Shown here piece by piece: positions 1 to 64,000 of a stretch of DNA of 64,000 nt. The stretch is taken from the sequence record OZ346219.1. One strand, written 5' to 3'. The stretch comes from a phage. The notes under the pieces were generated by a model. That model made no database searches, had not been told where the DNA came from, and was given only the letters and a program-made list of their open reading frames with translations. Numbering within the stretch: the first letter of the stretch is position 1; each line of letters starts with the position of its first letter. Both the position numbers and the translations under genes were made by a program.

Positions 1-632
1 CCGCCTAGCTTAGAATGCTGTTTACTGTACCCTTTATTAATCTGCAACGGTTTCTTTTCTGGCATTATAAAGCCTTGTCCGGTCCATAAGCAAGTCTTTT
101 TCGGGTACATATCACGGGCGGCGATATACTCAGGAAAAGTAGGATGTTTATCATCTTCCGGCAAATAACCGCCATATTCCCACGGGTGGAACATGTAATC
201 AGGCTTACGCCACATGCTAGAGATAACGCTTACAGGATTCTCTATCATGTAGGGAACTCCTAGCCATTCACCCAAATAAGCGGTTATTTTAGCTGCCCTT
301 ACATCATGAACTTGAATCAATGGTCCTTGTTCTCGTTTCTTTCGTTCAAAGTGTGCAGCGCCACTAACAGCTAAATTGGTGCACGGTGGGAATGCAAAGA
401 TAATATCCGGTTTCCCCCATTCAAGGTCCATTGCTCTTTCCAGCCAGTTCAAATCAATCCAGGTGTTTACATAGGTAATGTTTGGATGTTCAAATCTGGT
501 ATTATACTTTTTGTATGTGCCGTGGTCGCCATCATCAGCATTAAAGCAGATCACCTTATGACCTGCTTTAGCCCATTCTAGCCCCATTATCCCCGATCCG
601 TCAAAGTTACAGAATATTAATTTTTGTTTCAT
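1..632 (-). CDS. putative DNA (cytosine-5)-methyltransferase-like protein, N-terminal part only (gene runs off the window start)
   Basis: Open minus-strand frame from ATG at 630-632 to position 1, over 200 codons with no stop; hand translation MKQKLIFCNFDGSG...FAFPPCTNLAVSG...MIENP shows FxGxG, PPC and ENV-like motifs; not in ORF track because truncated. Confidence 0.45.
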   Translation of the reverse strand, partial: MKQKLIFCNFDGSGIMGLEWAKAGHKVICFNADDGDHGTYKKYNTRFEHPNITYVNTWIDLNWLERAMDLEWGKPDIIFAFPPCTNLAVSGAAHFERKKREQGPLIQVHDVRAAKITAYLGEWLGVPYMIENPVSVISSMWRKPDYMFHPWEYGGYLPEDDKHPTFPEYIAARDMYPKKTCLWTGQGFIMPEKKPLQINKGYSKQHSKLG

Positions 633-874
633 ATACGCCCCTTTAATCCAACACAGATTTTAGAAGGTTCTTTGCCGTGCCACATTAAGTAAAGTCCGTT
701 AATGCGGCCTTGTTTTGTATATGATTCTTTTCTGATCTTCTTATAGTGTCGTGTTTCCTCAACTGATTGTTTAGAATACCAATCATAAAGGAAGAGGCAC
801 AAAGGCCAACCATTAGCGGCCTTTGTGCAGTTATTAAGAAATTCCTTATTGCGTTTAATTAATTTTCTTTTCAC
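629..874 (-). CDS. hypothetical protein (81 aa)
   Basis: ORF in the minus-strand small-gene array; abuts neighbours with 4-nt overlaps. Confidence 0.4.
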   Translation of the reverse strand: MKRKLIKRNKEFLNNCTKAANGWPLCLFLYDWYSKQSVEETRHYKKIRKESYTKQGRINGLYLMWHGKEPSKICVGLKGRI

Positions 875-1122
875 GCTGCCCCCATTGGTTTGATAGTAAC
901 AGAATCTAAAAGACCTTTGTTAGCCAGTTCGCGGCAAGTTTTCAGATCCGCAACTTCCCAGCCAGCCGCAATCAGGTTATCAATGAGGCTGTTAGCAACT
1001 TCTTCGCTCATGAAAGAGCACTGTTTGCCGATGGTGTAGCGTACACGCTGTAATTTCAGTTTACGGAAGCCTTTAACGTTCAGGTCTTTAGCGATTTTCT
1101 TTGCGGTTTCGATGTTAGCCAT
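871..1122 (-). CDS. hypothetical protein (83 aa)
   Basis: ORF directly downstream of promoter cassette 1163-1191; GGAG 8 nt before ATG. Confidence 0.45.
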   Translation of the reverse strand: MANIETAKKIAKDLNVKGFRKLKLQRVRYTIGKQCSFMSEEVANSLIDNLIAAGWEVADLKTCRELANKGLLDSVTIKPMGAA

Positions 1123-1162
1123 TGTTTGATTCTCCTAAGTGGTATCTCGTCTTGATGGTTGT

Positions 1163-1191
1163 ATTGTAGGGGAGTTATCCTCCCCTGTCAA
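1163..1191 (-). promoter_or_regulatory. early-type promoter cassette (sigma70-like) with spacer palindrome
   Basis: Minus strand TTGACA, 17-bp spacer GGGGAGGATAACTCCCC, TACAAT; A-rich upstream; conserved leader with GGAG. Confidence 0.6.
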
Positions 1192-1205
1192 CACTTTTTA
1201 TAAAA

Positions 1206-1373
1206 TTATTTGTTAATTTCCGGTGCGTTGCTCGGATAGTAACCTTCTTTAACACCCAGATATTTTGCAACCATCCCTACAATCTTCTGTGCTACTACAA
1301 TGTCAAATTTCAGATAATCTTCGCCGTGGGTTTCAATGATATATGCTTCACATGCTGCTTTAGTCTCGAACAT
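1206..1373 (-). CDS. small hypothetical protein (55 aa), duplicate copy 1
   Basis: Hand translation MFETKAACEAYIIETHGEDYLKFDIVVAQKIVGMVAKYLGVKEGYYPSNAPEINK; near-identical second copy at 4492-4659; promoter cassette upstream. Confidence 0.4.
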   Translation of the reverse strand: MFETKAACEAYIIETHGEDYLKFDIVVAQKIVGMVAKYLGVKEGYYPSNAPEINK

Positions 1374-1406
1374 TTTGATTCTCCTATTTCGTTTCGTTAT
1401 GTGTGT

Positions 1407-1435
1407 ATTATAGGGGATCTCCCGATCCCCGTCAA
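1407..1435 (-). promoter_or_regulatory. early-type promoter cassette with spacer palindrome
   Basis: TTGACG, 17-bp spacer GGGATCGGGAGATCCCC, TATAAT. Confidence 0.6.
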
Positions 1436-1449
1436 CAACTTTTTTAAAA

Positions 1450-1731
1450 TTATTCGTGATTAGTTTCGATGTTGTGCATTTTGCACCAGTTCAGCCAATC
1501 GCCCAGATCTTGATAGTTGATGCTTTTATCTGCTGCCATCGTTTTTGTCTTGATACCCATATGTGCGTTATGAGTAAGCATTTTTACAGTGAACTCGATT
1601 TTATCGCCTTTAGCTTTAACATCAACCAGTTTTGTCCACTGGCTACCAGCACCGCGAATGTTCATACCAACGATGTTTCCGATGTATGCTTCTTTGTTTT
1701 TCAGGATTTCGGTTGCTTTGATGAATTTCAT
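1450..1731 (-). CDS. hypothetical protein (93 aa)
   Basis: ORF downstream of promoter cassette 1765-1793 with conserved leader and GGAG. Confidence 0.45.
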   Translation of the reverse strand: MKFIKATEILKNKEAYIGNIVGMNIRGAGSQWTKLVDVKAKGDKIEFTVKMLTHNAHMGIKTKTMAADKSINYQDLGDWLNWCKMHNIETNHE

Positions 1732-1764
1732 TTTTGATTCTCCAGTTCGTTTCGGTATGGGTGT

Positions 1765-1793
1765 ATTATGCTATGTTCTTACTTTGGTGTCAA
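1765..1793 (-). promoter_or_regulatory. early-type promoter cassette
   Basis: TTGACA, 17 bp, CATAAT; same upstream A-tract and leader, no spacer palindrome. Confidence 0.5.
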
Positions 1794-1802
1794 CAACTTT
1801 TT

Positions 1803-2072
1803 TTAGATATTTTCAGAAATAAATTTTAAAACTTGACGTAAATGTTTCTCATCTTTGATAGTCGCCGGAAGTTCTTCTTTTACTTCCTGTGCAAGATAGA
1901 TATTTCCGTTCCAAGTGAAAGATCCGTCTTCGTTTACGCGATAGCTGAACATCCACTCGCAATCATTTTCGATTTCATATACACACAGAAGGGTGTAATC
2001 GTTAAAGCTATTGATTTCAAGGTCGAAGCCGTGACGTTTTGCAAAGTTGGTAGTGGTTTTAGTCAGCGCCAT
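1803..2072 (-). CDS. hypothetical protein (89 aa)
   Basis: ORF downstream of promoter cassette 2113-2141. Confidence 0.45.
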   Translation of the reverse strand: MALTKTTTNFAKRHGFDLEINSFNDYTLLCVYEIENDCEWMFSYRVNEDGSFTWNGNIYLAQEVKEELPATIKDEKHLRQVLKFISENI

Positions 2073-2112
2073 TGTTTGATTCTCCTAAGTGGTATCTCGT
2101 TTCGATGGGTGT

Positions 2113-2141
2113 ATTATGCTATAGGCGTGATCTGGTGTCAA
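2113..2141 (-). promoter_or_regulatory. early-type promoter cassette
   Basis: TTGACA, 17 bp, CATAAT; conserved leader. Confidence 0.5.
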
Positions 2142-2162
2142 CAACTTTTTTAATTTTTTGGA

Positions 2163-2190
2163 AATAAAAAAGCCGACACTAAGGTCGGCT
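2163..2190 (-). terminator. intrinsic terminator after ORF 2202-2507
   Basis: Minus-strand hairpin AGCCGACcttagtGTCGGCT followed by TTTTTTATTTC. Confidence 0.6.
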
Positions 2191-2201
2191 AATAAAATCA
2201 T

Positions 2202-2507
2202 TTAGACAAAATAATCATTCAGTGCAATCCGGTCGGCGTATGCTGGTGTTACGTCAATCGCAATCACTTTAACGCGTGCTTTCTTGCGACCTGGGTTTTC
2301 TCGTAACCAGTGCTCATGACCGTGAACATTTTTATACTTTGATGCTTCTTCAAATGTACGGATCGGACCTGGATAATCTGCGTAAAGGATCTCTAGGTCT
2401 TCGGTGATGTAAAAATATACATCATAATTACTGTTCTCTAGTTTAAGCAGAGACTTTCGGAACATTGGGAGATTTTCGCGGGTAAATTCAAAGATATTAT
2501 CTTTCAT
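2202..2507 (-). CDS. small protein, HxHW paralog family member A
   Basis: 101 aa; shares YFYITEDLEILYADY...HGHEHW...VIAIDV core with five neighbours. Confidence 0.5.
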   Translation of the reverse strand: MKDNIFEFTRENLPMFRKSLLKLENSNYDVYFYITEDLEILYADYPGPIRTFEEASKYKNVHGHEHWLRENPGRKKARVKVIAIDVTPAYADRIALNDYFV

Positions 2508-2560
2508 AGTATTATCCTCAATAGTTTGATGAAAAGGGGTGGGGCTTAACGCCCCGTATA

Positions 2561-2848
2561 TTAAAACAGTCCTTCCTGTACACCGTAGTAGAGTTCATCG
2601 CTGATAATTTCATTAATGCGACGGTGTGCATATTCCTGATTTGCGAAGTTATCAGCAAGTTCTACTTTAGTTTCTCCGTCATGAGTCCATTTAGTGATAA
2701 CTTTACCATCTGCAAATTTGAAGTTGAACTCTTTAGCTACTGCATCGCGTACCAGACGTGCGAACTTGTTATTACGGATTGCATTATCGGTTTCGTGTGC
2801 AGCGTGAGCGAATTTGTTAACTTTCAGAGTGATAGTAATGTATGCCAT
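2561..2848 (-). CDS. hypothetical protein (95 aa)
   Basis: ORF behind promoter cassette 2895-2923; shares an AKEFN-K segment with the ORF at 5855-6166. Confidence 0.45.
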   Translation of the reverse strand: MAYITITLKVNKFAHAAHETDNAIRNNKFARLVRDAVAKEFNFKFADGKVITKWTHDGETKVELADNFANQEYAHRRINEIISDELYYGVQEGLF

Positions 2849-2894
2849 AATTTGATTCTCCTAGTTAGAAAGTGTATCTCGTTTCGATGGGTGT

Positions 2895-2923
2895 ATTATG
2901 CTATACACCCGATCTTATGTCAA
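2895..2923 (-). promoter_or_regulatory. early-type promoter cassette
   Basis: TTGACA, 17 bp, CATAAT; conserved leader. Confidence 0.5.
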
Positions 2924-2929
2924 CACTTT

Positions 2930-3223
2930 TTATAAAATAATTTTTTGATATTTTTCTATGATGTTTGTGTAGGTCACGTCAACCGCTAGCACCGTTGCTT
3001 CGAATCCACCGTTTAGCCAATGGCTATGATCATGATCGTGAAAGAAACCAAGACCAGTACGAAGACCTTCTTTATATTCGGCGCGTACATTTAGATCATC
3101 ATCGATAAACAGATAAAACCATGAATTTTTACTAGGATTGATGATACAACCTTTCAGATTAGGGAGAATATCACGACTAAGAATAAACTTATCACCTACT
3201 TTGAACATAATATTAGTCCTCAT
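2930..3223 (-). CDS. small protein, HxHW paralog family member B
   Basis: 97 aa; FYLFIDDDL...HDHDHSHW...VLAVDV. Confidence 0.5.
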   Translation of the reverse strand: MRTNIMFKVGDKFILSRDILPNLKGCIINPSKNSWFYLFIDDDLNVRAEYKEGLRTGLGFFHDHDHSHWLNGGFEATVLAVDVTYTNIIEKYQKIIL

Positions 3224-3533
3224 TTATAAGGTCAAACCAATTGTTTTTCGCATAATGCTTAATGCGTGCTTGATCTGCTTCCGCTGGTGATAGATTCCAT
3301 GCAACCACTACAACTTCTGACGCATCGTCATCCGTTTCTGATACCCAATGATTGTGATTCATACAGTTATTTGCGATCGAGTGAGCAAATGATTTCATCA
3401 CTGGAGACGTATAATCATAGTAACGGATTTTCAGATTTTCATCAACGTACAAATAGATCGTATAAGGTTTATATTCAGTAACCAGTAACAGACAGTTACG
3501 CAATTCTGGGAAAATCTTTTTAGTTAATTTCAT
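3213..3533 (-). CDS. small protein, HxHW paralog family member C (divergent)
   Basis: Start trimmed to internal Met (MKLTKK); IYLYVDENL...NHNHW...VVVVAW. Confidence 0.4.
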   Translation of the reverse strand: MKLTKKIFPELRNCLLLVTEYKPYTIYLYVDENLKIRYYDYTSPVMKSFAHSIANNCMNHNHWVSETDDDASEVVVVAWNLSPAEADQARIKHYAKNNWFDLINED

Positions 3534-3534
3534 T

Positions 3535-3753
3535 TTATAATCCTCGGTCGCGGCTATAGTACACGGTACGCCATACAATTTCATGTTTCGTGTCGCTCCA
3601 GCACACGATCTCATTTACTCTTAAATCTTTGTTATCAACAAAAGATGAACATTGTGACGCTTCTTTCATCATTTTATCTGCTGTTTTCTCATCAAATACA
3701 GCACAGATTTCTTTATACACTCGATAATCTTTGAATTGACTCTGAATACCCAT
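3535..3753 (-). CDS. small hypothetical protein, paralog of 3713-3976
   Basis: FKDYRVYKEICAVFDEKTADKMMKEASQCSSF versus FKEYKAYQQILRVYAPEFAEKMMEDASKCPSF in the neighbour; start uncertain. Confidence 0.35.
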   Translation of the reverse strand: MGIQSQFKDYRVYKEICAVFDEKTADKMMKEASQCSSFVDNKDLRVNEIVCWSDTKHEIVWRTVYYSRDRGL

Positions 3754-3976
3754 AATTAACACCATTCCAACCAATTGTTTTTGAGAAAACGTTTATCCAC
3801 TGTTGAGTGTAACATGTTTCTTTCCATGATACAATACGAGTAGAATAATGGTTTTTGTTTCCAGAAAAGGACGGGCATTTTGATGCATCTTCCATCATCT
3901 TTTCGGCGAACTCTGGTGCGTATACTCGCAGGATCTGTTGATATGCTTTGTATTCTTTAAATTTGCTCATAATCAT
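3713..3976 (-). CDS. small hypothetical protein, paralog of 3535-3753
   Basis: 87-aa ORF; tandem paralog pair. Confidence 0.4.
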   Translation of the reverse strand: MIMSKFKEYKAYQQILRVYAPEFAEKMMEDASKCPSFSGNKNHYSTRIVSWKETCYTQQWINVFSKTIGWNGVNYGYSESIQRLSSV

Positions 3977-4235
3977 TCACTACCTTATCAGCTTCTTTTG
4001 TTGTTTTTACATCAACTGCGATAACTCGTAAAGGTTCGTCATGGTTCCACCAGTGGTCATGAATATCAGCTTGTGATTTATCACCAAAGGAATCACGAAT
4101 ATCATTTTTACATTTATAGCTAATGTGACCTTCATAGTCAACATAAAGGTAATTATCGAAAATCGGCGTTTTTAAGATCATACCGAAAAATCTTTCTTTG
4201 TGTGTCTTATCCAGCGTTGCAGTAATTCGCATCAT
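3957..4235 (-). CDS. small protein, HxHW paralog family member D
   Basis: 92 aa; YLYVDYEGHISY...DIHDHWW...VIAVDV; promoter cassette 4460-4488 upstream. Confidence 0.5.
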   Translation of the reverse strand: MMRITATLDKTHKERFFGMILKTPIFDNYLYVDYEGHISYKCKNDIRDSFGDKSQADIHDHWWNHDEPLRVIAVDVKTTKEADKVVNDYEQI

Positions 4236-4459
4236 AATATATTCCTCTTAGAAAGGGATGGTCATTTCTTGAGCTTGTACGTTCTCGTTAGGATTAAACT
4301 TCATCCAGCCGATATTGTCTACCAGCATATGCACATTTTTATCATATCCTACGTGGGTAGTCAATACTGTATGTGCTTTACCTTCAATGATGAGTTCCAT
4401 GTACTTCTGAACTTCGATAGCTTTCATTTTGATTCTCCGTTTGTTGTCTTGATGGGAGT

Positions 4460-4488
4460 ATCTTACTACTCCCTTTAATCATTGTCAA
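4460..4488 (-). promoter_or_regulatory. early-type promoter cassette with palindrome across the -10
   Basis: TTGACA, 17 bp, TAAGAT; palindrome GGGAGTAgtaagaTACTCCC places the -10 in the loop. Confidence 0.55.
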
Positions 4489-4491
4489 CTA

Positions 4492-4659
4492 TTATTTGTT
4501 AATTTCCGGTGCGTTGCTCGGATAGTAACCTTCTTTAACACCCAGATATTTTGCAACCATTCCGGTGATCTTCTGTGCTACTACGATATCGAATTTCAGG
4601 TAGTCTTCACCGTGGTTTGCTACAATGTATGCTTCGCATTCTGCTTTAGTCTGGAACAT
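4492..4659 (-). CDS. small hypothetical protein (55 aa), duplicate copy 2
   Basis: Same length and near-identical nucleotide sequence to 1206-1373; own promoter cassette 4692-4720. Confidence 0.4.
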   Translation of the reverse strand: MFQTKAECEAYIVANHGEDYLKFDIVVAQKITGMVAKYLGVKEGYYPSNAPEINK

Positions 4660-4691
4660 TTTTGATTCTCCTATCTCGTTGGTATGTGTGC

Positions 4692-4720
4692 ATTATAGGG
4701 GATCACCGATCCCCTGTCAA
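4692..4720 (-). promoter_or_regulatory. early-type promoter cassette with spacer palindrome
   Basis: TTGACA, spacer GGGGATCGGTGATCCCC, TATAAT. Confidence 0.6.
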
Positions 4721-4725
4721 CAACT

Positions 4726-5019
4726 TTATAATGCTTTATATGCGTATTTCATAAATTTGTCTGCCACTTCATTGGCATGTTCAGATTCTACGCCTGATTC
4801 TAGAACAATAGCTAGGTCGGTTTCGTCATTCCCGCCGTACCAATGATTTGATGTTCGATTTTTTTCAATTGGAAATTGGTCACTTTTATCTGTGCGACAA
4901 AATACATCTAAATGCTCGTCGATGTAAAAGATCCAATCTTCATAAAGAATAACGGTATTAGCCAGATTTTTATTGCCTTCAACGAAAGGTTCGGCTACAA
5001 ACAAATTAGTATGTTCCAT
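4726..5019 (-). CDS. small protein, HxHW paralog family member E (divergent)
   Basis: Start trimmed to Met20; IFYIDEHLDVF...TSNHW...AIVLESGVE. Confidence 0.4.
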   Translation of the reverse strand: MEHTNLFVAEPFVEGNKNLANTVILYEDWIFYIDEHLDVFCRTDKSDQFPIEKNRTSNHWYGGNDETDLAIVLESGVESEHANEVADKFMKYAYKAL

Positions 5020-5035
5020 AGTATTTTCCTCAAAA

Positions 5036-5227
5036 TTATACAGCTTCGTAAACTTCCCAATGTCCAACACCAGCACGCTTAACGAAAAGGTTTTCTTTTA
5101 TGTTATTCATAAACGTCTGGATGGATTTAATGCGGTTTGAAGGTTTCCATTCTTCGTTGGCATTGCGTCGATACATCATAACATTACCAGTTCGCTTATA
5201 TTCAGCAACCATTTTAAGACCACACAT
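5036..5227 (-). CDS. hypothetical protein (63 aa)
   Basis: ORF in minus-strand array. Confidence 0.35.
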   Translation of the reverse strand: MCGLKMVAEYKRTGNVMMYRRNANEEWKPSNRIKSIQTFMNNIKENLFVKRAGVGHWEVYEAV

Positions 5228-5283
5228 AATATTATCCTCAATTTGTGGGAGAGTATTACCCTCCCGATTATTGTTATACTACA

Positions 5284-5586
5284 TTACGCAAAATGGCGTG
5301 TCAATGCTTCTTTTGCTGTTCCGCTAAGATTCTCGATCTCTCCTGGCATAACCTCAACCGCAAGAACTTCTACAACATCCTCTGATCCTAACCAGTGAGT
5401 ATGACCTTTGTAGAACTTGATATCCCATTTATCGCTATCGCTAGCCCACCACACATCACCGTCGATAAAGTTGATGTAAAGCACACTACGACACATTGAA
5501 TTAATTACTTTCAATACTGCGCCTTTCATCTCTTCCACGGTATGGTCTTCCATTTTGAAGACCTCGCCTACCTTAACTTTTGCCAT
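5284..5586 (-). CDS. small protein, HxHW paralog family member F
   Basis: 100 aa; LYINFIDGDVWW...KGHTHW...VLAVEV. Confidence 0.5.
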   Translation of the reverse strand: MAKVKVGEVFKMEDHTVEEMKGAVLKVINSMCRSVLYINFIDGDVWWASDSDKWDIKFYKGHTHWLGSEDVVEVLAVEVMPGEIENLSGTAKEALTRHFA

Positions 5587-5603
5587 TTAGTCACCTCTCT
5601 TTA

Positions 5604-5783
5604 TTACATAACAATCACGCCAGCCGTTGAAAGTTGATGTTTCAACTGAGCATTTTCTGCTACCGTCAAATCAATGATTTCTTGTGACGCTGCAATCATA
5701 TAGCCATTGGTGATATTGTTTTGCATCAGTTCAATGGTTTCTTCGTTGTAGCGGATTTTAGCGATGATTTCGTTGAAGTTCAT
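5604..5783 (-). CDS. hypothetical protein (about 59 aa)
   Basis: Start trimmed to Met just downstream of promoter cassette 5818-5846 (ATG at 5781-5783 preceded by GGAGAATCAAT). Confidence 0.35.
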   Translation of the reverse strand: MNFNEIIAKIRYNEETIELMQNNITNGYMIAASQEIIDLTVAENAQLKHQLSTAGVIVM

Positions 5784-5817
5784 AATTGATTCTCCTAGTT
5801 CGTTTCGGTATGTGTGT

Positions 5818-5846
5818 AGTATAGGGGATCGGTGATCCCCTGTCAA
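5818..5846 (-). promoter_or_regulatory. early-type promoter cassette with spacer palindrome
   Basis: TTGACA, spacer GGGGATCACCGATCCCC, TATACT. Confidence 0.55.
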
Positions 5847-5854
5847 CAACTTTT

Positions 5855-6166
5855 TTAAAGTTTTTCCATGATAACGGTCATAATTACATCTTCTGCGCGA
5901 GCGGTCAGATTATCAGCGTCAGCATGTGGGCGGTTGGTTGTTACAGAGATAACACCGTTGCGCACTGGTTTGATGTTGATATCAAGATGATCCGCGAAAC
6001 GTTCGCCAGTTACAGAATGAATTTTGGTGTTAAATTCTTTTGCCAGTGCCTTGCGAACTTCACGAATCAGGGTAGCGTTTTTCAGTTGGTTCTCCGCGCT
6101 CATGGTCTTCTTGGTGTTCATGGTTCCGTCGAAGTCAATCATTGGCAGCGTTACGATGTATTTCAT
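5855..6166 (-). CDS. hypothetical protein (about 103 aa)
   Basis: Start trimmed to Met21 downstream of promoter cassette 6212-6240. Confidence 0.4.
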   Translation of the reverse strand: MKYIVTLPMIDFDGTMNTKKTMSAENQLKNATLIREVRKALAKEFNTKIHSVTGERFADHLDINIKPVRNGVISVTTNRPHADADNLTARAEDVIMTVIMEKL

Positions 6167-6211
6167 TTTTGATTCTCCGTTTAAGAAAGTGTGTTTCGTT
6201 TTGATGTGTGT

Positions 6212-6240
6212 AGTATAGGGGATCACCGATCCCCTGTCAA
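6212..6240 (-). promoter_or_regulatory. early-type promoter cassette with spacer palindrome
   Basis: TTGACA, spacer GGGGATCGGTGATCCCC, TATACT. Confidence 0.55.
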
Positions 6241-6252
6241 CAACTTTTTGAA

Positions 6253-6729
6253 TTATTTTTCTTGATGCTCGCGATCGTACTTTTCGAAATAAAATTCTAC
6301 TGGCTGGTCATGAATTGACAGTAAGCCAAAGCGTTTAGCCGCTCGCAATCCCATATTGCGCTGAATGTACTTCTGGAAGTTCTCGCGTATACACTTACGC
6401 CAGTATTCTAAGCCCATACAGCTTTTATAAAGATTGCATTGCACACACGCCGGATTCATGTTATCAAGTATATCATGTTCCGGTTTATGCATTCCTACAA
6501 CCTTATACTTCCACGATCCATCATCATTACGGGCAATTCGTCCATTTTCATCATAGACTACCTTTGAGCGTCGCAATACTGGTTTGATGTGGTCTGCGTG
6601 CCAGCGATCCCCTAGTTCCTCGCCACAATAGGCACAACGTCCACCATATTTCATTTTCAGGATCTGGCGTTGCTCTTTCTTTGACATTTTTTTAGGTTTA
6701 GGGGCTTTCGCCCCTTCATTATCACACAT
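6253..6729 (-). CDS. HNH-type endonuclease-like zinc-finger protein
   Basis: CAYCGEELGDRWHADHIKP (CxxC...HxDH) plus downstream CVQC; start may be the internal Met at 6687. Confidence 0.5.
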   Translation of the reverse strand: MCDNEGAKAPKPKKMSKKEQRQILKMKYGGRCAYCGEELGDRWHADHIKPVLRRSKVVYDENGRIARNDDGSWKYKVVGMHKPEHDILDNMNPACVQCNLYKSCMGLEYWRKCIRENFQKYIQRNMGLRAAKRFGLLSIHDQPVEFYFEKYDREHQEK

Positions 6730-8224
6730 CGAATACCTCTTTTACTGTATTTGCAGTGGTCTTGTCGTATCGAATACGTTTGATGATCGGGAGAAATAAA
6801 GAGAACTCCGGTTCATCTTCTTTACGTGATTTGCTGCGGATATACCCGTTGCATGTCATCTCAATGACTTTTCCAATCAGGTTATGACGGTCAGCCCATA
6901 ACATTTCTCGGTCGAGTTCATTTCGACGATCGAACGGAATTACACGTTCAGTACCATCATCACCTTTTTCGGTTGTAGTGTCGGTTAATCCCGATCCGGT
7001 GTTAGTCATCATTCGTCCGCACGCACTACGGACAGTAAAACCGCCTACCTTATTGGGGTCTTTACTATGCGGATATACATCAACAATTTCCGCGTCGAAG
7101 TCAATCACTTCTTTAAATTTAACCTGATCTTTACTACGGCGATCTTCAAATACACCATGTAAATTTTTAAGGATAATACCTTCTAAGCCCATGTTGACAT
7201 AACGATGATATACTTCGCGAGCTTCATCGATATTGTTAACTACAGTGTTTTCGATGATCTGAACACGAGGATCGTTAAGTTCTTCAACAATCTGTTTTAG
7301 TTCTTCGAATCGATCTTTATATTGCTTCGTTGCTTTCTCGTTTCCGTAATACACATCACGGTCGATAACATCCCAGACAGTGTAAACAATACATTGGGCT
7401 TCTTCTTTTGGAATAGTTCCTTTCAGTGATTTGTTGAGGATACCATTTCCGGTCTGACGATCTGCAACAACGGATTCTTTTACTGCTTCCGCTACTGGCG
7501 TTAATGGCATTTCCTCTTCTTCAAATATCCATGACAGAGTACCATCATAAACGCTTTCAACGAAGTTCTGCGCTGGTGTTTGCGAAAGGGTAGGCATATA
7601 TACCAATTCCCCATCTAGAACAATTCCACGGCCTCGTAGACGCTCTAAAACCGCAAACAAATCATCAAGCCCTTGATAGGTATTACCTGAGCGGGTATAG
7701 ATTGCTAATGTTTCCCCGTCAATATCAGCCATACCACGAGCGCCATCGCTTTTAAGTTGTGCATACGCCGGATACTTGATATTAGCAATAGTCTTATCAG
7801 AACATGACGATGCAAGGTGGCACGGTTGCTGAGGGATCAGTTTCTTCCATACCTTGTTTGCGGTGGTAGCGGAACAACCGCATTCCAGATCACGATTCAG
7901 GACCATCATTGCAACTTTAGCATCATCCTCTGACAAGCAAGTCAGAGTATCGGTAACTAGCTGTAATGCTGCATTACCAGTTACTTGACGCGTGGCAAGT
8001 TTATTTTTAAAGACCTGTAATGCACCGGATAAAGACAATACAGACGAATAGCGAGATGGTTTATCGTATTTCTTTACGCCAAACGTAACCTGTTTGCAAT
8101 ATGCCAGATAAAAGCATTCTTTCAGCGTTTCATTGCTTGCTGATTCTTTCAGAATCTTTTCTTTCAGCGATGTTTTGTCTGTTGCTGCAAGCTGATTAAT
8201 GATATTAAGAATTGACATTTTCAC
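6722..8224 (-). CDS. 30: ATP-dependent DNA ligase (T4 gp30-like)
   Basis: 500 aa; adenylation motif LKSDGARG; T4-like length and position. Confidence 0.9.
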   Translation of the reverse strand: MKMSILNIINQLAATDKTSLKEKILKESASNETLKECFYLAYCKQVTFGVKKYDKPSRYSSVLSLSGALQVFKNKLATRQVTGNAALQLVTDTLTCLSEDDAKVAMMVLNRDLECGCSATTANKVWKKLIPQQPCHLASSCSDKTIANIKYPAYAQLKSDGARGMADIDGETLAIYTRSGNTYQGLDDLFAVLERLRGRGIVLDGELVYMPTLSQTPAQNFVESVYDGTLSWIFEEEEMPLTPVAEAVKESVVADRQTGNGILNKSLKGTIPKEEAQCIVYTVWDVIDRDVYYGNEKATKQYKDRFEELKQIVEELNDPRVQIIENTVVNNIDEAREVYHRYVNMGLEGIILKNLHGVFEDRRSKDQVKFKEVIDFDAEIVDVYPHSKDPNKVGGFTVRSACGRMMTNTGSGLTDTTTEKGDDGTERVIPFDRRNELDREMLWADRHNLIGKVIEMTCNGYIRSKSRKEDEPEFSLFLPIIKRIRYDKTTANTVKEVFDV

Positions 8225-8684
8225 CTCGTTTTGTTAAACGTTCACGAATATCATTGAGGATACTACAAAATTCCGATTCAGTCAATATAGTCTTTAACGG
8301 ATCAGTTCCACCTATACTATGACGTAATTTCTTATTTCCGGTAGCGAGTAATGCTTTACAAAATTCTGGGTTATTCCGTGCCATCGTAACAAATGCCAGA
8401 TGCACCAGTCTGTAATAATGCTCACTCATTCGATGAATCGGGCGACCCTGAAAATATAACAGGTGATTCTCAATCTTTTCAGTTCTTCCGGTTCTTTTTG
8501 CTTTGCCACCGTGCATCAAAAAGATTTCTCTTTGTCTCTGAGGGTTCTTAAATCTTAGCCCCTGTAAAAATCCTTCTGTGCTGTTAATATCGCAACCAAA
8601 TAAACGGAATGGTCTTTTATTGAAATTACTCAATTCACCCGATGGATAAGGTCCACCCGCATAGATATCAATTTCAGAAGTCAT
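8205..8684 (-). CDS. NADAR/YbiA-like domain protein
   Basis: IDIYAGGPYPSGELSNF...STEGFLQGLRF...ALLATGNKKL resembles YbiA/NADAR signature (FY..G.FSNF...SEHYFQA.KF...LL.T). Confidence 0.5.
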   Translation of the reverse strand: MTSEIDIYAGGPYPSGELSNFNKRPFRLFGCDINSTEGFLQGLRFKNPQRQREIFLMHGGKAKRTGRTEKIENHLLYFQGRPIHRMSEHYYRLVHLAFVTMARNNPEFCKALLATGNKKLRHSIGGTDPLKTILTESEFCSILNDIRERLTKRGENVNS

Positions 8685-8859
8685 TGAAACTAATCTCGCT
8701 AATCAGAGAGAACGGATCATAATCGTCATTAGGAATATCGATAGTAATCGAATGAGGATTTACCCATACACCAAACTGGTCTTCTTCGGTGAATACTTCG
8801 GTATGGATTTCGTGGATGTTTACATTCATAGTTTTCATAATAAATTCCTTAATAATCAA
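8674..8859 (-). CDS. hypothetical protein (61 aa)
   Basis: ORF between NADAR-like gene and gene 31. Confidence 0.3.
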   Translation of the reverse strand: MIIKEFIMKTMNVNIHEIHTEVFTEEDQFGVWVNPHSITIDIPNDDYDPFSLISEISFNDF

Positions 8860-8919
8860 TAACTTACAAAATCATATAGCCAAAATATAGGCGGGATTAT
8901 TTCCCGCCGTTTAAAATCA

Positions 8920-9243
8920 TTAACCGTAAACTACCACAATATTCTGTTTGTGCGTTACAGTCCATTTCAGGTCGATCTCTTCTTCCTTCTTAACGCCGTT
9001 AATAACGTCTGGATGAGGAACTTTATTCATCTTGCCATGTGGCAGTAGAACAGTTTTACCCAGCAATTCTTTATCTACCGTCTCGCCAATATCAATAATC
9101 TTACCTACCAGCGGAATCTCGCCCATAGTGCGCTTTTGCTCAATAATGATCCCAATAGAGCTTTTTACTTCTGTCCCTGCGCTTTCTGCTTTAGCTTCAA
9201 TGATCACATAGTCACCAAGTGCTTTAGGAGTTTTAACGGTCAT
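8920..9243 (-). CDS. 31: co-chaperonin GroES-like (T4 gp31-like)
   Basis: 107 aa; GDYVII...NKVPHP resembles gp31/GroES; T4-like position before cd. Confidence 0.7.
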   Translation of the reverse strand: MTVKTPKALGDYVIIEAKAESAGTEVKSSIGIIIEQKRTMGEIPLVGKIIDIGETVDKELLGKTVLLPHGKMNKVPHPDVINGVKKEEEIDLKWTVTHKQNIVVVYG

Positions 9244-9284
9244 AATTTTATTACCTCTTCAAATCAATACAGTTTAATGATGAA

Positions 9285-9605
9285 TTATTTATAAATTTCG
9301 ACGATCTGCGCTGGAGTCAGCCCGTCTACATTAATCAGAGTATCAAGCCCAAAACTACGGAAACCTTCAACTGCAATTTCATATACTGGCAAAGATGTTT
9401 CTGATTCTTTACGCGGTTTTTCAACATTAGGAACTAACCACTTTTCGTATGTTTCAAACGGCATCAGTGCCGGATCTCGCGTGGCGATCATCTCACGGAC
9501 AGTACCATCTTTCTTAGTAAACTGCAAAGAGTGAGTACCGACCGAAAACATTTTCTTTAGTGCTTCACGAAGTGCGATATTATCAACTTGTTCAGTCATT
9601 ATCAA
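9285..9605 (-). CDS. hypothetical protein (106 aa)
   Basis: ORF between cd and gene 31. Confidence 0.4.
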   Translation of the reverse strand: MIMTEQVDNIALREALKKMFSVGTHSLQFTKKDGTVREMIATRDPALMPFETYEKWLVPNVEKPRKESETSLPVYEIAVEGFRSFGLDTLINVDGLTPAQIVEIYK

Positions 9606-10098
9606 TACCCTTCAAATCAGTCAATAATGCTTTTGGAATACGCGTGATCGTAATATCTGCATTATTCAGAATATCAGCCCAATCACGCCCACCATTTCGG
9701 TCATATGTGTCGCAATAGTATAGATGTTTGATTCCACTGTTTGCAATTGCTTTAGCGCAATCTGGACAAGGTGAAGCAGTGCACCACATACTAGCGCCTT
9801 CAATCGATACACCGCTACGGGCAGCAAACAAAATAGCATTTAATTCAGCGTGGATCTCGTTTTTATGTGACCATGCACTATGCTCTGGCCGTTTTTCTGG
9901 GATCATTTTGCCGTCATCATCCAGCCAACCGCTTTTATGTGCATGACAGCTACAATTTACTTGCCCTGCTGGAGTGCCGTTAAATCCAGTAGAAATGATT
10001 CGCCCGTCTTTTTCAATTAGTGCGCCTACCTTCCACGAAACACATTTAGAGTTCTTTGCGATTAGATAGGCGATCTGCATGTAAGTTTGTGACAACAT
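9592..10098 (-). CDS. cd: dCMP deaminase
   Basis: 168 aa; cytidine/dCMP deaminase zinc motifs HAELNAI and PCPDC. Confidence 0.9.
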   Translation of the reverse strand: MLSQTYMQIAYLIAKNSKCVSWKVGALIEKDGRIISTGFNGTPAGQVNCSCHAHKSGWLDDDGKMIPEKRPEHSAWSHKNEIHAELNAILFAARSGVSIEGASMWCTASPCPDCAKAIANSGIKHLYYCDTYDRNGGRDWADILNNADITITRIPKALLTDLKGIDND

Positions 10099-10119
10099 AA
10101 TATAATCCTCACATATTAA

Positions 10120-10323
10120 TTAACCGTATACGCGAAAGTATTCTACTGATCCGTCGCTATACTGTTTTACATTGAATGTATTCACGCCATGATCATTGCT
10201 CATAATGACATACACACTGCGACGCTCATCACTAAACGGGTTAACTGGTGCTGGTTCAATTTCAACATTAAAACCACGTTTAGCAAGTGCTTCGCCTAAT
10301 TTCTTGAGTTTATCGGTAAACAT
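10120..10323 (-). CDS. hypothetical protein (67 aa)
   Basis: ORF between pseT and cd. Confidence 0.35.
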   Translation of the reverse strand: MFTDKLKKLGEALAKRGFNVEIEPAPVNPFSDERRSVYVIMSNDHGVNTFNVKQYSDGSVEYFRVYG

Positions 10324-11222
10324 TAAAAGTCTCCGTAGTTAACCTGAAAACATTCTACACCAATTGAGCGATACATGTCAACCACTTGATCACGGTCATC
10401 TACCGCCAAAACAACATGATAACGCGGTGCAATTTCAGAGAAGAAGATCTCTTTCTTCACTTCATGATCAGGACGACGATCATTAGTTTCACGTTGAAAG
10501 TGATCACTCGGTTCAATACCCTGTTCACGCAACCATTGCAGAGTATCTTCTTCGCAAACATCCTCACGCCCTGAGCATGTAATGATACGATAACCATTAT
10601 CACGATACAGTTTAAGCATTTCGACCACTTGCGGACGAGGTTTATCTTCTTTGACCTTTGTCCAGTCAAACGGATGACGACCGCCCTTATCCGCTAATGT
10701 CCCATCAATATCAAAGATCACTGCCTTTGGCAGCATGGTATTCGGTTTGTATACTTCTTGACCCATATATTCCTGCATCAGATAAAATTGGTTGCGCAAA
10801 TGAGAAAGTGGAATTGCTTTCTCACCGCGATAGAAATTACGTTTCTTTAGTGTCTCAAATGATTCATTGAACACTTGTTCAGTATACACCGCGTTAAATT
10901 CTTTTGCAAGTTCTTTGTAGAATACACGATGTTTTTCTTTCAGGTTGGTATCAGAGATAATGATACTTAATCCGCGTGATAGAGTCTCACGAGCAATCAT
11001 TCTCTGAATAGACTCTACCAGCTTTTCTTTTTCCTTAGTATACTTGTATTTCAAATGTGAGTCAACACCAAACAACATAAGACGAAGATCATCACGATTC
11101 ACATTACGATAATTACTAAACCGTTTACATGTTTCCATCGCCCATGTAGTTTTACCGGACCCAGAACAACCAACGGTTAAAATCACTTCACATTTCGGCA
11201 TTATTTCTCCTTCGGTTTGCAC
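10323..11222 (-). CDS. pseT: polynucleotide 5'-kinase/3'-phosphatase
   Basis: 299 aa; N-terminal P-loop GCSGSGKTT and C-terminal HAD phosphatase motif VIFDIDGTLAD. Confidence 0.9.
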   Translation of the reverse strand: MQTEGEIMPKCEVILTVGCSGSGKTTWAMETCKRFSNYRNVNRDDLRLMLFGVDSHLKYKYTKEKEKLVESIQRMIARETLSRGLSIIISDTNLKEKHRVFYKELAKEFNAVYTEQVFNESFETLKKRNFYRGEKAIPLSHLRNQFYLMQEYMGQEVYKPNTMLPKAVIFDIDGTLADKGGRHPFDWTKVKEDKPRPQVVEMLKLYRDNGYRIITCSGREDVCEEDTLQWLREQGIEPSDHFQRETNDRRPDHEVKKEIFFSEIAPRYHVVLAVDDRDQVVDMYRSIGVECFQVNYGDF

Positions 11223-11533
11223 CGTTCCTCATTAAGTTCTTTTCGATAATAACACATGATCAACTTACTTTCAAGTGTATATCTCTTAATATCCGCAAGC
11301 CAGACTCTGAATTTTTGGGAGTCCTCCCACGACATAGAAACTCTAGGTTTACCGTCTATTGTATCCACTTTCAGGTCAATGTCAACTTTTTCTATTGGTG
11401 CTGGTAGTGGAGGATGTAATTTCGGTTCCTGTGAATAATGGTCCATTGTACACGAAGAAAGCGCAAATACAATAGGCAAAGCGAAGACATGGATTATGGA
11501 GGTCTGAAAATTCTTATGTGCTTTCTTAAACAT
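11201..11533 (-). CDS. putative o-spanin (outer-membrane lipoprotein)
   Basis: Start trimmed to Met41: MFKKAHKNFQTSIIHVFALPIVFALSSC (signal peptide with lipobox-like LSSC) followed by proline-rich PKLHPPLPAP; T4 pseT.2-like position. Confidence 0.5.
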   Translation of the reverse strand: MFKKAHKNFQTSIIHVFALPIVFALSSCTMDHYSQEPKLHPPLPAPIEKVDIDLKVDTIDGKPRVSMSWEDSQKFRVWLADIKRYTLESKLIMCYYRKELNEERCKPKEK

Positions 11534-11649
11534 CCAGTGTATCACGAAAATTGAAAACACCATCAGGATAATAATGCTTGCACCTATCCACAGATAATCA
11601 ACCAGATTAAAATTGCTTATCTGCTCTTGTGTAGGCAATATTTCTATGC

Positions 11650-11973
11650 TCATTTAGTAGCCTCCTTTAATTCTTCGGTAAACTCCTTAAATGAATCATT
11701 AAGCTGTTTCTCTACCAACTTTGGTTTTTGTGCTACTACATAGCCTCGTGTAGCGTCTTTCATTGCTTTGTTTTGTTCTTCCGCAAACTTAGTTCTTATT
11801 CCATACATCTCCTTTTGTAGTGAGTCTACGACCTTCATCTTTTCATCGGTCTTTTTCTTATACTCTGTAAATTCCTGATTCAGTCGATCTACCTCCTTTT
11901 TATTTTCCCACCACATATTACCACCTACCCCTAGCAACACAGAGATGATAACAATGTATATCAGCTTTGACAT
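11650..11973 (-). CDS. putative i-spanin (inner-membrane anchor plus coiled coil)
   Basis: Start trimmed to Met18: N-terminal TM segment LIYIVIISVLLGVGG then K/E-rich helical region; T4 pseT.3-like position. Confidence 0.5.
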   Translation of the reverse strand: MSKLIYIVIISVLLGVGGNMWWENKKEVDRLNQEFTEYKKKTDEKMKVVDSLQKEMYGIRTKFAEEQNKAMKDATRGYVVAQKPKLVEKQLNDSFKEFTEELKEATK

Positions 11974-11986
11974 ATTACCCCCAACG

Positions 11987-12011
11987 ACAAAAGGCGGGGA
12001 ACTAGCCCCGC
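11987..12011 (-). terminator. terminator-like hairpin after rnlA
   Basis: Minus-strand GCGGGGctagttCCCCGC followed by CTTTTG; intergenic if i-spanin starts at 11973. Confidence 0.4.
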
Positions 12012-12017
12012 TTATTA

Positions 12018-13187
12018 TTACCAATCAATCTTATCAGCCGGAATAAGTTTCTTATAATTCCGTAGATAGTAAGTTTTCATTGAATCCAGAATACGGTCAT
12101 AATCAAGACCATCAAATGCAATCATCAGACACATGAAAATATATGCTTGTGCATCACCATGTTTACGTGATTCGATAGTCGCATTTGATGCATATGTCTT
12201 TCTGTCTTCTCCCGCGTGTGCGTTATAAAATTCTGTTGCTGTCGTGAAGGCATTGCGAAGAATAGACCTGAATGCTTCCTCGAATAGCTCGATTCGTTCC
12301 AGTGCTTCCGGTTCGCCTTCATATGCAGCACGCAAATCATCGGTTTCGCTTTCTACGACATAGTAGATCAGGTTATTAGGAAACATCGATGTGTTTTTAA
12401 TGTTATGCACACCAATATACCATTCACTCTTCACTTTGAACATTTGACCGTCTTTAGTGCGTGCAACAATTCCTTCGATACCTTCTGCGGTCCGAACTTC
12501 ATCAAGAATATTGCTAAAACGCGCTGAATCAACCTGTAACGCATTTACCAGATGAGGACGTAGGATTGCGTCAGAAAATAGCATTTGATGCGGTACGTAC
12601 TCTCCTGTGACGTTATGGCGTACATTCAGAAGTGTTAGCGACGGTTCAGAATATTCTACAACAATTCGGTTGCTGGGCGCTGTATATTCAAAGTTGAAAG
12701 TATAATCAGACCCAATATCAGCAATCTTAGCGCGTAGATCCGCATACTTCTCTGAATACAGAAGACCGTTTGCTCTCTCTGCCTGGCTTGAGTACAAGGC
12801 CGCTTTAGACTTCAACTGAACATAGCCGTTATCAATGTAGGTGCTTACTAGACTACCGTCCATTTTGTCCATGACCATTTCCACATCTTCCGGCTTAAAG
12901 CGAGCGCGATCATTCTCACCCAAATTAAAAAACTTCTCCATAGGACGAGATGCAATGCGGACAGGTCGGTCTTTATCATCGATTTCAAACATGATCCCGC
13001 GACACTCTAACGCATCTGGTTTATTCCACATTTCCGGTTTGCTCAAGTACAGATAACTAAAAATGCGCATACGGGTTTGCATCGCCGTAATTTCATCTTT
13101 GTAATAGAACGTATCAGATCCGTCACATAGTGCCATCAGATTTTTGAACAATGCTAAAACTTTTTTGTTGTTTTCTTTTGTTGACAT
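12018..13187 (-). CDS. rnlA: RNA ligase 1
   Basis: 389 aa; T4 Rnl1-like length and position after denA. Confidence 0.8.
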   Translation of the reverse strand: MSTKENNKKVLALFKNLMALCDGSDTFYYKDEITAMQTRMRIFSYLYLSKPEMWNKPDALECRGIMFEIDDKDRPVRIASRPMEKFFNLGENDRARFKPEDVEMVMDKMDGSLVSTYIDNGYVQLKSKAALYSSQAERANGLLYSEKYADLRAKIADIGSDYTFNFEYTAPSNRIVVEYSEPSLTLLNVRHNVTGEYVPHQMLFSDAILRPHLVNALQVDSARFSNILDEVRTAEGIEGIVARTKDGQMFKVKSEWYIGVHNIKNTSMFPNNLIYYVVESETDDLRAAYEGEPEALERIELFEEAFRSILRNAFTTATEFYNAHAGEDRKTYASNATIESRKHGDAQAYIFMCLMIAFDGLDYDRILDSMKTYYLRNYKKLIPADKIDW

Positions 13188-13584
13188 AATTTGTGTTCCA
13201 TTCTGGTTTAAATTTGGTGATCAAAACAGGTTCTTCGATATCGGCAGTGCTTATAATATCCTTACCCGTTGGATTCTCAATATATAACTCAAAGCACTGG
13301 CGGTAATAGAATGTTACTGTCTTACCTTCCTCTAGCGCCTTATGAATATTCTTACTCTTGCGAGTATCCGCTGTTGGTGTTTGTCTGTTAATGCTAGTCC
13401 GGTAATAATTGATCCGCTTTCTGAGATTGACAGTCTGACCAATATATACCAGTTCATCATCAACAACAATAGCGTAAAGAACATTTAAACGGTTCTTCTG
13501 AGGCGGCAGAATCACATCACCATCTTTACACTCTAAACATGAATATTTAACGAATCCATAGTTTTCTATTAGCTCATTAATCAT
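13123..13584 (-). CDS. denA: endonuclease II (GIY-YIG family)
   Basis: VLYAIVVDDELVYIGQTVNLRKRINYYRTSINR closely matches the T4 DenA GIY-YIG core; 3' end overlaps rnlA start. Confidence 0.8.
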   Translation of the reverse strand: MINELIENYGFVKYSCLECKDGDVILPPQKNRLNVLYAIVVDDELVYIGQTVNLRKRINYYRTSINRQTPTADTRKSKNIHKALEEGKTVTFYYRQCFELYIENPTGKDIISTADIEEPVLITKFKPEWNTNYVNKRKQQKSFSIVQKSDGTM

Positions 13585-13634
13585 TATCCTTTCCTCACGT
13601 CACAACAAAGGCGGGATTTCTCCCGCCCGCCTTA

Positions 13635-14033
13635 TTAACTTTCCAGAATATCGCGAGCTTCGTTACGCTCCTTGATGATTTTCAGGACAAATTCCAGTTT
13701 TTCTTTGTTCAGCGTTCCATTTTCCATTGCTTCTTTGACGGTAAACACTCCGCCACCTTGCCCGTATACAGTGACAGTGATTTCACCTAACATCGTGGTA
13801 TGAAAACCGCCAATTTTCGGTGATTCGAAAGAAACAATTACCTCGCGAACAGTATTACCGTCGTTGATTTCTGAGAGGGTAATGTCGTTTTTGTAGGCGG
13901 TTGCTTTAACCATACGGATCAGCATAGTCTGATCTGGGGAGATGGTCATTTTGTCCATTGCATGTTGCAATGCAGCGTAACCGAAAACTTTAACGAAGTC
14001 CAGAACATCTTTGCGAGTTTGAAATTTAATCAT
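13635..14033 (-). CDS. hypothetical protein (132 aa)
   Basis: ORF behind promoter cassette 14067-14095. Confidence 0.45.
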   Translation of the reverse strand: MIKFQTRKDVLDFVKVFGYAALQHAMDKMTISPDQTMLIRMVKATAYKNDITLSEINDGNTVREVIVSFESPKIGGFHTTMLGEITVTVYGQGGGVFTVKEAMENGTLNKEKLEFVLKIIKERNEARDILES

Positions 14034-14066
14034 CTTGATACTCCTTAGTTGTTTTGGTATGGGAGT

Positions 14067-14095
14067 ATCTTACTACTCCCGTGATATGCTGTCAA
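14067..14095 (-). promoter_or_regulatory. early-type promoter cassette with palindrome across the -10
   Basis: TTGACA, 17 bp, TAAGAT; GGGAGTAgtaagaTACTCCC. Confidence 0.55.
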
Positions 14096-14104
14096 CTGCT
14101 TTTT

Positions 14105-14254
14105 TTATGCAACCGCAAACATCAACATTTGAACATTCTTGGCTGTCTGGCTTTCAAAGTTCTGACATTCTTTGATAATGTCCTCTACTTTCTCGCCGGA
14201 GATCTCCGCGTAAGTTTCGATTGCCATTTTCAGTACCGCGTCAAAGTTGTTCAT
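14105..14254 (-). CDS. small hypothetical protein (49 aa)
   Basis: Hand-called ORF (MNNFDAVLKMAIETYAEISGEK...) behind promoter cassette 14293-14321; below ORF-track size cutoff. Confidence 0.3.
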   Translation of the reverse strand: MNNFDAVLKMAIETYAEISGEKVEDIIKECQNFESQTAKNVQMLMFAVA

Positions 14255-14292
14255 TTGATTCTCCTTAAAGTGTATTTCGTTTCGATGGGGGT

Positions 14293-14321
14293 ATATTACT
14301 ACCCCCGTTTCATGCTGTCAA
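14293..14321 (-). promoter_or_regulatory. early-type promoter cassette with palindrome across the -10
   Basis: TTGACA, 17 bp, TAATAT; GGGGGTAgtaataTACCCCC. Confidence 0.55.
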
Positions 14322-14540
14322 CTACTTTTTAATGACAAGTTCGAATTTTGCTACCTTGCGTCCTCGTTTATTGAAAGCAACCCACGGACGGTTTTCAATG
14401 TAGAACAATTCTTCGCCAATAATGAATACTGGCTGATTGTAAAGGCGACCCATCAGGTCACGCTGGCGAATGGTAGTAGATTCGTATACTTCGCCTACTA
14501 CAAAGTGTTTGCTGATAGAGTCGGTGCAAGTAAATTTCAT
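14322..14540 (-). CDS. hypothetical protein (72 aa)
   Basis: ORF behind promoter cassette 14574-14602. Confidence 0.4.
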   Translation of the reverse strand: MKFTCTDSISKHFVVGEVYESTTIRQRDLMGRLYNQPVFIIGEELFYIENRPWVAFNKRGRKVAKFELVIKK

Positions 14541-14573
14541 TTTGATTCTCCTTTGTTTCGTTTCGATGGGAGT

Positions 14574-14602
14574 ATCTTACTACCCCCGTTATTCAGTGTC
14601 AA
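14574..14602 (-). promoter_or_regulatory. early-type promoter cassette
   Basis: TTGACA, 17 bp, TAAGAT; imperfect GGGGGTAGTAAGATACTCCC element. Confidence 0.5.
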
Positions 14603-14609
14603 CTACTTT

Positions 14610-14828
14610 TTACTTGTTGTATTCATTCCACCACTGGGTGAGCTTATCAATTATTTTTGTGTTTCTATCCAACTTCTCCCACCGTTTTCTAGGGTTTATC
14701 AACCGGAATAGGTAAGGTGTACTTGTTAAGTGAACTCGGTCAATGTAGTGATTGATATACTGCTTTTCAATTCTAAGTTTCATCTTTTTACGATGAAAAT
14801 ATGCAATGACTTGTTCTTCTGTTTCCAT
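14610..14828 (-). CDS. hypothetical protein (72 aa)
   Basis: ORF behind promoter cassette 14853-14881. Confidence 0.4.
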   Translation of the reverse strand: METEEQVIAYFHRKKMKLRIEKQYINHYIDRVHLTSTPYLFRLINPRKRWEKLDRNTKIIDKLTQWWNEYNK

Positions 14829-14852
14829 ATGTTCCTCCGTTTCGATGTGCGT

Positions 14853-14881
14853 ATTATGCTATGGCAAGATCAGATTGTCAA
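14853..14881 (-). promoter_or_regulatory. early-type promoter cassette
   Basis: TTGACA, 17 bp, CATAAT. Confidence 0.5.
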
Positions 14882-14889
14882 CACCCAAT

Positions 14890-14918
14890 AACAAAAAAGT
14901 CGCCACTATGGGCGACTT
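14890..14918 (-). terminator. intrinsic terminator after HAD-like gene
   Basis: Minus-strand AGTCGCCcatagtGGCGACT followed by TTTTTTG. Confidence 0.55.
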
Positions 14919-14928
14919 TGAACAAACA

Positions 14929-15405
14929 TTAATCATGACCGTGATTTGCAATATCCGCTCGCGTCTTATCTTTGTGATTTCCTACGTCAAAGACACGATA
15001 ACCATTTTCACGCAAAACTTTAATCACTTCTGGGTTATCCTCAAAGACTCCGACAACTTCATCTTTATCAAAGGATTTAATTACCTCTAATTTGATGTGA
15101 TAATCTTTACGGGAATCGGTACGGCCTCTCATAAAGATTTTATCAAAACACACCCCGTTAGAAATTAACCAATCAATTGTTTCCATGTAAGCATGTGAAC
15201 TTCGTCCGGTGAGGATGTAAATCAAATGCCCGTTGTCGGAAAGAGCATTGATAACACGGATTACATCGTAAATGGGGGAATCTCCCCCACATGCCTTGTT
15301 ATATTCGATCCATGACTCGACTTTATCAAGATTTTCGGTTGGCATCTTTGCTAGTCGATGCGTTGGATCTGTGATCGTAAAATCTAAATCGACAAAATAT
15401 ATCAT
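14929..15405 (-). CDS. HAD-superfamily phosphatase-like protein
   Basis: N-terminal FVDLDFTIT (DxDxT) motif; 158 aa; 4-nt overlap with nrdB stop. Confidence 0.55.
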   Translation of the reverse strand: MIYFVDLDFTITDPTHRLAKMPTENLDKVESWIEYNKACGGDSPIYDVIRVINALSDNGHLIYILTGRSSHAYMETIDWLISNGVCFDKIFMRGRTDSRKDYHIKLEVIKSFDKDEVVGVFEDNPEVIKVLRENGYRVFDVGNHKDKTRADIANHGHD

Positions 15406-16562
15406 AGATATTTCCCGAATCGGTTGTAGTCATCGTCTGTTAAATCGGTATTAACCTGAGATACCAGATACATAATCTCTACTTCCTGCGCCGCGTTTTG
15501 AACTTCGTCAGAGTTCAACCATTTACGCATCCACGGTAACGGATGACGACGAACACTAAACGGGCTTTTCAGTCCGGCAGCACGCATACGGGAATCTGCC
15601 AGGTATTCTACATAGGTTTTCAGAATTTCCGGTGACAGGTTAGGAATTGCCCCCATTGCGAATAGGTGGTCTACCCATTCTTTTTCTTGCTCGACAACAT
15701 CCAGAAAGATTTTCGTTGCTTCGTCTTCAAGTTCTTCCGCAATCTGTTTCCACTCATCACCATCAGCCCCCGTTTGCCATTGACGAATAATGTATTGTGT
15801 GCCTTTTAAGTGAAGTTGTTCATCACGCGCAATAAATTTCATGATCTTCGCGTTGCCTTCCAGTAAACCACGTTCGGCAAAGCTGAAAGTACATGCAAAG
15901 GACACATAAAAACGAATTGCTTCCAGTGCATTGACGCAGTGTGCACACAGATAAATCGAAGCCATCAGATCTCGTTTTGTATCTTCAAAAAATCTTCTTG
16001 CATCATCTAATGCTGTCTGGTCGTCTCGTTCTTCCCAATAGCGGAGATCTTCTTTTGCATTCTCATACTTACGAATCCAATAAAGAACATCATCATAATA
16101 TTTCCCGATAGATTCCGCTCGCTTCATGATAGCAGGGTTATCGATGATCTGGTCGAACTCACTAGCCGGATCAATGAAACAGTTACGCATAATGTGTGTA
16201 TAGCTTCGGCTATGAATCGTTTCGCTGAATGTCCATGTTTGCAACCATGTATCGAGAGTTGGATCAGATACAATTGGACCAAATGCTGCGGACGGTGCGC
16301 GACCTTGAATAGAATCAAGTAATGTCTGATACTTCAAGTTTTCAGTAAAGAAACGCTTTTCAACGTCACCCATATTAAGATATTGAATGCGGTCGGTTGC
16401 AAGTGAAATTTCTTCGGGGCGCCAGAAAAATGACAATTGCTTTTCGATCAGTTCTTCAAATACTTGATGACGCTGAATATCATAGCGAGCGATACCCAAC
16501 CCACTACCCAGAAACATTGGTTCGTTCATAATATCAACATGTTCGCGGTTAAATACGCTCAT
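15402..16562 (-). CDS. nrdB: ribonucleotide reductase class Ia small subunit
   Basis: 386 aa uninterrupted ORF of NrdB length; paired with nrdA. Confidence 0.9.
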   Translation of the reverse strand: MSVFNREHVDIMNEPMFLGSGLGIARYDIQRHQVFEELIEKQLSFFWRPEEISLATDRIQYLNMGDVEKRFFTENLKYQTLLDSIQGRAPSAAFGPIVSDPTLDTWLQTWTFSETIHSRSYTHIMRNCFIDPASEFDQIIDNPAIMKRAESIGKYYDDVLYWIRKYENAKEDLRYWEERDDQTALDDARRFFEDTKRDLMASIYLCAHCVNALEAIRFYVSFACTFSFAERGLLEGNAKIMKFIARDEQLHLKGTQYIIRQWQTGADGDEWKQIAEELEDEATKIFLDVVEQEKEWVDHLFAMGAIPNLSPEILKTYVEYLADSRMRAAGLKSPFSVRRHPLPWMRKWLNSDEVQNAAQEVEIMYLVSQVNTDLTDDDYNRFGKYL

Positions 16563-16577
16563 TAATTCACCTCACTA

Positions 16578-16745
16578 TCACTTTTTAACACAAAAGAACT
16601 TAGTATTTCTGTTAACTTCGATATCCTGCTGCAATTCCTGCACAGCTTCAAAACAATTTTGATGTGATGAAAACTCTACGCTGGTAACAGTTCCTTTATT
16701 ATATGATCCTACGCTAACGGAAAGCAATAACCATAATGTAGCCAT
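16578..16745 (-). CDS. small hydrophobic-N-terminus protein (55 aa), tandem paralog
   Basis: Hand translation MATLWLLLSVSVGSYNKGTVTSVEF...FFCVKK; start overlaps upstream stop as TAATG. Confidence 0.35.
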   Translation of the reverse strand: MATLWLLLSVSVGSYNKGTVTSVEFSSHQNCFEAVQELQQDIEVNRNTKFFCVKK

Positions 16746-16918
16746 TAGTTCACCTTTTGTTTTTCAACGCAATATAGATTCATAAAGCGTTTATTGTCTT
16801 CACGGATAATCTCGCGAGCTTTAACGCAATCCTGCTTTGTTGCAAACTCAATGCTTGACATATTTCCGTAATTATACATTGAATTGCTGATTGCAATCAA
16901 TAACCATACAGTAGCCAT
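16745..16918 (-). CDS. small hydrophobic-N-terminus protein (57 aa), tandem paralog
   Basis: Hand translation MATVWLLIAISNSMYNYGNMSSIEF...LYCVEK; TAATG overlaps both sides. Confidence 0.35.
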   Translation of the reverse strand: MATVWLLIAISNSMYNYGNMSSIEFATKQDCVKAREIIREDNKRFMNLYCVEKQKVN

Positions 16919-17085
16919 TATTCGACAACCTCAAAGCATTTATCATCAGGAAGAATAGCCCATTCTATGCCGTATTCATCCTCAACGTAGTAGCAAGTCC
17001 CGTCATGTCGAGCATCATATACATCACCAACAACAAAGCTATCAGCTAGCTCAAAATCTACAGCAACACATTTTAATTTGGTCAT
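16918..17085 (-). CDS. small hypothetical protein (55 aa)
   Basis: Hand translation MTKLKCVAVDFELADSFVVGDVYDARHDGTCYYVEDEYG...; behind promoter cassette 17118-17146. Confidence 0.35.
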   Translation of the reverse strand: MTKLKCVAVDFELADSFVVGDVYDARHDGTCYYVEDEYGIEWAILPDDKCFEVVE

Positions 17086-17117
17086 AATAAAATCCTCACT
17101 TGTTTTTTGATGGTTGT

Positions 17118-17146
17118 ATTATAGCGGGGATTTCTCCCCGCGTCAA
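17118..17146 (-). promoter_or_regulatory. early-type promoter cassette with spacer palindrome
   Basis: TTGACG, spacer CGGGGAGAAATCCCCGC, TATAAT; precedes the three-ORF small-gene operon. Confidence 0.55.
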
Positions 17147-17154
17147 CACTTATT

Positions 17155-19398
17155 TTACAGCTTGCAAGATGAGCACTCGCTAGCGTCTTCCGTACCATCT
17201 GCACCATCACGCACGTTAGCGTAATACAGTGTCTTGAGGCCGTAATATTGAGCAAACAACATATCATCTAAAACATCAGCAATATCGACTTTACCAGTCT
17301 TATAAGTGCTTGGATCGTAGGATGTGTTGGAACTAATCGCCTGATCTACAAACTTCTGCATGATCGCTGCCAGTGTCAGATAAGGCTTGTTACCTTTCTT
17401 GATCAGTGTCCAAAGCAGGTCAATAACATCAGCATTATTCTCTACGTTCGGAATGACCTGATTAAATTGCCCTTCTTTCGATCCTTTAACCGATACAATC
17501 CCGCGAGGCGGTTCAATACCGTTTGTGCTGTTAGATACCTGAGAAGACGACTCACACGGCATCAGCGCCGAAAGTGTACTGTTACGAATGCCATATTTTT
17601 TCAGGTCTTCGCGCAGTTCTTCCCAATCCATCTCATACACCGGATCAACCAGTTCATCTACTGTCTTTTTGTACCAGTCGATAGGCAGTTCACCGCGACC
17701 ATAGCGTGTTTCGTGCATCAGTTCGCAAGCACCCTTCTCTTTAGCCAGTCGCACACTAGCCTTAATCAGAGCATATTGCAAGCGTTCAAACGTTTTATGC
17801 GTAAACTCGTTAGCGTCTTCATATGTGAAGAAATTATCTGCTAGATATGATGCAAAGTTAGTAACACCAACACCCAGAGAGCGACGTTTTTTGGCTGTCA
17901 GAGCTTGTTCTACAGGATAATCCTGATAATCTAACAGGTTGTCAAGTGCACGCACCATAACCATAGCAATGCGTTCTACTTCTTCCATATTTTCGATATC
18001 GAAATTACCTAAAACATATGCTGCCAAAGTACATAGGCTAATTTCTGAATCATCACGACCCATCGGTTTAGTAGGCAGTGCAATTTCACAACACAGGTTA
18101 GATTGTTTAATCGGTGCTACATTACGAATAAACGCCCCGTGATTGTTCATGTTGTCTGTGAACGTTGGGTAGATTCGACCAGTGTTAAAACGTTCAATTG
18201 CCACCGCTAAAAACAGGTCTTCGGCTTTAACACGAGTTTTACGAACACTCGGATCTTTTTCCAGTTTTTCGTAAAGTTGGCGGAAACCTTCCTCATCTCG
18301 GAAGTATAGATCCCACAACAAGCCACCCGCAACATCTGGACTAAACAGAGTAATGTAATCCCGTTTAAGGAATCGCTCTACCATCAGGTTATTAATCTGT
18401 ACGCCGTAGTCAAGATGGCGAATGCGGTTATCTTCCACGCCCTTATTGTTCTTTAACACAATCAGACTTTCAAACTCTAAATGCCACATTGGGTAATAGA
18501 GTGTCGCTGCCCCGCCACGAATACCGCCTTGTGAGCATGACTTAACGGCAGTCTGAAAATGTTTCCAGAATGGGATAACGCCAGTATGACGAACTTCACC
18601 ATGCCCGATCTTAGATCCTTCCGCGCGAATCATGCCAGCGTTGATACCGATACCAGCACGCTTGCTAATATACTTAATGATTGCATTTGCGGTTTCATTA
18701 ATACCCTGCAATGAGTCATCACTTTCGATCACCACACACGAACTAAATTGGCGTGTTGGGGTACGCACACCTGCCATAATCGGAGTAGGCAGAGAGATTT
18801 GCTTATTCGCAACCGCATTATAAAAATCAATCACATGTTCAAGTCGATTTTCGGTCTCTTCTTGATGCAAGCACATACCGATCAGCATATACGCAAATTG
18901 CGGTGTTTCGATGATTTTCTTAGTGCTGCGATCCTGAACAAGATATTTCTCTTTTAACTGCATCGCACCAGCATAGGTCATTTTAAAATCAAGTTTATGG
19001 TCGATGAATTTCTCCAGATATTCCACTTCTTCACGGGAATACTTTTGCAGAATTTCGCGATCATATTTTCCGGTTGCAATATTACGCTCAATATGGCTGT
19101 AAAAATCAATCGGTTGGAATTGACCGTATACTGATTTGCGAAGCGCGAACATTGCAAGGTTACTTGCTACATATTGATAATCGGGTGTTTCTACAGTAAT
19201 GTTATCTGCTGCGACCTTAATCAATACTTTCTGGATATCGTTGGTAGACATACCTTCTGTCAGAAGTGGTTCAACCATATCAAACAATTCATATGGATCA
19301 ACGTTATGACCTTCGGCTGCCGCTTCCAGAATTTTCATTACTTTTTCTTTTTCAAAAGGAACAGTCAGACCGGAAGACTTAACAACATTTTTAATCAT
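17155..19398 (-). CDS. nrdA: ribonucleotide reductase class Ia large subunit
   Basis: 747 aa; ATP-cone N-terminus, C-terminal CSSCKL-type Cys pair. Confidence 0.95.
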   Translation of the reverse strand: MIKNVVKSSGLTVPFEKEKVMKILEAAAEGHNVDPYELFDMVEPLLTEGMSTNDIQKVLIKVAADNITVETPDYQYVASNLAMFALRKSVYGQFQPIDFYSHIERNIATGKYDREILQKYSREEVEYLEKFIDHKLDFKMTYAGAMQLKEKYLVQDRSTKKIIETPQFAYMLIGMCLHQEETENRLEHVIDFYNAVANKQISLPTPIMAGVRTPTRQFSSCVVIESDDSLQGINETANAIIKYISKRAGIGINAGMIRAEGSKIGHGEVRHTGVIPFWKHFQTAVKSCSQGGIRGGAATLYYPMWHLEFESLIVLKNNKGVEDNRIRHLDYGVQINNLMVERFLKRDYITLFSPDVAGGLLWDLYFRDEEGFRQLYEKLEKDPSVRKTRVKAEDLFLAVAIERFNTGRIYPTFTDNMNNHGAFIRNVAPIKQSNLCCEIALPTKPMGRDDSEISLCTLAAYVLGNFDIENMEEVERIAMVMVRALDNLLDYQDYPVEQALTAKKRRSLGVGVTNFASYLADNFFTYEDANEFTHKTFERLQYALIKASVRLAKEKGACELMHETRYGRGELPIDWYKKTVDELVDPVYEMDWEELREDLKKYGIRNSTLSALMPCESSSQVSNSTNGIEPPRGIVSVKGSKEGQFNQVIPNVENNADVIDLLWTLIKKGNKPYLTLAAIMQKFVDQAISSNTSYDPSTYKTGKVDIADVLDDMLFAQYYGLKTLYYANVRDGADGTEDASECSSCKL

Positions 19399-19445
19399 AT
19401 TACCTCACTTCATATTTTAGCAGGAACAAGTTTATCCTCCATATT

Positions 19446-19461
19446 GGGGGCTTTCGCCCCC
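19446..19461 (-). other. GNRA-tetraloop hairpin GGGGGC-GAAA-GCCCCC in the td-nrdA intergenic transcript (no U-tract)
   Basis: Perfect 6-bp GC stem with GAAA loop in mRNA sense; identical element at 31693-31708 (plus strand) and a 5-bp version at 6701-6714. Confidence 0.5.
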
Positions 19462-19466
19462 TTTGT

Positions 19467-20699
19467 TTATACTGCCATTTGAGCGGTGATTGCTGGATGG
19501 CTTTGATAGTTGTGAATTTTAAAGTCTTTCGGAGTCTTTGTCAATACCTCATCTAAAGATTTAAATTCCGGCAACTCAATCGTTGGTTTATCAAACGGAA
19601 CACGGCTTAACTGTTCCATAACTTGATCAAAATGGTTTTTGTAAATGTGAGTATCTCCACCAGAGAAAATCAGTTCTCCTACCTCAAGATCACACATTTT
19701 CGCTATGATGTGAGTTAACAGCGCATAGCTGGCGACGTTAAAGGGCAAGCCTAAAAAGCTGTCTACGCTTCTCTGAAACCACATACAAGACAGTTTACCT
19801 TCATTGACGTAGAATTGCACGAAAGGATGACATACACCCAATACAGCATTATGTGTTCCTTGTACGTTCCATGAGTCAATAATGATCCGGCGATCCGTTG
19901 GATTGTTTTTAATTTGTTCAATCACGTTTTGTAACTGGTCTTCCCAAATCTTCGGGCGATAGACATATTCTTCATCGTCTTTAGTGCTCGATGTGTCTAC
20001 GTCCATACTAGCAAAGATCGTGGTATCTGGTGCTAAAATATCCCCACCCAGATAATCACTATCAAGCAGATAACCGAAATAACCATCATCTACCCATTCC
20101 TGGAATCCCCACAAGCAATATGCATCATTAACAAAATTAGATTGAGTCTTCCAGTGGTCTGCTACTAAGAATAGATTATACTCAGAATCAAACTCTTCAT
20201 AACGCATACCACGCCAGATAGCACATAAACGGTCTTCTGTTTCATTGGTTGGCGTAAAGTCTTCTACCCACGGGTGCTTAAATGTATGTGCATATTTGCT
20301 CTTAACGCGCTTAATTTTGATTTCACCGTGTGGATGAATCGGTTTGCGTCGCCATGCCATACCATACATATTGCCGACATTATAACCATTGAATCGCAAA
20401 GGATTCTTTTCTTTCATATCAAGACAGTTGCCGCGCCAAATGTCGAAGGCTTCTTCGTCAAACTTACCGCGTGTAATTTCCTGTAAGCGACGGCGGTCAA
20501 GTGATCCCTCCATAAACCATAGCAATTCGCCAATTACAGAGGCTGTAGCCATCTTTTTAGTGGTTAGTAAGGGGAAACCCTTGCTTAAATCAATTCGCAT
20601 CTCTGCGCCGAATTTAGAGAGCGTACCTACCCCCGTGCGGTCTTCACGAGGCCAGCCATTATCAAGAACATCACGCAATAGTTTCAAATATTCTTTCAT
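19467..20699 (-). CDS. td: thymidylate synthase with a large internal insertion
   Basis: N-terminal DRTGVGTLS...GFPLLTTKK and C-terminal DSFLGLPFNVASYALLTHIIAKMCDLEVGELIFSGGDTHIYKNH match ThyA; 410 aa instead of about 265-290. Confidence 0.9.
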   Translation of the reverse strand: MKEYLKLLRDVLDNGWPREDRTGVGTLSKFGAEMRIDLSKGFPLLTTKKMATASVIGELLWFMEGSLDRRRLQEITRGKFDEEAFDIWRGNCLDMKEKNPLRFNGYNVGNMYGMAWRRKPIHPHGEIKIKRVKSKYAHTFKHPWVEDFTPTNETEDRLCAIWRGMRYEEFDSEYNLFLVADHWKTQSNFVNDAYCLWGFQEWVDDGYFGYLLDSDYLGGDILAPDTTIFASMDVDTSSTKDDEEYVYRPKIWEDQLQNVIEQIKNNPTDRRIIIDSWNVQGTHNAVLGVCHPFVQFYVNEGKLSCMWFQRSVDSFLGLPFNVASYALLTHIIAKMCDLEVGELIFSGGDTHIYKNHFDQVMEQLSRVPFDKPTIELPEFKSLDEVLTKTPKDFKIHNYQSHPAITAQMAV

Positions 20700-20940
20700 C
20701 CCACTTCACCTTTTTCTTATTGATTGCTTTCTTACGCAGTTTTGCTACTGTCTCGTCAATGTCTATAAAGATAACACCACGGTCGAATACAGTAGCAGGT
20801 CTTGAGATATCGCTATTTTCTTGCACAGGAAGCCATGATGCGCTCGCTTCATCATAGAGATATTGTAAACCGTAATAATCTACGGCTACTGCGTAGTTTT
20901 CACTGGTAGCTGACCATAATTGAATAATACCGACTTTCAT
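20671..20940 (-). CDS. hypothetical protein (about 89 aa)
   Basis: Start trimmed to Met10; 3' end overlaps td start by 29 nt. Confidence 0.4.
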   Translation of the reverse strand: MKVGIIQLWSATSENYAVAVDYYGLQYLYDEASASWLPVQENSDISRPATVFDRGVIFIDIDETVAKLRKKAINKKKVKWDERIFETIA

Positions 20941-21033
20941 TATTGCTCCCGTCCACAATGTAAACACCGACTACCAGCAAACATCAAAGATTCACCACAA
21001 TGTTTGCACTCATAATCTGTCAGAATTTTCATG

Positions 21034-21603
21034 TTACGCCTTCTTACGTTCTAAAATTTGTTCGCTGATCAGGTAATTATCAAGGAAGTGATTATGTTCT
21101 TCTTTGGTTACAAAGTCAAAATATAATTCCTGAATCATTTCCTTAGAGATACCAACATCATATTCAAATGGATCGTTGACCCCTGAACGTTGAACATACG
21201 TTAACACAATACGGTCCGCAAAGTCAACCGCTTTTTCAATCAGGGAAGGTCCGCCGATAACACTTACCAAACCTTGCGTTTTCTCCAGGACTTTTAACAG
21301 ATCCTTTAATTCAATTCCAGTATACACATTAGGCTGGTCGCCGTTTTTGGCTTTCGGTGTCGGCTTGCTGGCATCGGTACTAATAACCACATTAAGACGA
21401 CCTTCCAGTGCTTTAGGCAGACTTTCAAAGGTATTACGTCCCATTACAACAGCCGCAAGTTCAACATCTCCCATAGTGCGCATTTTAAAGTTTTCCATGT
21501 CCTTTTTGATTGGACGCCCCCACGGTAAACCGCCTTTAAAACCAAAAGCCCAATTTTCATCTGACATTTTAGTGTCACCAATCGCAAATACACATTGAAT
21601 CAT
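21034..21603 (-). CDS. frd: dihydrofolate reductase
   Basis: 189 aa; DHFR-like sequence; T4 position next to td. Confidence 0.85.
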   Translation of the reverse strand: MIQCVFAIGDTKMSDENWAFGFKGGLPWGRPIKKDMENFKMRTMGDVELAAVVMGRNTFESLPKALEGRLNVVISTDASKPTPKAKNGDQPNVYTGIELKDLLKVLEKTQGLVSVIGGPSLIEKAVDFADRIVLTYVQRSGVNDPFEYDVGISKEMIQELYFDFVTKEEHNHFLDNYLISEQILERKKA

Positions 21604-21618
21604 AATATAAATCTCCCA

Positions 21619-21948
21619 TCAAATCAGTTTGAAATAGTTTTCGTTTACATTTTCTTCTGTGATTGCTGTCTTAAATTCTTGACCGTTATCCGGTGTGATG
21701 AAATAACGGTCAGAATAATCACGAAAACGTTTTAAGTGAGATACCCCAACATTAACACCATTTTCCCAGAAACGAAAGGTAATCATTTTTGGTTCATATC
21801 GATAATCGCTGGTTAACACAGTACCATCCCCGCGACGGGCTTCATAAACCGTAATACATTCACGATTAGCGGCTTTAAGGCATTCTTCAATAGTGCCGCA
21901 CGAGATAATACTTACTTTTTCATCTACGATTTGTTCTACAGTCCACAT
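21619..21948 (-). CDS. hypothetical protein (about 110 aa)
   Basis: Start trimmed to Met12 downstream of promoter cassette 21980-22007. Confidence 0.4.
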   Translation of the reverse strand: MWTVEQIVDEKVSIISCGTIEECLKAANRECITVYEARRGDGTVLTSDYRYEPKMITFRFWENGVNVGVSHLKRFRDYSDRYFITPDNGQEFKTAITEENVNENYFKLI

Positions 21949-21979
21949 AATATAATACTCTCTTTGTTTCGATATGTGC

Positions 21980-22007
21980 ATTATACACTATTGCGTTACG
22001 CTGTCAA
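21980..22007 (-). promoter_or_regulatory. early-type promoter cassette
   Basis: TTGACA, 16 bp, TATAAT. Confidence 0.5.
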
Positions 22008-23180
22008 CTCTTTTTCAAAAGATTTTACAATATACATGATAGTGCTCAATTCAGACGGCGCTACTGTCTCTGTGTAGCCGTCCGGCATATCTTCTTTTGA
22101 GATATAGGAAGTTTTACCTTTCATAGCTTCCTTGATCTTGTTCTCTAATTCTAAGATCTTTTGACCATCTTGTAAAGTCAATTCATAAAAGATCTCGTGG
22201 TCGAACTGAGATTTACTGCTTTGTTGTTTTAGTCTTTTGGTGGTATTAGAATTTGTGACCCCAAATTTTACCCCGATTAATAAATGCTCTTTTATTAATT
22301 TTTGAATATACAGAGTTCCTTTTTTTAATGGATTGTACCCATATTTTGCACATTTAGGACATCGAGTTCCGTTCTGAAAATCAGTTATTCTAGGACTAAA
22401 TCCATGTCCATGATCACATAACAACTTTAATCTTGTATTCACACCTTTCCATTCATCTACAAAACCATTACATGTTATATTTTCTTCAACGAAAATTGGT
22501 TTAAGTCTTTCAAGATATTCTTCTTTTGAACGAGCATAGTTTTTTGCACACTTAAAACAACGTCTTCCCGCTTGAAAACTAGATATAATTGGATTAAATT
22601 CATGACCATACTCACACAATAAATTCATTTTTGTTTTGTTGCCGTTCCATTCACCAATAAATCCGTTAAAAATTATGTTCTCTTTTATGAAAATTGGTTT
22701 AAATCTTTCAAGATATTCTTCTTTTGATAAAGCATAATTATGTGCGCATTTAGGACATCGAGTCCCTCTCCGAAAATTTGTTATTGTCGGTGCAAATTCG
22801 TGTCCTTCACAACACACTAAATCTAACTTTGTGAATACACCTTTCCATTCATCTACAAAACCATTACATGTTATATTTTCTTCAACGAAAATTGGTTTAA
22901 GTCTTTCAAGATATTCTTCTTTTGATAAGGAATAATTATGTGCGCATCTAGGGCAACGTTTACCTTTTTGAAAATCTGATATTCTTGGTGTAAATTCATG
23001 TCCTTCACAACACACCAAACCCAATTTTGTTACGTTGCCTTTCCACTCACCAACAAATCCATTAAATACGATATTTTCTTTTTCGAAAATTGGTTTAAGT
23101 CTTTCGTAATATTCCGTAGGACTAATCGAGTTGTATTTTTTCTTAACCCATTCAATCTCATGAGCTTGACGTACTAACAT
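21996..23180 (-). CDS. tandem-repeat zinc-ribbon protein with T5orf172/GIY-YIG-like C-terminal domain
   Basis: Four repeats of about 62-66 aa (EEYLERLKPIF...NGFV.EWKG...CxxGHEF...RCPxCA) then GTLYIQKLIKEHLLIGVKFGVTNSNTTKRL; 85-bp exact DNA repeat at about 22438 and 22847. Confidence 0.6.
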   Translation of the reverse strand: MLVRQAHEIEWVKKKYNSISPTEYYERLKPIFEKENIVFNGFVGEWKGNVTKLGLVCCEGHEFTPRISDFQKGKRCPRCAHNYSLSKEEYLERLKPIFVEENITCNGFVDEWKGVFTKLDLVCCEGHEFAPTITNFRRGTRCPKCAHNYALSKEEYLERFKPIFIKENIIFNGFIGEWNGNKTKMNLLCEYGHEFNPIISSFQAGRRCFKCAKNYARSKEEYLERLKPIFVEENITCNGFVDEWKGVNTRLKLLCDHGHGFSPRITDFQNGTRCPKCAKYGYNPLKKGTLYIQKLIKEHLLIGVKFGVTNSNTTKRLKQQSSKSQFDHEIFYELTLQDGQKILELENKIKEAMKGKTSYISKEDMPDGYTETVAPSELSTIMYIVKSFEKELTA

Positions 23181-23209
23181 ATTTTATCCTCCGTTGTTTC
23201 GATGTGTGC

Positions 23210-23237
23210 ATTATACATTACAGCATCAGCATGTCAA
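23210..23237 (-). promoter_or_regulatory. early-type promoter cassette
   Basis: TTGACA, 16 bp, TATAAT; downstream of gene 32 terminator, upstream of zinc-ribbon repeat gene. Confidence 0.5.
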
Positions 23238-23262
23238 TACATTTTCATAAAATTTTAGGCAA

Positions 23263-23290
23263 TAAAAAAAGCCTCCCCGAAGGAAGGCTT
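23263..23290 (-). terminator. intrinsic terminator after gene 32
   Basis: Minus-strand AGCCTTCC-ttcg-GGGAGGCT (UUCG loop) followed by TTTTTTT. Confidence 0.65.
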
Positions 23291-23299
23291 TAAAATTCA

Positions 23300-24274
23300 T
23301 TACATCCCTAACAGAGCGTCAAGATCATCCAGATCAGAAGCGGAGGAAGTACCGCCACCCAGGTCCAGAGATGCCATCAGATCATCAGCGGAAGAATCTA
23401 ACGCCGTGCTAGCTGCGTTAATACCAACTACAGTGCTAGCTGCGGTAGTACCAGCGTCGAATGCATTCATCTGTGCGTCAAAATCATCAAGCTGGCTGTT
23501 AATCGCTGCCGCAGCACTGGAAGCCGCCGCACCAGCTACCATAGAAACGCCCATAGTTTTCTTAAATTTGGTTTCCAGTTCATCGAACGGTTTAAACTGG
23601 CTAGGCGCTACAATCTCACTCAGATCAACCATGTTTTCCATCAGATATTTCTGATATGCTTCGTCTTCAATTTTCGGAAGCTGTGATTGCTGCATGAAAC
23701 GAGAATCGTCATAGTTCTGGTGTTTATCAACCTTCTTAGCTTTCAGGAGGAAGTTAGCACCGGAGAACACACAAGTTACATCTACCGGAACTTCGCCCAT
23801 GTCGGTATTCACGTTCACCATTGCAACGATCTTATCATAAATTTTCTGACCGAAGCGGAATTTGAATACCTTACCTTCATTTTCTGGTGCTTGAGGATCT
23901 TTCAGTACCAGAATATTTGCGTAGTAAGAGGCTTTACGCTTAATCAGTTGCCATTCTGTTTTATCGGTATTGTACAGGTCTTTTTCGTTAATATATTTGC
24001 ACACAGGGCAAGAATCAAAATCACCGTGGGTGCTTGAGCAGTTTTCCCAATACCATTTACCATTAACTTTGAAGGAATGGTTTACCAGTTTCACAATCGG
24101 CAGACCGTCTTCTGTCTTAGACGGCAGGAAGCGAATCAGGGCTTCACCGTTACCTGCTGCATCAGTCTTAATCTTCCACTCTTTCGGATCTTCTTTGGAG
24201 AAACCGTTGCCACCTTTCAGTGCGGCCAGTTGAGCTTGCAGTTTGGAAGAATCTTGACGACGAAACATGTTCAT
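23300..24274 (-). CDS. 32: single-stranded DNA-binding protein
   Basis: Strong match to T4 gp32 ([11 protein letters not shown]..., zinc site [12 protein letters not shown], acidic C-terminus); start may be Met3. Confidence 0.95.
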
Positions 24275-24334
24275 AATTATACCTCTTTATACATTAACTA
24301 TTGATTAATTTACGTTTTATACTATATCAGATAC

Positions 24335-24931
24335 TTAATTGCTTGTCAATACTTTATCAATTATATCTAACAGTTTTGGCTTTCTATTTTCAAATTCTAA
24401 CATCTCTTCGGGAGAAATGTCAACTACTTCTGTTTTGTTGAAAAAGTTTGGGTCTATAGCATCAGCAACAAAGTTTCTCGCAAGTGCTGCCGCTTTCTCA
24501 TGGACATATATTCCCAAATATATCAACTTCTTTCTTTCGACCTGAATATTGGCAACATATTTACCATCTCGTTTATAAAGACTAACACCGATATATTCAG
24601 ACGATCGACCTTTCTGTTTACCCATATTTCTTGAGTTTTGTTGCTCGTTCGCATCTCTCAAGTTTTCAATCCGATTATCTGTTATAATTCGGTTAACATG
24701 GTCAACGTATTTTGGCATGTATCCATGATGCATAAAGAAAATTATTCTATGCTCTTTATGATGTTTACCATCGATACACACCAATCTGTATCCATGACTA
24801 GGATTAACTCCACCCGCTCTAGATCCGACTTTATGCTTTCGGTTTGTCGATATCTTGCGAATCAGCTTACCGTTATCATATTTAAAGAGTTCATGACAAC
24901 GAGCATACAATTCAGGATCATATGTTTTCAC
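24335..24931 (-). CDS. free-standing HNH homing endonuclease with AP2-like DNA-binding domain
   Basis: HRIIFFMHHGYMPKYVDHVNRIITDNRIENLR (HNH) followed by SEYIGVSLYKRDGKYVANIQ (AP2-like); inserted between genes 32 and 59. Confidence 0.75.
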   Translation of the reverse strand: MKTYDPELYARCHELFKYDNGKLIRKISTNRKHKVGSRAGGVNPSHGYRLVCIDGKHHKEHRIIFFMHHGYMPKYVDHVNRIITDNRIENLRDANEQQNSRNMGKQKGRSSEYIGVSLYKRDGKYVANIQVERKKLIYLGIYVHEKAAALARNFVADAIDPNFFNKTEVVDISPEEMLEFENRKPKLLDIIDKVLTSN

Positions 24932-25595
24932 CTTTTAACCTCGATATTTCTTTACACTCTTTAACTACTTTAACAAATAATGCTCTTGCTTTTGCGGCGT
25001 CAATAACAAGTAGTTTCTTGTACGCCTTCATTTTAACACTATAAGTTTGCCAAATCAAGTCTTTGGCTACCTTGTCGTGTTCGTCGATTATATTTAGAAA
25101 GCTATCTAACAACATAAACGACTCAAACGATATAATCCGATTTTGCAGTAGTTTAAAGATACCGCTAGTTTCGGTTGCGGGATTGTATGTAATTAGCTCT
25201 TTAAGAGTAACCCCGCGTTTCTCGGAGAAGTATACCAGACTTTTAATGTCATCGTCAAATCGTGTTGCTGCATCGGTTATCTTTCCTATGTATTCCATAT
25301 AAAAGCCGTATGCGTCAACATCAGTGATTTCACCTACCCATGCATCGGTATTAGCTACCAGATTGCTTAGGAATAGGAAGTATAATTCTCTTAGATTGTA
25401 CTTTTCCGCTAATTTCGCGAAATAATACTTATCTCTGCGTTTATTGAATGCGGCATCAGATAACCGCATCCTCCAATTGTATTTTACGCAATCATAACGC
25501 CCGTTCATATGAGCTTTCATCATGCAATATAACATATACACAGATTTAGCATTAATTCGCATATCTGGATCTGGAGGAAGACGGTTTCTGATCAT
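24918..25595 (-). CDS. 59: helicase loader (T4 gp59-like)
   Basis: KSVYMLYCMMKAHMNGRYDCVKYNWRMRLSDAAFNKRRDKYYF closely matches T4 gp59. Confidence 0.9.
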   Translation of the reverse strand: MIRNRLPPDPDMRINAKSVYMLYCMMKAHMNGRYDCVKYNWRMRLSDAAFNKRRDKYYFAKLAEKYNLRELYFLFLSNLVANTDAWVGEITDVDAYGFYMEYIGKITDAATRFDDDIKSLVYFSEKRGVTLKELITYNPATETSGIFKLLQNRIISFESFMLLDSFLNIIDEHDKVAKDLIWQTYSVKMKAYKKLLVIDAAKARALFVKVVKECKEISRLKGENI

Positions 25596-25604
25596 ACATA
25601 CCCC

Positions 25605-25874
25605 TTAAATATCGAGAGTGTTGGTCGGTTCGTCGATCACTCCCTTCCTGAGCGTTCTATTTACTATACATTCTTGTGTGATCTTGTCAATAATGGACAC
25701 CGGAATATATTTCTGATAGTGACAATATTCTATAGAGTTTTCCTCTACAAACTGAGTTGTCGCTTCAAGATAAGTCAATCCCTCTTCAACAACCAGTTTT
25801 TCGATTGCAAGACCGTTTGCTGTTTTATTCGCGGCTTTTACCGCATGTTCATTAAGCATTGAACACCCGATCAT
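25605..25874 (-). CDS. 33: late-transcription accessory protein (T4 gp33-like)
   Basis: GLTYLEATTQFVEENSI...PTNTLDI resembles T4 gp33; T4 position. Confidence 0.7.
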   Translation of the reverse strand: MIGCSMLNEHAVKAANKTANGLAIEKLVVEEGLTYLEATTQFVEENSIEYCHYQKYIPVSIIDKITQECIVNRTLRKGVIDEPTNTLDI

Positions 25875-26127
25875 AGAGTTCTACCGCTTCGTCGCGTTCT
25901 GCTTCGAAGGTTTCGCGCTGTTGCTGGTGATACAGTTTAAACAGAATGCCCCACATTTTACCATCTACGCCTAATTCTTCTTTAGCACGCTGTTTGATCT
26001 CTTTGATCTTATCGCCATATGCTTCTTGAATGGTTTTCTGATCGCTGGCTTCTTTAATCAGTTGCGCCAGGGTATTTCCGTGTACATTTTCATCGAATAC
26101 TACTTTTTCTTTTTTCTGTTCAGTCAT
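25852..26127 (-). CDS. dsbA: DsbA-like dsDNA-binding protein (by position and size)
   Basis: 91 aa; sits between 33 and rnh as in T4; no motif checked. Confidence 0.45.
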   Translation of the reverse strand: MTEQKKEKVVFDENVHGNTLAQLIKEASDQKTIQEAYGDKIKEIKQRAKEELGVDGKMWGILFKLYHQQQRETFEAERDEAVELYDRVFNA

Positions 26128-26132
26128 AATAT

Positions 26133-26729
26133 TTAACCCTCTTTCGTCATTAATTGAAAACCACGTTCAGCTTTTGAAATTTCGCTAGGACTTAAATCGT
26201 CACCAACATATTCTAGCATCATTTCTCGGATAATGTCAAGTGCTTTTTCATCACCTGATTTTAACTCGAACTCAAGTTCATAGTGAGCCTCTCCCATTCT
26301 TTCGCCGACTTTGCAATAATAGAAAGTGTCTTTGCACATTTCCACTATAGCACCCTCAAGGTCAAGTGTCAATGACTTGCGGTATGTCATTACTTGCAAT
26401 AAAGGAACGATAAGGTCGGAGTTTACGCCTAGACTATCAACATAATGATAGAAATCATCCATTGTTGAAAAAGTAATTTCTTCTCGGTTGAAGAGTCCAG
26501 ATTCACTATCACCTATTTTGACCATGATCAATGATCTATTAACGTCAAGTCGAGCATAAATTCCTTTTCGACGCAGTGCATGATCTTCGGTATCATAATA
26601 AAATTCGTGTTTTAGAGTGTTAGCACGATCTACTAGATTGTACCCGTCATACATTGCTACCCACAAATCACAGATTGTTTCGACGCCAATTTGTGAGTGT
26701 GCATAGTATTTTAATTCAAGTTCTTTCAT
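26133..26729 (-). CDS. CYTH-like (triphosphate tunnel metalloenzyme) domain protein
   Basis: N-terminal ELELKYY (ExExK) and C-terminal ELEFELK acidic motifs; 198 aa; no counterpart at this position in T4. Confidence 0.5.
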   Translation of the reverse strand: MKELELKYYAHSQIGVETICDLWVAMYDGYNLVDRANTLKHEFYYDTEDHALRRKGIYARLDVNRSLIMVKIGDSESGLFNREEITFSTMDDFYHYVDSLGVNSDLIVPLLQVMTYRKSLTLDLEGAIVEMCKDTFYYCKVGERMGEAHYELEFELKSGDEKALDIIREMMLEYVGDDLSPSEISKAERGFQLMTKEG

Positions 26730-26739
26730 ATATCAACCC

Positions 26740-27687
26740 TTAGAACTCACCAATTTTCTGCAACATTTTAACTAACGCATTTGTTACAAAATAGTTATAA
26801 ATTTTACCGCGTGGTGCTGGTTTAGATTTCTCCCATGCTAACAAAATTTCATATTCGATGTTATCAGGAATAAATTCAAAATCAATAAGTTCGCGGTTTT
26901 CGTCAAAGCGTCGTGCTTCTTCCTCTGTCATCAAAGACTTTGGATCTTCGGCATCGAAAATTTGCTCTAACCATTTGGTTGCAATTGGTTTAGCTCGTTC
27001 TCCTTCCAGTCGTGAGATAATGAAATCACTACGGCACTTGATCGAAGCTACACCGTCTTTTGCGTCACCCTTAACACATTTTACCATAAGGTCTTTGTAA
27101 GGGCTACCATATTTGCATTTCTTCCATGCTTTCTGTACTGGTGCCCACTGTTTCACATTTTTGTATTTGTGCAACTGTGTGTAGTCACCATCGCCGGAGT
27201 TGATTAGCACCTGGCGACCTTCTACAGAAAACTTTTTAGTTAACACAGCGATTATATCATCCGCTTCAACTTTGTCAACCTTAATAACGTGATAAGGCAT
27301 GTTCTCTTTAAACTCTTCGGTGATCTTATTGATCGCAGAAAAGATCATCTCCCAATCACGCGGATCTGCGTCTCGTTTTTCCTTACGGTTGCGTTTATAG
27401 TAAGGTGCGATATCACGTCGCCAGTAACCTTTGCTTGAATCAAAGGCAAGTACCGTAATTGGGTATTGCTCTTTGAATTTTGTCATATTATAACGCATGG
27501 TGTCAAGGATAAGATGACGGATCATGCCTTCATTAATAGGATCTTCCGGTTTAAAGGTATGTGAGATAGTAGCAATCATAAGCTGCGACATATCAATCAA
27601 ATGCACACCTTCCGGCAGTTTATCTTCTGGATCATCAAAGAAATCATTAAGTGTAGCGGTAGTTTTTGTAAACGGGTTATACGTCAT
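26740..27687 (-). CDS. rnh: RNase H / 5'-3' exonuclease
   Basis: 315 aa; matches T4 RNase H (GYWRRD, EADD, SGDGDYTQL, RGKIY). Confidence 0.9.
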   Translation of the reverse strand: MTYNPFTKTTATLNDFFDDPEDKLPEGVHLIDMSQLMIATISHTFKPEDPINEGMIRHLILDTMRYNMTKFKEQYPITVLAFDSSKGYWRRDIAPYYKRNRKEKRDADPRDWEMIFSAINKITEEFKENMPYHVIKVDKVEADDIIAVLTKKFSVEGRQVLINSGDGDYTQLHKYKNVKQWAPVQKAWKKCKYGSPYKDLMVKCVKGDAKDGVASIKCRSDFIISRLEGERAKPIATKWLEQIFDAEDPKSLMTEEEARRFDENRELIDFEFIPDNIEYEILLAWEKSKPAPRGKIYNYFVTNALVKMLQKIGEF

Positions 27688-27689
27688 AA

Positions 27690-27875
27690 TTAAGTTCTCT
27701 CCACTCTCACAACAACATATTCGCCAAACGAGTTAGATACTTCACGATCATACCCGTACTTCTCCATAACTCGCAGAATTGCATTGTTTAATTCAGCACG
27801 GAAATAATTATAATCCTTATCAGGGATTCTGTCAACTACCCATTTTGCACCTTCTGACAAATCAACTTTAACCAT
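27690..27875 (-). CDS. hypothetical protein (61 aa)
   Basis: ORF between rnh and the plus-strand gene 34. Confidence 0.35.
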   Translation of the reverse strand: MVKVDLSEGAKWVVDRIPDKDYNYFRAELNNAILRVMEKYGYDREVSNSFGEYVVVRVERT

Positions 27876-27913
27876 AATTTATCATCCTCTTTTGTTTCTA
27901 TCAAGCCTCATTT

Positions 27914-27921
27914 TATAAATA
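27914..27921 (+). promoter_or_regulatory. T4-type late promoter motif TATAAATA upstream of gene 34
   Basis: Exact TATAAATA about 29 nt before ATG at 27950; AAGGAG ribosome-binding site at 27936-27941. Confidence 0.6.
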
Positions 27922-27949
27922 TGAACATACTATAAAAGGAGACCCAATA

Positions 27950-30900
27950 ATGGCAGATTTTTCTCAACATTTCAAGGCCACATTTGGCTTTGACGCTGGT
28001 AATGAAAAGGTCGTCAATGTAGCATTGGCTGATAAGAATGTCAACACCGATGCGGTCAACGTTGAATTTTTCAATTACCATAATGGTATTACTCAGTATG
28101 ACACAACTCGCGGTTATGATCAATACGGAACTACAATCTATCAAAACCGTCCGTATTATGCAAAAGAAGATATCACAAAGCCAGCAGGAGATTTTGACCC
28201 GACTAAATGGCAAGCACTGCGCACGGACCCACGTTGGGATTATATTGCAGCAACTTCCGGTGATACTCCTTTACAGTCTGGCGATTATATCGCAGCAGAT
28301 GGTCAATTTGCAAACTTGACTTTCTCTATGCCAACTAAACCAGCAGAGGGAGACACTATAACAGTAAAAGATATCGGTGGCAAGTGTGGTGTTAACGAAT
28401 TATCGTTCTTGAGTACAGGACATGAGTTTTACCATAATGGTAATGTGTATAACAGAAAATGGTATTGCACTACCCCGTATGCAATGAACTATTTCATCTT
28501 TGTTCGGAATCGTTGGCATGTTTATCAGACAGGAACAGAGCCACGCGGTGTGTACGCACAGCCAGCGATTGATGCTATTCAAATGCAGAATGGTGATCAG
28601 GTATTTCGTCGTAGTTCGTTGGGTAATATTACCTTAGTGCTTCCTAAGTTTGCCAACAATGGCGACATGATCCAGACTACAGACCTTGACGGATTAACCG
28701 CAACCAACCACGTTACGGTTAAAGTTCATGAGCACGCAGAAGAACAATCAATTGGCACGTCCGGTCTAAAAGAGATTATCGGTAAGCGTAGCGGTCATGG
28801 TGTATTCATCTTTGACAAGACGGAAAACTTATGGCGTTTGTGGGATGGTGATCAGTCTGTTCGTCTTAAACCGATCATCAATGACACTCGCTTGCAACCT
28901 AATAGCTATGTTGCTGTATTTGGTGGTCGTGATGTTACTCTGACGCTGCCGACCAATGTCGAGCCGGGTGATCGTATTCAAGTTTCTATGCAGTATATGC
29001 ACGGAAACCAGACTTGCCGAATCATTACCTCAGAAGAGGATACAAAAATCCTTATGCAGAAAAACATGGTTCAGTTTCCTAAGCGTAGCGAGTACCCATT
29101 CAATGGGACCGATACATGGACTGGAGTGTCTGAATTGTCTTTCAACGCTGCAAATGATTATGTACCTTATCTGGAGTTCTCTTATTCAGAAGGTGATGAT
29201 GGTAAGAAATACTGGTTGGTGGCACATGCTCACCCGATTGTAGAACGAGTAGATCCGACTCGTAAAGATCGTGTTGGTGTAATTGCACTGGCTACCCAGA
29301 CTGAAACGAATAAAAACCATGAAGAGAATCCTAGCGACGAAGTTGCTGTAACACCAAAAATGCTGGCTAATAAAACAGCCAACGAAACTCGACGCGGTAT
29401 TGCTCGCATTGCGACTCAAGCGGAAACGCATCAAGATACTGGTTCCAACTTCCTGGATGATGTTATCGTTACACCCAAAAAGTTAAATGACTGTGTTGCT
29501 ACCGAAGCCCGTCGTGGTGTGATGGAAATTGCAACCCAGCACGAAACCAATGAAGGTTTAGACGATACCCGCGCTATTACTCCTAAGAAATTAGAAGAAC
29601 GTCGCGCTTCCGAAGATCTAGCTGGTATTGCTGAAATTGTTCAGGCTGGCGGTAGTGCTGCCGCTCGACGTGGCGAAGCTGGTACAGGGATCTATAACAT
29701 CAACGACCATGCTAAAATTGTTACGCCACAAAACATCAACGAAGTCAAGGCGACCGAAACTTCCCGTGGTGTTGGCTATCTGGCAACTGACGCGGAAGTG
29801 CAAGGGGCTACAGAATCAACCCCGCAAGATGCTTTACTAATCACGACTCGCACGCTAACGAAACGTACTGCTACCGAATCGCGCACTGGTATCGCTGAAA
29901 TTGCAACTCAGGAAGAAACAAACTTAGGTCAAAGTGATAACCATATCATCACGCCTAAAAAGCTGCATACTCGCCGCGCAACTGAAACTTTACATGGTTT
30001 AGCAGAAATTGCAACTCAACCGGAGTTTGACGCAGGTCGTGACGATTCTCGCATTTCTACCCCATTGAAGATTAAAACCTTCTTTGAGAATGCACAGCGT
30101 TTGAAAGTAGATCCGACTCAGGGGCTTAACCTTACTGGTGATTTGTGGCAAGGTATCATGATCAGCGGTCTGGATGCAACCGAAGACACAAAAGGTGTCG
30201 CTAAAGTTGCGACTACTCAGCTTACTGACGCTGGTCAAGATGATACTACAATCATCACGCCTAAAAAGCTGCAAGGCAAAAAGGCCACCGAAGGTAAAGA
30301 AGGTATTATCCGAGTTGGTACTCAAGCCGAAACCGTGGCTGGTATTATGGACAATGTAGCAATTTCTCCGAAGAACTTCAAATATGTTGTTCAGACAGAG
30401 GATACATGGAAAGCAACCGAAGCGCGTCGTGGATTCTTGAAAGTTGCTACTCAGGAAAACTGTTTTGTTGGTGATAATCTGCAAGGTTCTACTCAAGAAC
30501 TAGGAAACTACCAGCATGACGGAATTGCTGTTACCCCTAAAGGATTAAACTACGCACTTGCTAATTTCTTACCTAAGATGGCAACCGCTCAGAATAGTTT
30601 GAAATTGGGTAACGTAGAGGCCTCTAAATGGGCGCGTAGAGACATTGACCAGACCATTGAGAGCAATTACACGTTTAATAAAAACGTTAACGTGAAGGGC
30701 GATTTAGAGTGCTTAAAATCTGGTTCCTTTGAAACTCTGTCTGTGACTAAGAACTCGACCGATGTTCCGAGTAATGGTCATCTGGTGTTGGGTGAGCGTG
30801 GAGTTGACGGTCACACCGGAATTACTCTGCATGGCACAACCGCATCGGAAGGCATGAAAAACTCTTGGTCTATTATCGTTGGTGGTACTGGAACAGCGCA

Positions 30901-31690
30901 AGTTGTTGATAGTGATGCTATCGCTTTCGGTAAAATCAATGATGGTGGAGTCGTTGAGCATTACGCCTTTGCTATGAAACACAATGGCGACGCGACAGCA
31001 TATAGAGACTTTATTGCAGGTCGTAACCTGTATGCGAAACAAGGCGGTTTATACATTGTTGACCAGTCTAATCCGGCAATGACTCGTTCCCCAGATGGTA
31101 TGCTGAATATCGGTCACGGTGGAAGTGTTAACATCAAGGCAGGGCATCAAACGTTAACTACAGAGATCGCCGGACAGAAGTATCAGATCGTACACGCAGG
31201 AAACGCTGACGAAGTTCTTAACCGTCAGTTTGTTAAGAATGCTGGCGATACAATGGTCGGTAAGCTGACTATGGATAATGCGCCTATTGTTTCTGTTAAG
31301 CATGAAGCTAGCGCGGCAACCGCTCCGGCAATCGGTAACATCGGTTTCTGGAATATGCGAGTTACTACCCAGAACATCAAAGAAACTTATCCAGAGAAGA
31401 AAAACGGTACTCTGATGCAATGGGGTACTGACGCGGACGGGCTTACCCAGCTTTGGTCCCCTGATGGTACTCATAAACATTATATCCGTTCCGGTACTGG
31501 TGGTCAATGGACCGCATGGGGTGAAATTTACACCAAACAGAACAAGCCTACCGCTCAGGAAATCGGGGCAGTAGTTGCAGAAGGTGGTTTAATGAACTCT
31601 ATGACGGTTCGTGATTGGATCAAAGTTGGTAATGTTAAAATCATCGCCAATAATCTGACTCGTACCGTAGACTTTATCTGGGAAGACTAA
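27950..31690 (+). CDS. 34: long tail fibre proximal subunit
   Basis: 1246 aa; T4 gp34-like N-terminus and repeated ATExRRGIAxIATQ motifs. Confidence 0.9.
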   Translation: MADFSQHFKATFGFDAGNEKVVNVALADKNVNTDAVNVEFFNYHNGITQYDTTRGYDQYGTTIYQNRPYYAKEDITKPAGDFDPTKWQALRTDPRWDYIAATSGDTPLQSGDYIAADGQFANLTFSMPTKPAEGDTITVKDIGGKCGVNELSFLSTGHEFYHNGNVYNRKWYCTTPYAMNYFIFVRNRWHVYQTGTEPRGVYAQPAIDAIQMQNGDQVFRRSSLGNITLVLPKFANNGDMIQTTDLDGLTATNHVTVKVHEHAEEQSIGTSGLKEIIGKRSGHGVFIFDKTENLWRLWDGDQSVRLKPIINDTRLQPNSYVAVFGGRDVTLTLPTNVEPGDRIQVSMQYMHGNQTCRIITSEEDTKILMQKNMVQFPKRSEYPFNGTDTWTGVSELSFNAANDYVPYLEFSYSEGDDGKKYWLVAHAHPIVERVDPTRKDRVGVIALATQTETNKNHEENPSDEVAVTPKMLANKTANETRRGIARIATQAETHQDTGSNFLDDVIVTPKKLNDCVATEARRGVMEIATQHETNEGLDDTRAITPKKLEERRASEDLAGIAEIVQAGGSAAARRGEAGTGIYNINDHAKIVTPQNINEVKATETSRGVGYLATDAEVQGATESTPQDALLITTRTLTKRTATESRTGIAEIATQEETNLGQSDNHIITPKKLHTRRATETLHGLAEIATQPEFDAGRDDSRISTPLKIKTFFENAQRLKVDPTQGLNLTGDLWQGIMISGLDATEDTKGVAKVATTQLTDAGQDDTTIITPKKLQGKKATEGKEGIIRVGTQAETVAGIMDNVAISPKNFKYVVQTEDTWKATEARRGFLKVATQENCFVGDNLQGSTQELGNYQHDGIAVTPKGLNYALANFLPKMATAQNSLKLGNVEASKWARRDIDQTIESNYTFNKNVNVKGDLECLKSGSFETLSVTKNSTDVPSNGHLVLGERGVDGHTGITLHGTTASEGMKNSWSIIVGGTGTAQVVDSDAIAFGKINDGGVVEHYAFAMKHNGDATAYRDFIAGRNLYAKQGGLYIVDQSNPAMTRSPDGMLNIGHGGSVNIKAGHQTLTTEIAGQKYQIVHAGNADEVLNRQFVKNAGDTMVGKLTMDNAPIVSVKHEASAATAPAIGNIGFWNMRVTTQNIKETYPEKKNGTLMQWGTDADGLTQLWSPDGTHKHYIRSGTGGQWTAWGEIYTKQNKPTAQEIGAVVAEGGLMNSMTVRDWIKVGNVKIIANNLTRTVDFIWED

Positions 31691-31692
31691 TT

Positions 31693-31708
31693 AAAGGGGG
31701 CGAAAGCC
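31693..31708 (+). other. GNRA-tetraloop hairpin GGGGGC-GAAA-GCCCCC between genes 34 and 35
   Basis: Identical 16-mer to the minus-sense element at 19446-19461; no U-tract. Confidence 0.5.
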
Positions 31709-31723
31709 CCCTATGGGGTTATT

Positions 31724-32863
31724 ATGACACAAGATATAGAATTACGCAACACTGGAATTAGGTTTGCGCATTTCGACGAAGACTCTGCGACATTTACCAG
31801 CATTTCAGAAAATAACTCTGTGATGTATAAGCTGGAAGTGCGCGGATCTAATGCGGATTCTACCAAACCAGCAAGGATTAGATTTAATGGAGTGGAGATC
31901 GTTGGCACTGGCTATGAAAATGGCCTAAATTTTAAAGTTCTTACTCCAACTGGACAACTACACGAAGAAAAGGTATTCTATGGTCGCGGTGCTGTTTTGG
32001 CAATGCGTGATTATCTTTCTTTGCTGAAAGGTGATTATATCATTGCGATGGCAACTCATGGAGAATTGTTTGCAGATCCGATAAGTGATGTTGTATTTTC
32101 TAAGATGGGATCGGTATCATTCCCGAATCACATTTTGTTACAGCAAATGCCTCGTGTATCATATGCAGCAATTTATTCTACTAAAATGGGTAAAATTGTG
32201 TGCGAAGGGATGCAAGCAACTCACGGGGAAGGACAAGATTCATCTATACAAATTGAGAAAGTCTATGATACTATAGATGATCTTGCTATAACAGGAACAC
32301 CACAACGATTTTTAGATTATCCGGTTGAGTATGTTAGCGAAGATGCCGAACATTTCGAGCTAATACAATGGCCTCGTGATGAGACCAGCGCCCCACTTGA
32401 GGATTTTAACATAAAGACAGGTGACAAACTATCAATATCCTTTGAATTGTTCCGTGATAGTGCCGCAGCCGCAGCCAACGTAACAGCGCGTTTCTATCAC
32501 AACTACTTCACCGATGGACAATATCAAACTGGTGTTCGATACAATGCCAGCAAAAAAGACCAATGGGAAAAGTTTGAAGCCGTCTATACCGTACCGGAAG
32601 GAGTTGATAGTGTAGTAACTGGTTGTATCAGATATCCAACCAACTCCAATGAAGGTATTGTTAAAATTAGAAACATACTAATAACGCCGATCAGTGGAGT
32701 CGTCAAAACTACTGGTCCTACTTCATTTGGTGTTAATGGTGTTAGAACAACTCATATTCAGGATAACGGTGATTTTACTAACCCTGTAATGAGTCTTCTT
32801 AAACTACCCAGAGATAATAAACACATCACATCCAACAACTTTAAAGAGTTTGATGTTGATTAA
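31724..32863 (+). CDS. 35: long tail fibre hinge protein (gp35-like)
   Basis: 379 aa, T4 gp35 size and position. Confidence 0.6.
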   Translation: MTQDIELRNTGIRFAHFDEDSATFTSISENNSVMYKLEVRGSNADSTKPARIRFNGVEIVGTGYENGLNFKVLTPTGQLHEEKVFYGRGAVLAMRDYLSLLKGDYIIAMATHGELFADPISDVVFSKMGSVSFPNHILLQQMPRVSYAAIYSTKMGKIVCEGMQATHGEGQDSSIQIEKVYDTIDDLAITGTPQRFLDYPVEYVSEDAEHFELIQWPRDETSAPLEDFNIKTGDKLSISFELFRDSAAAAANVTARFYHNYFTDGQYQTGVRYNASKKDQWEKFEAVYTVPEGVDSVVTGCIRYPTNSNEGIVKIRNILITPISGVVKTTGPTSFGVNGVRTTHIQDNGDFTNPVMSLLKLPRDNKHITSNNFKEFDVD

Positions 32864-32874
32864 CATTTTTAACA

Positions 32875-32903
32875 AGCCGATCCATGTGGTCGGCTTTATT
32901 TTT
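32875..32903 (+). terminator. intrinsic terminator after gene 35
   Basis: Hairpin AGCCGATC-catgt-GGTCGGCT followed by TTTATTTTT. Confidence 0.6.
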
Positions 32904-33024
32904 ATACAGTTGGTTAAATTGTAACCAAAACGAAGAAAGATCTTTAGAATAATAGAAAATTTGTTTCGGTTAAAAATTAGTCAGTGCCTACGGCACGTCG
33001 CGAAGCGATATTTTGTTAACATTC

Positions 33025-33032
33025 TATAAATA
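33025..33032 (+). promoter_or_regulatory. T4-type late promoter motif TATAAATA upstream of gene 36
   Basis: Exact TATAAATA about 35 nt before ATG at 33067. Confidence 0.55.
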
Positions 33033-33066
33033 CTCGGAACTATAACTAATTTTTTGAGGTTACTTT

Positions 33067-34557
33067 ATGGCAGATTTGAAATATGGATCTACTGTAGGTG
33101 GATCTCCCATTTGGACGCAAGGAAATTTGACGATCCAGCCAGCGGGGGATCAGCTTTTCTACAAAGGTCATAAAATCTATACCGCTTTTGATAGACCTTC
33201 GGCTACCGATTTTGATGCTGTTAGTGCATCCGAAGGTGGCACATTTCAAAAGCAAGTTCATTTCGAGGAAGGTTTAAGCGTAGGTAGCGCATCGGCTGGA
33301 GAAACCAAAAAGAATGGTATCTTTAAAGGTCAGAGTGACGCTGCTAATTTTGACGGCGTAAGCTGGGGTTTGCATTCATGGAAGTCAATCGGCTTTGTTA
33401 ATGCCCGTGATGGCGTTATTATGGCGTATATTGACACCACAACGGGCGAATTTAAGTCTAAAGGGACTATCGAAGGGACAACCATTAAAGACACAGGTCA
33501 ACGCGTCTATAGCCCTGTTAATAAACCAACGAATAATGATTTGGATTTAGTTTCCCGTCGCGGTGATACTCTCACAGGAACATATAATTTAAACACTGTC
33601 ACTGTTAAACTATCGGTTGATTCGAAATTAATTGCAAGGGAACGTGATTTAATTAATTTTGATGCGACTAAGATCTATTATGGTAACGTTCTTGATACGT
33701 TGGTCTTCCGAAGTAAAGATGAGCCTACCATTTTTGTTAATGGCAAAGAAGGTCGTTTTTATCACACCAACAATAAACCAACTAAAGCCGATGTTGGGCT
33801 AGGCAATGTCACCAATGATGCACAGGTTAAACGTGCTGGTGATATTATGGAAGGTAACTTGCAAGCGCCTAGAATGTTGGCGACAAACGATCCTGCTGGT
33901 CCTAATGAATTGGTTCGTTTGAGCTACTTTGAGAGAAAATCAATGGTAGCAAATCCAACCATCATTGGAAACGTTGATTGGAACACTCTTATTAATCGCG
34001 GTATCTATCGTGTGGAAAATGCTGGATCAGGTACTAATAAACCGTCTGATAGCTATTATAACGGCGTTTTGATGGTATATCGCCCAGAAGATGCTGTTGG
34101 TACTCGTCGAATTGTTCAGGTGTATTATCCTGAATCTATTGACCATCCGATGTGCTGGCGTTCGTGTTCTAATGAATCATGGACTGCATGGAACTATGTA
34201 GATCACCGTAAATTAGCCGATATTCGCTATGTTAACGTCACTGGCGATACCATGACAGGACCGTTAACTGTTCCTGCTGCAAATGGCGTTAGAACAGCTA
34301 AAACTAACTATAACGGGGATAACTGTTATGCGGCGTTAAGCGGTGCTGATGGTACTGCTATGATTCACCGCATTAGTGATATTAAAGGGACCGAAAAGCT
34401 GGGGATCACCCACGACTCAAAGGTCGTGTTTTTCCGTTCTAGAAACAATACTCAAACCGTGGACCGCTATCAGCTTTATCATGAAGGTAATAAACCTACT
34501 CCGGCTGATGTTGGAGCGGTTCCACTTAATGCGGTGATTGATTTTGGTACTTTCTAA
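33067..34557 (+). CDS. 36: long tail fibre distal-proximal connector (gp36-like, extended)
   Basis: 496 aa; MADLKYG N-terminus and NKPT.ADVG motifs shared with gene 37. Confidence 0.6.
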   Translation: MADLKYGSTVGGSPIWTQGNLTIQPAGDQLFYKGHKIYTAFDRPSATDFDAVSASEGGTFQKQVHFEEGLSVGSASAGETKKNGIFKGQSDAANFDGVSWGLHSWKSIGFVNARDGVIMAYIDTTTGEFKSKGTIEGTTIKDTGQRVYSPVNKPTNNDLDLVSRRGDTLTGTYNLNTVTVKLSVDSKLIARERDLINFDATKIYYGNVLDTLVFRSKDEPTIFVNGKEGRFYHTNNKPTKADVGLGNVTNDAQVKRAGDIMEGNLQAPRMLATNDPAGPNELVRLSYFERKSMVANPTIIGNVDWNTLINRGIYRVENAGSGTNKPSDSYYNGVLMVYRPEDAVGTRRIVQVYYPESIDHPMCWRSCSNESWTAWNYVDHRKLADIRYVNVTGDTMTGPLTVPAANGVRTAKTNYNGDNCYAALSGADGTAMIHRISDIKGTEKLGITHDSKVVFFRSRNNTQTVDRYQLYHEGNKPTPADVGAVPLNAVIDFGTF

Positions 34558-34561
34558 TTTT

Positions 34562-34587
34562 AGCGGGGATTATCTCCCCGCTTTTCT
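34562..34587 (+). terminator. terminator-like hairpin after gene 36
   Basis: AGCGGGGAT-tatc-TCCCCGCT followed by TTTTCT; a CTAAATAA late-promoter-like motif follows. Confidence 0.45.
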
Positions 34588-34627
34588 AAATAATATTATT
34601 CTAACAACCGTTTAAGGATTTTATAAA

Positions 34628-37564
34628 ATGGCAGATTTAAACAGAATCCAATTTAAACGTACTAGCACGAAAGGTCGTAAACCTGATGCTACTACAATGA
34701 CGCAAGGTGAACTTGCTATCAACCTGCATGATTATTATTTGTTTACAAAAAATGACTCTGGTTCTATTATTAACTTAAGCTGTCCTCCGATCTATGACCG
34801 CGATGTTATCATGGCTGGTAAAGTAAAGGGAGATTATTACATTTTAGGTAAAACCGCCAATTATCTTGAAGATCAGACAGCGAGAGACCTTAACCGTTTT
34901 GGGGCATTCCGTACCAACGGTCTAGATGGATTTTTAGATTTGACCTTGCATGTTCCTCATTCTGGTGGCGTTCAACATGGTCGAGGATTTACTTTCAATT
35001 ATGGACACACAGGACCGCGCGTAGAAACTTATGGATATAATGCACAGGGACAAAAAGCATTTAGTTATAAAATGTATCACGAAGGTGATAAACCAACTCC
35101 AGGAGAATTGAACGTCTATAGCAAACAAGAAGTAGATAGAATGTTTGTTAAGAACGTTAAACTTTCTACAGGTTCTGGTGATATCGTTGAAGGTTATTTT
35201 AAATTAGCGACTGCGATGATTCCACAAGACGGTCGTAGTGTATTTTTTCGTATTCATGGTGGTAACGGATATAACGTTACTGCATACGATCAAGTTGATA
35301 TTGTAGAAATTGTTATTCGCAGTGGAAATAATCGTCCTAAAGGTGTTAACGTTATTGCATACCGCCGAAATACAAACAAAGCATTTGATGTTTTGGCTGT
35401 TAATACTTCTGGTGATAACTATGATATCTACGTGAAATATCAGCGTTGCACTGATAACGTTATTGTTGAATTTGGTAAAAGTGTTGATGTTAATCTGGTA
35501 GTTCATGACGTTCCAGACTTTGTTGTTGATCGTCCTGTTGGCGATAATGTTATTGGCGGTCGCGCGGTAACTCTTTTCAACACCGAAAACAAACGAGGTG
35601 TGTTGAGTTTTGACGATAACACACAAAATAGTTATGATATTGTTCACTTGAGTAATGATAAGGGTACTGGACGAAAATATATTCGTAAATTCCGTAGTAA
35701 CTATAATGAAACGATCTGGCATGAGACGGTTCAAGGTAACGTATATCGTTTAGCTACTGGAACTACCGACGCAAACGAAGTTCTCAAAATTACCGACCGC
35801 ACGTTGCAAACTGGCAATGCTGTTTTTGATGGTGGTAATAATAATGTTCGTTTACATCGTAAAACCGGAAAAAGTAACTATCTGGAATATTATGATGCCC
35901 GTAACGGAGCAAATAAACGTCAGGGATATATTGGCTATGGTGATGCCACAACTAACCAGTTGTCAATTATTAACGAACTCTCCGAAGGTAATAACTCGAT
36001 TTTCTTTAACGAGACAGGTCAAATTTCACTTAACGTAGGAAAGACAAAAATTGTTCATAGCAACGGACAATATATTTCTACTAACGCCGATAACTATCGT
36101 ATAATTTATGGTAATTATGGAACATTCTGGCGAAATGATAGCGTTAAACTTTATCTCATGTCCACTGCCGAAAATGATAAATGGGGTACTTGGAATAGCT
36201 ATCGACCATTCATTTACAACCTAACCAACGGCGATGTTCAATTGGGTGGTGATGCCAATACAACCGTATTGACCTTAGAAGCAGCAAGCAAAATCTCAAG
36301 ATTTGGTGGTTCTGTTTATAGCGGTGGCGATTTTTATAATAAAGGCCAGTATATCATAATGGAAGCTGGGCGCGCTGGATCTCGCGATTATATTCGATTT
36401 AATCATTGGGGTGATAGTAATAATGCCCGTGATAACGTTTTGTACATAGAAGATAGTCAAGGCCGACATTTTAGCACAGAACGTGCGATGGGTACTGGTG
36501 CTCTTAAAGCATACTTCTTAGGCGATCTTGAAGTCGGTGGTAAGTTTACTTGGGGTAAAAATACAGCTACATCTAGCTTTAATATTCGTGCATGGGGTAA
36601 TGATTCCCGTAAACAAGTATTAGAATGCGCGGATGAAAGTGGGTGGCATTGGTACACACAACGAACGGGCGGTCCTGATACTTCTGCAATTGATTTTGCC
36701 ATCAATGGTACTGTTAGGCCTCAAGCAATTCACACTGGCGGTAATATCACGCTTAACGGTGCTGATATTGAATTTAAACGAAGCGGTAACAAGCATTTAT
36801 GGTTTAGAGATCCGAACGGCTTAGAGTTGGGTCTGTTGTACTGCGATGATGCTGGTGTTATGCGTATTCGTGGGGAGAAATCGACCGAAGTATGGAAATT
36901 CTCAGCAAAACAGATTCATCTGGAAACTGGTACTGCCGGAAATGGTGTAGGCTTGCTTCGTGGTGCTGTAGGTGGTGGCGCATGGACTCAATGGCGAGAT
37001 CGTGGCACTGGCTTGCAGGTTGATTGTCAGCAATCTGAAAACTCAGCGCATAACGTATGGAGAGCTACGCATCAAGGAAAATACCACATCGCGGCAATGG
37101 GTGTACACGTTCCTGGTGGTACTATCGGAAATGCTATGGTGCGTATTCACGTACACGATGCAACTTTTGACTTTAGCGCAACTGGTGATTTCCAAGCAGG
37201 TCGTAACGGTAATTTTAACGATGTGTACATTCGTTCTGATGCTCGCCTGAAAATCAATAAGGAAGAGTATAAAGAGAATGCTACCGATAAAGTTAATCGC
37301 TTGACGGTATACACCTATGACAAGGTTAAATCTTTAACTGACCGTACTGTCATTGCTCATGAAGTTGGTATTATTGCTCAGGATCTTGAGAAAGAATTGC
37401 CAGAAGCAGTAAAAACCTCGAAGATCGGCGACGGTGATACACCAGAAGAGATCTTAACAATTTCTAACTCTGCTGTCAACGCTCTTTTAATTAAGGCGTT
37501 TCAGGAAATGAGTGAAGAACTTAAAGCCGTTAAAGCTGAACTAGCGGAACTTAAAAAGAATTAA
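34628..37564 (+). CDS. 37: long tail fibre distal subunit with C-terminal intramolecular chaperone (peptidase S74-like) domain
   Basis: 978 aa; C-terminal SDARLKINKEEYKENATDKVNRLTVYTYDKVK...AHEVGIIAQDLEKELPEAV is characteristic of self-cleaving tail-fibre chaperone domains. Confidence 0.8.
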   Translation: MADLNRIQFKRTSTKGRKPDATTMTQGELAINLHDYYLFTKNDSGSIINLSCPPIYDRDVIMAGKVKGDYYILGKTANYLEDQTARDLNRFGAFRTNGLDGFLDLTLHVPHSGGVQHGRGFTFNYGHTGPRVETYGYNAQGQKAFSYKMYHEGDKPTPGELNVYSKQEVDRMFVKNVKLSTGSGDIVEGYFKLATAMIPQDGRSVFFRIHGGNGYNVTAYDQVDIVEIVIRSGNNRPKGVNVIAYRRNTNKAFDVLAVNTSGDNYDIYVKYQRCTDNVIVEFGKSVDVNLVVHDVPDFVVDRPVGDNVIGGRAVTLFNTENKRGVLSFDDNTQNSYDIVHLSNDKGTGRKYIRKFRSNYNETIWHETVQGNVYRLATGTTDANEVLKITDRTLQTGNAVFDGGNNNVRLHRKTGKSNYLEYYDARNGANKRQGYIGYGDATTNQLSIINELSEGNNSIFFNETGQISLNVGKTKIVHSNGQYISTNADNYRIIYGNYGTFWRNDSVKLYLMSTAENDKWGTWNSYRPFIYNLTNGDVQLGGDANTTVLTLEAASKISRFGGSVYSGGDFYNKGQYIIMEAGRAGSRDYIRFNHWGDSNNARDNVLYIEDSQGRHFSTERAMGTGALKAYFLGDLEVGGKFTWGKNTATSSFNIRAWGNDSRKQVLECADESGWHWYTQRTGGPDTSAIDFAINGTVRPQAIHTGGNITLNGADIEFKRSGNKHLWFRDPNGLELGLLYCDDAGVMRIRGEKSTEVWKFSAKQIHLETGTAGNGVGLLRGAVGGGAWTQWRDRGTGLQVDCQQSENSAHNVWRATHQGKYHIAAMGVHVPGGTIGNAMVRIHVHDATFDFSATGDFQAGRNGNFNDVYIRSDARLKINKEEYKENATDKVNRLTVYTYDKVKSLTDRTVIAHEVGIIAQDLEKELPEAVKTSKIGDGDTPEEILTISNSAVNALLIKAFQEMSEELKAVKAELAELKKN

Positions 37565-37598
37565 GGAAACTCCCAGGGAAGGGAACTACTAAGGAGAA

Positions 37599-37844
37599 AT
37601 GGCTATGGTCTATAATATCGTCATTGGTGCTTTATCTAATTTCGGAATGAAATTATTGTCAAAGTTAATTAGTGAAAAGATGCTCACTAAAATTTTCTTC
37701 TATTGCGCTCGTCGTCTTGCGGCTTATACCAATACACCAATTGACGATCGTTTTGTGGAAGAACTTTATAAGGAGTTTAATAAAGACCAGTCAGAAGATA
37801 GTAACGAGCAAGATAAACCTAGTGATAGTCAACTACCTAAATAA
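37599..37844 (+). CDS. hypothetical small protein (81 aa) in the position of gene 38
   Basis: ORF between gene 37 and t; hydrophobic N-terminus, acidic C-terminus. Confidence 0.35.
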   Translation: MAMVYNIVIGALSNFGMKLLSKLISEKMLTKIFFYCARRLAAYTNTPIDDRFVEELYKEFNKDQSEDSNEQDKPSDSQLPK

Positions 37845-37877
37845 GAGTACACTGTCATAGTTATCTTAGGGCATTAT

Positions 37878-38534
37878 ATGCAAGTTTCTGAAAAAGGGAA
37901 AGACTTTGCTATCTCAAATGTCCTGCGCGCTATTTTCACAACTAAAAGCACGGAGTTGCTCGTACTTCGTGTTTTTGCTGCCGTCGTGTTGTCCATATTG
38001 GCATTTGTCGTTTATAGTAAAAACGAGTTATTTGCGCTTTATAAAGAGACTCGTTATGAGACTTATGCTCACATTCTCCAGGTAGAGAAAGACCGCAATT
38101 TTGATAATGCAGCACAGGAGCAGTTACAGATAGTTCATGTGTCGGCTGATGCCGATTTTTCTGCTGTTTTTAGTTTTCGTCCGAAAAACCTAAACTATTT
38201 TGTTGATTTGGTGGCATATGAAGGAAAGCTACCACACACAATCGATGAAAAAAATTTAGGCGGATTCCCTATCAATAAAACGAGTGAAGAATATCGTAGG
38301 CATCTTTTAGGTAAATCATATTTTACCGATAAAGATTTCCAGTATATTCCATCAAGAGAAAAGAAATTAGAGAATATCGATATAGGTTTCATGTATTCTT
38401 GTCCTATATTCAATCTCGATAATGTCTATTCTGGTAGTATCGCCATTTCATGGAAGAATAAACCGGATATTGACATTGAGAATTTAGATACTCTTTGCAA
38501 TCAATCTGCCAGAATCCTCGGAAGGATTAGATAA
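37878..38534 (+). CDS. t: holin
   Basis: 218 aa; FSFRPKNLNYFVDLVAYEGKLP and MYSCPIFNLDNVYSG match T4 holin T. Confidence 0.9.
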   Translation: MQVSEKGKDFAISNVLRAIFTTKSTELLVLRVFAAVVLSILAFVVYSKNELFALYKETRYETYAHILQVEKDRNFDNAAQEQLQIVHVSADADFSAVFSFRPKNLNYFVDLVAYEGKLPHTIDEKNLGGFPINKTSEEYRRHLLGKSYFTDKDFQYIPSREKKLENIDIGFMYSCPIFNLDNVYSGSIAISWKNKPDIDIENLDTLCNQSARILGRIR

Positions 38535-38540
38535 CTTAAA

Positions 38541-38570
38541 GGGGAAGCCTTTCGGCCTCCCCTTCTTTTT
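38541..38570 (+). terminator. intrinsic terminator after holin t (possibly bidirectional)
   Basis: GGGGAAGCC-tttc-GGCCTCCCC followed by TTCTTTTT; the convergent minus-strand gene ends at 38569. Confidence 0.6.
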
Positions 38571-38817
38571 ATTGGCGCATAGACGCGCCTGAATCGCATT
38601 TTGACGCTGTATGATGAAAACAGGTAGCGTACCAGTCATCGGCTTGTTTGTCTTCGTCAGAAAACGCGTAATTGCGTTGTATGCCGTTTTCTACTTTGAC
38701 CAGTGCAATAGCTGTTTCTGGAAGATCAATCAATCGAACAAAATCACCATCTTCCCACTCTACACGAGCAATATCATAGCCCATCTCAAAGTATACAATC
38801 GCTTGTTCTAATTTCAT
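38569..38817 (-). CDS. hypothetical protein (82 aa), possible DUF2829-like fold
   Basis: N-terminus MKLEQAIVYFEMGYDIARVEWEDG loosely follows the EAL..lK.G..v.R..W pattern; weak. Confidence 0.35.
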   Translation of the reverse strand: MKLEQAIVYFEMGYDIARVEWEDGDFVRLIDLPETAIALVKVENGIQRNYAFSDEDKQADDWYATCFHHTASKCDSGASMRQ

Positions 38818-39143
38818 TCTGGAAACTTCCCGTAAACATTCTCTGCCAGCTTACGTGCATCTTTTACAATATCTTTCATGTAATGACTATAATTTTTAGC
38901 TAGATCAATTATGCAATCAACAAAGAAGTAATAGCGTCGCAGTGCTACCAGCTCAACATCTTCAAGATGACCATTTTCTCCAATCGCTGAAATATGTTTA
39001 AATTCCTTTCGGATCGCGTCCATCGCTACATTAACTTCTTTTATAATATCTTTCGTATTATATGCACCTCGACTAATCAAAATTTTGGTTAGGTCTTCTG
39101 CTTTTTCGTGAAAGTTGTCAATTTCAAACTCGATCATAATCAC
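38814..39143 (-). CDS. hypothetical protein (109 aa), tandem paralog
   Basis: Shares C-terminal ...AENVYGKF with 39252-39584 (...TENIFGKF). Confidence 0.45.
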   Translation of the reverse strand: MIMIEFEIDNFHEKAEDLTKILISRGAYNTKDIIKEVNVAMDAIRKEFKHISAIGENGHLEDVELVALRRYYFFVDCIIDLAKNYSHYMKDIVKDARKLAENVYGKFPE

Positions 39144-39251
39144 CTCTCATAATTTCACGCTGTTGTTTCAACATTTTTTCGTGGTTTGCTAATTCTATAC
39201 CTTGTAATAGCATAACCAGTGCAATTTTCAATGATTCATCATCTTTCATAA

Positions 39252-39584
39252 TCAAAATTTACCGAAAATATTCTCTGTCATAATTCTTGCTTCGTCGATT
39301 ATTTTCGTCATGTTCATGGTGTAGTTATGATCATTTAGTGCCTTAATGACAACGAGCAAGGAATCTAAAAACACTCGATACCGGGTATATTCTACGCTAT
39401 TTGTGAATACCGATGTTTTCTCTACTTTATCGATCAGATAGCCTAAAGCCGATAGCGCCTCGTTTACTTCCCTTGTTACTTTATCGGCGCTAAACAACAC
39501 CGGATAAAGACGCGGTGTGATTAACCGCGCTGCCTCTTTCAATTCGGTCGCTTTCCATGATTCATATTTGTCATAGTTAAACAT
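39252..39584 (-). CDS. hypothetical protein (110 aa), tandem paralog
   Basis: Paralog of 38814-39143. Confidence 0.45.
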   Translation of the reverse strand: MFNYDKYESWKATELKEAARLITPRLYPVLFSADKVTREVNEALSALGYLIDKVEKTSVFTNSVEYTRYRVFLDSLLVVIKALNDHNYTMNMTKIIDEARIMTENIFGKF

Positions 39585-39596
39585 TGTATAATCTCC

Positions 39597-39929
39597 TTAC
39601 AGATGAAAACCTGTTACGATCACCGCATCGATCATACCGCTAGGAATAAACGGTTCGCCCTCTTTTATTTCAACTTTGAATTGATGCCATTTCGCTAATA
39701 CTTCTTCCGGTACACCCAGCGATTCGGCGTCTGCTTTAGTTTCATCCATAATCCAACTAGGCTGCATGAGAGCATAGTTTACATAGTCCATTTCTGGGGT
39801 CATGTCATCAATGTTAATATATTTGCAGTTGACGCGTTTCAGAATTTCAAATTCTTTATTGTCAACCTGTACCATGTATAATTCAGTAGTTTCTGGAATC
39901 AGTTCCCACACAATCAGTACATTTTTCAT
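39597..39929 (-). CDS. hypothetical protein (110 aa)
   Basis: ORF in minus-strand array. Confidence 0.4.
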   Translation of the reverse strand: MKNVLIVWELIPETTELYMVQVDNKEFEILKRVNCKYINIDDMTPEMDYVNYALMQPSWIMDETKADAESLGVPEEVLAKWHQFKVEIKEGEPFIPSGMIDAVIVTGFHL

Positions 39930-39937
39930 AGTTCACC

Positions 39938-40306
39938 TCACTTAACAAAGATTTTCTTTAATGCTTTCAGGATCGTTGCTTCCGGCGCTTCTTCCGGTGG
40001 AGGAAGCAATTCTACCACTTCCTCTTCCAACTCGATATAGTCTACCAGATATTCTACATAGAATGCAAGTGCTTCCATGAAATTAGATGCTACATCCGAT
40101 TCACCACACGCGCCCACATGCATTGTATAAACATCACTGCGATCAAGTTTGTGGATACTGCCTAGATAGTTTCGGTTATACCAGACTTCCCACACTTTCA
40201 ACTTTCCGGTTTTGGTTGCTGTTTTATAATCGGTTTCGTAATGATGCAATTGACGTTGCAAATCATTGATAATAACACATTTTTCGTAATTGCTTTGAAT
40301 TTCCAT
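39938..40306 (-). CDS. hypothetical protein (122 aa)
   Basis: ORF in minus-strand array. Confidence 0.4.
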   Translation of the reverse strand: MEIQSNYEKCVIINDLQRQLHHYETDYKTATKTGKLKVWEVWYNRNYLGSIHKLDRSDVYTMHVGACGESDVASNFMEALAFYVEYLVDYIELEEEVVELLPPPEEAPEATILKALKKIFVK

Positions 40307-40316
40307 GATGTAATCC

Positions 40317-40508
40317 TCACTTATCGTTAAGAAGTTCTAAAACTTTCTGTCGTACTTTGTCGATATTAGTTGATTCAAAAACTGTACGGTATCCCCAGCT
40401 TTGACCGTATGAGCGGTTGCAATCTCCATATCCCCATTGTTCAACCTGATAATATTCAAGGAATGGGTGCTGCCGAACTATGATACCATCTCTATTAAAA
40501 ATTACCAT
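40317..40508 (-). CDS. hypothetical protein (63 aa)
   Basis: ORF in minus-strand array. Confidence 0.3.
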   Translation of the reverse strand: MVIFNRDGIIVRQHPFLEYYQVEQWGYGDCNRSYGQSWGYRTVFESTNIDKVRQKVLELLNDK

Positions 40509-40530
40509 AATATGATCCTCAAGTCAAAAC

Positions 40531-40812
40531 TTATCTTCGGTTGTACTTCTGCCACTTTCGGTAATACTGCTTGTAAACCTGTCTTGCGTTTTCACCATCT
40601 TTACTATACATGTTATCTACCATCAAGTCAATAAGACCTTCCGGTGTCTGGTAGTTCCCCGCTCGGATAAGTTCTTTAATTAAAGTGTCCTGATGATCTT
40701 TGTATACCACGTTAATGATGGTCTTTTCTGCTTTCTTCGTCCCGATCATCCGGTGGTTAGCTTTCATCGCATCCCACCAATCTTTTGTGATCTTCATGTT
40801 ATTGAATTGCAT
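40531..40812 (-). CDS. hypothetical protein (93 aa)
   Basis: ORF in minus-strand array. Confidence 0.4.
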   Translation of the reverse strand: MQFNNMKITKDWWDAMKANHRMIGTKKAEKTIINVVYKDHQDTLIKELIRAGNYQTPEGLIDLMVDNMYSKDGENARQVYKQYYRKWQKYNRR

Positions 40813-40823
40813 AATTTAACCTC

Positions 40824-41582
40824 TTACTTGCAAACGTATTGATCTACATCAATTGCGCCACCGAATGTAGGATGACGTTTTTCAAATCGAATAGTTCCGT
40901 CGTTTGGTTCGAAAACGGAGTATTCATATAGATCTTTCTTACCAACATTCTTATAAAACCCGCCTTTAGTCATAACGGTTTCTTGTACGTTTGCTTTGTG
41001 TACGTTGTATTCATCAATGTATACAAAATCAACCATCTTCCCATTTTTAATGGTTACTTTAAGATCTCCTGGTTGATTTCCATATTTGGCATACAGTGGC
41101 GCTTCTTTAATTTTTGTGGAAATTCCATCTTTCATACTCCACTCATAACGAACGGTGCATTGATAGGTAAAAGTTTCGACCTTCGGTTCTTCTACCACTT
41201 TTGCTTCCTGTTTCGGTTGTTCTTCTTCAACCTTCGCAGAAGTCTCTGAATCGCTTTCTGACGCGGTTTCTTCTTTAGGTAATACATTCATCAAGTTTTG
41301 GATTTGAGCGTTGTATACAGCCTCCAGTGGCTGAATCTGCCCGATATTGATCATTGTGTCACGAACAGTTTTATTCCAGTTTCGTTGCTCTTGTTTCAGA
41401 GACGGATCAATCTTAACAGCCTTAACATACACCTCATGAAGTTTAGAGTCCAGTGCGGAGATAGACTCATTAGCACAAATAAACTTCTCTGATTTGGTAG
41501 TAGCTTTAGCGCAATCAAAGGACGCAGCGTTAGCACCGAAAGCAGTAGCAGAAAGAACGATAGCAGCGATAATGTTTTTCAT
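40824..41582 (-). CDS. secreted protein with LprI/DUF1311-like N-terminal domain
   Basis: Signal peptide MKNIIAAIVLSATAFGANA; then CAKATTKSEKFICANESISALDSKLHEVY...QRNWNKTVR; E/K-rich linker; C-terminal domain ends in Cys. Confidence 0.5.
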   Translation of the reverse strand: MKNIIAAIVLSATAFGANAASFDCAKATTKSEKFICANESISALDSKLHEVYVKAVKIDPSLKQEQRNWNKTVRDTMINIGQIQPLEAVYNAQIQNLMNVLPKEETASESDSETSAKVEEEQPKQEAKVVEEPKVETFTYQCTVRYEWSMKDGISTKIKEAPLYAKYGNQPGDLKVTIKNGKMVDFVYIDEYNVHKANVQETVMTKGGFYKNVGKKDLYEYSVFEPNDGTIRFEKRHPTFGGAIDVDQYVCK

Positions 41583-41616
41583 AATATATTCCTCAGTGTT
41601 TTGTCTTGATGGGAGT

Positions 41617-41645
41617 ATCTTACTACTCCCTTAATCCGGTGTCAA
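41617..41645 (-). promoter_or_regulatory. early-type promoter cassette with palindrome across the -10
   Basis: TTGACA, 17 bp, TAAGAT; GGGAGTAgtaagaTACTCCC, identical core to 4460 and 14067. Confidence 0.55.
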
Positions 41646-41652
41646 CTACTTT

Positions 41653-41808
41653 TTAAATTTCTTCTACAGTAAAGTCTTCAATGTTGTTGTGCTCGGAGAA
41701 CGTTGCCAGACCAGCATTCCATGCATCATCCTCAGAGAAGAATACACCGTAACGTTCATATCCTTTAGCGCCTTCAAATTTAACCATTAATTTGTGAGTA
41801 TGTTTCAT
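41653..41808 (-). CDS. small hypothetical protein (about 51 aa)
   Basis: Start trimmed to Met30 downstream of promoter cassette 41840-41868. Confidence 0.3.
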   Translation of the reverse strand: MKHTHKLMVKFEGAKGYERYGVFFSEDDAWNAGLATFSEHNNIEDFTVEEI

Positions 41809-41839
41809 TTTGATTCTCCTTCGTTGTCTTGATGAGTTT

Positions 41840-41868
41840 AGTATAGGGGATCGCCGATCCCCTGTCAA
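41840..41868 (-). promoter_or_regulatory. early-type promoter cassette with spacer palindrome
   Basis: TTGACA, spacer GGGGATCGGCGATCCCC, TATACT. Confidence 0.55.
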
Positions 41869-41882
41869 CCAGTTTTTAGAAA

Positions 41883-42143
41883 TTATTTTCGCCATTCACC
41901 TGAAACAATGAAGTTTGTAAAGTGATTGTGGTCCGTGATAATGTCATTAAGTACCATATGCGGATATGCTTTAGTGTAATCACGTTTACGATCAGTCATC
42001 CAACCAACGAAAGTCGGTGCAAAGTACGGCACACCGTCAGACGATGCCATATTAAACCCTTTGTCAGCCATAAATGCAGCCGCCCTAAGATTTTTAATTG
42101 AAGTAGTGCGACTAATTTCAAAAACTTTATCGGTAAAATTCAT
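41883..42143 (-). CDS. hypothetical protein (about 86 aa)
   Basis: Start trimmed to Met8. Confidence 0.35.
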   Translation of the reverse strand: MNFTDKVFEISRTTSIKNLRAAAFMADKGFNMASSDGVPYFAPTFVGWMTDRKRDYTKAYPHMVLNDIITDHNHFTNFIVSGEWRK

Positions 42144-42144
42144 T

Positions 42145-42354
42145 TTAAGCCCCCGCTCGTGCATTAATACGCATTTTCTGCATAGCCATGATCTGGCTTA
42201 CTGCTTCTTCTTTACGTTCTTGCGTGATAACGTGACCAGATTCCGCAAACTCTCCCGCAACTTCTTCTACAATCTCGCGAACTTGAGAACGTCCAAAGAT
42301 GCGGTTTCCTTCGTAGCTCATAAATTCAGTCACTACTTGCTCAATAGATTTCAT
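42145..42354 (-). CDS. hypothetical protein (69 aa)
   Basis: ORF behind promoter cassette 42387-42415. Confidence 0.35.
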   Translation of the reverse strand: MKSIEQVVTEFMSYEGNRIFGRSQVREIVEEVAGEFAESGHVITQERKEEAVSQIMAMQKMRINARAGA

Positions 42355-42386
42355 GTGATTCCCCTTCTTTCGTTTGGTATGGGAGT

Positions 42387-42415
42387 ATATTACTACTCCC
42401 GTTTCTTTACGTCAA
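42387..42415 (-). promoter_or_regulatory. early-type promoter cassette with palindrome across the -10
   Basis: TTGACG, 17 bp, TAATAT; GGGAGTAgtaataTACTCCC. Confidence 0.55.
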
Positions 42416-42422
42416 CTCGTTT

Positions 42423-42665
42423 TTAGAAATTTTTCGCTTCTTCTTCGGTCATCATAACCGCGCATTCGTGCATAACTTTGAAAACCGGATCAATCATGTC
42501 GAATGCTTCGCGGGACAGTTTACGAGAAGCGATTTTGATTGCTTCTACGTCTTCTACTACAGGAACAAAAACAGTTTTCAGTTCGTCGAGGACGGCAGCT
42601 TCTTTTTCATTCAGGAAGATCCCAGCGTCGTACAGTGCAACTTCGATAACATTAACTTTAACCAT
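42423..42665 (-). CDS. hypothetical protein (about 80 aa)
   Basis: Start trimmed to Met22 downstream of promoter cassette 42700-42728. Confidence 0.35.
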   Translation of the reverse strand: MVKVNVIEVALYDAGIFLNEKEAAVLDELKTVFVPVVEDVEAIKIASRKLSREAFDMIDPVFKVMHECAVMMTEEEAKNF

Positions 42666-42699
42666 TTTTATTTCCTCCAGTTCGTTTCGGTATGGGAGT

Positions 42700-42728
42700 A
42701 TAATACTACCGATGACCTTTGGCGTCAA
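42700..42728 (-). promoter_or_regulatory. early-type promoter cassette
   Basis: TTGACG, 17 bp, TATTAT. Confidence 0.45.
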
Positions 42729-42930
42729 CTAGTTTTTTGTTATTTTCGTGAAATTTTTTCGTCGCCTCATGTGCTTTTCGCTGGGCTTCTTGTTGTGCTT
42801 GCTGGCGTGCTGCCTCTTGCGATGCCATAACAGACGCATTTGCAGCAGTTACAGCCGCGACCATCGCTGCGGTATTAGCATTTACCGTACATGCACTAGC
42901 CAGCAAAGCAATCGCAATCATTTTCTTCAT
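42706..42930 (-). CDS. small secreted protein (74 aa)
   Basis: N-terminal signal peptide MKKMIAIALLASACTVNA; Q/A-rich helical remainder. Confidence 0.4.
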   Translation of the reverse strand: MKKMIAIALLASACTVNANTAAMVAAVTAANASVMASQEAARQQAQQEAQRKAHEATKKFHENNKKLVDAKGHR

Positions 42931-43097
42931 AGTTTCCCCTTTAGGTTATCTTCGACCTTCACCCATTCCGCGTATTCTTGCGCGGCTACTTTCGGATTTA
43001 GGCCATCTTCGTACATTGCATCAAGTAATTCTTTGTCGGTTGGCTTATACCCTAGATAAGCCTCCACCTGATTTTTCCAAATTTTATACCAGTTCAT
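42927..43097 (-). CDS. small hypothetical protein (about 56 aa)
   Basis: Start trimmed to Met24 to remove overlap with upstream ORF. Confidence 0.3.
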   Translation of the reverse strand: MNWYKIWKNQVEAYLGYKPTDKELLDAMYEDGLNPKVAAQEYAEWVKVEDNLKGKL

Positions 43098-43101
43098 ATT
43101 A

Positions 43102-43374
43102 TCACCAATCAAGAGCGCGTGTCCCTGCGTCTTCCCATGCTTGATCCATAACAGCCTTGAAAACATATTCTAGAGTATCATCTTTAGAGAATCCGAAGAC
43201 TTTAGACGGAATATCTTCGATTGCTACTCCCGCAACTTCTGCATTACGCGCTTGGCAATAATGCAACTCTAAGTTATCGAGATAGCGACCGCCTAATTTC
43301 TCCATATCATCCCAGCATTTCCAGTAACCTACTTTATCTGCAATTGCCAACACTTTGCTGTTTTCGTTGTTCAT
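43102..43374 (-). CDS. hypothetical protein (about 90 aa)
   Basis: Start trimmed to Met22 downstream of promoter cassette 43406-43434. Confidence 0.35.
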   Translation of the reverse strand: MNNENSKVLAIADKVGYWKCWDDMEKLGGRYLDNLELHYCQARNAEVAGVAIEDIPSKVFGFSKDDTLEYVFKAVMDQAWEDAGTRALDW

Positions 43375-43405
43375 CTTTGATTCTCCTTTTGTTTGGTATG
43401 GGTGT

Positions 43406-43434
43406 ATTATGCAATGTTGGATTCTGTAAGTCAA
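43406..43434 (-). promoter_or_regulatory. early-type promoter cassette
   Basis: TTGACT, 17 bp, CATAAT; directly downstream of terminator 43450-43476. Confidence 0.5.
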
Positions 43435-43449
43435 CAACTTTTTAAAATA

Positions 43450-43476
43450 AAAAAGCCGACCACACGGATCGGCTTA
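43450..43476 (-). terminator. intrinsic terminator after ORF 43485-43880
   Basis: Minus-strand hairpin AGCCGATCCGTGTGGTCGGCT followed by TTTTTTATTTT; same hairpin as the plus-strand terminator at 32875. Confidence 0.55.
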
Positions 43477-43484
43477 ATAATCAG

Positions 43485-43880
43485 TTACTTACTAAATTTC
43501 TTTTTGGCTTCGTCTACTGCATGAGATGCCAGCACCGCTGCCGCATGTGCACTTTTATCTGTGTTGCATAGAACACCCAGATAAACATCACGCCAAAGTT
43601 TAATCATCTCGTAGATCATATCAATATCATTTTCTTGTTTGTTGGCGATACTATTCGTCGTTATCTGGTAAGGCAACGGCTTGATCTGTACTGGTTCCGC
43701 CATCGGGCTAATCGGTTTAGGATCAGTCATAATAGGTGCTGTTGTTGGTGGTGTTTTCCATACGCCATTATTCCACGGTTTAATCGTTGTATCGTAAAGT
43801 TTATAAGGATTTTTGTCTGGGTCAACCATCCATGCATGATGAGTACCCAAACCATTTGAAGTAATGCGTCGTTCAGTCAT
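43485..43880 (-). CDS. hypothetical protein (131 aa)
   Basis: ORF downstream of gene 52. Confidence 0.4.
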   Translation of the reverse strand: MTERRITSNGLGTHHAWMVDPDKNPYKLYDTTIKPWNNGVWKTPPTTAPIMTDPKPISPMAEPVQIKPLPYQITTNSIANKQENDIDMIYEMIKLWRDVYLGVLCNTDKSAHAAAVLASHAVDEAKKKFSK

Positions 43881-44082
43881 ACTTTCCCTCCAAAAATTCT
43901 TTCATCAAATAGTCTATCGTTGCTCTGTGTTCTGGTGTGTTTGTTATCTCTGCTAACTTGTTCAGAGATTCAATAGTGATCCGGTTGGCTTCTTCCATAG
44001 TCTCAACGACCATCGGTACAATCTTTTTATTGTTGTACACGAAAGCCACATAACCGCCTTCTGGATATTCTTTCATAATCAA
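43873..44082 (-). CDS. hypothetical protein (69 aa)
   Basis: ORF overlapping gene 52 stop by 4 nt. Confidence 0.4.
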   Translation of the reverse strand: MIMKEYPEGGYVAFVYNNKKIVPMVVETMEEANRITIESLNKLAEITNTPEHRATIDYLMKEFLEGKYD

Positions 44083-45440
44083 CCCTTCTTAAGTTCTTTA
44101 AGATCTTTCTTATATTCCTTCATTGCGGTCGTCTTTGTCCAATACTCATATTCACTATGATGTTTATCGGCATCTTTGACCAGTCGATCATACTCTTCTT
44201 GAGTAACGCTATACAATGGCATAGAAACGAGCTTATCGGCATATGGGCGAAGTTTTTCATGTTCATTGATGGATTGCATTACCTCGGCCTTTTTCTTGCC
44301 CTGTAGCTCGATTTCGCCCTTAATTACGCGGTCTATAAATTCAGCTTTAGCCATTGCATAATTGTATGCTTCCAGTGTTTCCGCTTGCATCAATTCAATG
44401 CGTTTATCTACATAGCCTAATCGGATTTCGACGAATCGACGGATCAGATCGCTCGCTTTCTCGAATACTTCTACTAAACCACGTTCGTTAACTACTACGA
44501 TATTCTGGGCTACTAACTGCGTTAGTTTAAAATCCTTCATGATTTGCTCATGTCGAGCGGATTCATCTTCGCTTTTGAAATAATCGCGTTTCAGTGTTAC
44601 TTCAAATCTGAATCCGTCCTTAGAGCAACGGTCATTATACGATACAATCAGATCTTTTTCTTCCAGTGCATCCAGTACCGCTACATATTCTTCACGGTCG
44701 AACTTATAAGGAACTTCTGATATTGTCAGCTTAGTCTTGCCGTTTAGTTCATATGTACCCTCAAGAATCACACCATCGCGGTCATCACGAGGGATAACTT
44801 TACCCGTGAATTTCGGGAATTGAACACTAGGTTCTTTATCCAGTTTTCCGGCAAGTGCTAGCTCTGTGCATTCAATAAGGCTTTCCAGTGAATGCGGTAA
44901 AATGTCAGTTTTATACCCTGTAGCAATACCACTAATACCATTAGCCAATACCATTGGCACAACTGGCAAGTAGAACGCTGGCGGGATGTGTTCCAGATCT
45001 TCGTGCTTAGGTGCGCAATTCATATCTTTATAGATTTTAAAGAAGTTTTCATGCACACGAGCAAAGATATAACGTGCTGCACCTGCTTTCTGGACTAAAC
45101 GAGATCCGAAGTTACCTTGACCGTCAAGCAGTGGAGTATTATTGCTCCATGTATTCGCCATGAGTGATCCGGCTTCTACGGCATTAGTTTCCCCGTGGTG
45201 ATACCCCAACTCAGCAACACCAGATCCAATATCTGCCATCTTACGGAATTTCTTACGGTCGCCTTTACTCTTTTGAAGTGCGCACTCCATAACAAAGCGT
45301 TGTACTGGTTTAAGCCCATCTACCAATTGAGGAATCCCGCGTTCCTCGGCAGAATAGATCGCATATTCCTTAGCTTCATTATGTACAATGCTTTCAAGGC
45401 TGCGGTAAGTAACTGATTTATTCATCTTCACCTCATACAC
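44079..45440 (-). CDS. 52: DNA topoisomerase II medium subunit (GyrA-like)
   Basis: 453 aa; GyrA/ParC-like N-terminal region with active-site Tyr context; T4 position. Confidence 0.85.
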   Translation of the reverse strand: MYEVKMNKSVTYRSLESIVHNEAKEYAIYSAEERGIPQLVDGLKPVQRFVMECALQKSKGDRKKFRKMADIGSGVAELGYHHGETNAVEAGSLMANTWSNNTPLLDGQGNFGSRLVQKAGAARYIFARVHENFFKIYKDMNCAPKHEDLEHIPPAFYLPVVPMVLANGISGIATGYKTDILPHSLESLIECTELALAGKLDKEPSVQFPKFTGKVIPRDDRDGVILEGTYELNGKTKLTISEVPYKFDREEYVAVLDALEEKDLIVSYNDRCSKDGFRFEVTLKRDYFKSEDESARHEQIMKDFKLTQLVAQNIVVVNERGLVEVFEKASDLIRRFVEIRLGYVDKRIELMQAETLEAYNYAMAKAEFIDRVIKGEIELQGKKKAEVMQSINEHEKLRPYADKLVSMPLYSVTQEEYDRLVKDADKHHSEYEYWTKTTAMKEYKKDLKELKKG

Positions 45441-45795
45441 GCTTACAAATCACATTCTTTACTTTATCAGATTTATCCGCCCAATCCAATAGCCATTTTA
45501 ACGGAAGGATTGAAACAATAAACGGGGCAGCAATCAAAGCAAACATGATACACCTGATAATCAGGAAAACGCAAGTGACAAAACTAGCGATAGTGATCCC
45601 GACAAAACAAAATACCATAGAAAACAGAGTAATGATATAGAAAGGCCAGAATACCCACTCCCGCATCTTAACGCCTTTGTATTCTCTGAATTGCTTAAAA
45701 TCTACAAACAACTCTCGGATAGACGCGTACAGGACCGAAAAATCATCTTTCATTGCTCTGAATGAGCAATCTTCTATTTTAGAATGACCTAGCAT
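45433..45795 (-). CDS. integral membrane protein (120 aa)
   Basis: Two long hydrophobic segments (FWPFYIITLFSMVFCFVGITIASFVTCVFLII and FALIAAPFIVSILPL). Confidence 0.45.
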   Translation of the reverse strand: MLGHSKIEDCSFRAMKDDFSVLYASIRELFVDFKQFREYKGVKMREWVFWPFYIITLFSMVFCFVGITIASFVTCVFLIIRCIMFALIAAPFIVSILPLKWLLDWADKSDKVKNVICKRV

Positions 45796-45797
45796 TA

Positions 45798-46091
45798 TTA
45801 ACCGCCTTTCATCATTGATACTGGAATTGTTTTCTGATTTGTGTATAACTGGCCTACTTCAATTTTTTCTTGAATCACCACGACGTTACAATATCCACTG
45901 TCTTTAAGTTTTCTGATAATGTCTCGCTTTTGTTCGTCGGTGATAGGATTGACGGTTCTCACCAATTCACCGCAAATAATAGCACCATCTTTACAATTAC
46001 CAGTAACTTTCATGCTACGACCGTGAACAACAACCACATCACCGTAAATCACATTTTCGTCGTCGTATTTGGTAATAATCGTGACCGTCAT
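45798..46091 (-). CDS. hypothetical protein (97 aa)
   Basis: ORF between rIIB and gene 52. Confidence 0.4.
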   Translation of the reverse strand: MTVTIITKYDDENVIYGDVVVVHGRSMKVTGNCKDGAIICGELVRTVNPITDEQKRDIIRKLKDSGYCNVVVIQEKIEVGQLYTNQKTIPVSMMKGG

Positions 46092-46137
46092 AATGTTATT
46101 CCCTCTAAGAAAGGCCGCGCAAAGCGGCCTATGTTTA

Positions 46138-46470
46138 TTATTGTTCTACAGTATAGCCGTTGTTTTCAAGCCATGCAATAACAATCTTTTCGCCAATTTC
46201 ATCGAGCATTTCATCAGCGCCATATTCTTTAATGAAAGTCGATGGATCATTATTGCTTACTACGTGCTGGATCACAACATGTTCAGGAATTGCGTCTAGC
46301 AGTTCGCTATGATCATACTCATTAACGATATCTTCAACACTAACATTATTAACCAAATCAACATCATCCATAGTCACAGTAACGCGACCGGACGGACGCA
46401 ATGAATATTGGCTACTTTCAACTTCAACATGTGCACTTTCGCAAGTAACTTTCATATCAACCATAATCAA
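46138..46470 (-). CDS. hypothetical acidic protein (110 aa)
   Basis: ORF between rIIB and gene 52. Confidence 0.4.
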   Translation of the reverse strand: MIMVDMKVTCESAHVEVESSQYSLRPSGRVTVTMDDVDLVNNVSVEDIVNEYDHSELLDAIPEHVVIQHVVSNNDPSTFIKEYGADEMLDEIGEKIVIAWLENNGYTVEQ

Positions 46471-46478
46471 TTCCTCTG

Positions 46479-47480
46479 TTAGTAATGGCTAAAACCTTCG
46501 GTCACATCTTCAACCACATAGTAACGATGACAGCGCATTTTGGCATTCGCATAATCTTTCGGGATACTTACAACGTGACGCGGATCAACTTTGCATTTAA
46601 TGATTCGGCCTCGCCCACCGCCATAGTGCGGAATGTAGTGTTTCGCTGCAACGTGGAGGCCATTAGAGCAAGTGCGGTCATCATCTGGGTCCACGTCTTT
46701 ACGCTTCATTTTAACCGTGCGCCCTGGGCTATTATCAAACGTATGCGTAAAGAAATCTTTATAATCAACATCAACACGTTTCCATGCATAGAAACAACCG
46801 TCTTCCACGATCTCAATGTCGTTGTGCTCTAAGAAGTCAAACAGACGATCTACCGCCTTACGGCTAGGGTTTTTCTTGCACTTCTCAAAGAAGTTCAGAT
46901 AGTGCGTATATGGCTTATTCTCTTTAATCGACTCCACAACTCGACGAGTCAGATTATTATCAAGAACAATATTATGATAATACACAATACCATTTTCGAT
47001 ACGGAAAGCGCCGTGATAATATACTTCAACCGCTTTCTTAATGTCAATCAGCGTAATTGCTTTAATAAAATCATTCTTCTTAACTGCTTCCAGTGCTTCC
47101 TTAAAGTTAACATGTGATGGATCAGCAGTATAAACAATGTCACCACATGTAATAGTAATAAACTTAGTTGAGGCTATGGCTACGATTTTTGAGGAAGTAG
47201 TCACGGGCTTTTTTGCGCGTTCACCGCCTTTTCCTTTACTGGTTTTACGGCGTGCTTTACGTTTTTCTAGTGCCTTGCGACCTTCCGCTACTGCGTCTTT
47301 CTGAATCAGTAATACACGGGAGGCAGTGCGACGAGATACACCAAATGCTGCCGCAAGTGCTTCGCGGGTAGTAAACTTACCTTCTCCCCACTGTTTAGCC
47401 AGTTTGATTTGTTTCGCAGAATCCAGACATTGAACGTTACGGTCAGAGACGGTGATTTTTGCTTTAGTCATAGTATTCAT
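46479..47480 (-). CDS. rIIB: rIIB-like membrane-associated protein
   Basis: 333 aa; N-terminal helix-turn-helix-like segment; directly downstream of rIIA as in T4. Confidence 0.6.
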   Translation of the reverse strand: MNTMTKAKITVSDRNVQCLDSAKQIKLAKQWGEGKFTTREALAAAFGVSRRTASRVLLIQKDAVAEGRKALEKRKARRKTSKGKGGERAKKPVTTSSKIVAIASTKFITITCGDIVYTADPSHVNFKEALEAVKKNDFIKAITLIDIKKAVEVYYHGAFRIENGIVYYHNIVLDNNLTRRVVESIKENKPYTHYLNFFEKCKKNPSRKAVDRLFDFLEHNDIEIVEDGCFYAWKRVDVDYKDFFTHTFDNSPGRTVKMKRKDVDPDDDRTCSNGLHVAAKHYIPHYGGGRGRIIKCKVDPRHVVSIPKDYANAKMRCHRYYVVEDVTEGFSHY

Positions 47481-47532
47481 TCCTCTAATAGTGGGCGACT
47501 CTCGCCGCCCGATTCACATCATTATACCAGAA

Positions 47533-47664
47533 TTATTTTGCTTCTACAACCTTGCGGATTGTGCGGTCTGATACATTATAGATTCGTGCCAGTTCGCCTT
47601 TAGTCAAGCCGCGAGCGTATTGTTTACGGATGGTTTCTTTCTGGATAGCGGTCAGTTTAGTCAT
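47533..47664 (-). CDS. small helix-turn-helix protein (43 aa)
   Basis: Hand translation MTKLTAIQKETIRKQYARGLTKGELARIYNVSDRTIRKVVEAK; in the rIIA-rIIB gap. Confidence 0.3.
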   Translation of the reverse strand: MTKLTAIQKETIRKQYARGLTKGELARIYNVSDRTIRKVVEAK

Positions 47665-47675
47665 AATATCACCTC

Positions 47676-49784
47676 TTAAAATTTAACATTCTTAACCAGT
47701 TTCATAAAGTCTTGTGCGCGTTTGTCATTATGCAGAATACGATACCAGTTATCGACAATATCATACAGTAACGGGCTATTCTCTTTAAACTTCGCACAAA
47801 CTGCTTTAATTCGTTCGTTTGCTGCCGTGAATTTTTCATCACAGATCTTTTTAGTTTCTTCGTCCATAATCCAACGAGTACGAAGGAGTAACTTGGAAAC
47901 CTCTTTATTATAATGACGACCGTACAGTCTGTCAATAAATTCTGGAACACAGCGTTCTAGTTCATCGTCATGAAACAACATAGTGATCACACCCAGATAT
48001 TCGCCATACCCCAGATGATTGGTCTTAACCTTCTTAGCCAGACCAGCCAGCTTACCGCGAACAAATTCTAGCGCACATTCCAATTGTTCGTCAACGAGAT
48101 ATTTTTGTGTCTCATTACGGGTAATAATATACTTTGTTACCCCGAAGTAGTCAAGCGCCGTGTGTAATGTATTTTCATTATAGATCGATTGACGGCTACG
48201 GCTTTCGAATGCATCACCCACGCGGAACATGTGCAAGCCTGATAACTCGCGAATCTCTGCCGCTTTCATGTGATGGCTGGTTTTATGCCAACTGTCACCA
48301 ATCTTTTCCATGATATACACGTTAGGCAGCTTGGGAGTAGCTTCACGTTGTGTACGCTCGGTCTTTTCCGGTTTAACTGCTTTGGCACGCAGATCATCTG
48401 CCTCGGATACCTTAATCACGGTCATTTCAGATTCATCATAATACTGTTTGATGTACTCGAAAGTCTCCATATGTTTTTCGTTGCGCTGACGGAACACCAA
48501 TACCTTTTTATTGATTCCGTATTCCTGGACCATGCCGTTAAGAGTCAGTGCACGCAGTTTCGGTTTATCGGTATCATCAATAAGACACGTAATATCTTCT
48601 TTATGCATCCATACAAAATGCGTAATGTTGTATTGACTGCTAACGAAAGCAGGGCGCAATTTACTGATTGTGTGACGAGTACGATACAGAGTATACACCT
48701 GACCTTCTACGTCATTTGGCGAATCTTTACCCGCATTCACAAACTTATTATAGATTGCTACCGGATCATCCCACTGCCCGATCTTACCCATCTTGCTAAT
48801 AATATTGCGTTGAGTCGATGAATACTCGCTCATAAATTGCGCAAGTTTACGCTCTGTTTTAATGTTGGCGATCTTCTCTTTAACCTTTTCCAACATCATT
48901 TCATTGATTTCTGCAATGCGTTTTTCGATGTTCGCTTTAGTCTCAATTGACAAGTGAACTTCTTCACGCGATGGCATCAGGTCCAGATCACCCAACTCAA
49001 AATTAATGTAAATTGTCTGGTGCTGGCGGTTTACAGCTTCTAACCATGTTCCGCGAACATATTCATACGGGATCGGATACTGGATCTTACCCATGATTGC
49101 ATATACTACATAGGAATCGTTATCGCGCCCATTACACACATAATAATTATCAAAGCTAGGAAAATAATTAATTTCGATTGCGTTGATATTCGGTTTGTGT
49201 TCCCCAAAATGACGCAGTACAAATTGTGCTTCTCGATGCCATGTCTGAATGTCTTTTTCTTTCACCGGAATAGTGATTTTCAGACCATTGTCTTCATAGG
49301 TCGGTTCGTCGAAAATCTGCACCATTTTCGGCATAGAGTTTTGCACAAATGCAGTAAAGCCATAAGCGCGACCATTGTAGTAGTTTACGATTGTAAAGGT
49401 GTCAGTATAGCTATAAGCAGACTTCGCACCTAAACCAAAAGATCCGATATAATCATTAGTCTGGTCTTTTGTTGATTCAAAGTAAACCGTAAACAGTTGT
49501 TCTAATTCTTTCTTAGACGGAATACCCGTACCATAATCACGCACAGAAAAATACGGTTCGATTGCAGTCGGTAAATGAATATCAAACGGACGATCTAAGG
49601 TTCCGGCTTCTTTGTGAGTGTCGGTAGCATTGCACGAATACTCACGGACGCAAGCACGCTCACAATATTGATAAGTGTTCTTAGAAAGCACCATAAAAGC
49701 CTTGCTACTTGCTTTCAGTGAAAAATCAACCGCACCGCTCAAGTCACTGCCAAATACTTCTTCATTATCAATATGCATTTTCAT
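47676..49784 (-). CDS. rIIA: rIIA-like protein with GHKL-type ATPase-like N-terminus
   Basis: 702 aa; DYGTGIP and GSFGLGAKSAY motifs; between gene 39 and rIIB. Confidence 0.65.
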   Translation of the reverse strand: MKMHIDNEEVFGSDLSGAVDFSLKASSKAFMVLSKNTYQYCERACVREYSCNATDTHKEAGTLDRPFDIHLPTAIEPYFSVRDYGTGIPSKKELEQLFTVYFESTKDQTNDYIGSFGLGAKSAYSYTDTFTIVNYYNGRAYGFTAFVQNSMPKMVQIFDEPTYEDNGLKITIPVKEKDIQTWHREAQFVLRHFGEHKPNINAIEINYFPSFDNYYVCNGRDNDSYVVYAIMGKIQYPIPYEYVRGTWLEAVNRQHQTIYINFELGDLDLMPSREEVHLSIETKANIEKRIAEINEMMLEKVKEKIANIKTERKLAQFMSEYSSTQRNIISKMGKIGQWDDPVAIYNKFVNAGKDSPNDVEGQVYTLYRTRHTISKLRPAFVSSQYNITHFVWMHKEDITCLIDDTDKPKLRALTLNGMVQEYGINKKVLVFRQRNEKHMETFEYIKQYYDESEMTVIKVSEADDLRAKAVKPEKTERTQREATPKLPNVYIMEKIGDSWHKTSHHMKAAEIRELSGLHMFRVGDAFESRSRQSIYNENTLHTALDYFGVTKYIITRNETQKYLVDEQLECALEFVRGKLAGLAKKVKTNHLGYGEYLGVITMLFHDDELERCVPEFIDRLYGRHYNKEVSKLLLRTRWIMDEETKKICDEKFTAANERIKAVCAKFKENSPLLYDIVDNWYRILHNDKRAQDFMKLVKNVKF

Positions 49785-49798
49785 AATATAATCCTCAC

Positions 49799-50056
49799 TT
49801 AATTAAAATCTTCTTTGTCCATCTCTGCGTAAATTACATCCCACGCCCATAAATCAATAAACGCATTATATGTCACGGTGCAATCGTTGTCAATCACTTC
49901 TTTCGCATATTTCTTGATGTTTTCGTAGGAAACTTGCGGATCAATTTTGTGTTTACGAAGATGCGCATATTCATACCTCAAACACTCCATAAACAGGTCC
50001 ATCGATTTCTTTTCTCGATGACACTTGGCGATCAGAAAATCAAAACTTCGACTCAT
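49799..50056 (-). CDS. hypothetical protein (85 aa)
   Basis: ORF between gene 39 and rIIA. Confidence 0.4.
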   Translation of the reverse strand: MSRSFDFLIAKCHREKKSMDLFMECLRYEYAHLRKHKIDPQVSYENIKKYAKEVIDNDCTVTYNAFIDLWAWDVIYAEMDKEDFN

Positions 50057-50066
50057 TTTCTACTCC

Positions 50067-50261
50067 TTATACATTTTCAATCACCCATTGCAGATGGGCT
50101 TCTGCGTCAACCAGTTCAGCGCGGCTTTTCTCTAAGCACTTGCTGTATTCTTTACGTTCCCAATCAGCAATTTCGTTTTTCAGGACTTCTTCATAGTAAG
50201 CAATTACGCCTTTCAGGTCTGAAACTTTACGGCTTGCCAGTTCGATGTAATGGTTACGCAT
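50067..50261 (-). CDS. hypothetical protein (64 aa)
   Basis: ORF between gene 39 and rIIA. Confidence 0.35.
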   Translation of the reverse strand: MRNHYIELASRKVSDLKGVIAYYEEVLKNEIADWERKEYSKCLEKSRAELVDAEAHLQWVIENV

Positions 50262-50457
50262 TTTGATTCTCCTTTGTTACTAGATAACGAATTTGGTCTT
50301 GCATTGCAATCAGTTCCCAGCGTGCTACTTTCATCATGGAAACTGCCTCTTTGAACATAATATTAGCCTTTTCCTTCTCTCCTGTCAAGTAGATTTCTGC
50401 AATTTTTTCACAAAATTTTTGAGTTTCTTCATTCTTAAACGGTTTCATATAAGTCAA
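50254..50457 (-). CDS. hypothetical protein (67 aa)
   Basis: ORF behind promoter cassette 50479-50507. Confidence 0.35.
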   Translation of the reverse strand: MTYMKPFKNEETQKFCEKIAEIYLTGEKEKANIMFKEAVSMMKVARWELIAMQDQIRYLVTKENQNA

Positions 50458-50478
50458 CCTTTTGTTTTCGATGGGGAT

Positions 50479-50507
50479 ATTATTCTATATCCCCTATCTG
50501 GTGTCAA
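50479..50507 (-). promoter_or_regulatory. early-type promoter cassette with palindrome across the -10
   Basis: TTGACA, 17 bp, AATAAT; GGGGATATagaatAATATCCCC. Confidence 0.5.
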
Positions 50508-50514
50508 CAGATTT

Positions 50515-50895
50515 TTAATCTTTTTTCAGGGCATCCATTACTCGCTCTGCGATCAGTTCTCGTAAGCACTGATAGCCATGATATTTGATGGCAATGTCAC
50601 GCAGATCATTAACCAATTCCCGTACTTCATGGTCTTTCAAATCGTCTCTGTATTTCGATTTAACCGTGTCTTTAGGTGGATTGTGGATAACCTGAAAACC
50701 TTGTTCTGCAATCACTGCGGCTTCGCGCTGGCGTTCATGCTGTACTGTATTTTTGATCAGGTCTGCTTCCATGAACTTTGCCATACTCATCATCATGTTA
50801 TTCTTTTTGCTCATTATTAAATCCTCATAAAAGAAAAGGGAGACTCCCATTATAGAGAATCTCCCTTGTATGTCAAGTGTTATGATTGCATCCAA
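50515..50895 (-). CDS. hypothetical protein (126 aa)
   Basis: ORF overlapping gene 39 stop. Confidence 0.4.
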   Translation of the reverse strand: MDAIITLDIQGRFSIMGVSLFFYEDLIMSKKNNMMMSMAKFMEADLIKNTVQHERQREAAVIAEQGFQVIHNPPKDTVKSKYRDDLKDHEVRELVNDLRDIAIKYHGYQCLRELIAERVMDALKKD

Positions 50896-52703
50896 ATTTT
50901 GCGCTGATCTGCATCTTCACTATAGAGCAAATCGAATAGCTCTTTATAGTTTTCCGGTAACGTGATGATCTCCATTACAGGATCGTTGATCACGCGATGA
51001 TAGTCTGATTCTGTGAGCGATGCTAAACCTTTGATATATCGAATATTATAACCTTTGATATTATCTCGATCGTTCTCGAAATCTTCTAGGTCATAATACC
51101 ATCGAACATCATCACCTTTCTTTGGTTCAGCAATGATAATAGGTGTTTTGATAAACCGGATTCGTCCATCTTCGAACAATTCAGGCCAACGTGCAAAGAA
51201 AGAGATCAGACTAGGCTTAATAGACCCGATCCCGTCGGTATCAGCGTCTGTCATAATCGCAATATTTTTGTATTGCATAACTTCCAATGCATCAACACCA
51301 AATTGCAAACCAGTGATCGCCATGATGTTAAAAATTTCGGCGTTCTTAACGATCTTTGCCTCTGGTTGCTCCCACGTTGTAAGAGTTTTACCTCGCAACG
51401 GGAAACCGCCATGTAAATCTTGATCACGTACAGAGATCAGATAGTTGATTGCGGAATCACCTTCCGTCAAAAACAGGGTAGTTTCTGCGTCAGTTCCAAT
51501 AAGGTTAGCTTTAACGTGCTTTGCTACCTTAGCCCGTTTTGCTGCCTTTGCTGCCTTAGTCGCTGCCGCTTTATCTGCTGCCTCTTTGCGTGCCAGGACG
51601 ACAGCAATAATAGGCATGATAATGTTTTCTTTCTTCGCAATGACTTTAGCCAGTTTTTTAAAATCCAGATCAATGTGTCGCTTGATATCACCAGTTGGGT
51701 TAGTCAAGCGTTCTTTTGTCTGTGAATCAAAACGAAGGTTAGGCAATTCACGAACAATAAGAATACAGGTCAATCCAGATTTAACCGCAGCTTTAGTAAC
51801 ATCAACCTTATATTCTTTCTTGATTCGTTTTACAATCTCTTCACAAAGATCATCTGTCACATAATCAACGTGTGTTCCCCCGTTTTTGGTAAACAGACCG
51901 TTAGCAAAGGATACTGATTTAAAACCTTCTCCCTCGACCGCCGGAACTAGGGCAAGTGAAAAGTTTTTATCTTCAATGACAAACGGATCATCATTGTATA
52001 GTTTAGCATAATCCTTGAACTTACTAACAATACGTTTACCATTAAACTTAAACGTGATCTTAGGAAATATTACGCTCAATGATTGCAGACGATCATGAAC
52101 AATATCTAAAACAGAGTTGTCCATCATATAACCTTCGAAGTGGTCGAAGTCTGGGCAAAATGTAACCTTTGTTCCCTTCAATTTTGATGGTTTTGATGAC
52201 CATGTGATATTTTCAGCACCGTTTGTGCATTGAACGGTCATTTCTGTTTCGCCGTCACAGGTCACACCAGTAAACCAATCGCTAAAGAAATTTGATAACG
52301 ACGACCCAACACCGTTCATCCCTTGCGTTAATCGATTGGTATCATCAAAGTTAGACCCTGCTTTTGTTCGTGTCCATGCGGCTACAGGTTGCGGAATCTG
52401 CGTGCCCTCTGGGGTAGTAACCATATGTTGAGGAATACCGCGACCATTGTCTGTTACCGTAACAATATTGTTTTGGATATCGACGCTAATCACATTGGCA
52501 AATTCAAAATTAGTGCGGATCGCCTCGTCTACAGAGTTGTCGATGATCTCATCAATGATTTTCACCAGTCCAGGAACATATGAAATTTTTGTCCATTTAC
52601 CGAACAGGAAACGTTGATGTTCTTCGTAAGTTGTTGATCCTATATACATTCCTGCACGCTTAAGGACATGCTCACGATCAGATAAAATGCGAAACTCACT
52701 CAT
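50880..52703 (-). CDS. 39: DNA topoisomerase II large subunit (GyrB-like ATPase), uninterrupted
   Basis: 607 aa; N-terminal ILSDREHVLKRAGMYIGS, ATPase and TOPRIM regions in one ORF. Confidence 0.9.
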   Translation of the reverse strand: MSEFRILSDREHVLKRAGMYIGSTTYEEHQRFLFGKWTKISYVPGLVKIIDEIIDNSVDEAIRTNFEFANVISVDIQNNIVTVTDNGRGIPQHMVTTPEGTQIPQPVAAWTRTKAGSNFDDTNRLTQGMNGVGSSLSNFFSDWFTGVTCDGETEMTVQCTNGAENITWSSKPSKLKGTKVTFCPDFDHFEGYMMDNSVLDIVHDRLQSLSVIFPKITFKFNGKRIVSKFKDYAKLYNDDPFVIEDKNFSLALVPAVEGEGFKSVSFANGLFTKNGGTHVDYVTDDLCEEIVKRIKKEYKVDVTKAAVKSGLTCILIVRELPNLRFDSQTKERLTNPTGDIKRHIDLDFKKLAKVIAKKENIIMPIIAVVLARKEAADKAAATKAAKAAKRAKVAKHVKANLIGTDAETTLFLTEGDSAINYLISVRDQDLHGGFPLRGKTLTTWEQPEAKIVKNAEIFNIMAITGLQFGVDALEVMQYKNIAIMTDADTDGIGSIKPSLISFFARWPELFEDGRIRFIKTPIIIAEPKKGDDVRWYYDLEDFENDRDNIKGYNIRYIKGLASLTESDYHRVINDPVMEIITLPENYKELFDLLYSEDADQRKIWMQS

Positions 52704-52802
52704 TATTAAACCTCTTCATAACATAACCATAACTTACTGCAACCGCCACAAAGACGGCTGCAACAATCATATTAAAAATTGAGTGATTGTCAAGTATATG
52801 AC

Positions 52803-52976
52803 TCATGACACGCGCACATTTTTATCATAGTACCCGCCATTAATACCGCGCGGGGCAGTTAATCCCTGTTTGCATTCTTTACCACATTCAGGGCATTCTG
52901 CCTTTTCACGTTCGGAAATTTTGCGGATTTTCTGAAATTGACCGTGTTCTTCACAAGAATAATCATATAATGGCAT
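52803..52976 (-). CDS. small zinc-ribbon protein (about 57 aa)
   Basis: Start trimmed to MPLYDYSCEEHGQF...CPECG (two CxxC pairs). Confidence 0.4.
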   Translation of the reverse strand: MPLYDYSCEEHGQFQKIRKISEREKAECPECGKECKQGLTAPRGINGGYYDKNVRVS

Positions 52977-52977
52977 A

Positions 52978-53718
52978 TTATCCCCTTTGTTTCTTAACTG
53001 AATTTGGATCTGGATTTTCTGGCAAGTCTTCCAGACCCATAGCATAACGTTGTGCATAGATTAGCATAAGAATATCGCGAGCGCAATCATGAATTGCGTC
53101 ATGCGCGATAAATCCGTCTAGCGTACCCATTGGTAACGGGCATTCACACATACCACGATGCATCAATGTACGCTCAATGGCGGTGCGAACATCTCGGATA
53201 TTCCAGAATCGCACAGGTTCAAGGCTGAACGTCTCTCGTGTATTGTGTGCACGGCGGATCATATCAACTAGTAACGGAATATCAAACGCATTACCGCGTG
53301 ACCACATTACGGATTTAACCGGATCTACTCCTACGGCTTCACAGAATGCGTTAAAACGCGCTAAACCTTCTTTAGTTGATACTTCCGTACCATTTGTGAT
53401 TAATTGCTTTCTCATGCCTTCTGAGGTGGTATTCTTCCACCATTCAACCACACCATGATCAAACACCCTTACACCTTTCTGGGAAGGAATATCAAATTTT
53501 ACCAGAAAGGAATTGTCAACCAGTTCTTTAAATGTAGGTGGATTGTGCGGATCTTCTTTAAATCCGATTGCCGCCATATTGATAACCGCCCCATCAGGCG
53601 GATAACCTAAACTTTCAAAGTCAATCATTAAATCCACTGGAAGCATTTTAAATATCCTCCGCGATATGCCGGAACAACTCCAGATCGTTTTTATCCAGAA
53701 TGAAACCGCTACAATCAA
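52978..53718 (-). CDS. dexA: exonuclease A
   Basis: 246 aa; FWNIRDVRT and TLDGFIAHDAIHDCARDILMLIYAQRYAMGLED match T4 DexA. Confidence 0.8.
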   Translation of the reverse strand: MIVAVSFWIKTIWSCSGISRRIFKMLPVDLMIDFESLGYPPDGAVINMAAIGFKEDPHNPPTFKELVDNSFLVKFDIPSQKGVRVFDHGVVEWWKNTTSEGMRKQLITNGTEVSTKEGLARFNAFCEAVGVDPVKSVMWSRGNAFDIPLLVDMIRRAHNTRETFSLEPVRFWNIRDVRTAIERTLMHRGMCECPLPMGTLDGFIAHDAIHDCARDILMLIYAQRYAMGLEDLPENPDPNSVKKQRG

Positions 53719-53890
53719 TAATCCCGTTACCGTAATTATCGGTTAACAGTCGTTCCGTTGCCATGTATGCGCGTACTTTGTTGTTAAAATTCATTACATG
53801 TTGTGCATAGTCACAATGAATCTTTTGACGGTTCCACGCGACAATTGATTGTAGATGTATTACATTAGCCACATTATTAATAACAACCAT
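53648..53890 (-). CDS. hypothetical protein (80 aa)
   Basis: ORF between dda and dexA; overlaps dexA start. Confidence 0.3.
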   Translation of the reverse strand: MVVINNVANVIHLQSIVAWNRQKIHCDYAQHVMNFNNKVRAYMATERLLTDNYGNGIIDCSGFILDKNDLELFRHIAEDI

Positions 53891-54069
53891 ATCAAAACCC
53901 TCGCTTAGTGAAATGCTCGATCATTTTATTGATACATGCAGCTTCACTATCGCCGGACACGTTCCAGCCGTATAGACCCCATCTAAAGCACATGGTAACA
54001 GTTCCATTGTGACGGCTTACCGTCACATCATTAAATTCTGGGATACTTCGCATAATCATAATAATTTCC

Positions 54070-55461
54070 TCAAATATAGTCTACTCGATACCGCGCACGG
54101 GTAACACCCACATATAATAACTGCATTGCCAATTCAAAGTCAACATTGTCTGTACACATGCAAGGAGTATACAGGAACACGCGGTCTACGCTGATCCCTT
54201 GTGACTTATGAATAGTGCAAGCTGGTAATGCTTTTACATTTAAAAACATACGTTTCATCGTCCAGAAAGAGTCCCAATCTGGTTTAAATTTTGGATTCTC
54301 TTTCTTCATTTCGCGATAATGTCCGGCGACCGTATTCAGATAGATAGAGAAAATGTTCTTCTGACGTTGTTCTGTCAGAATGTTGATTTCTACCAAATCC
54401 GGTTTATCTGTAGTGATTCCGACTGCATCTAAACCGACTTTCTGATTTAGGATTTCTTTGTCTTCGTCATCATCGACGCTTTCCACTTTCAGAGTATAGC
54501 CTAAAACTGGTTGCGGATCTACCCCCGTGCAACGTAATGTAAATTCACGCGGTATAACCTCTTTAACTCGGATCATCTCGCCATTGTTAAAAATAACATT
54601 GGGAATCTTCTTTCCGCGTTCATCTCGCAGATATTCGATTAACGGTTCCTGAGTAACCAGAATTTCATCTACAATCACTGGTTCATCGGTGTTATAAACG
54701 CGCTTGCGCACAATTTCATTGAGTTTTTCGACGCTCTTGTTAGTGTAAGCCAGAATACGGTTTTCTAGAAGGTCTTCCGGCGTTTTAACTGTTTCGAAAT
54801 AATGCTTCATAAACTCCGGCAGAGTTGAGCTATGGAATACACCCTCGTTGCCGCACTGCTTTTCGAATACCCATTTACCATTACGGACAGCGGTCGCCAC
54901 ATCAATGATCGGTGCATTAGATCGTTTAATTTCTGTCAACTCCACGTTTTGAAAATTTTCGTCCGTGAAGAAAGGAGAAATTGACGTTGCACCGCTCGGA
55001 TCAACTGGTCGTAACTGGTGTGGATCGCCAACTGCAATAACAACAATTCGACCATTGATACTCTTCATGAGAATATCAAATAGTTTCTTATCGACCATAC
55101 TCGCTTCATCAACAATGATGATCTGAACATCATCTAGCTTAGGAGTATCTTTTTGCTCAAATACTTGAGTATCTTCATAGTTGGTCGGGTTAAGACGCAA
55201 TAAAGCATGTAAAGTAAATGCTTGACGACCTACCGCTTTACTCAAAACTTTTTTAGCCTGGTGGGTAGGCGTTGCCAAAACCACACCAGTTACACCACGG
55301 CGGACCATTTCCTGAACAATGAATTTCATCATTGCGGTTTTACCAGTACCCGCCGCACCACGGACAGTTGTATGCTTCTTTTGTTCAATGCGTTTCATTA
55401 GAACATCAAAAGCATGTTTTTGTCCGTCTGTCAACATATCGAAAGTTAATACTCTGCTCAT
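54070..55461 (-). CDS. dda: DNA helicase Dda (SF1)
   Basis: 463 aa; Walker A GAAGTGKT, Walker B IIVDEASM. Confidence 0.85.
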   Translation of the reverse strand: MSRVLTFDMLTDGQKHAFDVLMKRIEQKKHTTVRGAAGTGKTAMMKFIVQEMVRRGVTGVVLATPTHQAKKVLSKAVGRQAFTLHALLRLNPTNYEDTQVFEQKDTPKLDDVQIIIVDEASMVDKKLFDILMKSINGRIVVIAVGDPHQLRPVDPSGATSISPFFTDENFQNVELTEIKRSNAPIIDVATAVRNGKWVFEKQCGNEGVFHSSTLPEFMKHYFETVKTPEDLLENRILAYTNKSVEKLNEIVRKRVYNTDEPVIVDEILVTQEPLIEYLRDERGKKIPNVIFNNGEMIRVKEVIPREFTLRCTGVDPQPVLGYTLKVESVDDDEDKEILNQKVGLDAVGITTDKPDLVEINILTEQRQKNIFSIYLNTVAGHYREMKKENPKFKPDWDSFWTMKRMFLNVKALPACTIHKSQGISVDRVFLYTPCMCTDNVDFELAMQLLYVGVTRARYRVDYI

Positions 55462-55775
55462 TATCCTAAAATCCTCACCTTGCGAACACAGATAGTATTG
55501 AGTTCTCGCCGTACCCGTTCTTTTTCATATTCAGGAATTTTATATTCGATACCATCCCGAACAATTTCAGAAGACCGGATTATACCAAATTTTCGTTTAG
55601 GCACAACCTTGTATTTCGGTTCACCTGCCAATAGACTCTCACAATAATCTATCTGATCACACATTGACGCTAACGCAGCATCATGTGTTTCGCAAGTTAG
55701 GACGCGACCTTTCGCGTCCACTGAGTATTGAAAGAATCCGTCTTTATCACGATAACATACAGCAAATACATGCAT
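55461..55775 (-). CDS. hypothetical protein (104 aa)
   Basis: ORF upstream of dda. Confidence 0.35.
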   Translation of the reverse strand: MHVFAVCYRDKDGFFQYSVDAKGRVLTCETHDAALASMCDQIDYCESLLAGEPKYKVVPKRKFGIIRSSEIVRDGIEYKIPEYEKERVRRELNTICVRKVRILG

Positions 55776-56530
55776 TATAAACCTACCTTAGCTTTCATCA
55801 ATTCAATCCACGACGCATCAATCGGAAGCCCGTATTTCACGCGTTCTTTTTGTGCTGGCGTTAAGTTCTCATACTTAGAAAGAGATTCAATCAAAACGCT
55901 GGTATATTTTAGCACGATTTCGGTATTGTTTGCAATAGCCTTTAGTTTTTCCTCTTTCTTGTTGATTTCGCTAAGGGCTTGCTTGAGATCTGCAATTTTC
56001 TGATAACGTTCTTCCATACGGAAGAGAGTATTTTTAATCGCTCGCTCTGCTGCCTCTGCTTTCTCCGGTTCGTTGTGCTTTTTGTGGCGCTCGATTGCTA
56101 ATTTCTTTTCTTCGATTGCCATTTCCTGATTTTTGATGCGATTCTCGTTAAGTTCGATCCACTCGATGTACTTCGCACGTAGGGCAATTTCATCATCAGA
56201 AAGTTTACCGTTAGTTCCTAGTTCCTGGATCTCTTTAAGAGATTCGATAGTGTGATTGCCACGGAAAGAATTGTATTTCAGTTTAACCGGAATTACATTG
56301 CCATCAACATATCCCAGATTGCAATCAATGCGCTCTAAGGAGAGTCCGTCATCACCTTCACCGAAAGCCTCACCTGAATAGGCACAATGAGTCTGGCGGT
56401 AAATGTTACGAACAGTGACTAAGCTCATAGAGAAGTCTTTGTTGCGACGTGAAGCACCAGCCATGATAGAGTTCAGCCGGAAAACAACCAGCGCCAATTC
56501 TTCGTTAGATTTAAAAGCAAACAGTTTCAT
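55775..56530 (-). CDS. hypothetical protein with C-terminal coiled coil (251 aa)
   Basis: ORF behind promoter cassette 56560-56588; K/E-rich heptad-like C-terminal half. Confidence 0.4.
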   Translation of the reverse strand: MKLFAFKSNEELALVVFRLNSIMAGASRRNKDFSMSLVTVRNIYRQTHCAYSGEAFGEGDDGLSLERIDCNLGYVDGNVIPVKLKYNSFRGNHTIESLKEIQELGTNGKLSDDEIALRAKYIEWIELNENRIKNQEMAIEEKKLAIERHKKHNEPEKAEAAERAIKNTLFRMEERYQKIADLKQALSEINKKEEKLKAIANNTEIVLKYTSVLIESLSKYENLTPAQKERVKYGLPIDASWIELMKAKVGL

Positions 56531-56559
56531 AATTGATTCTCCTTAGTTGGCATGTGTGT

Positions 56560-56588
56560 ATTATTGTCTATCTGGTTTGTGCTGTCAA
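56560..56588 (-). promoter_or_regulatory. early-type promoter cassette
   Basis: TTGACA, 17 bp, AATAAT. Confidence 0.45.
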
Positions 56589-56591
56589 CAC

Positions 56592-57095
56592 TTAAATTAA
56601 AGAAAATTTGTAAATCTCTATCAGATCGCCATTACACGCGTAAACTTCCTCGATCTCATCAAGGATCATGGTCGTCCCTGTCTTGTATATGCACTCGCGC
56701 TCATCTGCCAACATAGCATACAAAGACAGTCGAGTAGTCGGATTGTCATACTCTTTAGACACCACTCGGTCAATAGCATGTTCGTAATAATTCATGCAAG
56801 GCTTGGTAGGTTTTATTGCAATAATCTTTCCTGTTGCATAAACATCGGTTGCAAAGTCCTCTGCTGTTGATTGCAGTGGCGTAAAGCTCATAGGACGCTC
56901 TACAACGAAAGAATCACCCACAATTAAGGTATCCAGCTTACGGCCTTCTCTTTTTCTCACACCGCGATACAAGGCTTCATGATGCACTAACCGCTCAGTC
57001 TTTTCAATCAATCCATTAAGGATCGACATATCGATATTTTCTTTAGAGTTCATCACTTCATCAATGATGTTAAGTTCTTCTGGTGTAAATTGCAT
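56592..57095 (-). CDS. putative mono-ADP-ribosyltransferase (ModA/ModB-like)
   Basis: Ordered R-S-E-like motifs (LYRGVR ... STAED ... ERE or EIEEV) with typical spacing; T4 mod genes lie between dda and 56. Confidence 0.35.
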   Translation of the reverse strand: MQFTPEELNIIDEVMNSKENIDMSILNGLIEKTERLVHHEALYRGVRKREGRKLDTLIVGDSFVVERPMSFTPLQSTAEDFATDVYATGKIIAIKPTKPCMNYYEHAIDRVVSKEYDNPTTRLSLYAMLADERECIYKTGTTMILDEIEEVYACNGDLIEIYKFSLI

Positions 57096-57100
57096 AATAA

Positions 57101-57128
57101 AAAAGCCTCCAATCTTTCGACGGGAGGC
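57101..57128 (-). terminator. terminator-like hairpin in the leader of 56592-57095
   Basis: Minus-strand GCCTCCCGTCGAAAGATTGGAGGC followed by TTTTTTATT then ATG; the GGAGG in the 3' stem is the only Shine-Dalgarno candidate. Confidence 0.5.
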
Positions 57129-57164
57129 ATAATAAAACCATTATAGAGTAGTGTCAACTAATTT

Positions 57165-57689
57165 TTAGTAGCCGCGTTCTTGACGGGCGAAGTTTTCAGC
57201 ATTTTTCAGATAGTACAGAATAAAGAGTTCTTGAGCGTCAATACCCAGCGGGATCATCTTTGACAGAATGAAGTGGATCGCGTCCACAAATTCAAATTTC
57301 ACTTCAAGCTGATCTTCCGGTGACAGTTCAGAGAATTTACGCGCTCGCGCTTCTCCGTGGTTCTTTTTCCACATTTTCCAGATTGCACTTGCATCTTTAC
57401 CATTGGACATTCCACCCAGCGATGTGTAAAGCTCTCGTGTTTCGTCTGCGATAGCGTCATCCATCCGTTGCATCCAATCCAGCATTTCACCGCAAGTCTC
57501 TAGCTTAGTTGGATTTGGGACCCAATCAAATTTTTCGGATAATGCAACCTGCAAACCAGTTTGCATTTCGAGCATCACCTGAAACGGATCTTTACCTTCT
57601 GCAATCGCGTGATGATATGCGGCGATAGCCGCGTTAATATCTTTTTCGTTAACCAGACCAGCACAAGAATTAAATTCTGACATATTCAC
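57165..57689 (-). CDS. 56: dCTP pyrophosphatase
   Basis: 174 aa; C-terminal SPEDQLEVKFEFVDAIHFIL...LYYLKNAENFARQERGY closely matches T4 gp56. Confidence 0.85.
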   Translation of the reverse strand: MNMSEFNSCAGLVNEKDINAAIAAYHHAIAEGKDPFQVMLEMQTGLQVALSEKFDWVPNPTKLETCGEMLDWMQRMDDAIADETRELYTSLGGMSNGKDASAIWKMWKKNHGEARARKFSELSPEDQLEVKFEFVDAIHFILSKMIPLGIDAQELFILYYLKNAENFARQERGY

Positions 57690-57697
57690 CTCATTAA

Positions 57698-58726
57698 TTA
57701 AAATTTACAATATTTCATAAACCGCATTTTAGCCATCAGACCTTGTACGGTGTTCTCTTTGATATATTCCATGATCTGGTCGCGTGTAGCGCCCTCGTCC
57801 TGAATCATGGCGTTAACGTCTTTAGAATGCCACGGGCAACGGTCCCACAAAACAATCTTTTCCCCTGCATTGATAAACTTTTCCAGTCGGTGCATTGTAT
57901 CGGCAGACCGTGGTTCCGCATCAAGTACAAACACTCGCTGATCAGGGAAAGGAATTTCATCTAATCCCAAAGTACCGCCAGTAATTGCACACCCGTTATC
58001 AATAAACAATGAATCGATCGGACCTTCTAAGAAATACACTGGTTTACTCGGATCGGCGCGTTCAAGACCATAGACCTTACTCGCTAACTCATGAGTTTTA
58101 ATCGTCATATATTTGGTCTTTCCGTAGTCCTTTCTCAATGCTCGCCCCTGAATGGATTCTATCTTGTTCTCGCGGTTAAAGATAGGAATCACTAAACGCG
58201 GTTCAGGTTGTGGATTCTTGAAAGTATCAGCCTTAATGTGATTTGCTACCTTTTGCCATTCTCTCGTGAAATACAGAAGATCCCATTTATCGTGGGGAAT
58301 GCAACGATCACTGACATACTTTATTATAGGATGATTAGCCGGAAGAGTATCTAATCTCTCGCAGAAAGGCAATGTTTGCACTTTCTTAATCTCCGGCTTT
58401 TCTACCTTTTTCAGTGGCTTGAACGTGGTGTTCTTGTGGTCTCCTTGTTCCTTCCGTCGTTCCATAAGCCATTCCCTGAATAGGTCTGGCTTATATTGTT
58501 TAAGAAATTCACCTAACGGCTGATTGTAGTTACAGTTGAAACACGATGCGCGTAACGAGTCTTTATAAGTGTAGATTCTGAAACGCGCCATTGTGCTATT
58601 CTTTTTGGAATCTCCGCAGATCGGACATGAGCATACCAATGTAAATGATTGAGTGTGTAGGCGTTTAAAGTTTCTCTCACCATATATCGCCTTCTCTGCA
58701 ATCTCACAATCTGCGTAGTATATCAT
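57698..58726 (-). CDS. 61: DNA primase
   Basis: 342 aa (same as T4 gp61); N-terminal zinc ribbon CSCPICGD...CFNC. Confidence 0.85.
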   Translation of the reverse strand: MIYYADCEIAEKAIYGERNFKRLHTQSFTLVCSCPICGDSKKNSTMARFRIYTYKDSLRASCFNCNYNQPLGEFLKQYKPDLFREWLMERRKEQGDHKNTTFKPLKKVEKPEIKKVQTLPFCERLDTLPANHPIIKYVSDRCIPHDKWDLLYFTREWQKVANHIKADTFKNPQPEPRLVIPIFNRENKIESIQGRALRKDYGKTKYMTIKTHELASKVYGLERADPSKPVYFLEGPIDSLFIDNGCAITGGTLGLDEIPFPDQRVFVLDAEPRSADTMHRLEKFINAGEKIVLWDRCPWHSKDVNAMIQDEGATRDQIMEYIKENTVQGLMAKMRFMKYCKF

Positions 58727-58730
58727 AATA

Positions 58731-59285
58731 TCACCTCTCTTTATATCGTGATGTTCTGGTCTGACTCTTCCATATTCTTCTTATGGTTATCGTGTGCACT
58801 CCGTATATTATAGCAAGTTCTTTTACAGACGCAACACCCTGTTTAGACCTGATCTCTTCTACTTGATGGTCAGTTAACTTTGCGTTTCCGTGTGTTTCTC
58901 CATAGTTTTTGTTCAATCCTTCTTCTTTAGCGTGTATAAGATTTTCTCTTTGTGTTGTCCACTCAAGGCCATACAGATCAAAATCCTTTTTATCACCAAA
59001 TTTGTGATTTACTACAGGGTAGTTGTTTGGATTTGGTATAAATGCTTCTGCTAATGCCCTATGAATATAAACGCCGACGGTCTTTGGCTTGCCCGACTTT
59101 GTTCTGTTGGCGTAATCTCTTATATTACAAGAGACATAACCTTTTGTTATTTTAGTTGATCTGACCTTGCCAGTGGCTTTATTTCTTAGTTTACCATAAG
59201 AACTAATTTCATATTCTGGATACGATACGCCCATATAAACAAGGTCTTTCCATTCTTCTGGATGTTCATCACAATACCGTTTCAT
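58731..59285 (-). CDS. free-standing HNH homing endonuclease
   Basis: YEISSYGKLRN (NUMOD4-like) then HNH-like core VGVYIHRALAEAF...NHKFGDKKDFDLYGLEWTTQRENL. Confidence 0.7.
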   Translation of the reverse strand: MKRYCDEHPEEWKDLVYMGVSYPEYEISSYGKLRNKATGKVRSTKITKGYVSCNIRDYANRTKSGKPKTVGVYIHRALAEAFIPNPNNYPVVNHKFGDKKDFDLYGLEWTTQRENLIHAKEEGLNKNYGETHGNAKLTDHQVEEIRSKQGVASVKELAIIYGVHTITIRRIWKSQTRTSRYKER

Positions 59286-59300
59286 GATGTTATTAACCTC

Positions 59301-59504
59301 TTATAGCTCAAATTTCATGAAAGTTCCTACACTTTCATTTTCATTCTCTCCGTTTTCATCTAAGCCAAATTTGTAGACACTACCATCTGGCGATGTGTAA
59401 GAGAATACACGAAAACGGCCTACCGAATCAAGTTCTGTAAATTCATATTCTTTTCCGGCTTCAAAAAGTGCATATGTGCTTTTAAGACATTTCATCGTAA
59501 TCAT
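59301..59504 (-). CDS. hypothetical protein (67 aa)
   Basis: ORF upstream of HNH gene. Confidence 0.35.
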   Translation of the reverse strand: MITMKCLKSTYALFEAGKEYEFTELDSVGRFRVFSYTSPDGSVYKFGLDENGENENESVGTFMKFEL

Positions 59505-59824
59505 TTAAGCGCCACCGACAACAGAATGAGAACTACACCAACATACATTGTGATCTCGGATAACTTTTCTGTTTTTGTTTTGTGTCCAGATAATCCGAAA
59601 ACAACAACACCGATAATAGCGGACAGCAAGCCAACGATAAACATGATGATACTAAGCACCGTCTTTCTCCTTTTTGCGTTTTTCTTTACCCGCTACACTA
59701 GGTCCACGATTGGTAATAGATCCGCTCGTTTCACCTGCTGCGATCTTCTCAGGATTGCCGCCAGCATCGCCAGCGGTCATATCTTCTTTGAGTTTATTTT
59801 CTTCAACAAACTGTTTAAAGCCAA

Positions 59825-60202
59825 TCATAGAATAATCTCTTTCAGTAAGTCAACAATCTGGTCTTTCGTCAGTTTATCCTGATTCTCTACAATCTTGATA
59901 ACACAAGCGTTAACATCTTTTCGAGTAACGCGGGAGATCGTTTTAATACGATGAAACGGTTCGTAGAAATATACTGCTTCATTATAGAGCGCAGCAATTT
60001 TTCGACGCATTTGATCTTTATCTGACAAGAAAACAAGTGCTGTTTTATGACCTTCTACACCCGCCACGTTATATAGTTCAGCAACACCCCAGCGACCTTC
60101 CGGTTCAATCATTCCGGCGTGTTTACCGTCGATAAAAATAAGAATATCTCCGTTGAATGCGGTTTTGAATGCTACATCTTCCGGCGTAATCATATTTTTC
60201 AT
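59825..60202 (-). CDS. hypothetical protein (125 aa)
   Basis: ORF between genes 41 and 61. Confidence 0.4.
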   Translation of the reverse strand: MKNMITPEDVAFKTAFNGDILIFIDGKHAGMIEPEGRWGVAELYNVAGVEGHKTALVFLSDKDQMRRKIAALYNEAVYFYEPFHRIKTISRVTRKDVNACVIKIVENQDKLTKDQIVDLLKEIIL

Positions 60203-60232
60203 AATATAGTCTCCTTAGAGTTTCATTATAGA

Positions 60233-60868
60233 TCAAGCGAATGTAGAAAGCAAATGTTTTGTTTCTTTCAGTTGTCGTTCAAGATCTTTGCGTTTCTCTT
60301 TAAGTTGCATTTTAGCATTATTTCGCTGTTTTTCAACATCTTTATCAATGCTCTTATTCCAGTTATCAATATCAGAATAAGTTGGCATACCCAATTCTAG
60401 ACCTAATGCGGTTGGATACAGGGTAACAGTCCATAAACCGCTAATCTTCTTAAATAGGTCTGGGTGTAGTGTACTATCTACATCTTCTGGTGTCAACTCT
60501 TTTTCTTCTTTCAGTGGTGGGATCTCGTCATATGGTTCCAGTGCATTTACTTTAATATCAGATACCTCATCAAAGAATCCGCGTACATCCGCAGGAAATA
60601 CACAAGCAATTTCCCAACCGTGATCACGCAGAGAAGTAATATTTTTCACTCCCCCACCATGTGTGATGATTGATGTGACATTGCCATCAAGGTCCACCGA
60701 ATTTACGAGAAATGGCTTATCGTCTGTCAGATCATTATAAAACTGTGCTTCGGCTGTAGTCATCTCCAGAAACAGATCTCGGATCGTACGACCATCAGGT
60801 GCGTTACCTTCCTTGAGAGTATAAAAGCGACTTACGATCCATTTTGGCGGTAAAGCATTAGCGATCAT
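60233..60868 (-). CDS. hypothetical protein (211 aa)
   Basis: ORF immediately downstream of gene 41. Confidence 0.4.
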   Translation of the reverse strand: MIANALPPKWIVSRFYTLKEGNAPDGRTIRDLFLEMTTAEAQFYNDLTDDKPFLVNSVDLDGNVTSIITHGGGVKNITSLRDHGWEIACVFPADVRGFFDEVSDIKVNALEPYDEIPPLKEEKELTPEDVDSTLHPDLFKKISGLWTVTLYPTALGLELGMPTYSDIDNWNKSIDKDVEKQRNNAKMQLKEKRKDLERQLKETKHLLSTFA

Positions 60869-60918
60869 GTTATATCTCCTATCAAATCATTCACCAGCGC
60901 CCCGCAGGGCGCATTTTA

Positions 60919-62331
60919 TTAGAAAGTCATGTTATTTGCTAGCTCGTCGAGTTTTTCTCGTTTCTCGGCTTGCTGTGCGCTTTGTGGTTTAACTTGTGCA
61001 TTCTCCTGATCTGCGATCTGGTTTGGTACTTCATACCAACGCTGATTGCCTTTTTTCACACCAACGTTAAACCGTGAATAATAGTTCTTATCACCGTAAC
61101 GAGACTTGATCTGCTTCATGAGTTGGACGCCCATTTTAGCCAGGTCTTCGGTTTCGATAACACCCAACATAAAGTCGGCAGTAGCCGGAAGACCTGCTGA
61201 TTCAGCGGTATCACTCATGTTAAGGTCGGAAGCATCCCAACCCGCGCGGGTAGTCTGTGCCGCAGTCCAACCAACAACATCCCACTTAACAAAAAATCCT
61301 CGCAGTTCTTCCGCAATCGCCTTAACTAGTGTGTAACTATTTTCAGAGTATACACGCAAGCGAGACGATGCGCAAATCCCCAGATAGTCAACAATCACAA
61401 CATCAGGTTTAAACTGTTTCTTGAGTCGCAATTCATTCATTAACGCCTCAAAGTGATTGGAGTTCGCGCCACCAGTCGGATACTGCTTGATCATCAATTT
61501 TCCAACCGGACGATCTCCGATCTTCTTATTCTTAACACGCTTCATACGTGCGGAATATTCCGCAAAAGAAACATTACCATTATCCAATTCATCTAATGTA
61601 ATGTCAAGCAAGTTTGCGTCGATACGTTTGGCTACGACATGCTCTGCCATCTCCATTGAGATATACAATACATCATAACCACATTCCATATAATCCGCAG
61701 CAAGAGAACATAATCCAAGCGATTTACCAACATTTACACCAGCAAGCAACACATTTAGCGTTTTTCTTTCCGCACCTCCTTTCGTGATTTTATTCAACAT
61801 CGGCAGCTTAAACGGGATCTTATTCGCCTTAGTCTGATATAGCAAGAATCGTTTTTCAAAGTCATTAAACCAGTCATGACCTACATCAGAATCAAACGTA
61901 ATGGATAGTGCTTCCTGCATGATCTCAGGAATAGCACCCTCACTCGGCAATTTCTTATTCTGTTTCTCTTTTGGTAGTTGTGCGTTCGCCTGAATCTCTA
62001 GCGCCCGTGACATTGCATTATACATGGCACGGTCACGAATAAATTTTTCGGTTTCCTTCATTAACCAATCAAGGTCTTCCGGTGTATTCTCCAGCGAATC
62101 GAGAAGAGTTTTCGCCCCTTCATATGTTGTCTGATTGCCTCTCTCCTTGTCTAAAGCAATCTGTAATGCTGTTGGCGTAGGAATATTGGAATATTCGTCT
62201 ACGTGCTTTTTAATCAGCTTATAAATCAGTTTTTCTTCGTCTTCGGTGAAGTAGTCCGCTTTAAGGTGAGGCCATACATTCGTAAAGAATGCGCCATTGT
62301 AAATCAACTGTGAAAAGATAGTTTTAATCAT
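60919..62331 (-). CDS. 41: replicative DNA helicase (DnaB-like)
   Basis: 470 aa; Walker A GVNVGKS; T4 gp41 size. Confidence 0.9.
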   Translation of the reverse strand: MIKTIFSQLIYNGAFFTNVWPHLKADYFTEDEEKLIYKLIKKHVDEYSNIPTPTALQIALDKERGNQTTYEGAKTLLDSLENTPEDLDWLMKETEKFIRDRAMYNAMSRALEIQANAQLPKEKQNKKLPSEGAIPEIMQEALSITFDSDVGHDWFNDFEKRFLLYQTKANKIPFKLPMLNKITKGGAERKTLNVLLAGVNVGKSLGLCSLAADYMECGYDVLYISMEMAEHVVAKRIDANLLDITLDELDNGNVSFAEYSARMKRVKNKKIGDRPVGKLMIKQYPTGGANSNHFEALMNELRLKKQFKPDVVIVDYLGICASSRLRVYSENSYTLVKAIAEELRGFFVKWDVVGWTAAQTTRAGWDASDLNMSDTAESAGLPATADFMLGVIETEDLAKMGVQLMKQIKSRYGDKNYYSRFNVGVKKGNQRWYEVPNQIADQENAQVKPQSAQQAEKREKLDELANNMTF

Positions 62332-62645
62332 ACATAGCCCCCAACTACACGCATAACAAAGGTCTTGAGTTTATACCAGAAAGTTTCTTTTTTCAACTTT
62401 TCTTCTGCTTCTTTGATCTGCGCGGTTAACGCCTTAATGACGTGTGGATATACCACATCACGATCTGACGGCGTGGAGTAGTCGACCACAATACCTTTAG
62501 TGTCTGGATCGTATTCAACATTATGAATATAGACAATATGATGTTCTCCCTCTTCATCAACAATTATCAATTCCTGAATAACTGTCTTCATTGCTTCTTG
62601 AATCAAGCCGTGTGCTTCTTCTAAACTTGTTGGCTTCTTATCCAT
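62328..62645 (-). CDS. gp40-like protein (by position)
   Basis: 105 aa between uvsX and 41 as T4 gene 40. Confidence 0.35.
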   Translation of the reverse strand: MDKKPTSLEEAHGLIQEAMKTVIQELIIVDEEGEHHIVYIHNVEYDPDTKGIVVDYSTPSDRDVVYPHVIKALTAQIKEAEEKLKKETFWYKLKTFVMRVVGGYV

Positions 62646-62700
62646 AATATAATCCTCTCTAGATATGAAAAAGGGGCACGTAGCCCCTTTACTACCATTG

Positions 62701-63771
62701 TTATGCTAACATATCTTCGATTTCTTTGTCAACTGATTCGTCGCTGATCACTTGCCCCAGCTTATAATGATCGTTGATCGCTTCGTTAAACTTATCGTTT
62801 GTCAGAAGTGGTTTCCAGAACTCAACGCTATTGGTTTCTTTAGCACGGAACTTGCGTTCTTCGGTTTCCATCTCTCCGGTCTCAGTATTCAGGATTGAAC
62901 GAGAATACCAGCCGTTTGACGGTTTCACTACCCAACCTAACTCTACAGCCAATTCCAGCAAGCCAGAATAAGGATCGATGCCACCGCTAAATGTTACGCT
63001 AATCGGGAACTTAGATTTTTCTTTAACGGTTCGTGATTTTTCCGCATTCAGGATAAAATCATAACCAGTAATTTCGGTTCCTTCTTTCTGCTGACGACGA
63101 CCAATAATGAAAACTTCATTGGCTGAATACATCGCGCCCGTACCGCCGGACATAACGGTCTTACTAAACATTTCTTGCGTTTCGTAAGTGTGGTTAATAG
63201 CGATGCACGGGATATCATTCATAGTCAGATACGGCGTAACCATACGGAACAAGCCTTTAAGTGCTTTAGCTCGCGTCATATCCTGTGCGGATTTCTCATT
63301 AATCGCGTCTTCAACTTCTTTTTTACTTGCTAAGTTACCGATTGAGTCAATAAAGATGATCACTTTATCTTCACGGGTAATTTGCTCAAGCTGGTTCATG
63401 ATTTCAAATTTAAGTTCTTCGATGTTCTTGATTGGAACATGCACCACGCGATCAGGATCTACACCCATAGATTCAAGATAAGCGGATGTAATACCGAACT
63501 CAGAATCAAAGAACAAACACGCCGCATCAGGATTCTGTTTCATGTATGCACTAACACAGGTTAATCCCATGTTTGATTTAAAGTGCTTAGACGGACCAGC
63601 AAAGAAAATCAGACCAGATTGAAAGCCTTTTTTAAGATCACCCGAAAACGCAATATTCAGCATCGGGATCTTAGTGCGAGTATTTGTTTTTTCGTTAAAG
63701 AAGCTGGATTTAGACAGTACCGCAGTAGTTTTCAGGGTAGAGTTCTTTTTCAGTTTTTCCAGTACAGACAT
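62701..63771 (-). CDS. uvsX: RecA-like recombinase
   Basis: 356 aa; TKIPMLNIAFSGDLKKGFQSGLIFFAGPSKHFKSN and DSEFGITSAYLESMGVDPDRV closely match T4 UvsX. Confidence 0.9.
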   Translation of the reverse strand: MSVLEKLKKNSTLKTTAVLSKSSFFNEKTNTRTKIPMLNIAFSGDLKKGFQSGLIFFAGPSKHFKSNMGLTCVSAYMKQNPDAACLFFDSEFGITSAYLESMGVDPDRVVHVPIKNIEELKFEIMNQLEQITREDKVIIFIDSIGNLASKKEVEDAINEKSAQDMTRAKALKGLFRMVTPYLTMNDIPCIAINHTYETQEMFSKTVMSGGTGAMYSANEVFIIGRRQQKEGTEITGYDFILNAEKSRTVKEKSKFPISVTFSGGIDPYSGLLELAVELGWVVKPSNGWYSRSILNTETGEMETEERKFRAKETNSVEFWKPLLTNDKFNEAINDHYKLGQVISDESVDKEIEDMLA

Positions 63772-63782
63772 TATTAATACCT

Positions 63783-63974
63783 CTATTCAGTTAATCCGTA
63801 ATACTTTAATTGCTTCATTGTTATTCGATCTTTGTAGTGCTCTTGAATTAACTTTTTCATCGCATCAACATCGATCGTCACAAATACTTCGTTGCTGTGA
63901 TTTCCGTGAACTTTCTTGAAATGCTCTATGCCTTCCTCACGTTCACGTTTAATCTTTTCAATGTCTCTCATCAT
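63783..63974 (-). CDS. hypothetical protein (63 aa)
   Basis: ORF upstream of uvsX. Confidence 0.3.
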   Translation of the reverse strand: MMRDIEKIKREREEGIEHFKKVHGNHSNEVFVTIDVDAMKKLIQEHYKDRITMKQLKYYGLTE

Positions 63975-64000
63975 ATATTTCTCACGTTGGCGGGTATCGT

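Follow-up and report, generated by a model that had tools for sequence, protein, structure and literature searches.

Long-tail-fibre module of an RB49-like Krischvirus with an S74-terminated gp37 and a probably displaced gp38

Introduction

In long tail fibres of the T2, T6 and S16 type, an S74 domain is cut off from gp37 and the new end of gp37 is capped by gp38 (PMC3157838; PMC9569957). The gp38 adhesin family of the T2 type corresponds to Pfam PF05268 and PF21721 (GP38/Gp38_N). The gp37 of T4, unlike that of the phage described here, has no S74 domain; its receptor-binding tip is part of gp37 itself, and it depends on a T4 gp38 chaperone that is unrelated to the adhesin. In other phages, S74-ended fibres are known that bind their receptors uncapped.

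In the RB49-like phages, an S74-ended gp37 together with a displaced gp38 is already known. Gene 38 of this group is called "displaced to a distant locus" and also "displaced elsewhere in the genome" in PMC3157838, and it is placed "approximately 55 kb downstream of gp37" in bioRxiv 10.64898/2026.04.02.716166. RB49 gp37 has been described with a chaperone domain that cleaves itself and is lost before gp38 attaches, and the RB49 host-range mutants are in gp38 (E230K, Y231S), not in gp37 (PMC9569957). Here we describe the long-tail-fibre locus in a 64-kb stretch of phage DNA (OZ346219.1, 64,000 nucleotides, referred to as the window), which in an original prediction had been read as lacking gene 38.

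Results and discussion

The window carries a fibre module with the gene order of JSE and RB49. By megablast, positions 33000-38600 matched about 30 Krischvirus genomes (coverage 82-96%, identity 88-94%), and the 24 kb from 40000 to 64000 were 96-97% identical to the same set. Judged by its sequence, the window comes from an RB49/JSE-like Krischvirus coliphage of the T4 type. As in RB49, JSE, and Phi1, the module consists of genes 34, 35, 36 (496 aa), 37 (about 978 aa with an S74 end), a 79-aa ORF, and t (Table 1), with 88-94% DNA identity to those phages. What sets it apart from RB49, JSE, and Phi1 is a gp37 shaft of new mosaic composition. No identical genome was found in the databases: a public record of the exact gp37 protein was not found, and IMG/VR does not contain a 67-mer taken from gene 37. 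The module also resembles that of T4, with a homologous gp37 N-terminus, the same module order, and the same placement of late promoters. Gp36 had been predicted to be about twice the T4 length, which is borne out, as it is 2.2 times as long as T4 gp36 (221 aa; T4 gene 36 CDS of 666 nt). A 1491-nt gene 36 is annotated at the fibre loci of all six relatives examined.

Table 1 Features of the long-tail-fibre module and adjoining genes in the window
Feature	Position	Strand	Basis
Late-promoter motif TATAAATA before gene 34	27914-27921		
Gene 34, proximal long-tail-fibre subunit, 1246 aa	27950..31690	+	phrog_972 E=0, full length; syntenic with JSE gene 34
Gene 35, proximal hinge connector, 379 aa	31724..32863	+	phrog_1154 E=1.1e-125
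Late-promoter motif TATAAATA before gene 36	33025-33032		
Gene 36, distal hinge connector, 496 aa	33067..34557	+	phrog_16472, full length; Pfam Phage_T4_gp36 weak
Gene 37, whole, distal fibre subunit, 978 aa	34628-37564	+	
Gene 37, predicted mature part, aa 1-869	34628..37234	+	phrog_1699 E=2e-178
Gene 37, C-terminal intramolecular chaperone / predicted S74 self-cleavage domain, aa 870-978 and stop	37235..37564	+	Pfam PF13884
Small ORF, PM2 gp l homologue, 81 aa from first ATG	37599..37844	+	phrog_402 E=5.5e-20
Gene t, holin, 218 aa	37878..38534	+	Pfam Phage_holin_T E=4.5e-61; phrog_860 E=5e-88

The C-terminus of gp37 is an S74-type chaperone domain. The ORFs lie at the coordinates given in the original prediction, and the translated gp37 includes the C-terminal sequence quoted there. 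Residues 870-929 of gp37 score 45.1 bits (E=1.2e-11) with the Pfam family Peptidase_S74 (PF13884), whose gathering cut-off is 22 bits; a match this strong is not expected by chance. At the N-terminal edge of the domain lies the hexapeptide SDARLK, which begins at Ser870 (nt 37235-37237) and places the second member of the S-x4-K dyad at Lys875 (codon 37250-37252). From Ser870 onwards, the C-terminal fragment comprises the last 109 of the 978 residues. The hexapeptide aligns with SDRRIK in S16 gp37 (6f45), SDERLK in the tail fibre 8jov, and SDIRLK in Bas45 gp37, giving the pattern S-D-x-R-[LI]-K. Across 17 homologues the Lys is invariant and the Ser nearly so, and the surrounding motif NDVYIRSDxRLK is kept. 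The domain as a whole is 95-99% identical among Krischvirus, including RB49, JSE, and Phi1.

The predicted fold agrees with this assignment. An AlphaFold2 model of the gp37 C-terminus reached a mean pLDDT of 80, and about 90 across the domain, with a long C-terminal helix at model residues 117-147. Foldseek matched the domain model to the ICA domain of MyRF (7dc3, E=5e-5, TM 0.57-0.61) and to the endoNF chaperone (3gw6, probability 0.91-0.99). The domain thus shares its MEROPS/Pfam S74 family match, Ser-Lys motif, predicted fold, and final long helix with the endosialidase K1F chaperone and the MyRF ICA. Unlike these, it sits on a T4-type fibre shaft, where the freed end would dock a separate adhesin and would not be the end of an enzymatic tailspike. 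The original prediction had recognized a self-cleaving chaperone domain at this end of gp37 and proposed an alignment to S74 domains to locate the catalytic Ser; sequence, motif, and predicted fold all support the domain, and the alignment identifies the residue as Ser870, with Lys875.

From homology to T2 and S16, we infer that the S74 domain is released by autoproteolysis; by analogy, the scissile bond is probably Arg869|Ser870. The domain could instead be a trimerisation module that does not cleave, so that mature gp37 would keep it and gp38 would bind elsewhere or not at all. This is very improbable, given that the dyad and its motif are conserved in the 17 homologues, that the domain varies so little among Krischvirus, and that RB49 gp37 has been described as self-cleaving (PMC9569957).

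A conserved tip precedes the S74 domain in a gp37 that is otherwise mosaic. The shaft contains a Gp34_trimer-type domain at aa 459-530 (Pfam Gp34_trimer, E=3.5e-22). In an alignment of seven Krischvirus gp37 sequences, the shaft shows 49-92% pairwise identity, compared with 93-99% for aa 858-978. The first 470 residues of the window gp37 are JSE-like (97-99%), while aa 561-770 are just 55% identical to JSE. The 12 residues before Ser870 (aa 858-869) are invariant in all seven sequences. This is the arrangement found in T2/S16-type fibres, in which a conserved docking tip lies ahead of the S74 domain. Residues 834-972 share 37% identity with Bas45 gp37 across its tip and chaperone domain, and no sequence similarity to S16 gp37 was detectable upstream of the cleavage motif. 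The stretch that directly precedes the invariant tip (aa 771-857) has an identity of only 64-78% among relatives, so some contribution of this variable part of gp37 to host range is possible, as judged from the alignment.

No gp38 is encoded beside gene 37 or elsewhere in the window. Searches of all six reading frames of the 64 kb by tblastn gave no match at E<=10 with RB49 gp38 and nothing significant with T4 gp38, from which we conclude that neither the locus nor the rest of the window holds a gp38, whether of the adhesin or the T4 type. Gene 38 does not directly follow gene 37 here, where the sole gene between 37 and t is the small ORF, which resembles PM2 gp l. Two other candidates were rejected. 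The window might have held a disguised Gly-rich gp38, but no ORF of at least 120 aa exceeds 10.7% Gly, and that maximum is gp37 itself. RB49ORF143w (279 aa, between genes 8 and 9) was considered as the displaced gp38 and is a methyltransferase (Pfam MTS, E=1e-9). A tblastn search of the window with RB49 gp57A returned a single insignificant match (E=2.7), and gp57A is not detectably encoded there; in RB49 its gene lies close to gene 1.

In every relative checked, a full-length gp38 adhesin of the T2 type is encoded about 55 kb downstream of gene 37 and on the opposite strand. RB49 carries this gene on the minus strand (45367-46143), with matches to Pfam GP38 (E=7e-72) and to Gp38_N. By tblastn, 24 of the 30 records in the megablast list contain full-length gp38 at a distant locus. 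Two genomes outside that list, Delraymugoa and Brandy, encode a GP38 protein of 261 aa (E about 1e-70) at the very position expected from the 55-kb offset. The computed offset from gene 37 to gene 38 is 54-56 kb in PTE-Eco09, RB49, and JSE. Applied to the window, it places the expected gene 38 locus about 28-30 kb past the right edge, and because this is outside the window, gene 38 could not have been seen in the original reading. The statement that gene 38 is missing holds for the locus and for the window, not for the whole genome, and it fails for the relatives checked, in each of which the gene is encoded at a distance. We infer from sequence comparison that gene 38 is displaced in this particular phage as well.

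On gp37, an S74 domain normally accompanies gp38 and does not substitute for it. In the Tequatrovirus Bas45, the order is 36-37(S74)-38-t, with E=2.4e-15 for the S74 domain of gp37, and its gp38 is 90.5% identical to that of RB49. A close metagenomic relative of the window phage, contig L015, has the order gp37(S74)-gp38-small ORF-t, with a gp37 that is 68% and a holin that is 85% identical to those of the window. The adjacency of genes 37 and 38 is a typical feature of the family and not a functional requirement.

We consider it very probable that the window holds a standard Krischvirus long-tail-fibre module (34-35-36-37, small ORF, t) that builds a T2/S16-type fibre from a self-cleaved gp37 and a displaced gp38 cap. 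Three gp37 chains would form the trimeric fibre with the aid of their own C-terminal S74 domains. Each domain would then remove itself by means of the Ser870/Lys875 dyad, which would release a fragment of about 109 aa and leave about 869 aa as mature gp37. The exposed and strongly conserved gp37 tip would be capped by the separate gp38 adhesin, encoded, as in other Krischvirus, about 55 kb downstream of gene 37 and on the opposite strand, and the hypervariable loops of gp38 would bind the receptor, which is OmpA, Tsx, or O-antigen in relatives. The small ORF between genes 37 and t belongs to the lysis-factor family of PM2 gp l, is unrelated to gp38, and goes with holin t.

By this analogy, cleavage and capping would proceed as in T2 and S16. 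The module shares with the T2/T6/S16 distal fibre (PDB 6F45) the same S74 domain, the S-D-x-R-x-K motif, and the expected maturation pathway, and the GP38/Gp38_N adhesin family of those phages is also found in relatives of the window phage. It differs from T2, T6, and S16 in having a gp36 of twice the length and a shorter mature gp37, and in the location of gene 38, which in Krischvirus is found on the other strand at a distance of about 55 kb.

A gp37 that is self-sufficient was the interpretation given in the original prediction. According to this, there would be no gp38, and receptor specificity would reside in the part of gp37 that directly precedes the cleavage site, comparable to endosialidase tailspikes or the L-shaped fibre of T5. 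The lack of gp38 in the 64 kb, the variability of aa 771-857 among relatives, and the uncapped S74-ended fibres of other phages are all compatible with such an arrangement. One relative, contig L016, has a different distal fibre that ends in a Gp10_C domain and lacks gp38, which indicates that replacement of the fibre tip occurs in this group. Against this stand the remote gp38 of every Krischvirus relative checked and the assignment of receptor recognition in RB49-like phages to gp38 (PMC9569957; PMC3157838; bioRxiv 10.64898/2026.04.02.716166), including the location of the RB49 host-range mutations. In addition, the residues immediately before Ser870 are the invariant ones, the tip has a homologue in Bas45, whose gp38 so closely resembles that of RB49, and S74 and gp38 occur together in Bas45 and L015. 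The prediction had named a gp38 homologue encoded elsewhere as an observation that would count against it; since one is found in every Krischvirus relative examined, the interpretation fails, and a self-sufficient gp37 is highly improbable.

The small ORF is probably a lysis accessory protein and not a replacement for gp38, as judged by its homologues. An ORF of 81 aa had been predicted before holin t. The ORF is present, but its start is more likely the second ATG at 37605, which would give 79 aa: a GGAG ends 8 nt upstream of this ATG, and relatives annotate a 240-nt gene at this position. The ORF and PM2 gp l share phrog_402 (E=5.5e-20 and E=8.2e-14, respectively), and hhalign of the two gave E=1.4e-4. 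The ORF itself had no match in NCBIfam or in a Pfam set without the PF26925 model, and the family name Phage_PM2_Gpl (PF26925) comes solely from precomputed matches of homologues that are 61-92% identical to it. A membrane protein was considered and rejected, as the Kyte-Doolittle maximum over 19 residues is 1.19, which falls short of the usual transmembrane threshold; amphipathic is the better description of the N-terminus.

Members of this family adjoin lysis genes, either holin or endolysin, in four phage lineages. PM2 gp l is presumably the protein P18. A passage in PMC9502842, citing Krupovic 2007, describes P18 of PM2 as a lysis factor needed for outer-membrane disruption. Like the small ORF, gp l of the corticovirus PM2 is encoded beside a holin gene, and it differs in length (51 aa versus 79 aa) and in the acidic tail of the small ORF. 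The window phage also encodes a two-component spanin, so the function of the small ORF may differ from that of gp l or be redundant. It is a tentative possibility, resting on homology, that the 79-aa ORF is a working PM2 gp l homologue that acts beside holin T despite the classical two-component spanin.

That the small ORF stands in for gp38, as a minimal fibre chaperone or adhesin, is very unlikely: it occupies the gene 38 slot between 37 and t, its homologue in Ounavirinae also follows a tail-fibre gene, and it shares the seven residues EELYKEF with T4 gp38 (best tblastn match, E=1.2), but hhalign against T4 gp38 gave a probability of 0.8%, so that the identity is treated as chance, the Ounavirinae fibre is of the T4 gp37_C type and not S74, the homologue in Vibrio phage 1.112.O comes after a GH108 endolysin, in a neighbourhood free of fibre genes, the ORF shares its PHROG with the PM2 lysis gene l, and in L015 it coexists with gp38. 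True loss of gp38 in this particular phage is very unlikely, and much less likely than the gp l reading of the small ORF.

Conclusions

A gene that is absent from its canonical slot in a window is not necessarily absent from the genome, which is a limit of any window-based reading. Where gp37 ends in an S74 domain, this should be taken to indicate a fibre capped by gp38 rather than one that is self-sufficient. For RB49-like therapeutic phages, host-range prediction and fibre engineering should target the remote gp38 and not the gp37 tip. The link between the conserved small ORF upstream of holin t and PM2 gp l is the sole modestly new point. If true, it would mean that a small amphipathic lysis accessory protein is common to the tailless, membrane-containing corticoviruses and to tailed phages of the T4, FelixO1, and Vibrio types.

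Fibre module of an RB49/JSE-like Krischvirus

Megablast places the window in an RB49/JSE-like Krischvirus: its fibre module matches about 30 genomes at 88-94% identity, and the 24 kb following it are 96-97% identical to Krischvirus genomes. No identical genome was found in the database, no record in the public collection holds the exact gp37 protein, and a 67-mer of gene 37 was not found in IMG/VR. The interval under study lies in a plus-strand late-gene block within otherwise minus-strand surroundings, with the GC skew flipping at 28-38 kb. A T4-type late-promoter motif (TATAAATA) stands just 5' of gene 34 (27914) and gene 36 (33025). Its three matches per 64 kb are no excess over chance; what counts is the placement before these two genes, not the number of matches. 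The window also codes for a fibre-attachment factor, the gp63/RnlA homologue, at a site far from the fibre genes, and the i- and o-spanin genes lie directly downstream of it.

Features of the window that bear on the fibre module and its surroundings
Feature	Coordinates	Strand	Length	Basis or remark
Gene 34	27950-31690	+	1246 aa	ORF call and PHROG/Pfam
Gene 35	31724-32863	+	379 aa	ORF call and PHROG/Pfam
Gene 36	33067-34557	+	496 aa	ORF call and PHROG/Pfam
Gene 37	34628-37564	+	978 aa	ORF call and PHROG/Pfam
Small ORF	37599-37844	+		Likely start ATG 37605
Holin t	37878-38534	+		ORF call and PHROG/Pfam
o-spanin	within 11201-11653	-		phrog_812; classical two-component type
i-spanin	11650-12024	-		phrog_739; classical two-component type
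gp63/RnlA homologue	12018-13187	-		"RNA ligase and tail fiber attachment catalyst"

The gp37 C-terminus is an S74-type chaperone domain

The original prediction had read an intramolecular chaperone domain from a C-terminal sequence that is indeed present in the gp37 translation. The Pfam match, the SDARLK motif and the predicted fold agree on this and establish the identity of the domain; its self-cleavage is predicted. Peptidase_S74 (PF13884) matches aa 870-929 (E=1.2e-11; 45 bits, cut-off 22). Alignment to S74 domains, which had been proposed as a check, gives Ser870 of SDARLK (codon 37235-37237) as the candidate nucleophile and Lys875 as the candidate general base, with a predicted C-terminal fragment of 109 aa from Ser870 on. 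The block NDVYIRSDxRLK is kept when gp37 is aligned with 16 homologues from the database; there the Lys is invariant and the Ser is absent only from one truncated entry. A phmmer search of PDB sequences matched the region to the Salmonella phage S16 gp37 construct 6f45_A (...SSDRRIKKD...), the tail fibre 8jov (SDERLK) and the MyRF domain 7dc3. In Foldseek, the AlphaFold2 model of aa 831-978 (mean pLDDT 80, about 90 across the S74 domain) came closest to the auto-processing intramolecular chaperone domain of MyRF (7dc3; E=5e-5, TM about 0.6); next was 3gw6, the "Intramolecular Chaperone" of an endosialidase, at prob 0.91-0.99.

Gene 38 is moved, not missing, in Krischvirus relatives

No gp38 follows gene 37, as had been noted, and tblastn of the whole window with either RB49 gp38 (the T2-type adhesin) or the unrelated T4 gp38 (a chaperone) returned nothing significant. 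The broader claim that gene 38 is missing fails for the genus, since homologues are encoded elsewhere in Krischvirus relatives. In RB49 (AY343333.1) the gene is annotated on the minus strand at 45367-46143 (25367-26143 of our piece L003), and its product matches Pfam GP38 (E=7e-72) and Gp38_N. Among the tblastn matches listed, at least 24 of 30 relatives carry gene 38 in full length at a distant site. Delraymugoa and Brandy, outside the best 60, have a 261-aa GP38-family ORF (E about 1e-70) exactly at the offset-predicted site and in the same gene neighbourhood. With genomes treated as circular, megablast and tblastn positions in PTE-Eco09, RB49 and JSE put gene 38 downstream of gene 37, 54-56 kb from its stop codon, equivalent to window coordinates of about 92-94 kb, 28-30 kb beyond the right edge. 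In these genomes gene 38 has moved, a displacement already published for RB49-like phages (PMC3157838; bioRxiv 10.64898/2026.04.02.716166). Judging from the genus, the present phage very probably also encodes gp38 elsewhere.

The displaced RB49 gene, a late structural gene, sits amid small ORFs near rI and tk, on a strand that otherwise carries early genes. Although the genomes are otherwise far apart, RB49 gp38 shares 75-90% identity with the gp38 proteins of several Tequatrovirus phages, a sign that the adhesin may have been transferred horizontally.

S74 domain and gp38 as partners

An S74 domain without an adjacent gene 38 had been taken to mean a gp38-independent fibre, with host specificity moved into gp37 just upstream of the cleavage site. 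Both steps are wrong for this phage group, in which S74 domain and gp38 go together and are not alternatives. In the Tequatrovirus Bas45 (PaulHMueller) the genes run in the canonical order 36-37-38-t; its gp37 has an S74 domain (E=2.4e-15), with tip and chaperone domain 37% identical to aa 834-972 of the window gp37, and its gp38 is 90.5% identical to that of RB49. RB49 mutants with a newly gained host had changes in gp38 only (E230K, Y231S; PMC9569957), and RB49 has been modelled to bind OmpA via gp38 (bioRxiv 10.64898/2026.04.02.716166). The combination of gp37-S74 with a remote gene 38 is already known and published for RB49-like phages.

The gp37 of the window phage was aligned with that of six relatives. 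The shaft is mosaic (49% to 92% pairwise identity in blocks of 30 residues), aa 771-857 are moderately variable (64-78%), and aa 858-978, including the 12 residues ahead of Ser870, are 93-99% identical. Conservation of this end agrees with a cleavage site and a surface on which a conserved gp38 N-domain docks, and is at odds with a tip that binds receptors under diversifying selection. The variability of aa 771-857 leaves room for a secondary part, and gp37 may contribute to host range in this way. Two clearly different alleles occur among Krischvirus at aa 381-470 (35768-36037), where the window is 99% identical to JSE, and these two are 34-37% identical to RB49, Sf20, PTE-Eco09, SSG23 and Whisky. 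Further downstream, at aa 561-770, its nearest relatives are Sf20 and Whisky; this switch of alleles points to recombination inside gene 37. Gene 37 of Brandy (MZ504876.1; L008), reported as the isolate with the broadest host range, is annotated in the deposited genome as two CDSs that overlap (1828-3465 and 3411-4757), perhaps through a frameshift or an error of sequencing within the shaft.

By analogy with T4, the distal half-fibre would be built of gp36 and gp37 trimers. At 496 aa gp36 is, as had been noted, about twice its T4 length (221 aa), whereas the predicted mature gp37 (869 aa) is shorter; the sum of 1365 residues per chain, against 221 + 1026 = 1247 in T4, implies a similar overall length of the distal half. 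The S74 domains of three gp37 chains would nucleate folding and then probably self-excise at or beside Ser870, and gp38 from the remote gene, following the RB49 literature, would cap the gp37 tip and bind the receptor.

Related fibre loci and the small ORF

Two relatives have other layouts. On a metagenomic Logan contig from a close relative (SRR8048117; L015, 2-2164) the genes stand in the canonical order gp37(S74)-gp38-gp l-like ORF-t; its holin is 85% and its gp37 chaperone domain 68% identical to ours, and its downstream genes resemble those of the window. This order suggests that 37-38-ORF-t is ancestral, and that the RB49 lineage either displaced gene 38 or re-acquired it at another site. 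An ENA contig (ERZ27235516 k99_9381; L016, 149-4286) encodes gp36 (501 aa), a 524-aa fibre, a gp l-like ORF and holin t. This fibre has a C-terminal Gp10_C domain, with no S74 match in the Pfam scan and no gp38 adjacent in the fibre locus; from that locus, it may be a different distal-fibre solution without gp38.

As a gp38 substitute, the small ORF that precedes holin t was rejected; the two coexist in L015. Relatives annotate it as "hypothetical" or "dc5". Its product is amphipathic, not clearly transmembrane, with an acidic tail. It matches phrog_402 (E=5.5e-20), as does gp l of corticovirus PM2 over its whole length (E=8.2e-14), and homologues 61-92% identical to it carry precomputed Pfam PF26925 "Phage_PM2_Gpl". 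Direct hhalign of the small ORF to gp l, with a thin profile, gave E=1.4e-4 (probability 52%, 41 columns). These matches assign the small ORF to the family of PM2 lysis gene l. Members of the family adjoin lysis genes in each of four lineages. They precede holin t in Krischvirus and its relatives and follow gp k in PM2; in the siphophage Vibrio phage 1.112.O the place is directly after a GH108 endolysin, and in Ounavirinae it is between a tail fibre and a gene annotated "holin" (unknown function in PHROGs). PM2 gene l presumably encodes P18. The PM2 proteins P17 and P18 are described, in a passage of PMC9502842 citing Krupovic 2007, as lysis factors, a holin plus an outer-membrane disruption factor. 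Since classical i- and o-spanins are encoded at 11.2-12.0 kb, any part that the small ORF plays in disrupting the outer membrane would come on top of theirs. Of these results, only the connection of the small ORF with PM2 gp l has some novelty.

Follow-up and report, generated by a model that had tools for sequence, protein, structure and literature searches.

Gene content of the interval between t and 52

The window analysed here comprises 64 kb of the phage sequence OZ346219.1; the ~100 kb remainder was represented by the complete RB49 genome. The window matched 59 phage records with 93–98% nucleotide identity and is collinear with positions 115975–164018 plus 1–15760 of RB49 (92–99% identical). 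Every matching record whose taxonomy line was read belongs to Krischvirus. By these sequence matches, the source is a Krischvirus, an RB49-like T4-type coliphage.

Between holin gene t and gene 52 (positions 38569–44082), we found 18 minus-strand ORFs of 41–252 aa. An earlier note on this DNA had counted about 17, and relatives have 14–18 annotated CDS in the same interval. The ORFs tile the strand with gaps of 0–70 nt or overlapping stop/start codons, and both GC and AT skew show the minus-strand coding type throughout. PHROG families were matched by 16 of the 18 (1e-19 to 1e-156), while ORF13 and ORF14 matched no PHROG or Pfam family. Functional annotation from Pfam and PHROGs is absent for 16 ORFs.

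37878..38534, plus: holin gene t, left flank (Pfam Phage_holin_T 4.5e-61; 49% identity to T4 t)
38538..38565, no strand: 12-bp G/C-rich hairpin that occupies the space between the convergent t and ORF1 (-23.2 kcal/mol)
38569..38817, minus: ORF1, 82 aa, Tad2-like/DUF2829 domain (PF11195 3.4e-6; phrog_1048 5e-19)
38814..39137, minus: ORF2, 107 aa (phrog_9457 8e-57)
39124..39249, minus: ORF3, 41 aa, equivalent of RB49p256.1 (phrog_17009 1e-32; annotated in RB49 and FL15)
39252..39584, minus: ORF4, 110 aa (phrog_9457)
39597..39929, minus: ORF5, 110 aa (phrog_4658; 99–100% identical in relatives)
39938..40306, minus: ORF6, 122 aa, T4 arn.4 homologue (phrog_1594 8.8e-26; BLASTP 3e-9)
40317..40508, minus: ORF7, 63 aa (phrog_6957)
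40531..40812, minus: ORF8, 93 aa (phrog_15915)
40824..41582, minus: ORF9, 252 aa (PF07007 LprI 1.4e-5; phrog_14799)
41653..41808, minus: ORF10, 51 aa (phrog_19699)
41883..42143, minus: ORF11, 86 aa (phrog_19692)
42145..42354, minus: ORF12, 69 aa (phrog_14966)
42423..42665, minus: ORF13, 80 aa
42706..42930, minus: ORF14, 74 aa, signal peptide and A/Q/K-rich tail
42927..43097, minus: ORF15, 56 aa (phrog_8655)
43102..43374, minus: ORF16, 90 aa (phrog_7287)
43453..43475, minus: intrinsic-terminator-like hairpin with T-run (-12.5 kcal/mol, z = -2.8)
43485..43880, minus: ORF17, 131 aa (phrog_15644)
43873..44076, minus: ORF18, 67 aa (phrog_15105)
44079..45440, minus: gene 52, topoisomerase II medium subunit, right flank (Pfam DNA_topoisoIV 1.5e-69; 51% identity to T4 gp52)

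The hairpin between t and ORF1 is likely a bidirectional terminator, judging from its fold (z = -4.98; none of 200 shuffles folds as well), and the G2248 annotation places a terminator at the same position. G2248 also has an annotated terminator in the gap equivalent to that of the second hairpin.

ORF1 to ORF9 are 97–100% conserved across the genus, barring alleles of ORF8 and ORF2. ORF8 is an allelic replacement, with 49–50% identity in five of the relatives and 76% in SSG23; the latter also carries an ORF2 variant with 48% identity. ORF2 and ORF4 are paralogues (BLASTP 1e-6). ORF1, which sits where T4 has asiA, is 98–100% identical in six relatives; its PF11195 score of 27.9 bits lies above the cut-off of 25 bits. 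ORF9 displays a signal peptide, an LprI-like helical N-terminal domain, a charged linker and a beta-rich C-terminal domain, the secondary structure being taken from a low-confidence AF2 model (pLDDT 56).

The t-52 intervals of RB49 (NC_005066, RB49p255-p268) and phi1 (NC_009821) have the same flanks, strand and order. Fourteen of the 18 ORFs are 85–100% protein-identical to RB49, whereas ORF8 is a 49–50% identical allele. RB49 also has ORF10, and therefore presumably the cassettes on either side of it (see below). In T4, the interval contains asiA, asiA.1, arn, arn.1-arn.4, motA and motA.1. It resembles the present interval in being flanked by convergent t and gene 52, in its minus-strand early orientation and in its small non-essential genes. 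In contrast, 17 of the ORFs described here have no relative among the T4 genes at this location. The exception is ORF6: the extended T4 arn.4 ORF also matches phrog_1594 (1.1e-53), and the RB49 record annotates RB49p259 as 'similar to T4 12.8kD protein in AsiA-MotA region'. By these comparisons, arn.4/ORF6 is the only gene family in common.

Promoter cassettes

Exactly five strong sigma70-type cassettes with 10–11 of 12 consensus matches are present on the minus strand (-35 hexamers starting at 43434, 42728, 42415, 41868 and 41645), in agreement with the five promoter-bearing ORFs of the earlier note. Each consists of an A-tract, GTTGAC, 17 nt, TAnnAT and usually a G/C stem-loop; all five lie between genes or at the end of one, and a Shine-Dalgarno sequence and start codon come next.

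41591..41660, minus: PeSL 1, TTGACA, 17 nt, TAAGAT; stem-loop GGGAGTA/TACTCCC over the -10 (-14.7 kcal/mol, z = -2.6); nhmmer E 1.8e-13; putative promoter of ORF9
41817..41884, minus: PeSL 2, TTGACA, 17 nt, TATACT; stem-loop GGGGATCG/CGATCCCC in the spacer; putative promoter of ORF10
42361..42431, minus: PeSL 3, TTGACG, 17 nt, TAATAT; stem-loop GGGAGTA/TACTCCC over the -10; nhmmer E 2e-15; putative promoter of ORF12 and ORF11
42674..42743, minus: PeSL 4, TTGACG, 17 nt, TATTAT; stem degraded; overlaps the ORF14 3' end and encodes the ORF14 C-terminus; putative promoter of ORF13
43382..43448, minus: PeSL 5, TTGACT, 17 nt, CATAAT; internal stem absent; putative promoter of ORF16, ORF15 and ORF14

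An nhmmer model of the five recovered ~18 more copies elsewhere in the window (E 1e-11 to 0.02), without exception in minus-strand orientation. The cassettes thus are members of one repeat family, whose ~23 copies in the window invariably lie between ORFs and follow the coding strand. The total number of promoter patterns was not enriched above chance (19 found, 23.8 expected from shuffled sequence).

In sequence, the cassettes match the published PeSL ("promoter-early stem-loop") elements (Arbiol et al. 2010; Comeau et al. 2014). They share the AT-rich upstream tract, the near-consensus TTGACA, 17 nt, TATAAT, the Gn-loop-Cn stem between or over the boxes, the Shine-Dalgarno sequence and start codon downstream, the location upstream of ORFans in hyperplastic regions, and the indels between close relatives. 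Promoter and terminator activity of RB49/phi1 copies was shown experimentally, as were PeSL mini-circles (Arbiol et al. 2010, PMC2839356); see also PMC4122927. We saw no essential differences, except that the stem is degraded in PeSL 4 and missing from PeSL 5, and that the latter has the separate terminator-like hairpin just upstream of it.

Search for MotA, AsiA and Arn

None of the 18 ORFs matched the AsiA (phrog_1166, PF09010), MotA (phrog_1345, PF09114, PF09158) or Arn (phrog_3151, PF22134) families in Pfam (E<=0.1) or PHROGs (E<=0.01); with the same libraries, the T4 proteins scored 1e-42 to 2e-98. In tblastn searches of the window and the whole RB49 genome, the best E-value for the T4 proteins was about 0.3 (controls gp52 and t: 1e-64 to 1e-146). 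Custom HMMs of 31 MotA and 32 AsiA family members, the latter collected by an exhaustive hmmsearch of 1.84 billion proteins, were run against all six-frame ORFs of the window and RB49. They found the T4 controls at 1e-95 and 2e-35, and the best other matches at 0.0025 and 0.07. The match at 0.0025 is a 15-bit hit to a frd.2-like protein outside the window and covers the linker region only. Comparison of each of the 18 ORFs with the MotA and AsiA profiles by hhalign gave probabilities below 5% throughout. The RB49 annotation lacks both asiA and motA, and the regulatory features of its record are 'early' and 'late' promoters only. Mot-box patterns occurred at chance level in the window (5 observed, 2.8 +/- 1.5 expected) and were similarly unremarkable in RB49 (5 observed, 8.1 +/- 3.1 expected). 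By these searches, the interval, the 64-kb window and the complete RB49 genome are without a detectable MotA, AsiA or Arn homologue.

The earlier note had observed that asiA, arn and motA lie in this interval in T4, as the T4 record bears out, and that no ORF here resembles MotA or AsiA, which stands. Its statement that genes of their size are lacking does not: ORF1 (82 aa), ORF13 (80 aa), ORF11 (86 aa), ORF16 (90 aa) and ORF8 (93 aa) are close to AsiA (90 aa), and ORF9 (252 aa) is near the size of MotA (211 aa). The case for absence therefore rests on the homology tests, not on size, and the observation is partly confirmed. A motA orthologue and a middle-promoter consensus had been sought in RB49 without success (Nolan 2006, PMC1524935, citing Desplats et al. 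2002). According to the same paper, RB43, Aeh1 and KVP40 likewise lack both but keep early and late promoter classes, and AsiA orthologues are listed only for RB69, 44RR, Aeh1 and KVP40.

It could be argued that the early-to-middle switch is still encoded at its ancestral position, by a functional analogue among the 18 ORFs that remodels sigma70/RNA polymerase as a small protein without detectable sequence similarity. Five ORFs have a suitable size, most are without annotation, ORF1-ORF9 are well conserved apart from the two alleles, and a non-homologous binder of sigma70 region 4 would be beyond the reach of sequence methods. In addition, Aeh1 and KVP40 retain AsiA without MotA (PMC1524935), which indicates that the system can be rewired; the RB49 lineage differs from them in being without both proteins. 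However, the hhalign results, the lack of Mot-box enrichment and the unsuccessful published searches in RB49 speak against such an analogue, and ORF1 and ORF9 are predicted to be Tad2-like and secreted LprI-like proteins, respectively. We thus regard it as very unlikely. Even less probable is that motA and/or asiA lie outside the window in the same phage, for example after recombination with a Tequatrovirus. Much of the genome does lie beyond the window, and T4-type phages are mosaics that exchange accessory genes; but the collinear complete RB49 genome has neither gene, no retrieved MotA/AsiA family member bears a source name suggestive of an RB49-like phage, and the T4 record examined has both genes in the t-52 interval, which is fully covered here.

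A reading in which many small ORFs would be spurious, and the cassettes only chance promoter-like strings in AT-rich DNA, appears the most far-fetched of the three. The number of promoter-like sites no higher than in shuffles, the absence of families for ORF13 and ORF14 and the mere 41 aa of ORF3 would fit this view. It is contradicted by the PHROG matches of the other 16 ORFs, the tight tiling and the coding skews, by the recurrence of the cassette on the coding strand between ORFs, and by the experimental activity of the RB49/phi1 PeSLs (PMC2839356).

Proposed transcription units and gene exchange

The sequence suggests six transcription units that would be read early in infection by host sigma70 RNA polymerase. 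Gene 52, ORF18 and ORF17 would form one, ended by the putative terminator at 43475-43453. PeSL 5 would drive ORF16, ORF15 and ORF14; PeSL 4, ORF13; PeSL 3, ORF12 and ORF11; and PeSL 2, ORF10. PeSL 1 would serve a 3-kb unit headed by ORF9 and running through ORF1 to the bidirectional hairpin shared with t. The G/C stem-loop of a PeSL may attenuate read-through from upstream.

Being without MotA and AsiA, the lineage would also be without the 'middle' mode that relies on sigma appropriation. It would probably use two promoter classes, an early one read with sigma70 and a late one dependent on gp55. The primary paper on RB49, from Desplats in 2002, reportedly describes such a two-class (early/late) programme. 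The different early-to-middle strategy proposed in the earlier note is supported by the undetected motA and asiA, the chance-level Mot-boxes and the RB49 promoter classes. Its interpretation is not new, as it repeats what had already been published on RB49/phi1 (Arbiol et al. 2010, PMC2839356). That RB49 is without motA and middle promoters was reported by Nolan (2006, PMC1524935), citing Desplats 2002, and PeSL-driven hyperplastic regions were described by Arbiol (2010, PMC2839356). Both the lack of the regulators and the promoter-flanked cassettes have thus been known for this phage group since publications of 2002–2010.

The variable genes are bounded by promoter cassettes: ORF10 is found in 36, ORF11 in 14 and ORF13-14 in 32 of the 59 Krischvirus records. 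This agrees with the earlier note, which had marked the interval as a hyperplastic accessory region. Since the copies have ~70 bp in common, PeSL-PeSL recombination could insert, delete or swap the bracketed ORFs, and would explain this polymorphism. Very probably, the interval is the Krischvirus (RB49/phi1-type) counterpart of the T4 't to 52' hyperplastic region of small accessory genes, and we are similarly confident of the whole explanation, a PeSL-driven hyperplastic region under a two-class programme.

The phi1-unique ORFan263.1 has been listed within a hyperplastic region (Arbiol et al. 2010, PMC2839356). The ORF11 DNA is 98.4% identical to positions 158997-159250 of phage Phi1, so ORF11 probably is this ORFan, an assignment by inferred position rather than by a match to the Phi1 annotation. 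In an ORF-by-ORF comparison with six relatives, none combined ORF10, ORF11 and ORF13-14 as this phage does, and the best single record covers 96% of the interval.

Gene content of the interval between t and 52

The interval between the holin gene t and the topoisomerase gene 52 (38569-44082) is matched at 93–98% identity by 59 phage records (megablast), 47 of which cover at least 80% of the query. None of the 59 bears a name outside the Escherichia/Shigella/Enterobacteria phage group, and the records whose taxonomy was read (RB49, kaaroe, FL15, SSG23, phiS and G2248) all belong to the genus Krischvirus of the Straboviridae. The entire 64-kb window is collinear with RB49 115975-164018 followed by 1-15760, in blocks of 92–99% identity. 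Together, these matches and this collinearity identify the source phage, by its sequence, as an RB49-like (Krischvirus) T4-type coliphage. The flanks of the interval are as follows:

37878-38534, plus strand: holin gene t, left flank (Pfam Phage_holin_T, 4.5e-61; 49% identity to T4 t)
44079-45440, minus strand: gene 52, right flank (DNA_topoisoIV, 1.5e-69; 51% identity to T4 gp52)

Between these flanks, the minus strand is tiled by 18 ORFs, numbered here ORF1 to ORF18 from the t side to the gene 52 side, and the GC and AT skews of the interval are uniformly of the minus-strand-coding type. PHROG families are matched by 16 of the 18 (1e-19 to 1e-156), all of them "unknown function", and 14–18 CDS are annotated in the same interval of relatives. 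An earlier note, made from the sequence, had counted about 17 small ORFs here, and these observations bear the count out. It had also described the T4 interval correctly, since the T4 record has asiA, asiA.1, arn, arn.1-arn.4, motA and motA.1 at this place. ORF2 and ORF4 are paralogues (both phrog_9457). An NCBIfam search of ten ORFs gave no match, and neither did Rfam at the gathering threshold over 37500-45500.

Domain hints were obtained for ORF1 and ORF9 only. ORF1 (38569-38817, minus strand), which occupies the position of T4 asiA and is 98–100% conserved in the six relatives used for the ORF comparison, matches the Tad2-like/DUF2829 profile PF11195 over positions 1-71 of 73, scoring 27.9 bits (cut-off 25; E 3.4e-6). 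Judging from this match, it may be an anti-defence sponge of the Thoeris anti-defence 2 type, sequestering signalling nucleotides. ORF9 (40824-41582, minus strand), a 252-aa early protein conserved throughout the genus, has a signal peptide and an LprI-like helical domain (1.4e-5), followed by a linker rich in acidic residues and lysine and by a C-terminal domain rich in beta structure (AF2 pLDDT 56.4). By analogy with T4 Spackle, one could speculate that it acts as a periplasmic lysozyme inhibitor or a superinfection-exclusion factor. The low AF2 confidence for both proteins (pLDDT 59.5 for ORF1) is due to the few sequences available for the models, 3 for ORF1 and 1 for ORF9. The low-confidence ORF1 model had no Foldseek PDB match at E<=0.001, and a PDB sequence search with ORF1 and ORF9 found no match. 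Both candidate accessory functions, a possible Tad2-like anti-defence protein and a secreted LprI-like protein, would be cheap to test.

ORF6 (39938-40306, minus strand, 122 aa) belongs to the arn.4 family. It matches phrog_1594 at 8.8e-26, the same family that a stop-to-stop extension of T4 arn.4 matches at 1.1e-53, and it aligns with the extended T4 protein in BLASTP at 3e-9 (WEVWYNRNYLGSI against WDIWYHGAYLGTI). The annotation of RB49p259 ("similar to T4 12.8 kD protein in AsiA-MotA region") agrees with this assignment. No other gene family is common to the T4 t-52 interval and its Krischvirus version, and the presence of arn.4 in both confirms that the two loci are positionally homologous.

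In T4 (NC_000866 5628-5960, minus strand), the RefSeq arn.4 CDS (68 aa) looks 5'-truncated. The 42 in-frame codons upstream of it align with ORF6 and make the phrog_1594 match (1.1e-53) a full-length one. This upstream stretch contains no ATG, GTG or TTG and reads, after GAGG, ATA ATA AAC AAG TTA GAA ATT, so that T4 arn.4 may have a non-canonical start, or its N-terminus may be decaying.

Searches for MotA, AsiA and Arn

The earlier note had argued that no ORF in the interval has the size of AsiA or MotA. This argument fails, as ORF13 (80 aa), ORF1 (82 aa), ORF11 (86 aa), ORF16 (90 aa) and ORF8 (93 aa) are AsiA-sized and ORF9 (252 aa) is close to the 211 aa of MotA. We therefore rely on homology, with MotA defined by its N-terminal activation domain (PF09114), its C-terminal double-wing DNA-binding domain (PF09158) and phrog_1345, and AsiA by PF09010/phrog_1166. 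None of the 18 ORFs matches AsiA, MotA_activ, MotCF or DM_Arn in Pfam at E<=0.1; the same library finds T4 AsiA at 1e-42, the T4 MotA domains at 9e-62 and 2e-69, and T4 Arn at 8e-56. The T4 proteins fall into phrog_1166 (AsiA), phrog_1345 (MotA) and phrog_3151 (Arn), all three of which are absent from the 18 ORFs at E<=0.01. The best T4 MotA control score was 2e-98. When the T4 interval proteins were compared with the whole window and the complete RB49 genome by tblastn, AsiA and MotA reached a best E of about 0.3, compared with 1e-64 to 1e-146 for gp52 and t.

Profile HMMs were applied to the six-frame translations of the window, RB49 and a T4 control locus, taking in all ORFs of 25 aa or more. 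The MotA HMM comprised 31 family members (lowest identity 33%); the wide AsiA HMM comprised 32 (lowest identity 24%), obtained from an exhaustive hmmsearch of 1.84 billion representatives. In the window and RB49, the best non-control E was 0.0025 (15 bits) for MotA, versus 1e-95 for the T4 control, and 0.3 and 0.07 for the narrow and wide AsiA HMMs, versus 1.7e-50 and 2e-35. Each of the 18 ORFs was also compared with the MotA and AsiA profiles by hhalign, with probabilities below 5% (below 1% for AsiA) and controls at 99.9–100%. With Pfam, PHROGs, tblastn, HMMs and hhalign all negative and the T4 controls positive, the claim that the ORFs include neither MotA nor AsiA holds, and the profile search that the earlier note had proposed found no homologue among the six-frame ORFs of the window and RB49.

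Two similarities to MotA were rejected. The 15-bit match lies outside the window in RB49p058 (RB49 NC_005066 36982-38160), a frd.2-like protein of 392 aa with three internal repeats, and spans only MotA positions 56-123, that is, the end of the N-terminal domain and the charged linker. In the RB49 record this gene is called frd.2, which is a T4-type name and differs from motA. We judged the match spurious, although it is the sole non-control match below E 0.01. ORF14 resembles the MotA linker in BLASTP (E 4.5e-4, 15-sequence database), but this is an A/Q/K-rich low-complexity likeness, and because the hhalign probability is also only 1.2%, ORF14 was not accepted as MotA.

Promoter sequences gave the same picture. 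The Mot-box pattern (TGCTTnA, 11-13 nt, TAnnnT) occurs at chance level both in the window (5 observed versus 2.8 ± 1.5 expected) and in the RB49 genome (5 versus 8.1 ± 3.1), and the RB49 record names neither asiA nor motA, its regulatory features being solely "early" and "late" promoters. RB49 reportedly has only two temporally controlled promoter classes. Such a two-class model, whose timing is drawn from the literature, would have two classes distinct in kinetics and motif, one sigma70-like and the other TATAAATA. The lack of Mot-box enrichment repeats the negative result for RB49 of Nolan et al. 2006, who report, citing Desplats et al. 2002, that neither a middle-promoter consensus nor a motA orthologue could be found in RB49, RB43 and Aeh1, and who found AsiA orthologues only in RB69, 44RR, Aeh1 and KVP40 (PMC1524935).

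The families of unknown function in the interval, and its AsiA-sized ORFs, leave some room for a hidden, non-homologous analogue of AsiA or MotA among the 18 ORFs; with Mot boxes at chance level, we consider this very unlikely. We give even less credit to the idea that a genus-conserved ORF of the interval, with the ORF2/ORF4 pair and ORF5 as candidates, encodes a non-homologous RNA-polymerase/sigma70 modifier doing the job of AsiA. If it were true, the modifier would shut off early sigma70 promoters, and the ancestral asiA/motA locus of RB49-type phages would harbour a cryptic switch from early to delayed-early transcription. Still more improbable is that this isolate carries motA or asiA outside the window: the window covers 64 kb, and the complete RB49 genome, with which it is collinear, yielded no homologue of either.

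The observation of the earlier note is thus real apart from the size argument, and its interpretation, a different early-to-middle transcription strategy, is correct. It is also established in the RB49/phi1 literature: that RB49-type phages lack MotA, AsiA and middle promoters, and that their hyperplastic regions contain ORFan cassettes bounded by PeSLs ("promoter-early stem-loop" cassettes), was described in 2002–2010 and is already known. As a further isolate of the same genus, the window has little weight as a discovery.

PeSL cassettes and polymorphism among relatives

The five top matches of a consensus scan are all minus-strand sites, whose -35 hexamers begin at 41645, 41868, 42415, 42728 and 43434 (PeSL1-5) and whose -10 boxes end near 41617, 41840, 42387, 42700 and 43406. 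They agree with the consensus in 10–11 of 12 positions, have a 17-nt spacer and share the arrangement AAAAA-n-TAGTTGAC, 17-nt spacer, TAnnAT, CCCATACC, then GGAG and ATG. Every cassette is found at the 3' end of one ORF, 25–35 nt before the next start codon, and all five, placed between genes ahead of an ORFan, have an AT-rich tract and near-consensus sigma70 -35/-10 elements, with a Shine-Dalgarno sequence and a start codon behind them. The cassettes at 41645, 41868 and 42415 each have a clear stem-loop with a G/C stem of 7–8 bp, which lies in the spacer or overlaps the -10. The stem is degraded at 42728, and the 43434 cassette has no internal stem, with a separate hairpin and T-run 5 nt upstream (43453-43475). 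The cassettes thus match the PeSLs of RB49 and phi1 in their sequence features, the stem-loop being clear in three of five. A sixth promoter-like site, at 40631 inside ORF8, was not counted as a PeSL since it lacks the common cassette flanks.

Taken together, promoter-like strings are no more frequent than expected (19 versus 23.8), which might suggest that the ORFs and cassettes are chance features. However, an nhmmer model built from the five cassettes finds about 18 more copies in the window (E 1e-11 to 0.02), a family of about 23, and because of this recurrence the five are a real repeat family. Given in addition the PHROG matches of the ORFs, chance is the least probable of the alternatives. 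The earlier count of five ORFs with their own promoter cassette agrees with these five minus-strand cassettes of one repeat family. The extra copies, all on the minus strand and clustered at 1148-6254 and 14042-14883, mark what are, from the repeat pattern, the other hyperplastic regions of the window. Single copies lie on the minus strand at 17154, 22020, 23245, 50518 and 60503.

Arbiol et al. 2010 describe about 50 PeSLs in each genome, clustered ahead of ORFans within hyperplastic regions, and associate them with the ORFans that differ between RB49 and phi1. They also measured promoter and terminator activity of other RB49/phi1 PeSL copies in reporters, detected PeSL mini-circles and placed the phi1-unique "ORFan263.1" in a hyperplastic region (PMC2839356).

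Most of the interval is stable in the six relatives. ORF1-7, 9, 12 and 15-18 are 85–100% identical, except for a 48% ORF2 allele in SSG23, and ORF8 is an allele with 49–50% identity to its counterparts (76% in SSG23). What varies is which of ORF10, ORF11 and ORF13-14 a relative carries, and the combinations differ.

Variable cassettes among the 59 records matching the interval
ORF10 cassette: 36 of 59 records
ORF11 cassette: 14 of 59 records
ORF13-14 cassette: 32 of 59 records (28 with query coverage of 80% or more)

These are exactly the ORFs bracketed by the five PeSLs, and the stretch left unaligned with RB49 here (window 41869-42940) begins at PeSL2, the 41868 cassette. The description of the interval as a hyperplastic accessory region is thereby confirmed. 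All four variable ORFs together occur in none of the six relatives, and no single record covers more than 96% of the interval. At the DNA level, ORF11 shares 98.4% identity with phi1 158997-159250, which, from its position, is probably ORFan263.1. The descriptive value of the window lies in a fully parsed example of PeSL-delimited cassette polymorphism (14, 32 and 36 of 59 genomes) and in arn.4 as the single gene family kept at the locus between T4 and Krischvirus.

The last ~12 codons and the stop of ORF14 (42706-42930, minus strand) are encoded inside the PeSL at 42674-42743, so that cassette recombination would alter its C-terminus. Relatives match just 81% of the ORF14 length.

Taken as a whole, the interval is in our view very probably an early accessory block of PeSL units that works without sigma appropriation. 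Of this picture, the gene content, the cassette family, the pattern of polymorphism and the lack of homologues are direct results of the analysis. The block would be transcribed early and divided into six units by the PeSLs and two hairpin terminators. Following the reporter data for other copies, host sigma70 polymerase would initiate at every PeSL and the stem-loops would reduce read-through, while a strong hairpin at 38538-38565 (-23 kcal/mol, z = -5) would set the block apart from t, a late gene running towards it. Cassettes would be gained and lost by homologous exchange between PeSLs, a recombination mechanism suggested by the literature.

Other features of the window

Four further places in the window deserve mention:

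24335-24931, minus strand: 198-aa HNH_3 + AP2 homing-endonuclease-like ORF between gene 32 and gene 59
58731-59285, minus strand: 184-aa NUMOD4-motif endonuclease-like ORF adjoining primase gene 61
21996-23180, minus strand: 394-aa ORF with four tandem CapR-homology/treble-clef zinc-finger repeats and a MUG113-like C-terminal region
35760-36380, plus strand: ~620-bp segment of the distal tail-fibre gene (34628-37564)

RB49 has no sequence aligned to 24273-24943, the site of the HNH_3/AP2 ORF, and the NUMOD4-motif ORF is an insertion of ~550 bp relative to RB49. RB49p240 ("endonuclease"), the RB49 counterpart of the 394-aa ORF, shows no DNA alignment to it. The tail-fibre segment, likewise unaligned with RB49, probably reflects a host-range swap in gene 37, one of the genes that diverge between RB49 and phi1 (Arbiol 2010, PMC2839356).

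Follow-up and report, generated by a model that had tools for sequence, protein, structure and literature searches.

The window, by which we mean the whole stretch of 64,000 nucleotides of phage DNA analysed here (OZ346219.1), belongs to a Krischvirus, an RB49-like, T4-type coliphage, and the 2.5 kb around the gene of interest are 93-97% identical to 59 Krischvirus genomes. According to the ORF list of the window, the gene is a 252-aa reading frame plus stop codon on the minus strand (40824..41582) with an ATG start. It sits in the early hyperplastic region, with the holin gene t (37878-38534) on one side and the topoisomerase gene 52 (44079-45440) on the other. Its product is 100% identical to the proteins of Krischvirus LF73P4 and vB_EcoM_G5211, 99.6% identical to RB49p262, and aligns along its whole length with PHROG 14799 (E 2e-156). 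An earlier, sequence-only reading had described a secreted protein with an LprI/DUF1311-like N-terminal domain; what our analysis adds is the minus-strand assignment, a hypervariable and exchangeable C-terminal domain, the MliC/PliC-like fold of that domain, and the sharing of the gene with prophages of E. coli. The features of the locus are as follows.

40824..41582, minus strand: coding sequence, 252 aa, orthologue of RB49p262, phi1 ORF262 and JSE EpJSE_00265
41594..41658, minus strand: PeSL-type cassette directly upstream, with -35 element at 41645-41640, -10 element at 41622-41617 and overlapping stem-loop
41526..41582, minus strand: predicted Sec (SPase I) signal peptide, codons 1-19, MKNIIAAIVLSATAFGANA, predicted cleavage between ANA and AS
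41274..41525, minus strand: LprI/DUF1311-like helical domain, codons 20-103 (Pfam PF07007), a near-invariant module with C24, C36 and QRxW
41181..41273, minus strand: acidic E/K/S-rich disordered linker, codons 104-134, the upstream recombination arm of the cassette
40827..41180, minus strand: predicted 8-stranded beta-barrel, codons 135-252, with invariant C142 and C251; exchangeable cassette, here of type A

Signals for expression are readily found. The Shine-Dalgarno sequence GAGGAA (41589-41594) is placed 6 nt 5' of the ATG, and a promoter scan locates a sigma70-like promoter, TTGACA-17-TAAGAT with 10/12 consensus matches, at 41645..41617, where it overlaps the stem-loop GGGAGTA-N6-TACTCCC (41611-41630). 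A strong promoter over a stem-loop, directly upstream of the gene and repeated in the region, is the arrangement of the PeSL promoter/terminator cassettes described for RB49 and phi1 (PMC2839356), and the one before the gene is among the four copies of a 65-nt repeat family in this region. The copies (41594-41658, 42364-42428, 42677-42741 and 43383-43447) are about 65 nt long and 62-71% identical to the reference copy, and each combines a sigma70-like promoter with a stem-loop of the GGGAGTA...TACTCCC type before a small early ORF. Across both folded domains of the protein, the window and RB49 differ at 15 synonymous codons and no non-synonymous ones, and because of this purifying selection we reject the reading of the ORF as non-coding or an artefact. 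Two overlapping plus-strand ORFs (88 aa and 64 aa) are unlikely to be coding, as the synonymous-only differences fit the minus-strand frame. Searches with PADLOC and NCBIfam returned nothing meaningful.

By inspection, the N-terminus consists of K2, a 13-residue hydrophobic core (IIAAIVLSATAFG) and A-N-A followed by A at residues 17-19/20, and it holds no lipobox. These features support the cleavable signal peptide proposed earlier, and the protein is predicted to be exported by Sec and cleaved after ANA. The AxA↓ASFDC junction (arrow, cleavage site) is kept in distant homologues with differing signal peptides, as AQA↓ASFDC, VNA↓ASFDC and AFA↓ASFDC, and residues 1-20 are disordered in the AF2 model. 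Beyond the junction, Pfam PF07007 (LprI) matches residues 24-76 at E 1.4e-5 with 25.8 bits against a gathering cutoff of 22, a partial match that covers profile positions 1-71 of 106, or about the first two-thirds; homologues in prophages and other phages score 22-28.4 bits. C24, C36, Q66, R67 and W69 (Q66-R67-x-W69) do not vary among 20 relatives or in three distant homologues from phages, which bears out the cysteine pair and conserved tryptophan on which the DUF1311 assignment had been based. The model places four helices at residues 30-98. Only two cysteines occur in this domain, the second pair of the DUF1311 family being absent; PMC7933661 describes conserved cysteines in the family and four of them in orthologues of ScwA. 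A profile search with the domain matched 17 proteins, all of them short DUF1311 proteins. The similarity to DUF1311 is real and is not new, since automated annotation already applies an LprI-like label, with 'LprI-like N-terminal domain-containing' for the RB49 protein in UniProt and 'lysozyme inhibitor LprI family protein' for the E. coli copies in RefSeq. A weak DUF1311 match (E 0.2) had been listed by Nolan et al. (2006) for RB49 ORF 260c (PMC1524935), which is probably the RB49 counterpart of the 252-aa gene.

The E/K-rich linker that had been noticed corresponds to residues 104-131, which have pLDDT values below 50 in the AF2 model and a net charge of about -7. Behind it, the separate C-terminal domain ending in cysteine also proved to be as described. 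The structure prediction once suggested for this domain (residues 135-252), run on the domain alone, yields an all-beta, eight-stranded barrel at pLDDT 90.5 and pTM 0.82, and the BFVD model of the RB49 protein, obtained independently, superposes with a TM value of 0.92. All of the types of this domain described below keep two cysteines, C142 in the first strand and the penultimate residue, C251, in the last. Judging from these cysteine pairs, each of the two domains is predicted to be oxidised to a disulfide-stabilised form.

Structural comparison of the barrel gave 9.0 against the Cap15 barrel (3.6 Å, 94 of 108), 8.3 against Brucella PhiA (2.6 Å, 81 of 90), 7.4 against Neisseria ACP (2.7 Å, 80 of 103), 6.8 against Brucella PliC (2.8 Å, 79 of 97) and 6.7 against Salmonella PliC (2.8 Å, 75 of 85). 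An eight-stranded antiparallel barrel with a disulfide is what characterises MliC/PliC structures, and the predicted barrel has this form. Sequence comparison gave a different picture. A Pfam search with 14 C-terminal domains at E-values up to 10 found no match, including none to MliC (PF09864), and hhalign of the barrel against E. coli MliC (its sequence verified as PDB 2f09) returned a probability of 0.5%, that is, no relationship. A profile search of PDB with the barrel recovered only a spurious helical PhoU match, a profile search of 1.84 billion representatives only family members and repetitive proteins, and Foldseek with the full-length model against PDB nothing below E 1e-2. The SGxxY loop, which in MliC/PliC inserts into the lysozyme and contacts its catalytic residues (PMC8334348), is absent from every type of the barrel; type A has KGGFY in the loop between strands 4 and 5, which the other types do not conserve. 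Given the negative hhalign result and the missing SGxxY, we file the barrel as having an MliC/PliC-like fold and not as a member of the family. MliC, PliC and PhiA further differ from the phage barrel in that it shares no sequence homology with them, follows a DUF1311 domain in one polypeptide and is hypervariable. PhiA likewise lacks SGxxY and gave no inhibition in vitro (PMC8334348).

M. tuberculosis LprI (Rv1541c), to which PF07007 owes its Pfam name 'lysozyme inhibitor', has the same plan: it is exported, and its N-terminal DUF1311/LprI domain (PF07007) is followed by a small eight-stranded barrel of the MliC/PliC class (PMC7933661). The two proteins differ in that LprI is a lipoprotein, whereas the phage protein has no lipobox, and in that the LprI barrel is a recognisable MliC domain (PF09864), whereas the phage barrel has neither a Pfam or hhalign match nor SGxxY. 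A long acidic linker and cassette polymorphism are not described for LprI. The LprI-like architecture, the MliC/PliC-like fold and the carriage of prophage copies by gut or animal isolates of E. coli would all suit a fitness or virulence moron that, like MliC, PliC or Ivy, protects against c-type animal lysozyme in the gut. We consider this very unlikely, as SGxxY is absent, host lysozymes are too uniform to maintain many alleles, the benefit to a virulent phage is not clear, and E. coli already has MliC (PDB 2f09).

The most distinctive property of the gene is the contrast between its constant front and its exchangeable rear. Among 20 relatives, taken from a search of 5.8 billion clusters, residues 1-118 have a median pairwise identity of 96%, whereas the C-terminal domain has a median of 29% and a minimum of 9% and falls into eight clusters at 60% identity. 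The barrel thus exists as at least eight types, and these are exchanged as a cassette whose borders are exactly the linker and the stop codon. In DNA comparisons, Phi1, JSE and UPWr_E1 share 92-98% identity with the window on both flanks of the cassette; their homology to it stops precisely at 41181/41175, the end of the linker, and restarts at 40842/40825/40816, around the stop codon. Exchange proceeds by homologous recombination, with the conserved linker as one arm and the beginning of the downstream gene as the other. Between types, dS is 0.1-0.2 in the N-terminal part and saturated in the C-terminal part (above 1.5 or undefined), and we therefore regard the types as old alleles recombined onto a recent backbone. 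Values of dN/dS between cassette types are 0.15-0.33, indicating purifying selection in both domains; with these values and saturated dS, positive selection or recent rapid divergence of the barrel is unsupported. In the phage collection, type A occurs in 45 genomes and a type about 36% identical to it in 12, while the JSE type is too divergent to match.

Two explanations tying the cassette to the phage's own proteins were rejected. The lysozyme domain of gp5 is 97.7-100% identical among Krischviruses with different cassette types, so the polymorphism does not track, and is not explained by, their own gp5, though the constant N-terminal module could handle this constant lysozyme. Nor is the cassette likely to mask the phage's own receptor, as the gp37 tip varies independently of it: type A occurs with tips 65-100% identical to that of the window, and the Phi1 type with tips of 72-80%.

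Masking of entry proteins used by competitors is a separate matter. The protein might block entry from inside, like T5 Llp or Cor, with the barrel binding the periplasmic face of an outer- or inner-membrane protein needed by competing phages and DUF1311 serving as a scaffold or anchor. T5 Llp is a small periplasm-facing protein that can close its receptor (PMC9586334), and the predicted periplasmic location and early expression of our protein fit such a role, as does carriage by prophages; discrete cassette types could match different host receptor or entry proteins, and the BFVD neighbours that share the barrel fold include a phage lipoprotein. Yet the phage protein has no lipobox and so is not membrane-anchored, no similarity to Llp or Cor was seen, and the independence of cassette type and gp37 tip makes masking of the phage's self-receptor unlikely. 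On balance we rate an entry blocker as improbable.

The front of the protein recurs elsewhere with other partners. Klebsiella Marfavirus PWKp16_00286 (250 aa), Aeromonas (Ceceduovirus) CC2_301 (239 aa) and lambdoid ev099 gp35 (232 aa), whose gene adjoins xis/int, are of similar overall length and carry the AxA↓ASFDC...C...QRxW module, with 36-49% identity in the N-terminal region. Their C-terminal domains, which have Cys pairs, are unrelated to the phage barrel, and PHROG 4675 has only the N-terminal half in common with the 252-aa protein. As a signal peptide and DUF1311 front thus stand before unrelated rears in other phage groups, a constant DUF1311 domain with a variable rear may be a general design.

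The gene is also carried by temperate phages. It occurs in 26 of 5426 complete E. coli genomes, always on the chromosome, and in all 26 it is the last gene of a prophage of about 35 kb inserted in hicB, at the att-proximal end and adjoining the truncated hicB; nine IMG/VR prophage contigs of 24-36 kb likewise have it at their very end. A scan of the GTDB species-representative genomes found no copy. The carriers are gut or animal isolates of E. coli. Prophage and window DNA are 94-95% identical over a stretch that begins 6 nt 5' of the ATG and ends near codon 125; beyond it they diverge, the prophage cassettes being of type D (12 genomes), B1 (8) or E2 (6), each with a sister allele in Krischvirus isolates or Krischvirus-sized contigs. 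The prophage copy has promoter-like and terminator-like signals of its own, identified as consensus matches only. In E. coli O55:H7 DEC5A, the ribosome-binding site and first ~21-25 codons of ORF261, the downstream neighbour of the gene in Krischviruses, are kept downstream of its stop codon (L006 8781-8860), followed by a premature stop, and this remnant points to transfer from a Krischvirus-type genome to the prophage. The hicB remnant of DEC5A (L006 9034-9342) is an antitoxin gene truncated by the insertion, with hicA intact. GC content is uninformative about the direction of transfer, the prophage itself being at about 40% GC. The sharing of the gene is a clear footprint of gene flow from virulent to temperate phage, and such carriage is as expected of a host-protective gene captured from a virulent phage.

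Protection of the host might also be directed against other bacteria. Secreted DUF1311 proteins are predicted to give immunity against cell-wall effectors acting in the periplasm, and Etsi4 reportedly counteracts the effector with which it is paired (PMC12981562, PMC8867033, PMC9796082, PMC12135965). EHEC Etsi4, Salmonella SED_RS06230 and ScwA resemble the phage protein in having a signal peptide and DUF1311, in being periplasmic and in their ties to peptidoglycan-cutting enzymes (PMC12981562, PMC8867033, PMC7933661). The 252-aa protein could accordingly be an orphan immunity protein against periplasmic peptidoglycan hydrolases delivered by T6SS or as bacteriocins, one that protects the infected cell until burst, or the lysogen, and whose cassette types match effector families. 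However, Etsi4 and SED_RS06230 adjoin their cognate effector genes, whereas no effector gene lies near the phage gene, which is surrounded by small phage ORFs, or near the prophage copy, which lies beside the hicB remnant and an uncharacterised ORF of 183 aa. DUF1311 immunity proteins known so far have one domain and 116-150 aa (PMC8867033), SED_RS06230 with 146 aa among them, and lack the added variable barrel; a virulent phage with a short latent period also has a more obvious need for exclusion of competing phages than for T6SS immunity. Immunity of this kind is in our judgement unlikely.

ScwA itself suggests another role. This periplasmic, disulfide-bonded protein, which is largely helical, 275 aa long and, unlike the phage protein, has its LprI/DUF1311 domain at the C-terminus, controls MltD levels (PMC7933661), and by analogy the phage protein might modulate host cell-wall enzymes, binding lytic transglycosylases or other peptidoglycan hydrolases and thereby stabilising the sacculus or tuning lysis timing, the latter having been among the functions first suggested. 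We hold this to be quite unlikely. Conserved host enzymes do not explain at least eight cassette types. Lysis timing in particular is disfavoured, as the gene is intact in prophages that have a different lysis system, without the T4-type holin/RI pair, and as lysis inhibition is already provided for in RB49 by rI and the T holin. Of the functions first suggested, inhibition of lysozyme and exclusion of superinfecting phages are the best supported, on circumstantial grounds only.

Among the periplasmic factors by which T4-type phages exclude superinfection, Spackle is to our knowledge the only one whose mechanism is understood. Spackle of T4 (gp61.3) is made early, resides in the periplasm, is disulfide-bonded and inhibits the tail lysozyme of gp5, and it confers superinfection exclusion and resistance to lysis from without (PMC7677548). 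Its homologues are present in 927 phage records, whereas tblastn found nothing credible in the window, the 41-61 interval or the rest of RB49. Like Spackle, the product of the gene studied here is small and comes from a T4-type phage; early expression is predicted from the sigma70-like promoter and PeSL, and Sec export to the periplasm and disulfide bonds are predicted from the sequence. The two are nonetheless unrelated in sequence and fold: Spackle is a single helical bundle of 75 aa, lies at another genomic position and has no cassette-type polymorphism, and hhalign of the N-terminal domain against it gave a probability of 0.06%, which means no relationship. The Krischvirus endolysin is a Peptidase_M15_4 and not a lysozyme of the T4 e type (RB49p102, L013 4719-5108), and the gp5 lysozyme domain has a single matching place per Krischvirus record, so that gp5 carries the only lysozyme domain of these phages. 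With an M15 endolysin, the phage could make a muramidase inhibitor in the periplasm and its own lysis would not be hindered; in T4, such interference is prevented by the selectivity of Spackle for gp5.

Taken together, these observations lead us to favor, with somewhat less than an even chance of being right, a role as an early periplasmic inhibitor of incoming cell-wall hydrolases that acts in superinfection exclusion or resistance to lysis from without. Transcription from its own sigma70-like promoter would give early expression; Sec export with cleavage after ANA would deliver to the periplasm two disulfide-stabilised domains joined by a flexible acidic linker, in which the constant DUF1311/LprI-like module may be combined with the barrel as a specificity cassette available in at least eight anciently diverged alleles. 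The protein would then bind and neutralise peptidoglycan-cleaving enzymes that reach the cell from outside, chiefly the lysozymes on the tail spikes of superinfecting phages, and the infected cell, or a lysogen with a captured copy, would gain superinfection exclusion and resistance to lysis from without. Such a protein would be analogous in function to T4 Spackle while having the domain layout of LprI from M. tuberculosis, and would leave the phage's own lysis undisturbed, the endolysin being an M15 peptidase.

The arguments for an inhibitor of incoming hydrolases are the order of DUF1311 and barrel, which is that of LprI (PMC7933661); the predicted immunity role of secreted DUF1311 proteins against cell-wall effectors; the precedent of T4 Spackle (PMC7677548); the Krischvirus background, with no Spackle in RB49 or the window, an M15 endolysin and a single gp5 lysozyme place; purifying selection in both domains; and the carriage of the gene by prophages, next to hicB, in 26 of the 5426 E. 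coli genomes. Against it stand the lack of sequence similarity to Spackle (0.06%) and MliC (0.5%) by hhalign, the absence of the SGxxY loop, the failure of PhiA, the closest match of MliC/PliC fold, to inhibit in vitro (PMC8334348), and a polymorphism that the near-constant gp5 lysozyme domain does not explain. According to PMC7933661, lysozyme resistance needs no more than the MliC domain that is also present in LprI, nothing links DUF1311 to this resistance, and deletion of the DUF1311-bearing scwA left lysozyme sensitivity unchanged. Klebsiella Marfavirus adds a further objection, as it carries Spackle together with a two-domain DUF1311 protein, and the two are therefore not simple substitutes. 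In PWKp16, the annotated Spackle gene (L009 107-421) and that of the 250-aa DUF1311 protein (L009 2501-3253) are about 2 kb apart, near the primase gene.

A wider proposal, which we put forward as possible though rather doubtful, is that the gene is a polymorphic phage-versus-phage locus common to virulent Krischviruses and temperate hicB prophages, with an ancient pool of cassettes circulating by way of the linker and downstream arms, and that lysogens have captured their predator's weapon and keep T4-type phages out with it. Cocktails for phage therapy include Krischviruses, and a prophage copy that excluded them would be of practical relevance for phage therapy. If the protein fills the role of Spackle, it would represent a second, unrelated solution drawn from inhibitor-type domains of bacteria, and its exchangeable specificity module would let one ask who excludes whom among co-infecting coliphages. 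Should it be an ordinary immunity protein or lysozyme-inhibitor homologue, its interest would be modest.

Several further observations concern the gene content of the window. Just upstream of the gene, the segment 41878-42151, with the 93-aa ORF 41883-42164, is present in Phi1 as ORF263.1 and absent from RB49, JSE and UPWr_E1; ORF263.1 has been described as unique to phi1 relative to RB49 (PMC2839356). From this distribution we conclude that the phage of the window is a mosaic of RB49-like and phi1-like gene content just upstream. A second segment of about 520 bp (42417-42939) lies between PeSL copies, lacks a counterpart in RB49, JSE, Phi1 and UPWr_E1, and holds ORFs at 42423-42728 (101 aa) and 42706-42930 (74 aa). 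The 74-aa product has no Pfam match; it has an N-terminus resembling a signal peptide or that of a lipoprotein (MKKMIAIALLASAC...VNA) before an Ala/Gln-rich body, and this N-terminus makes it a second candidate secreted protein of the early region. Farther away, two adjacent minus-strand ORFs (11201-11533 and 11650-11973) came up in a crude signal-peptide scan, one with a lipobox-like ALSSC and the other with an N-terminal transmembrane segment; they are probably the pseT.3/pseT.2 Rz-like spanin genes as annotated in RB49, and ordinary. Finally, a 184-aa ORF (58731-59285) adjoins the primase gene 61 in the 61-41 interval, where RB49 has only two small ORFs, and by eye its product looks like a free-standing homing endonuclease.
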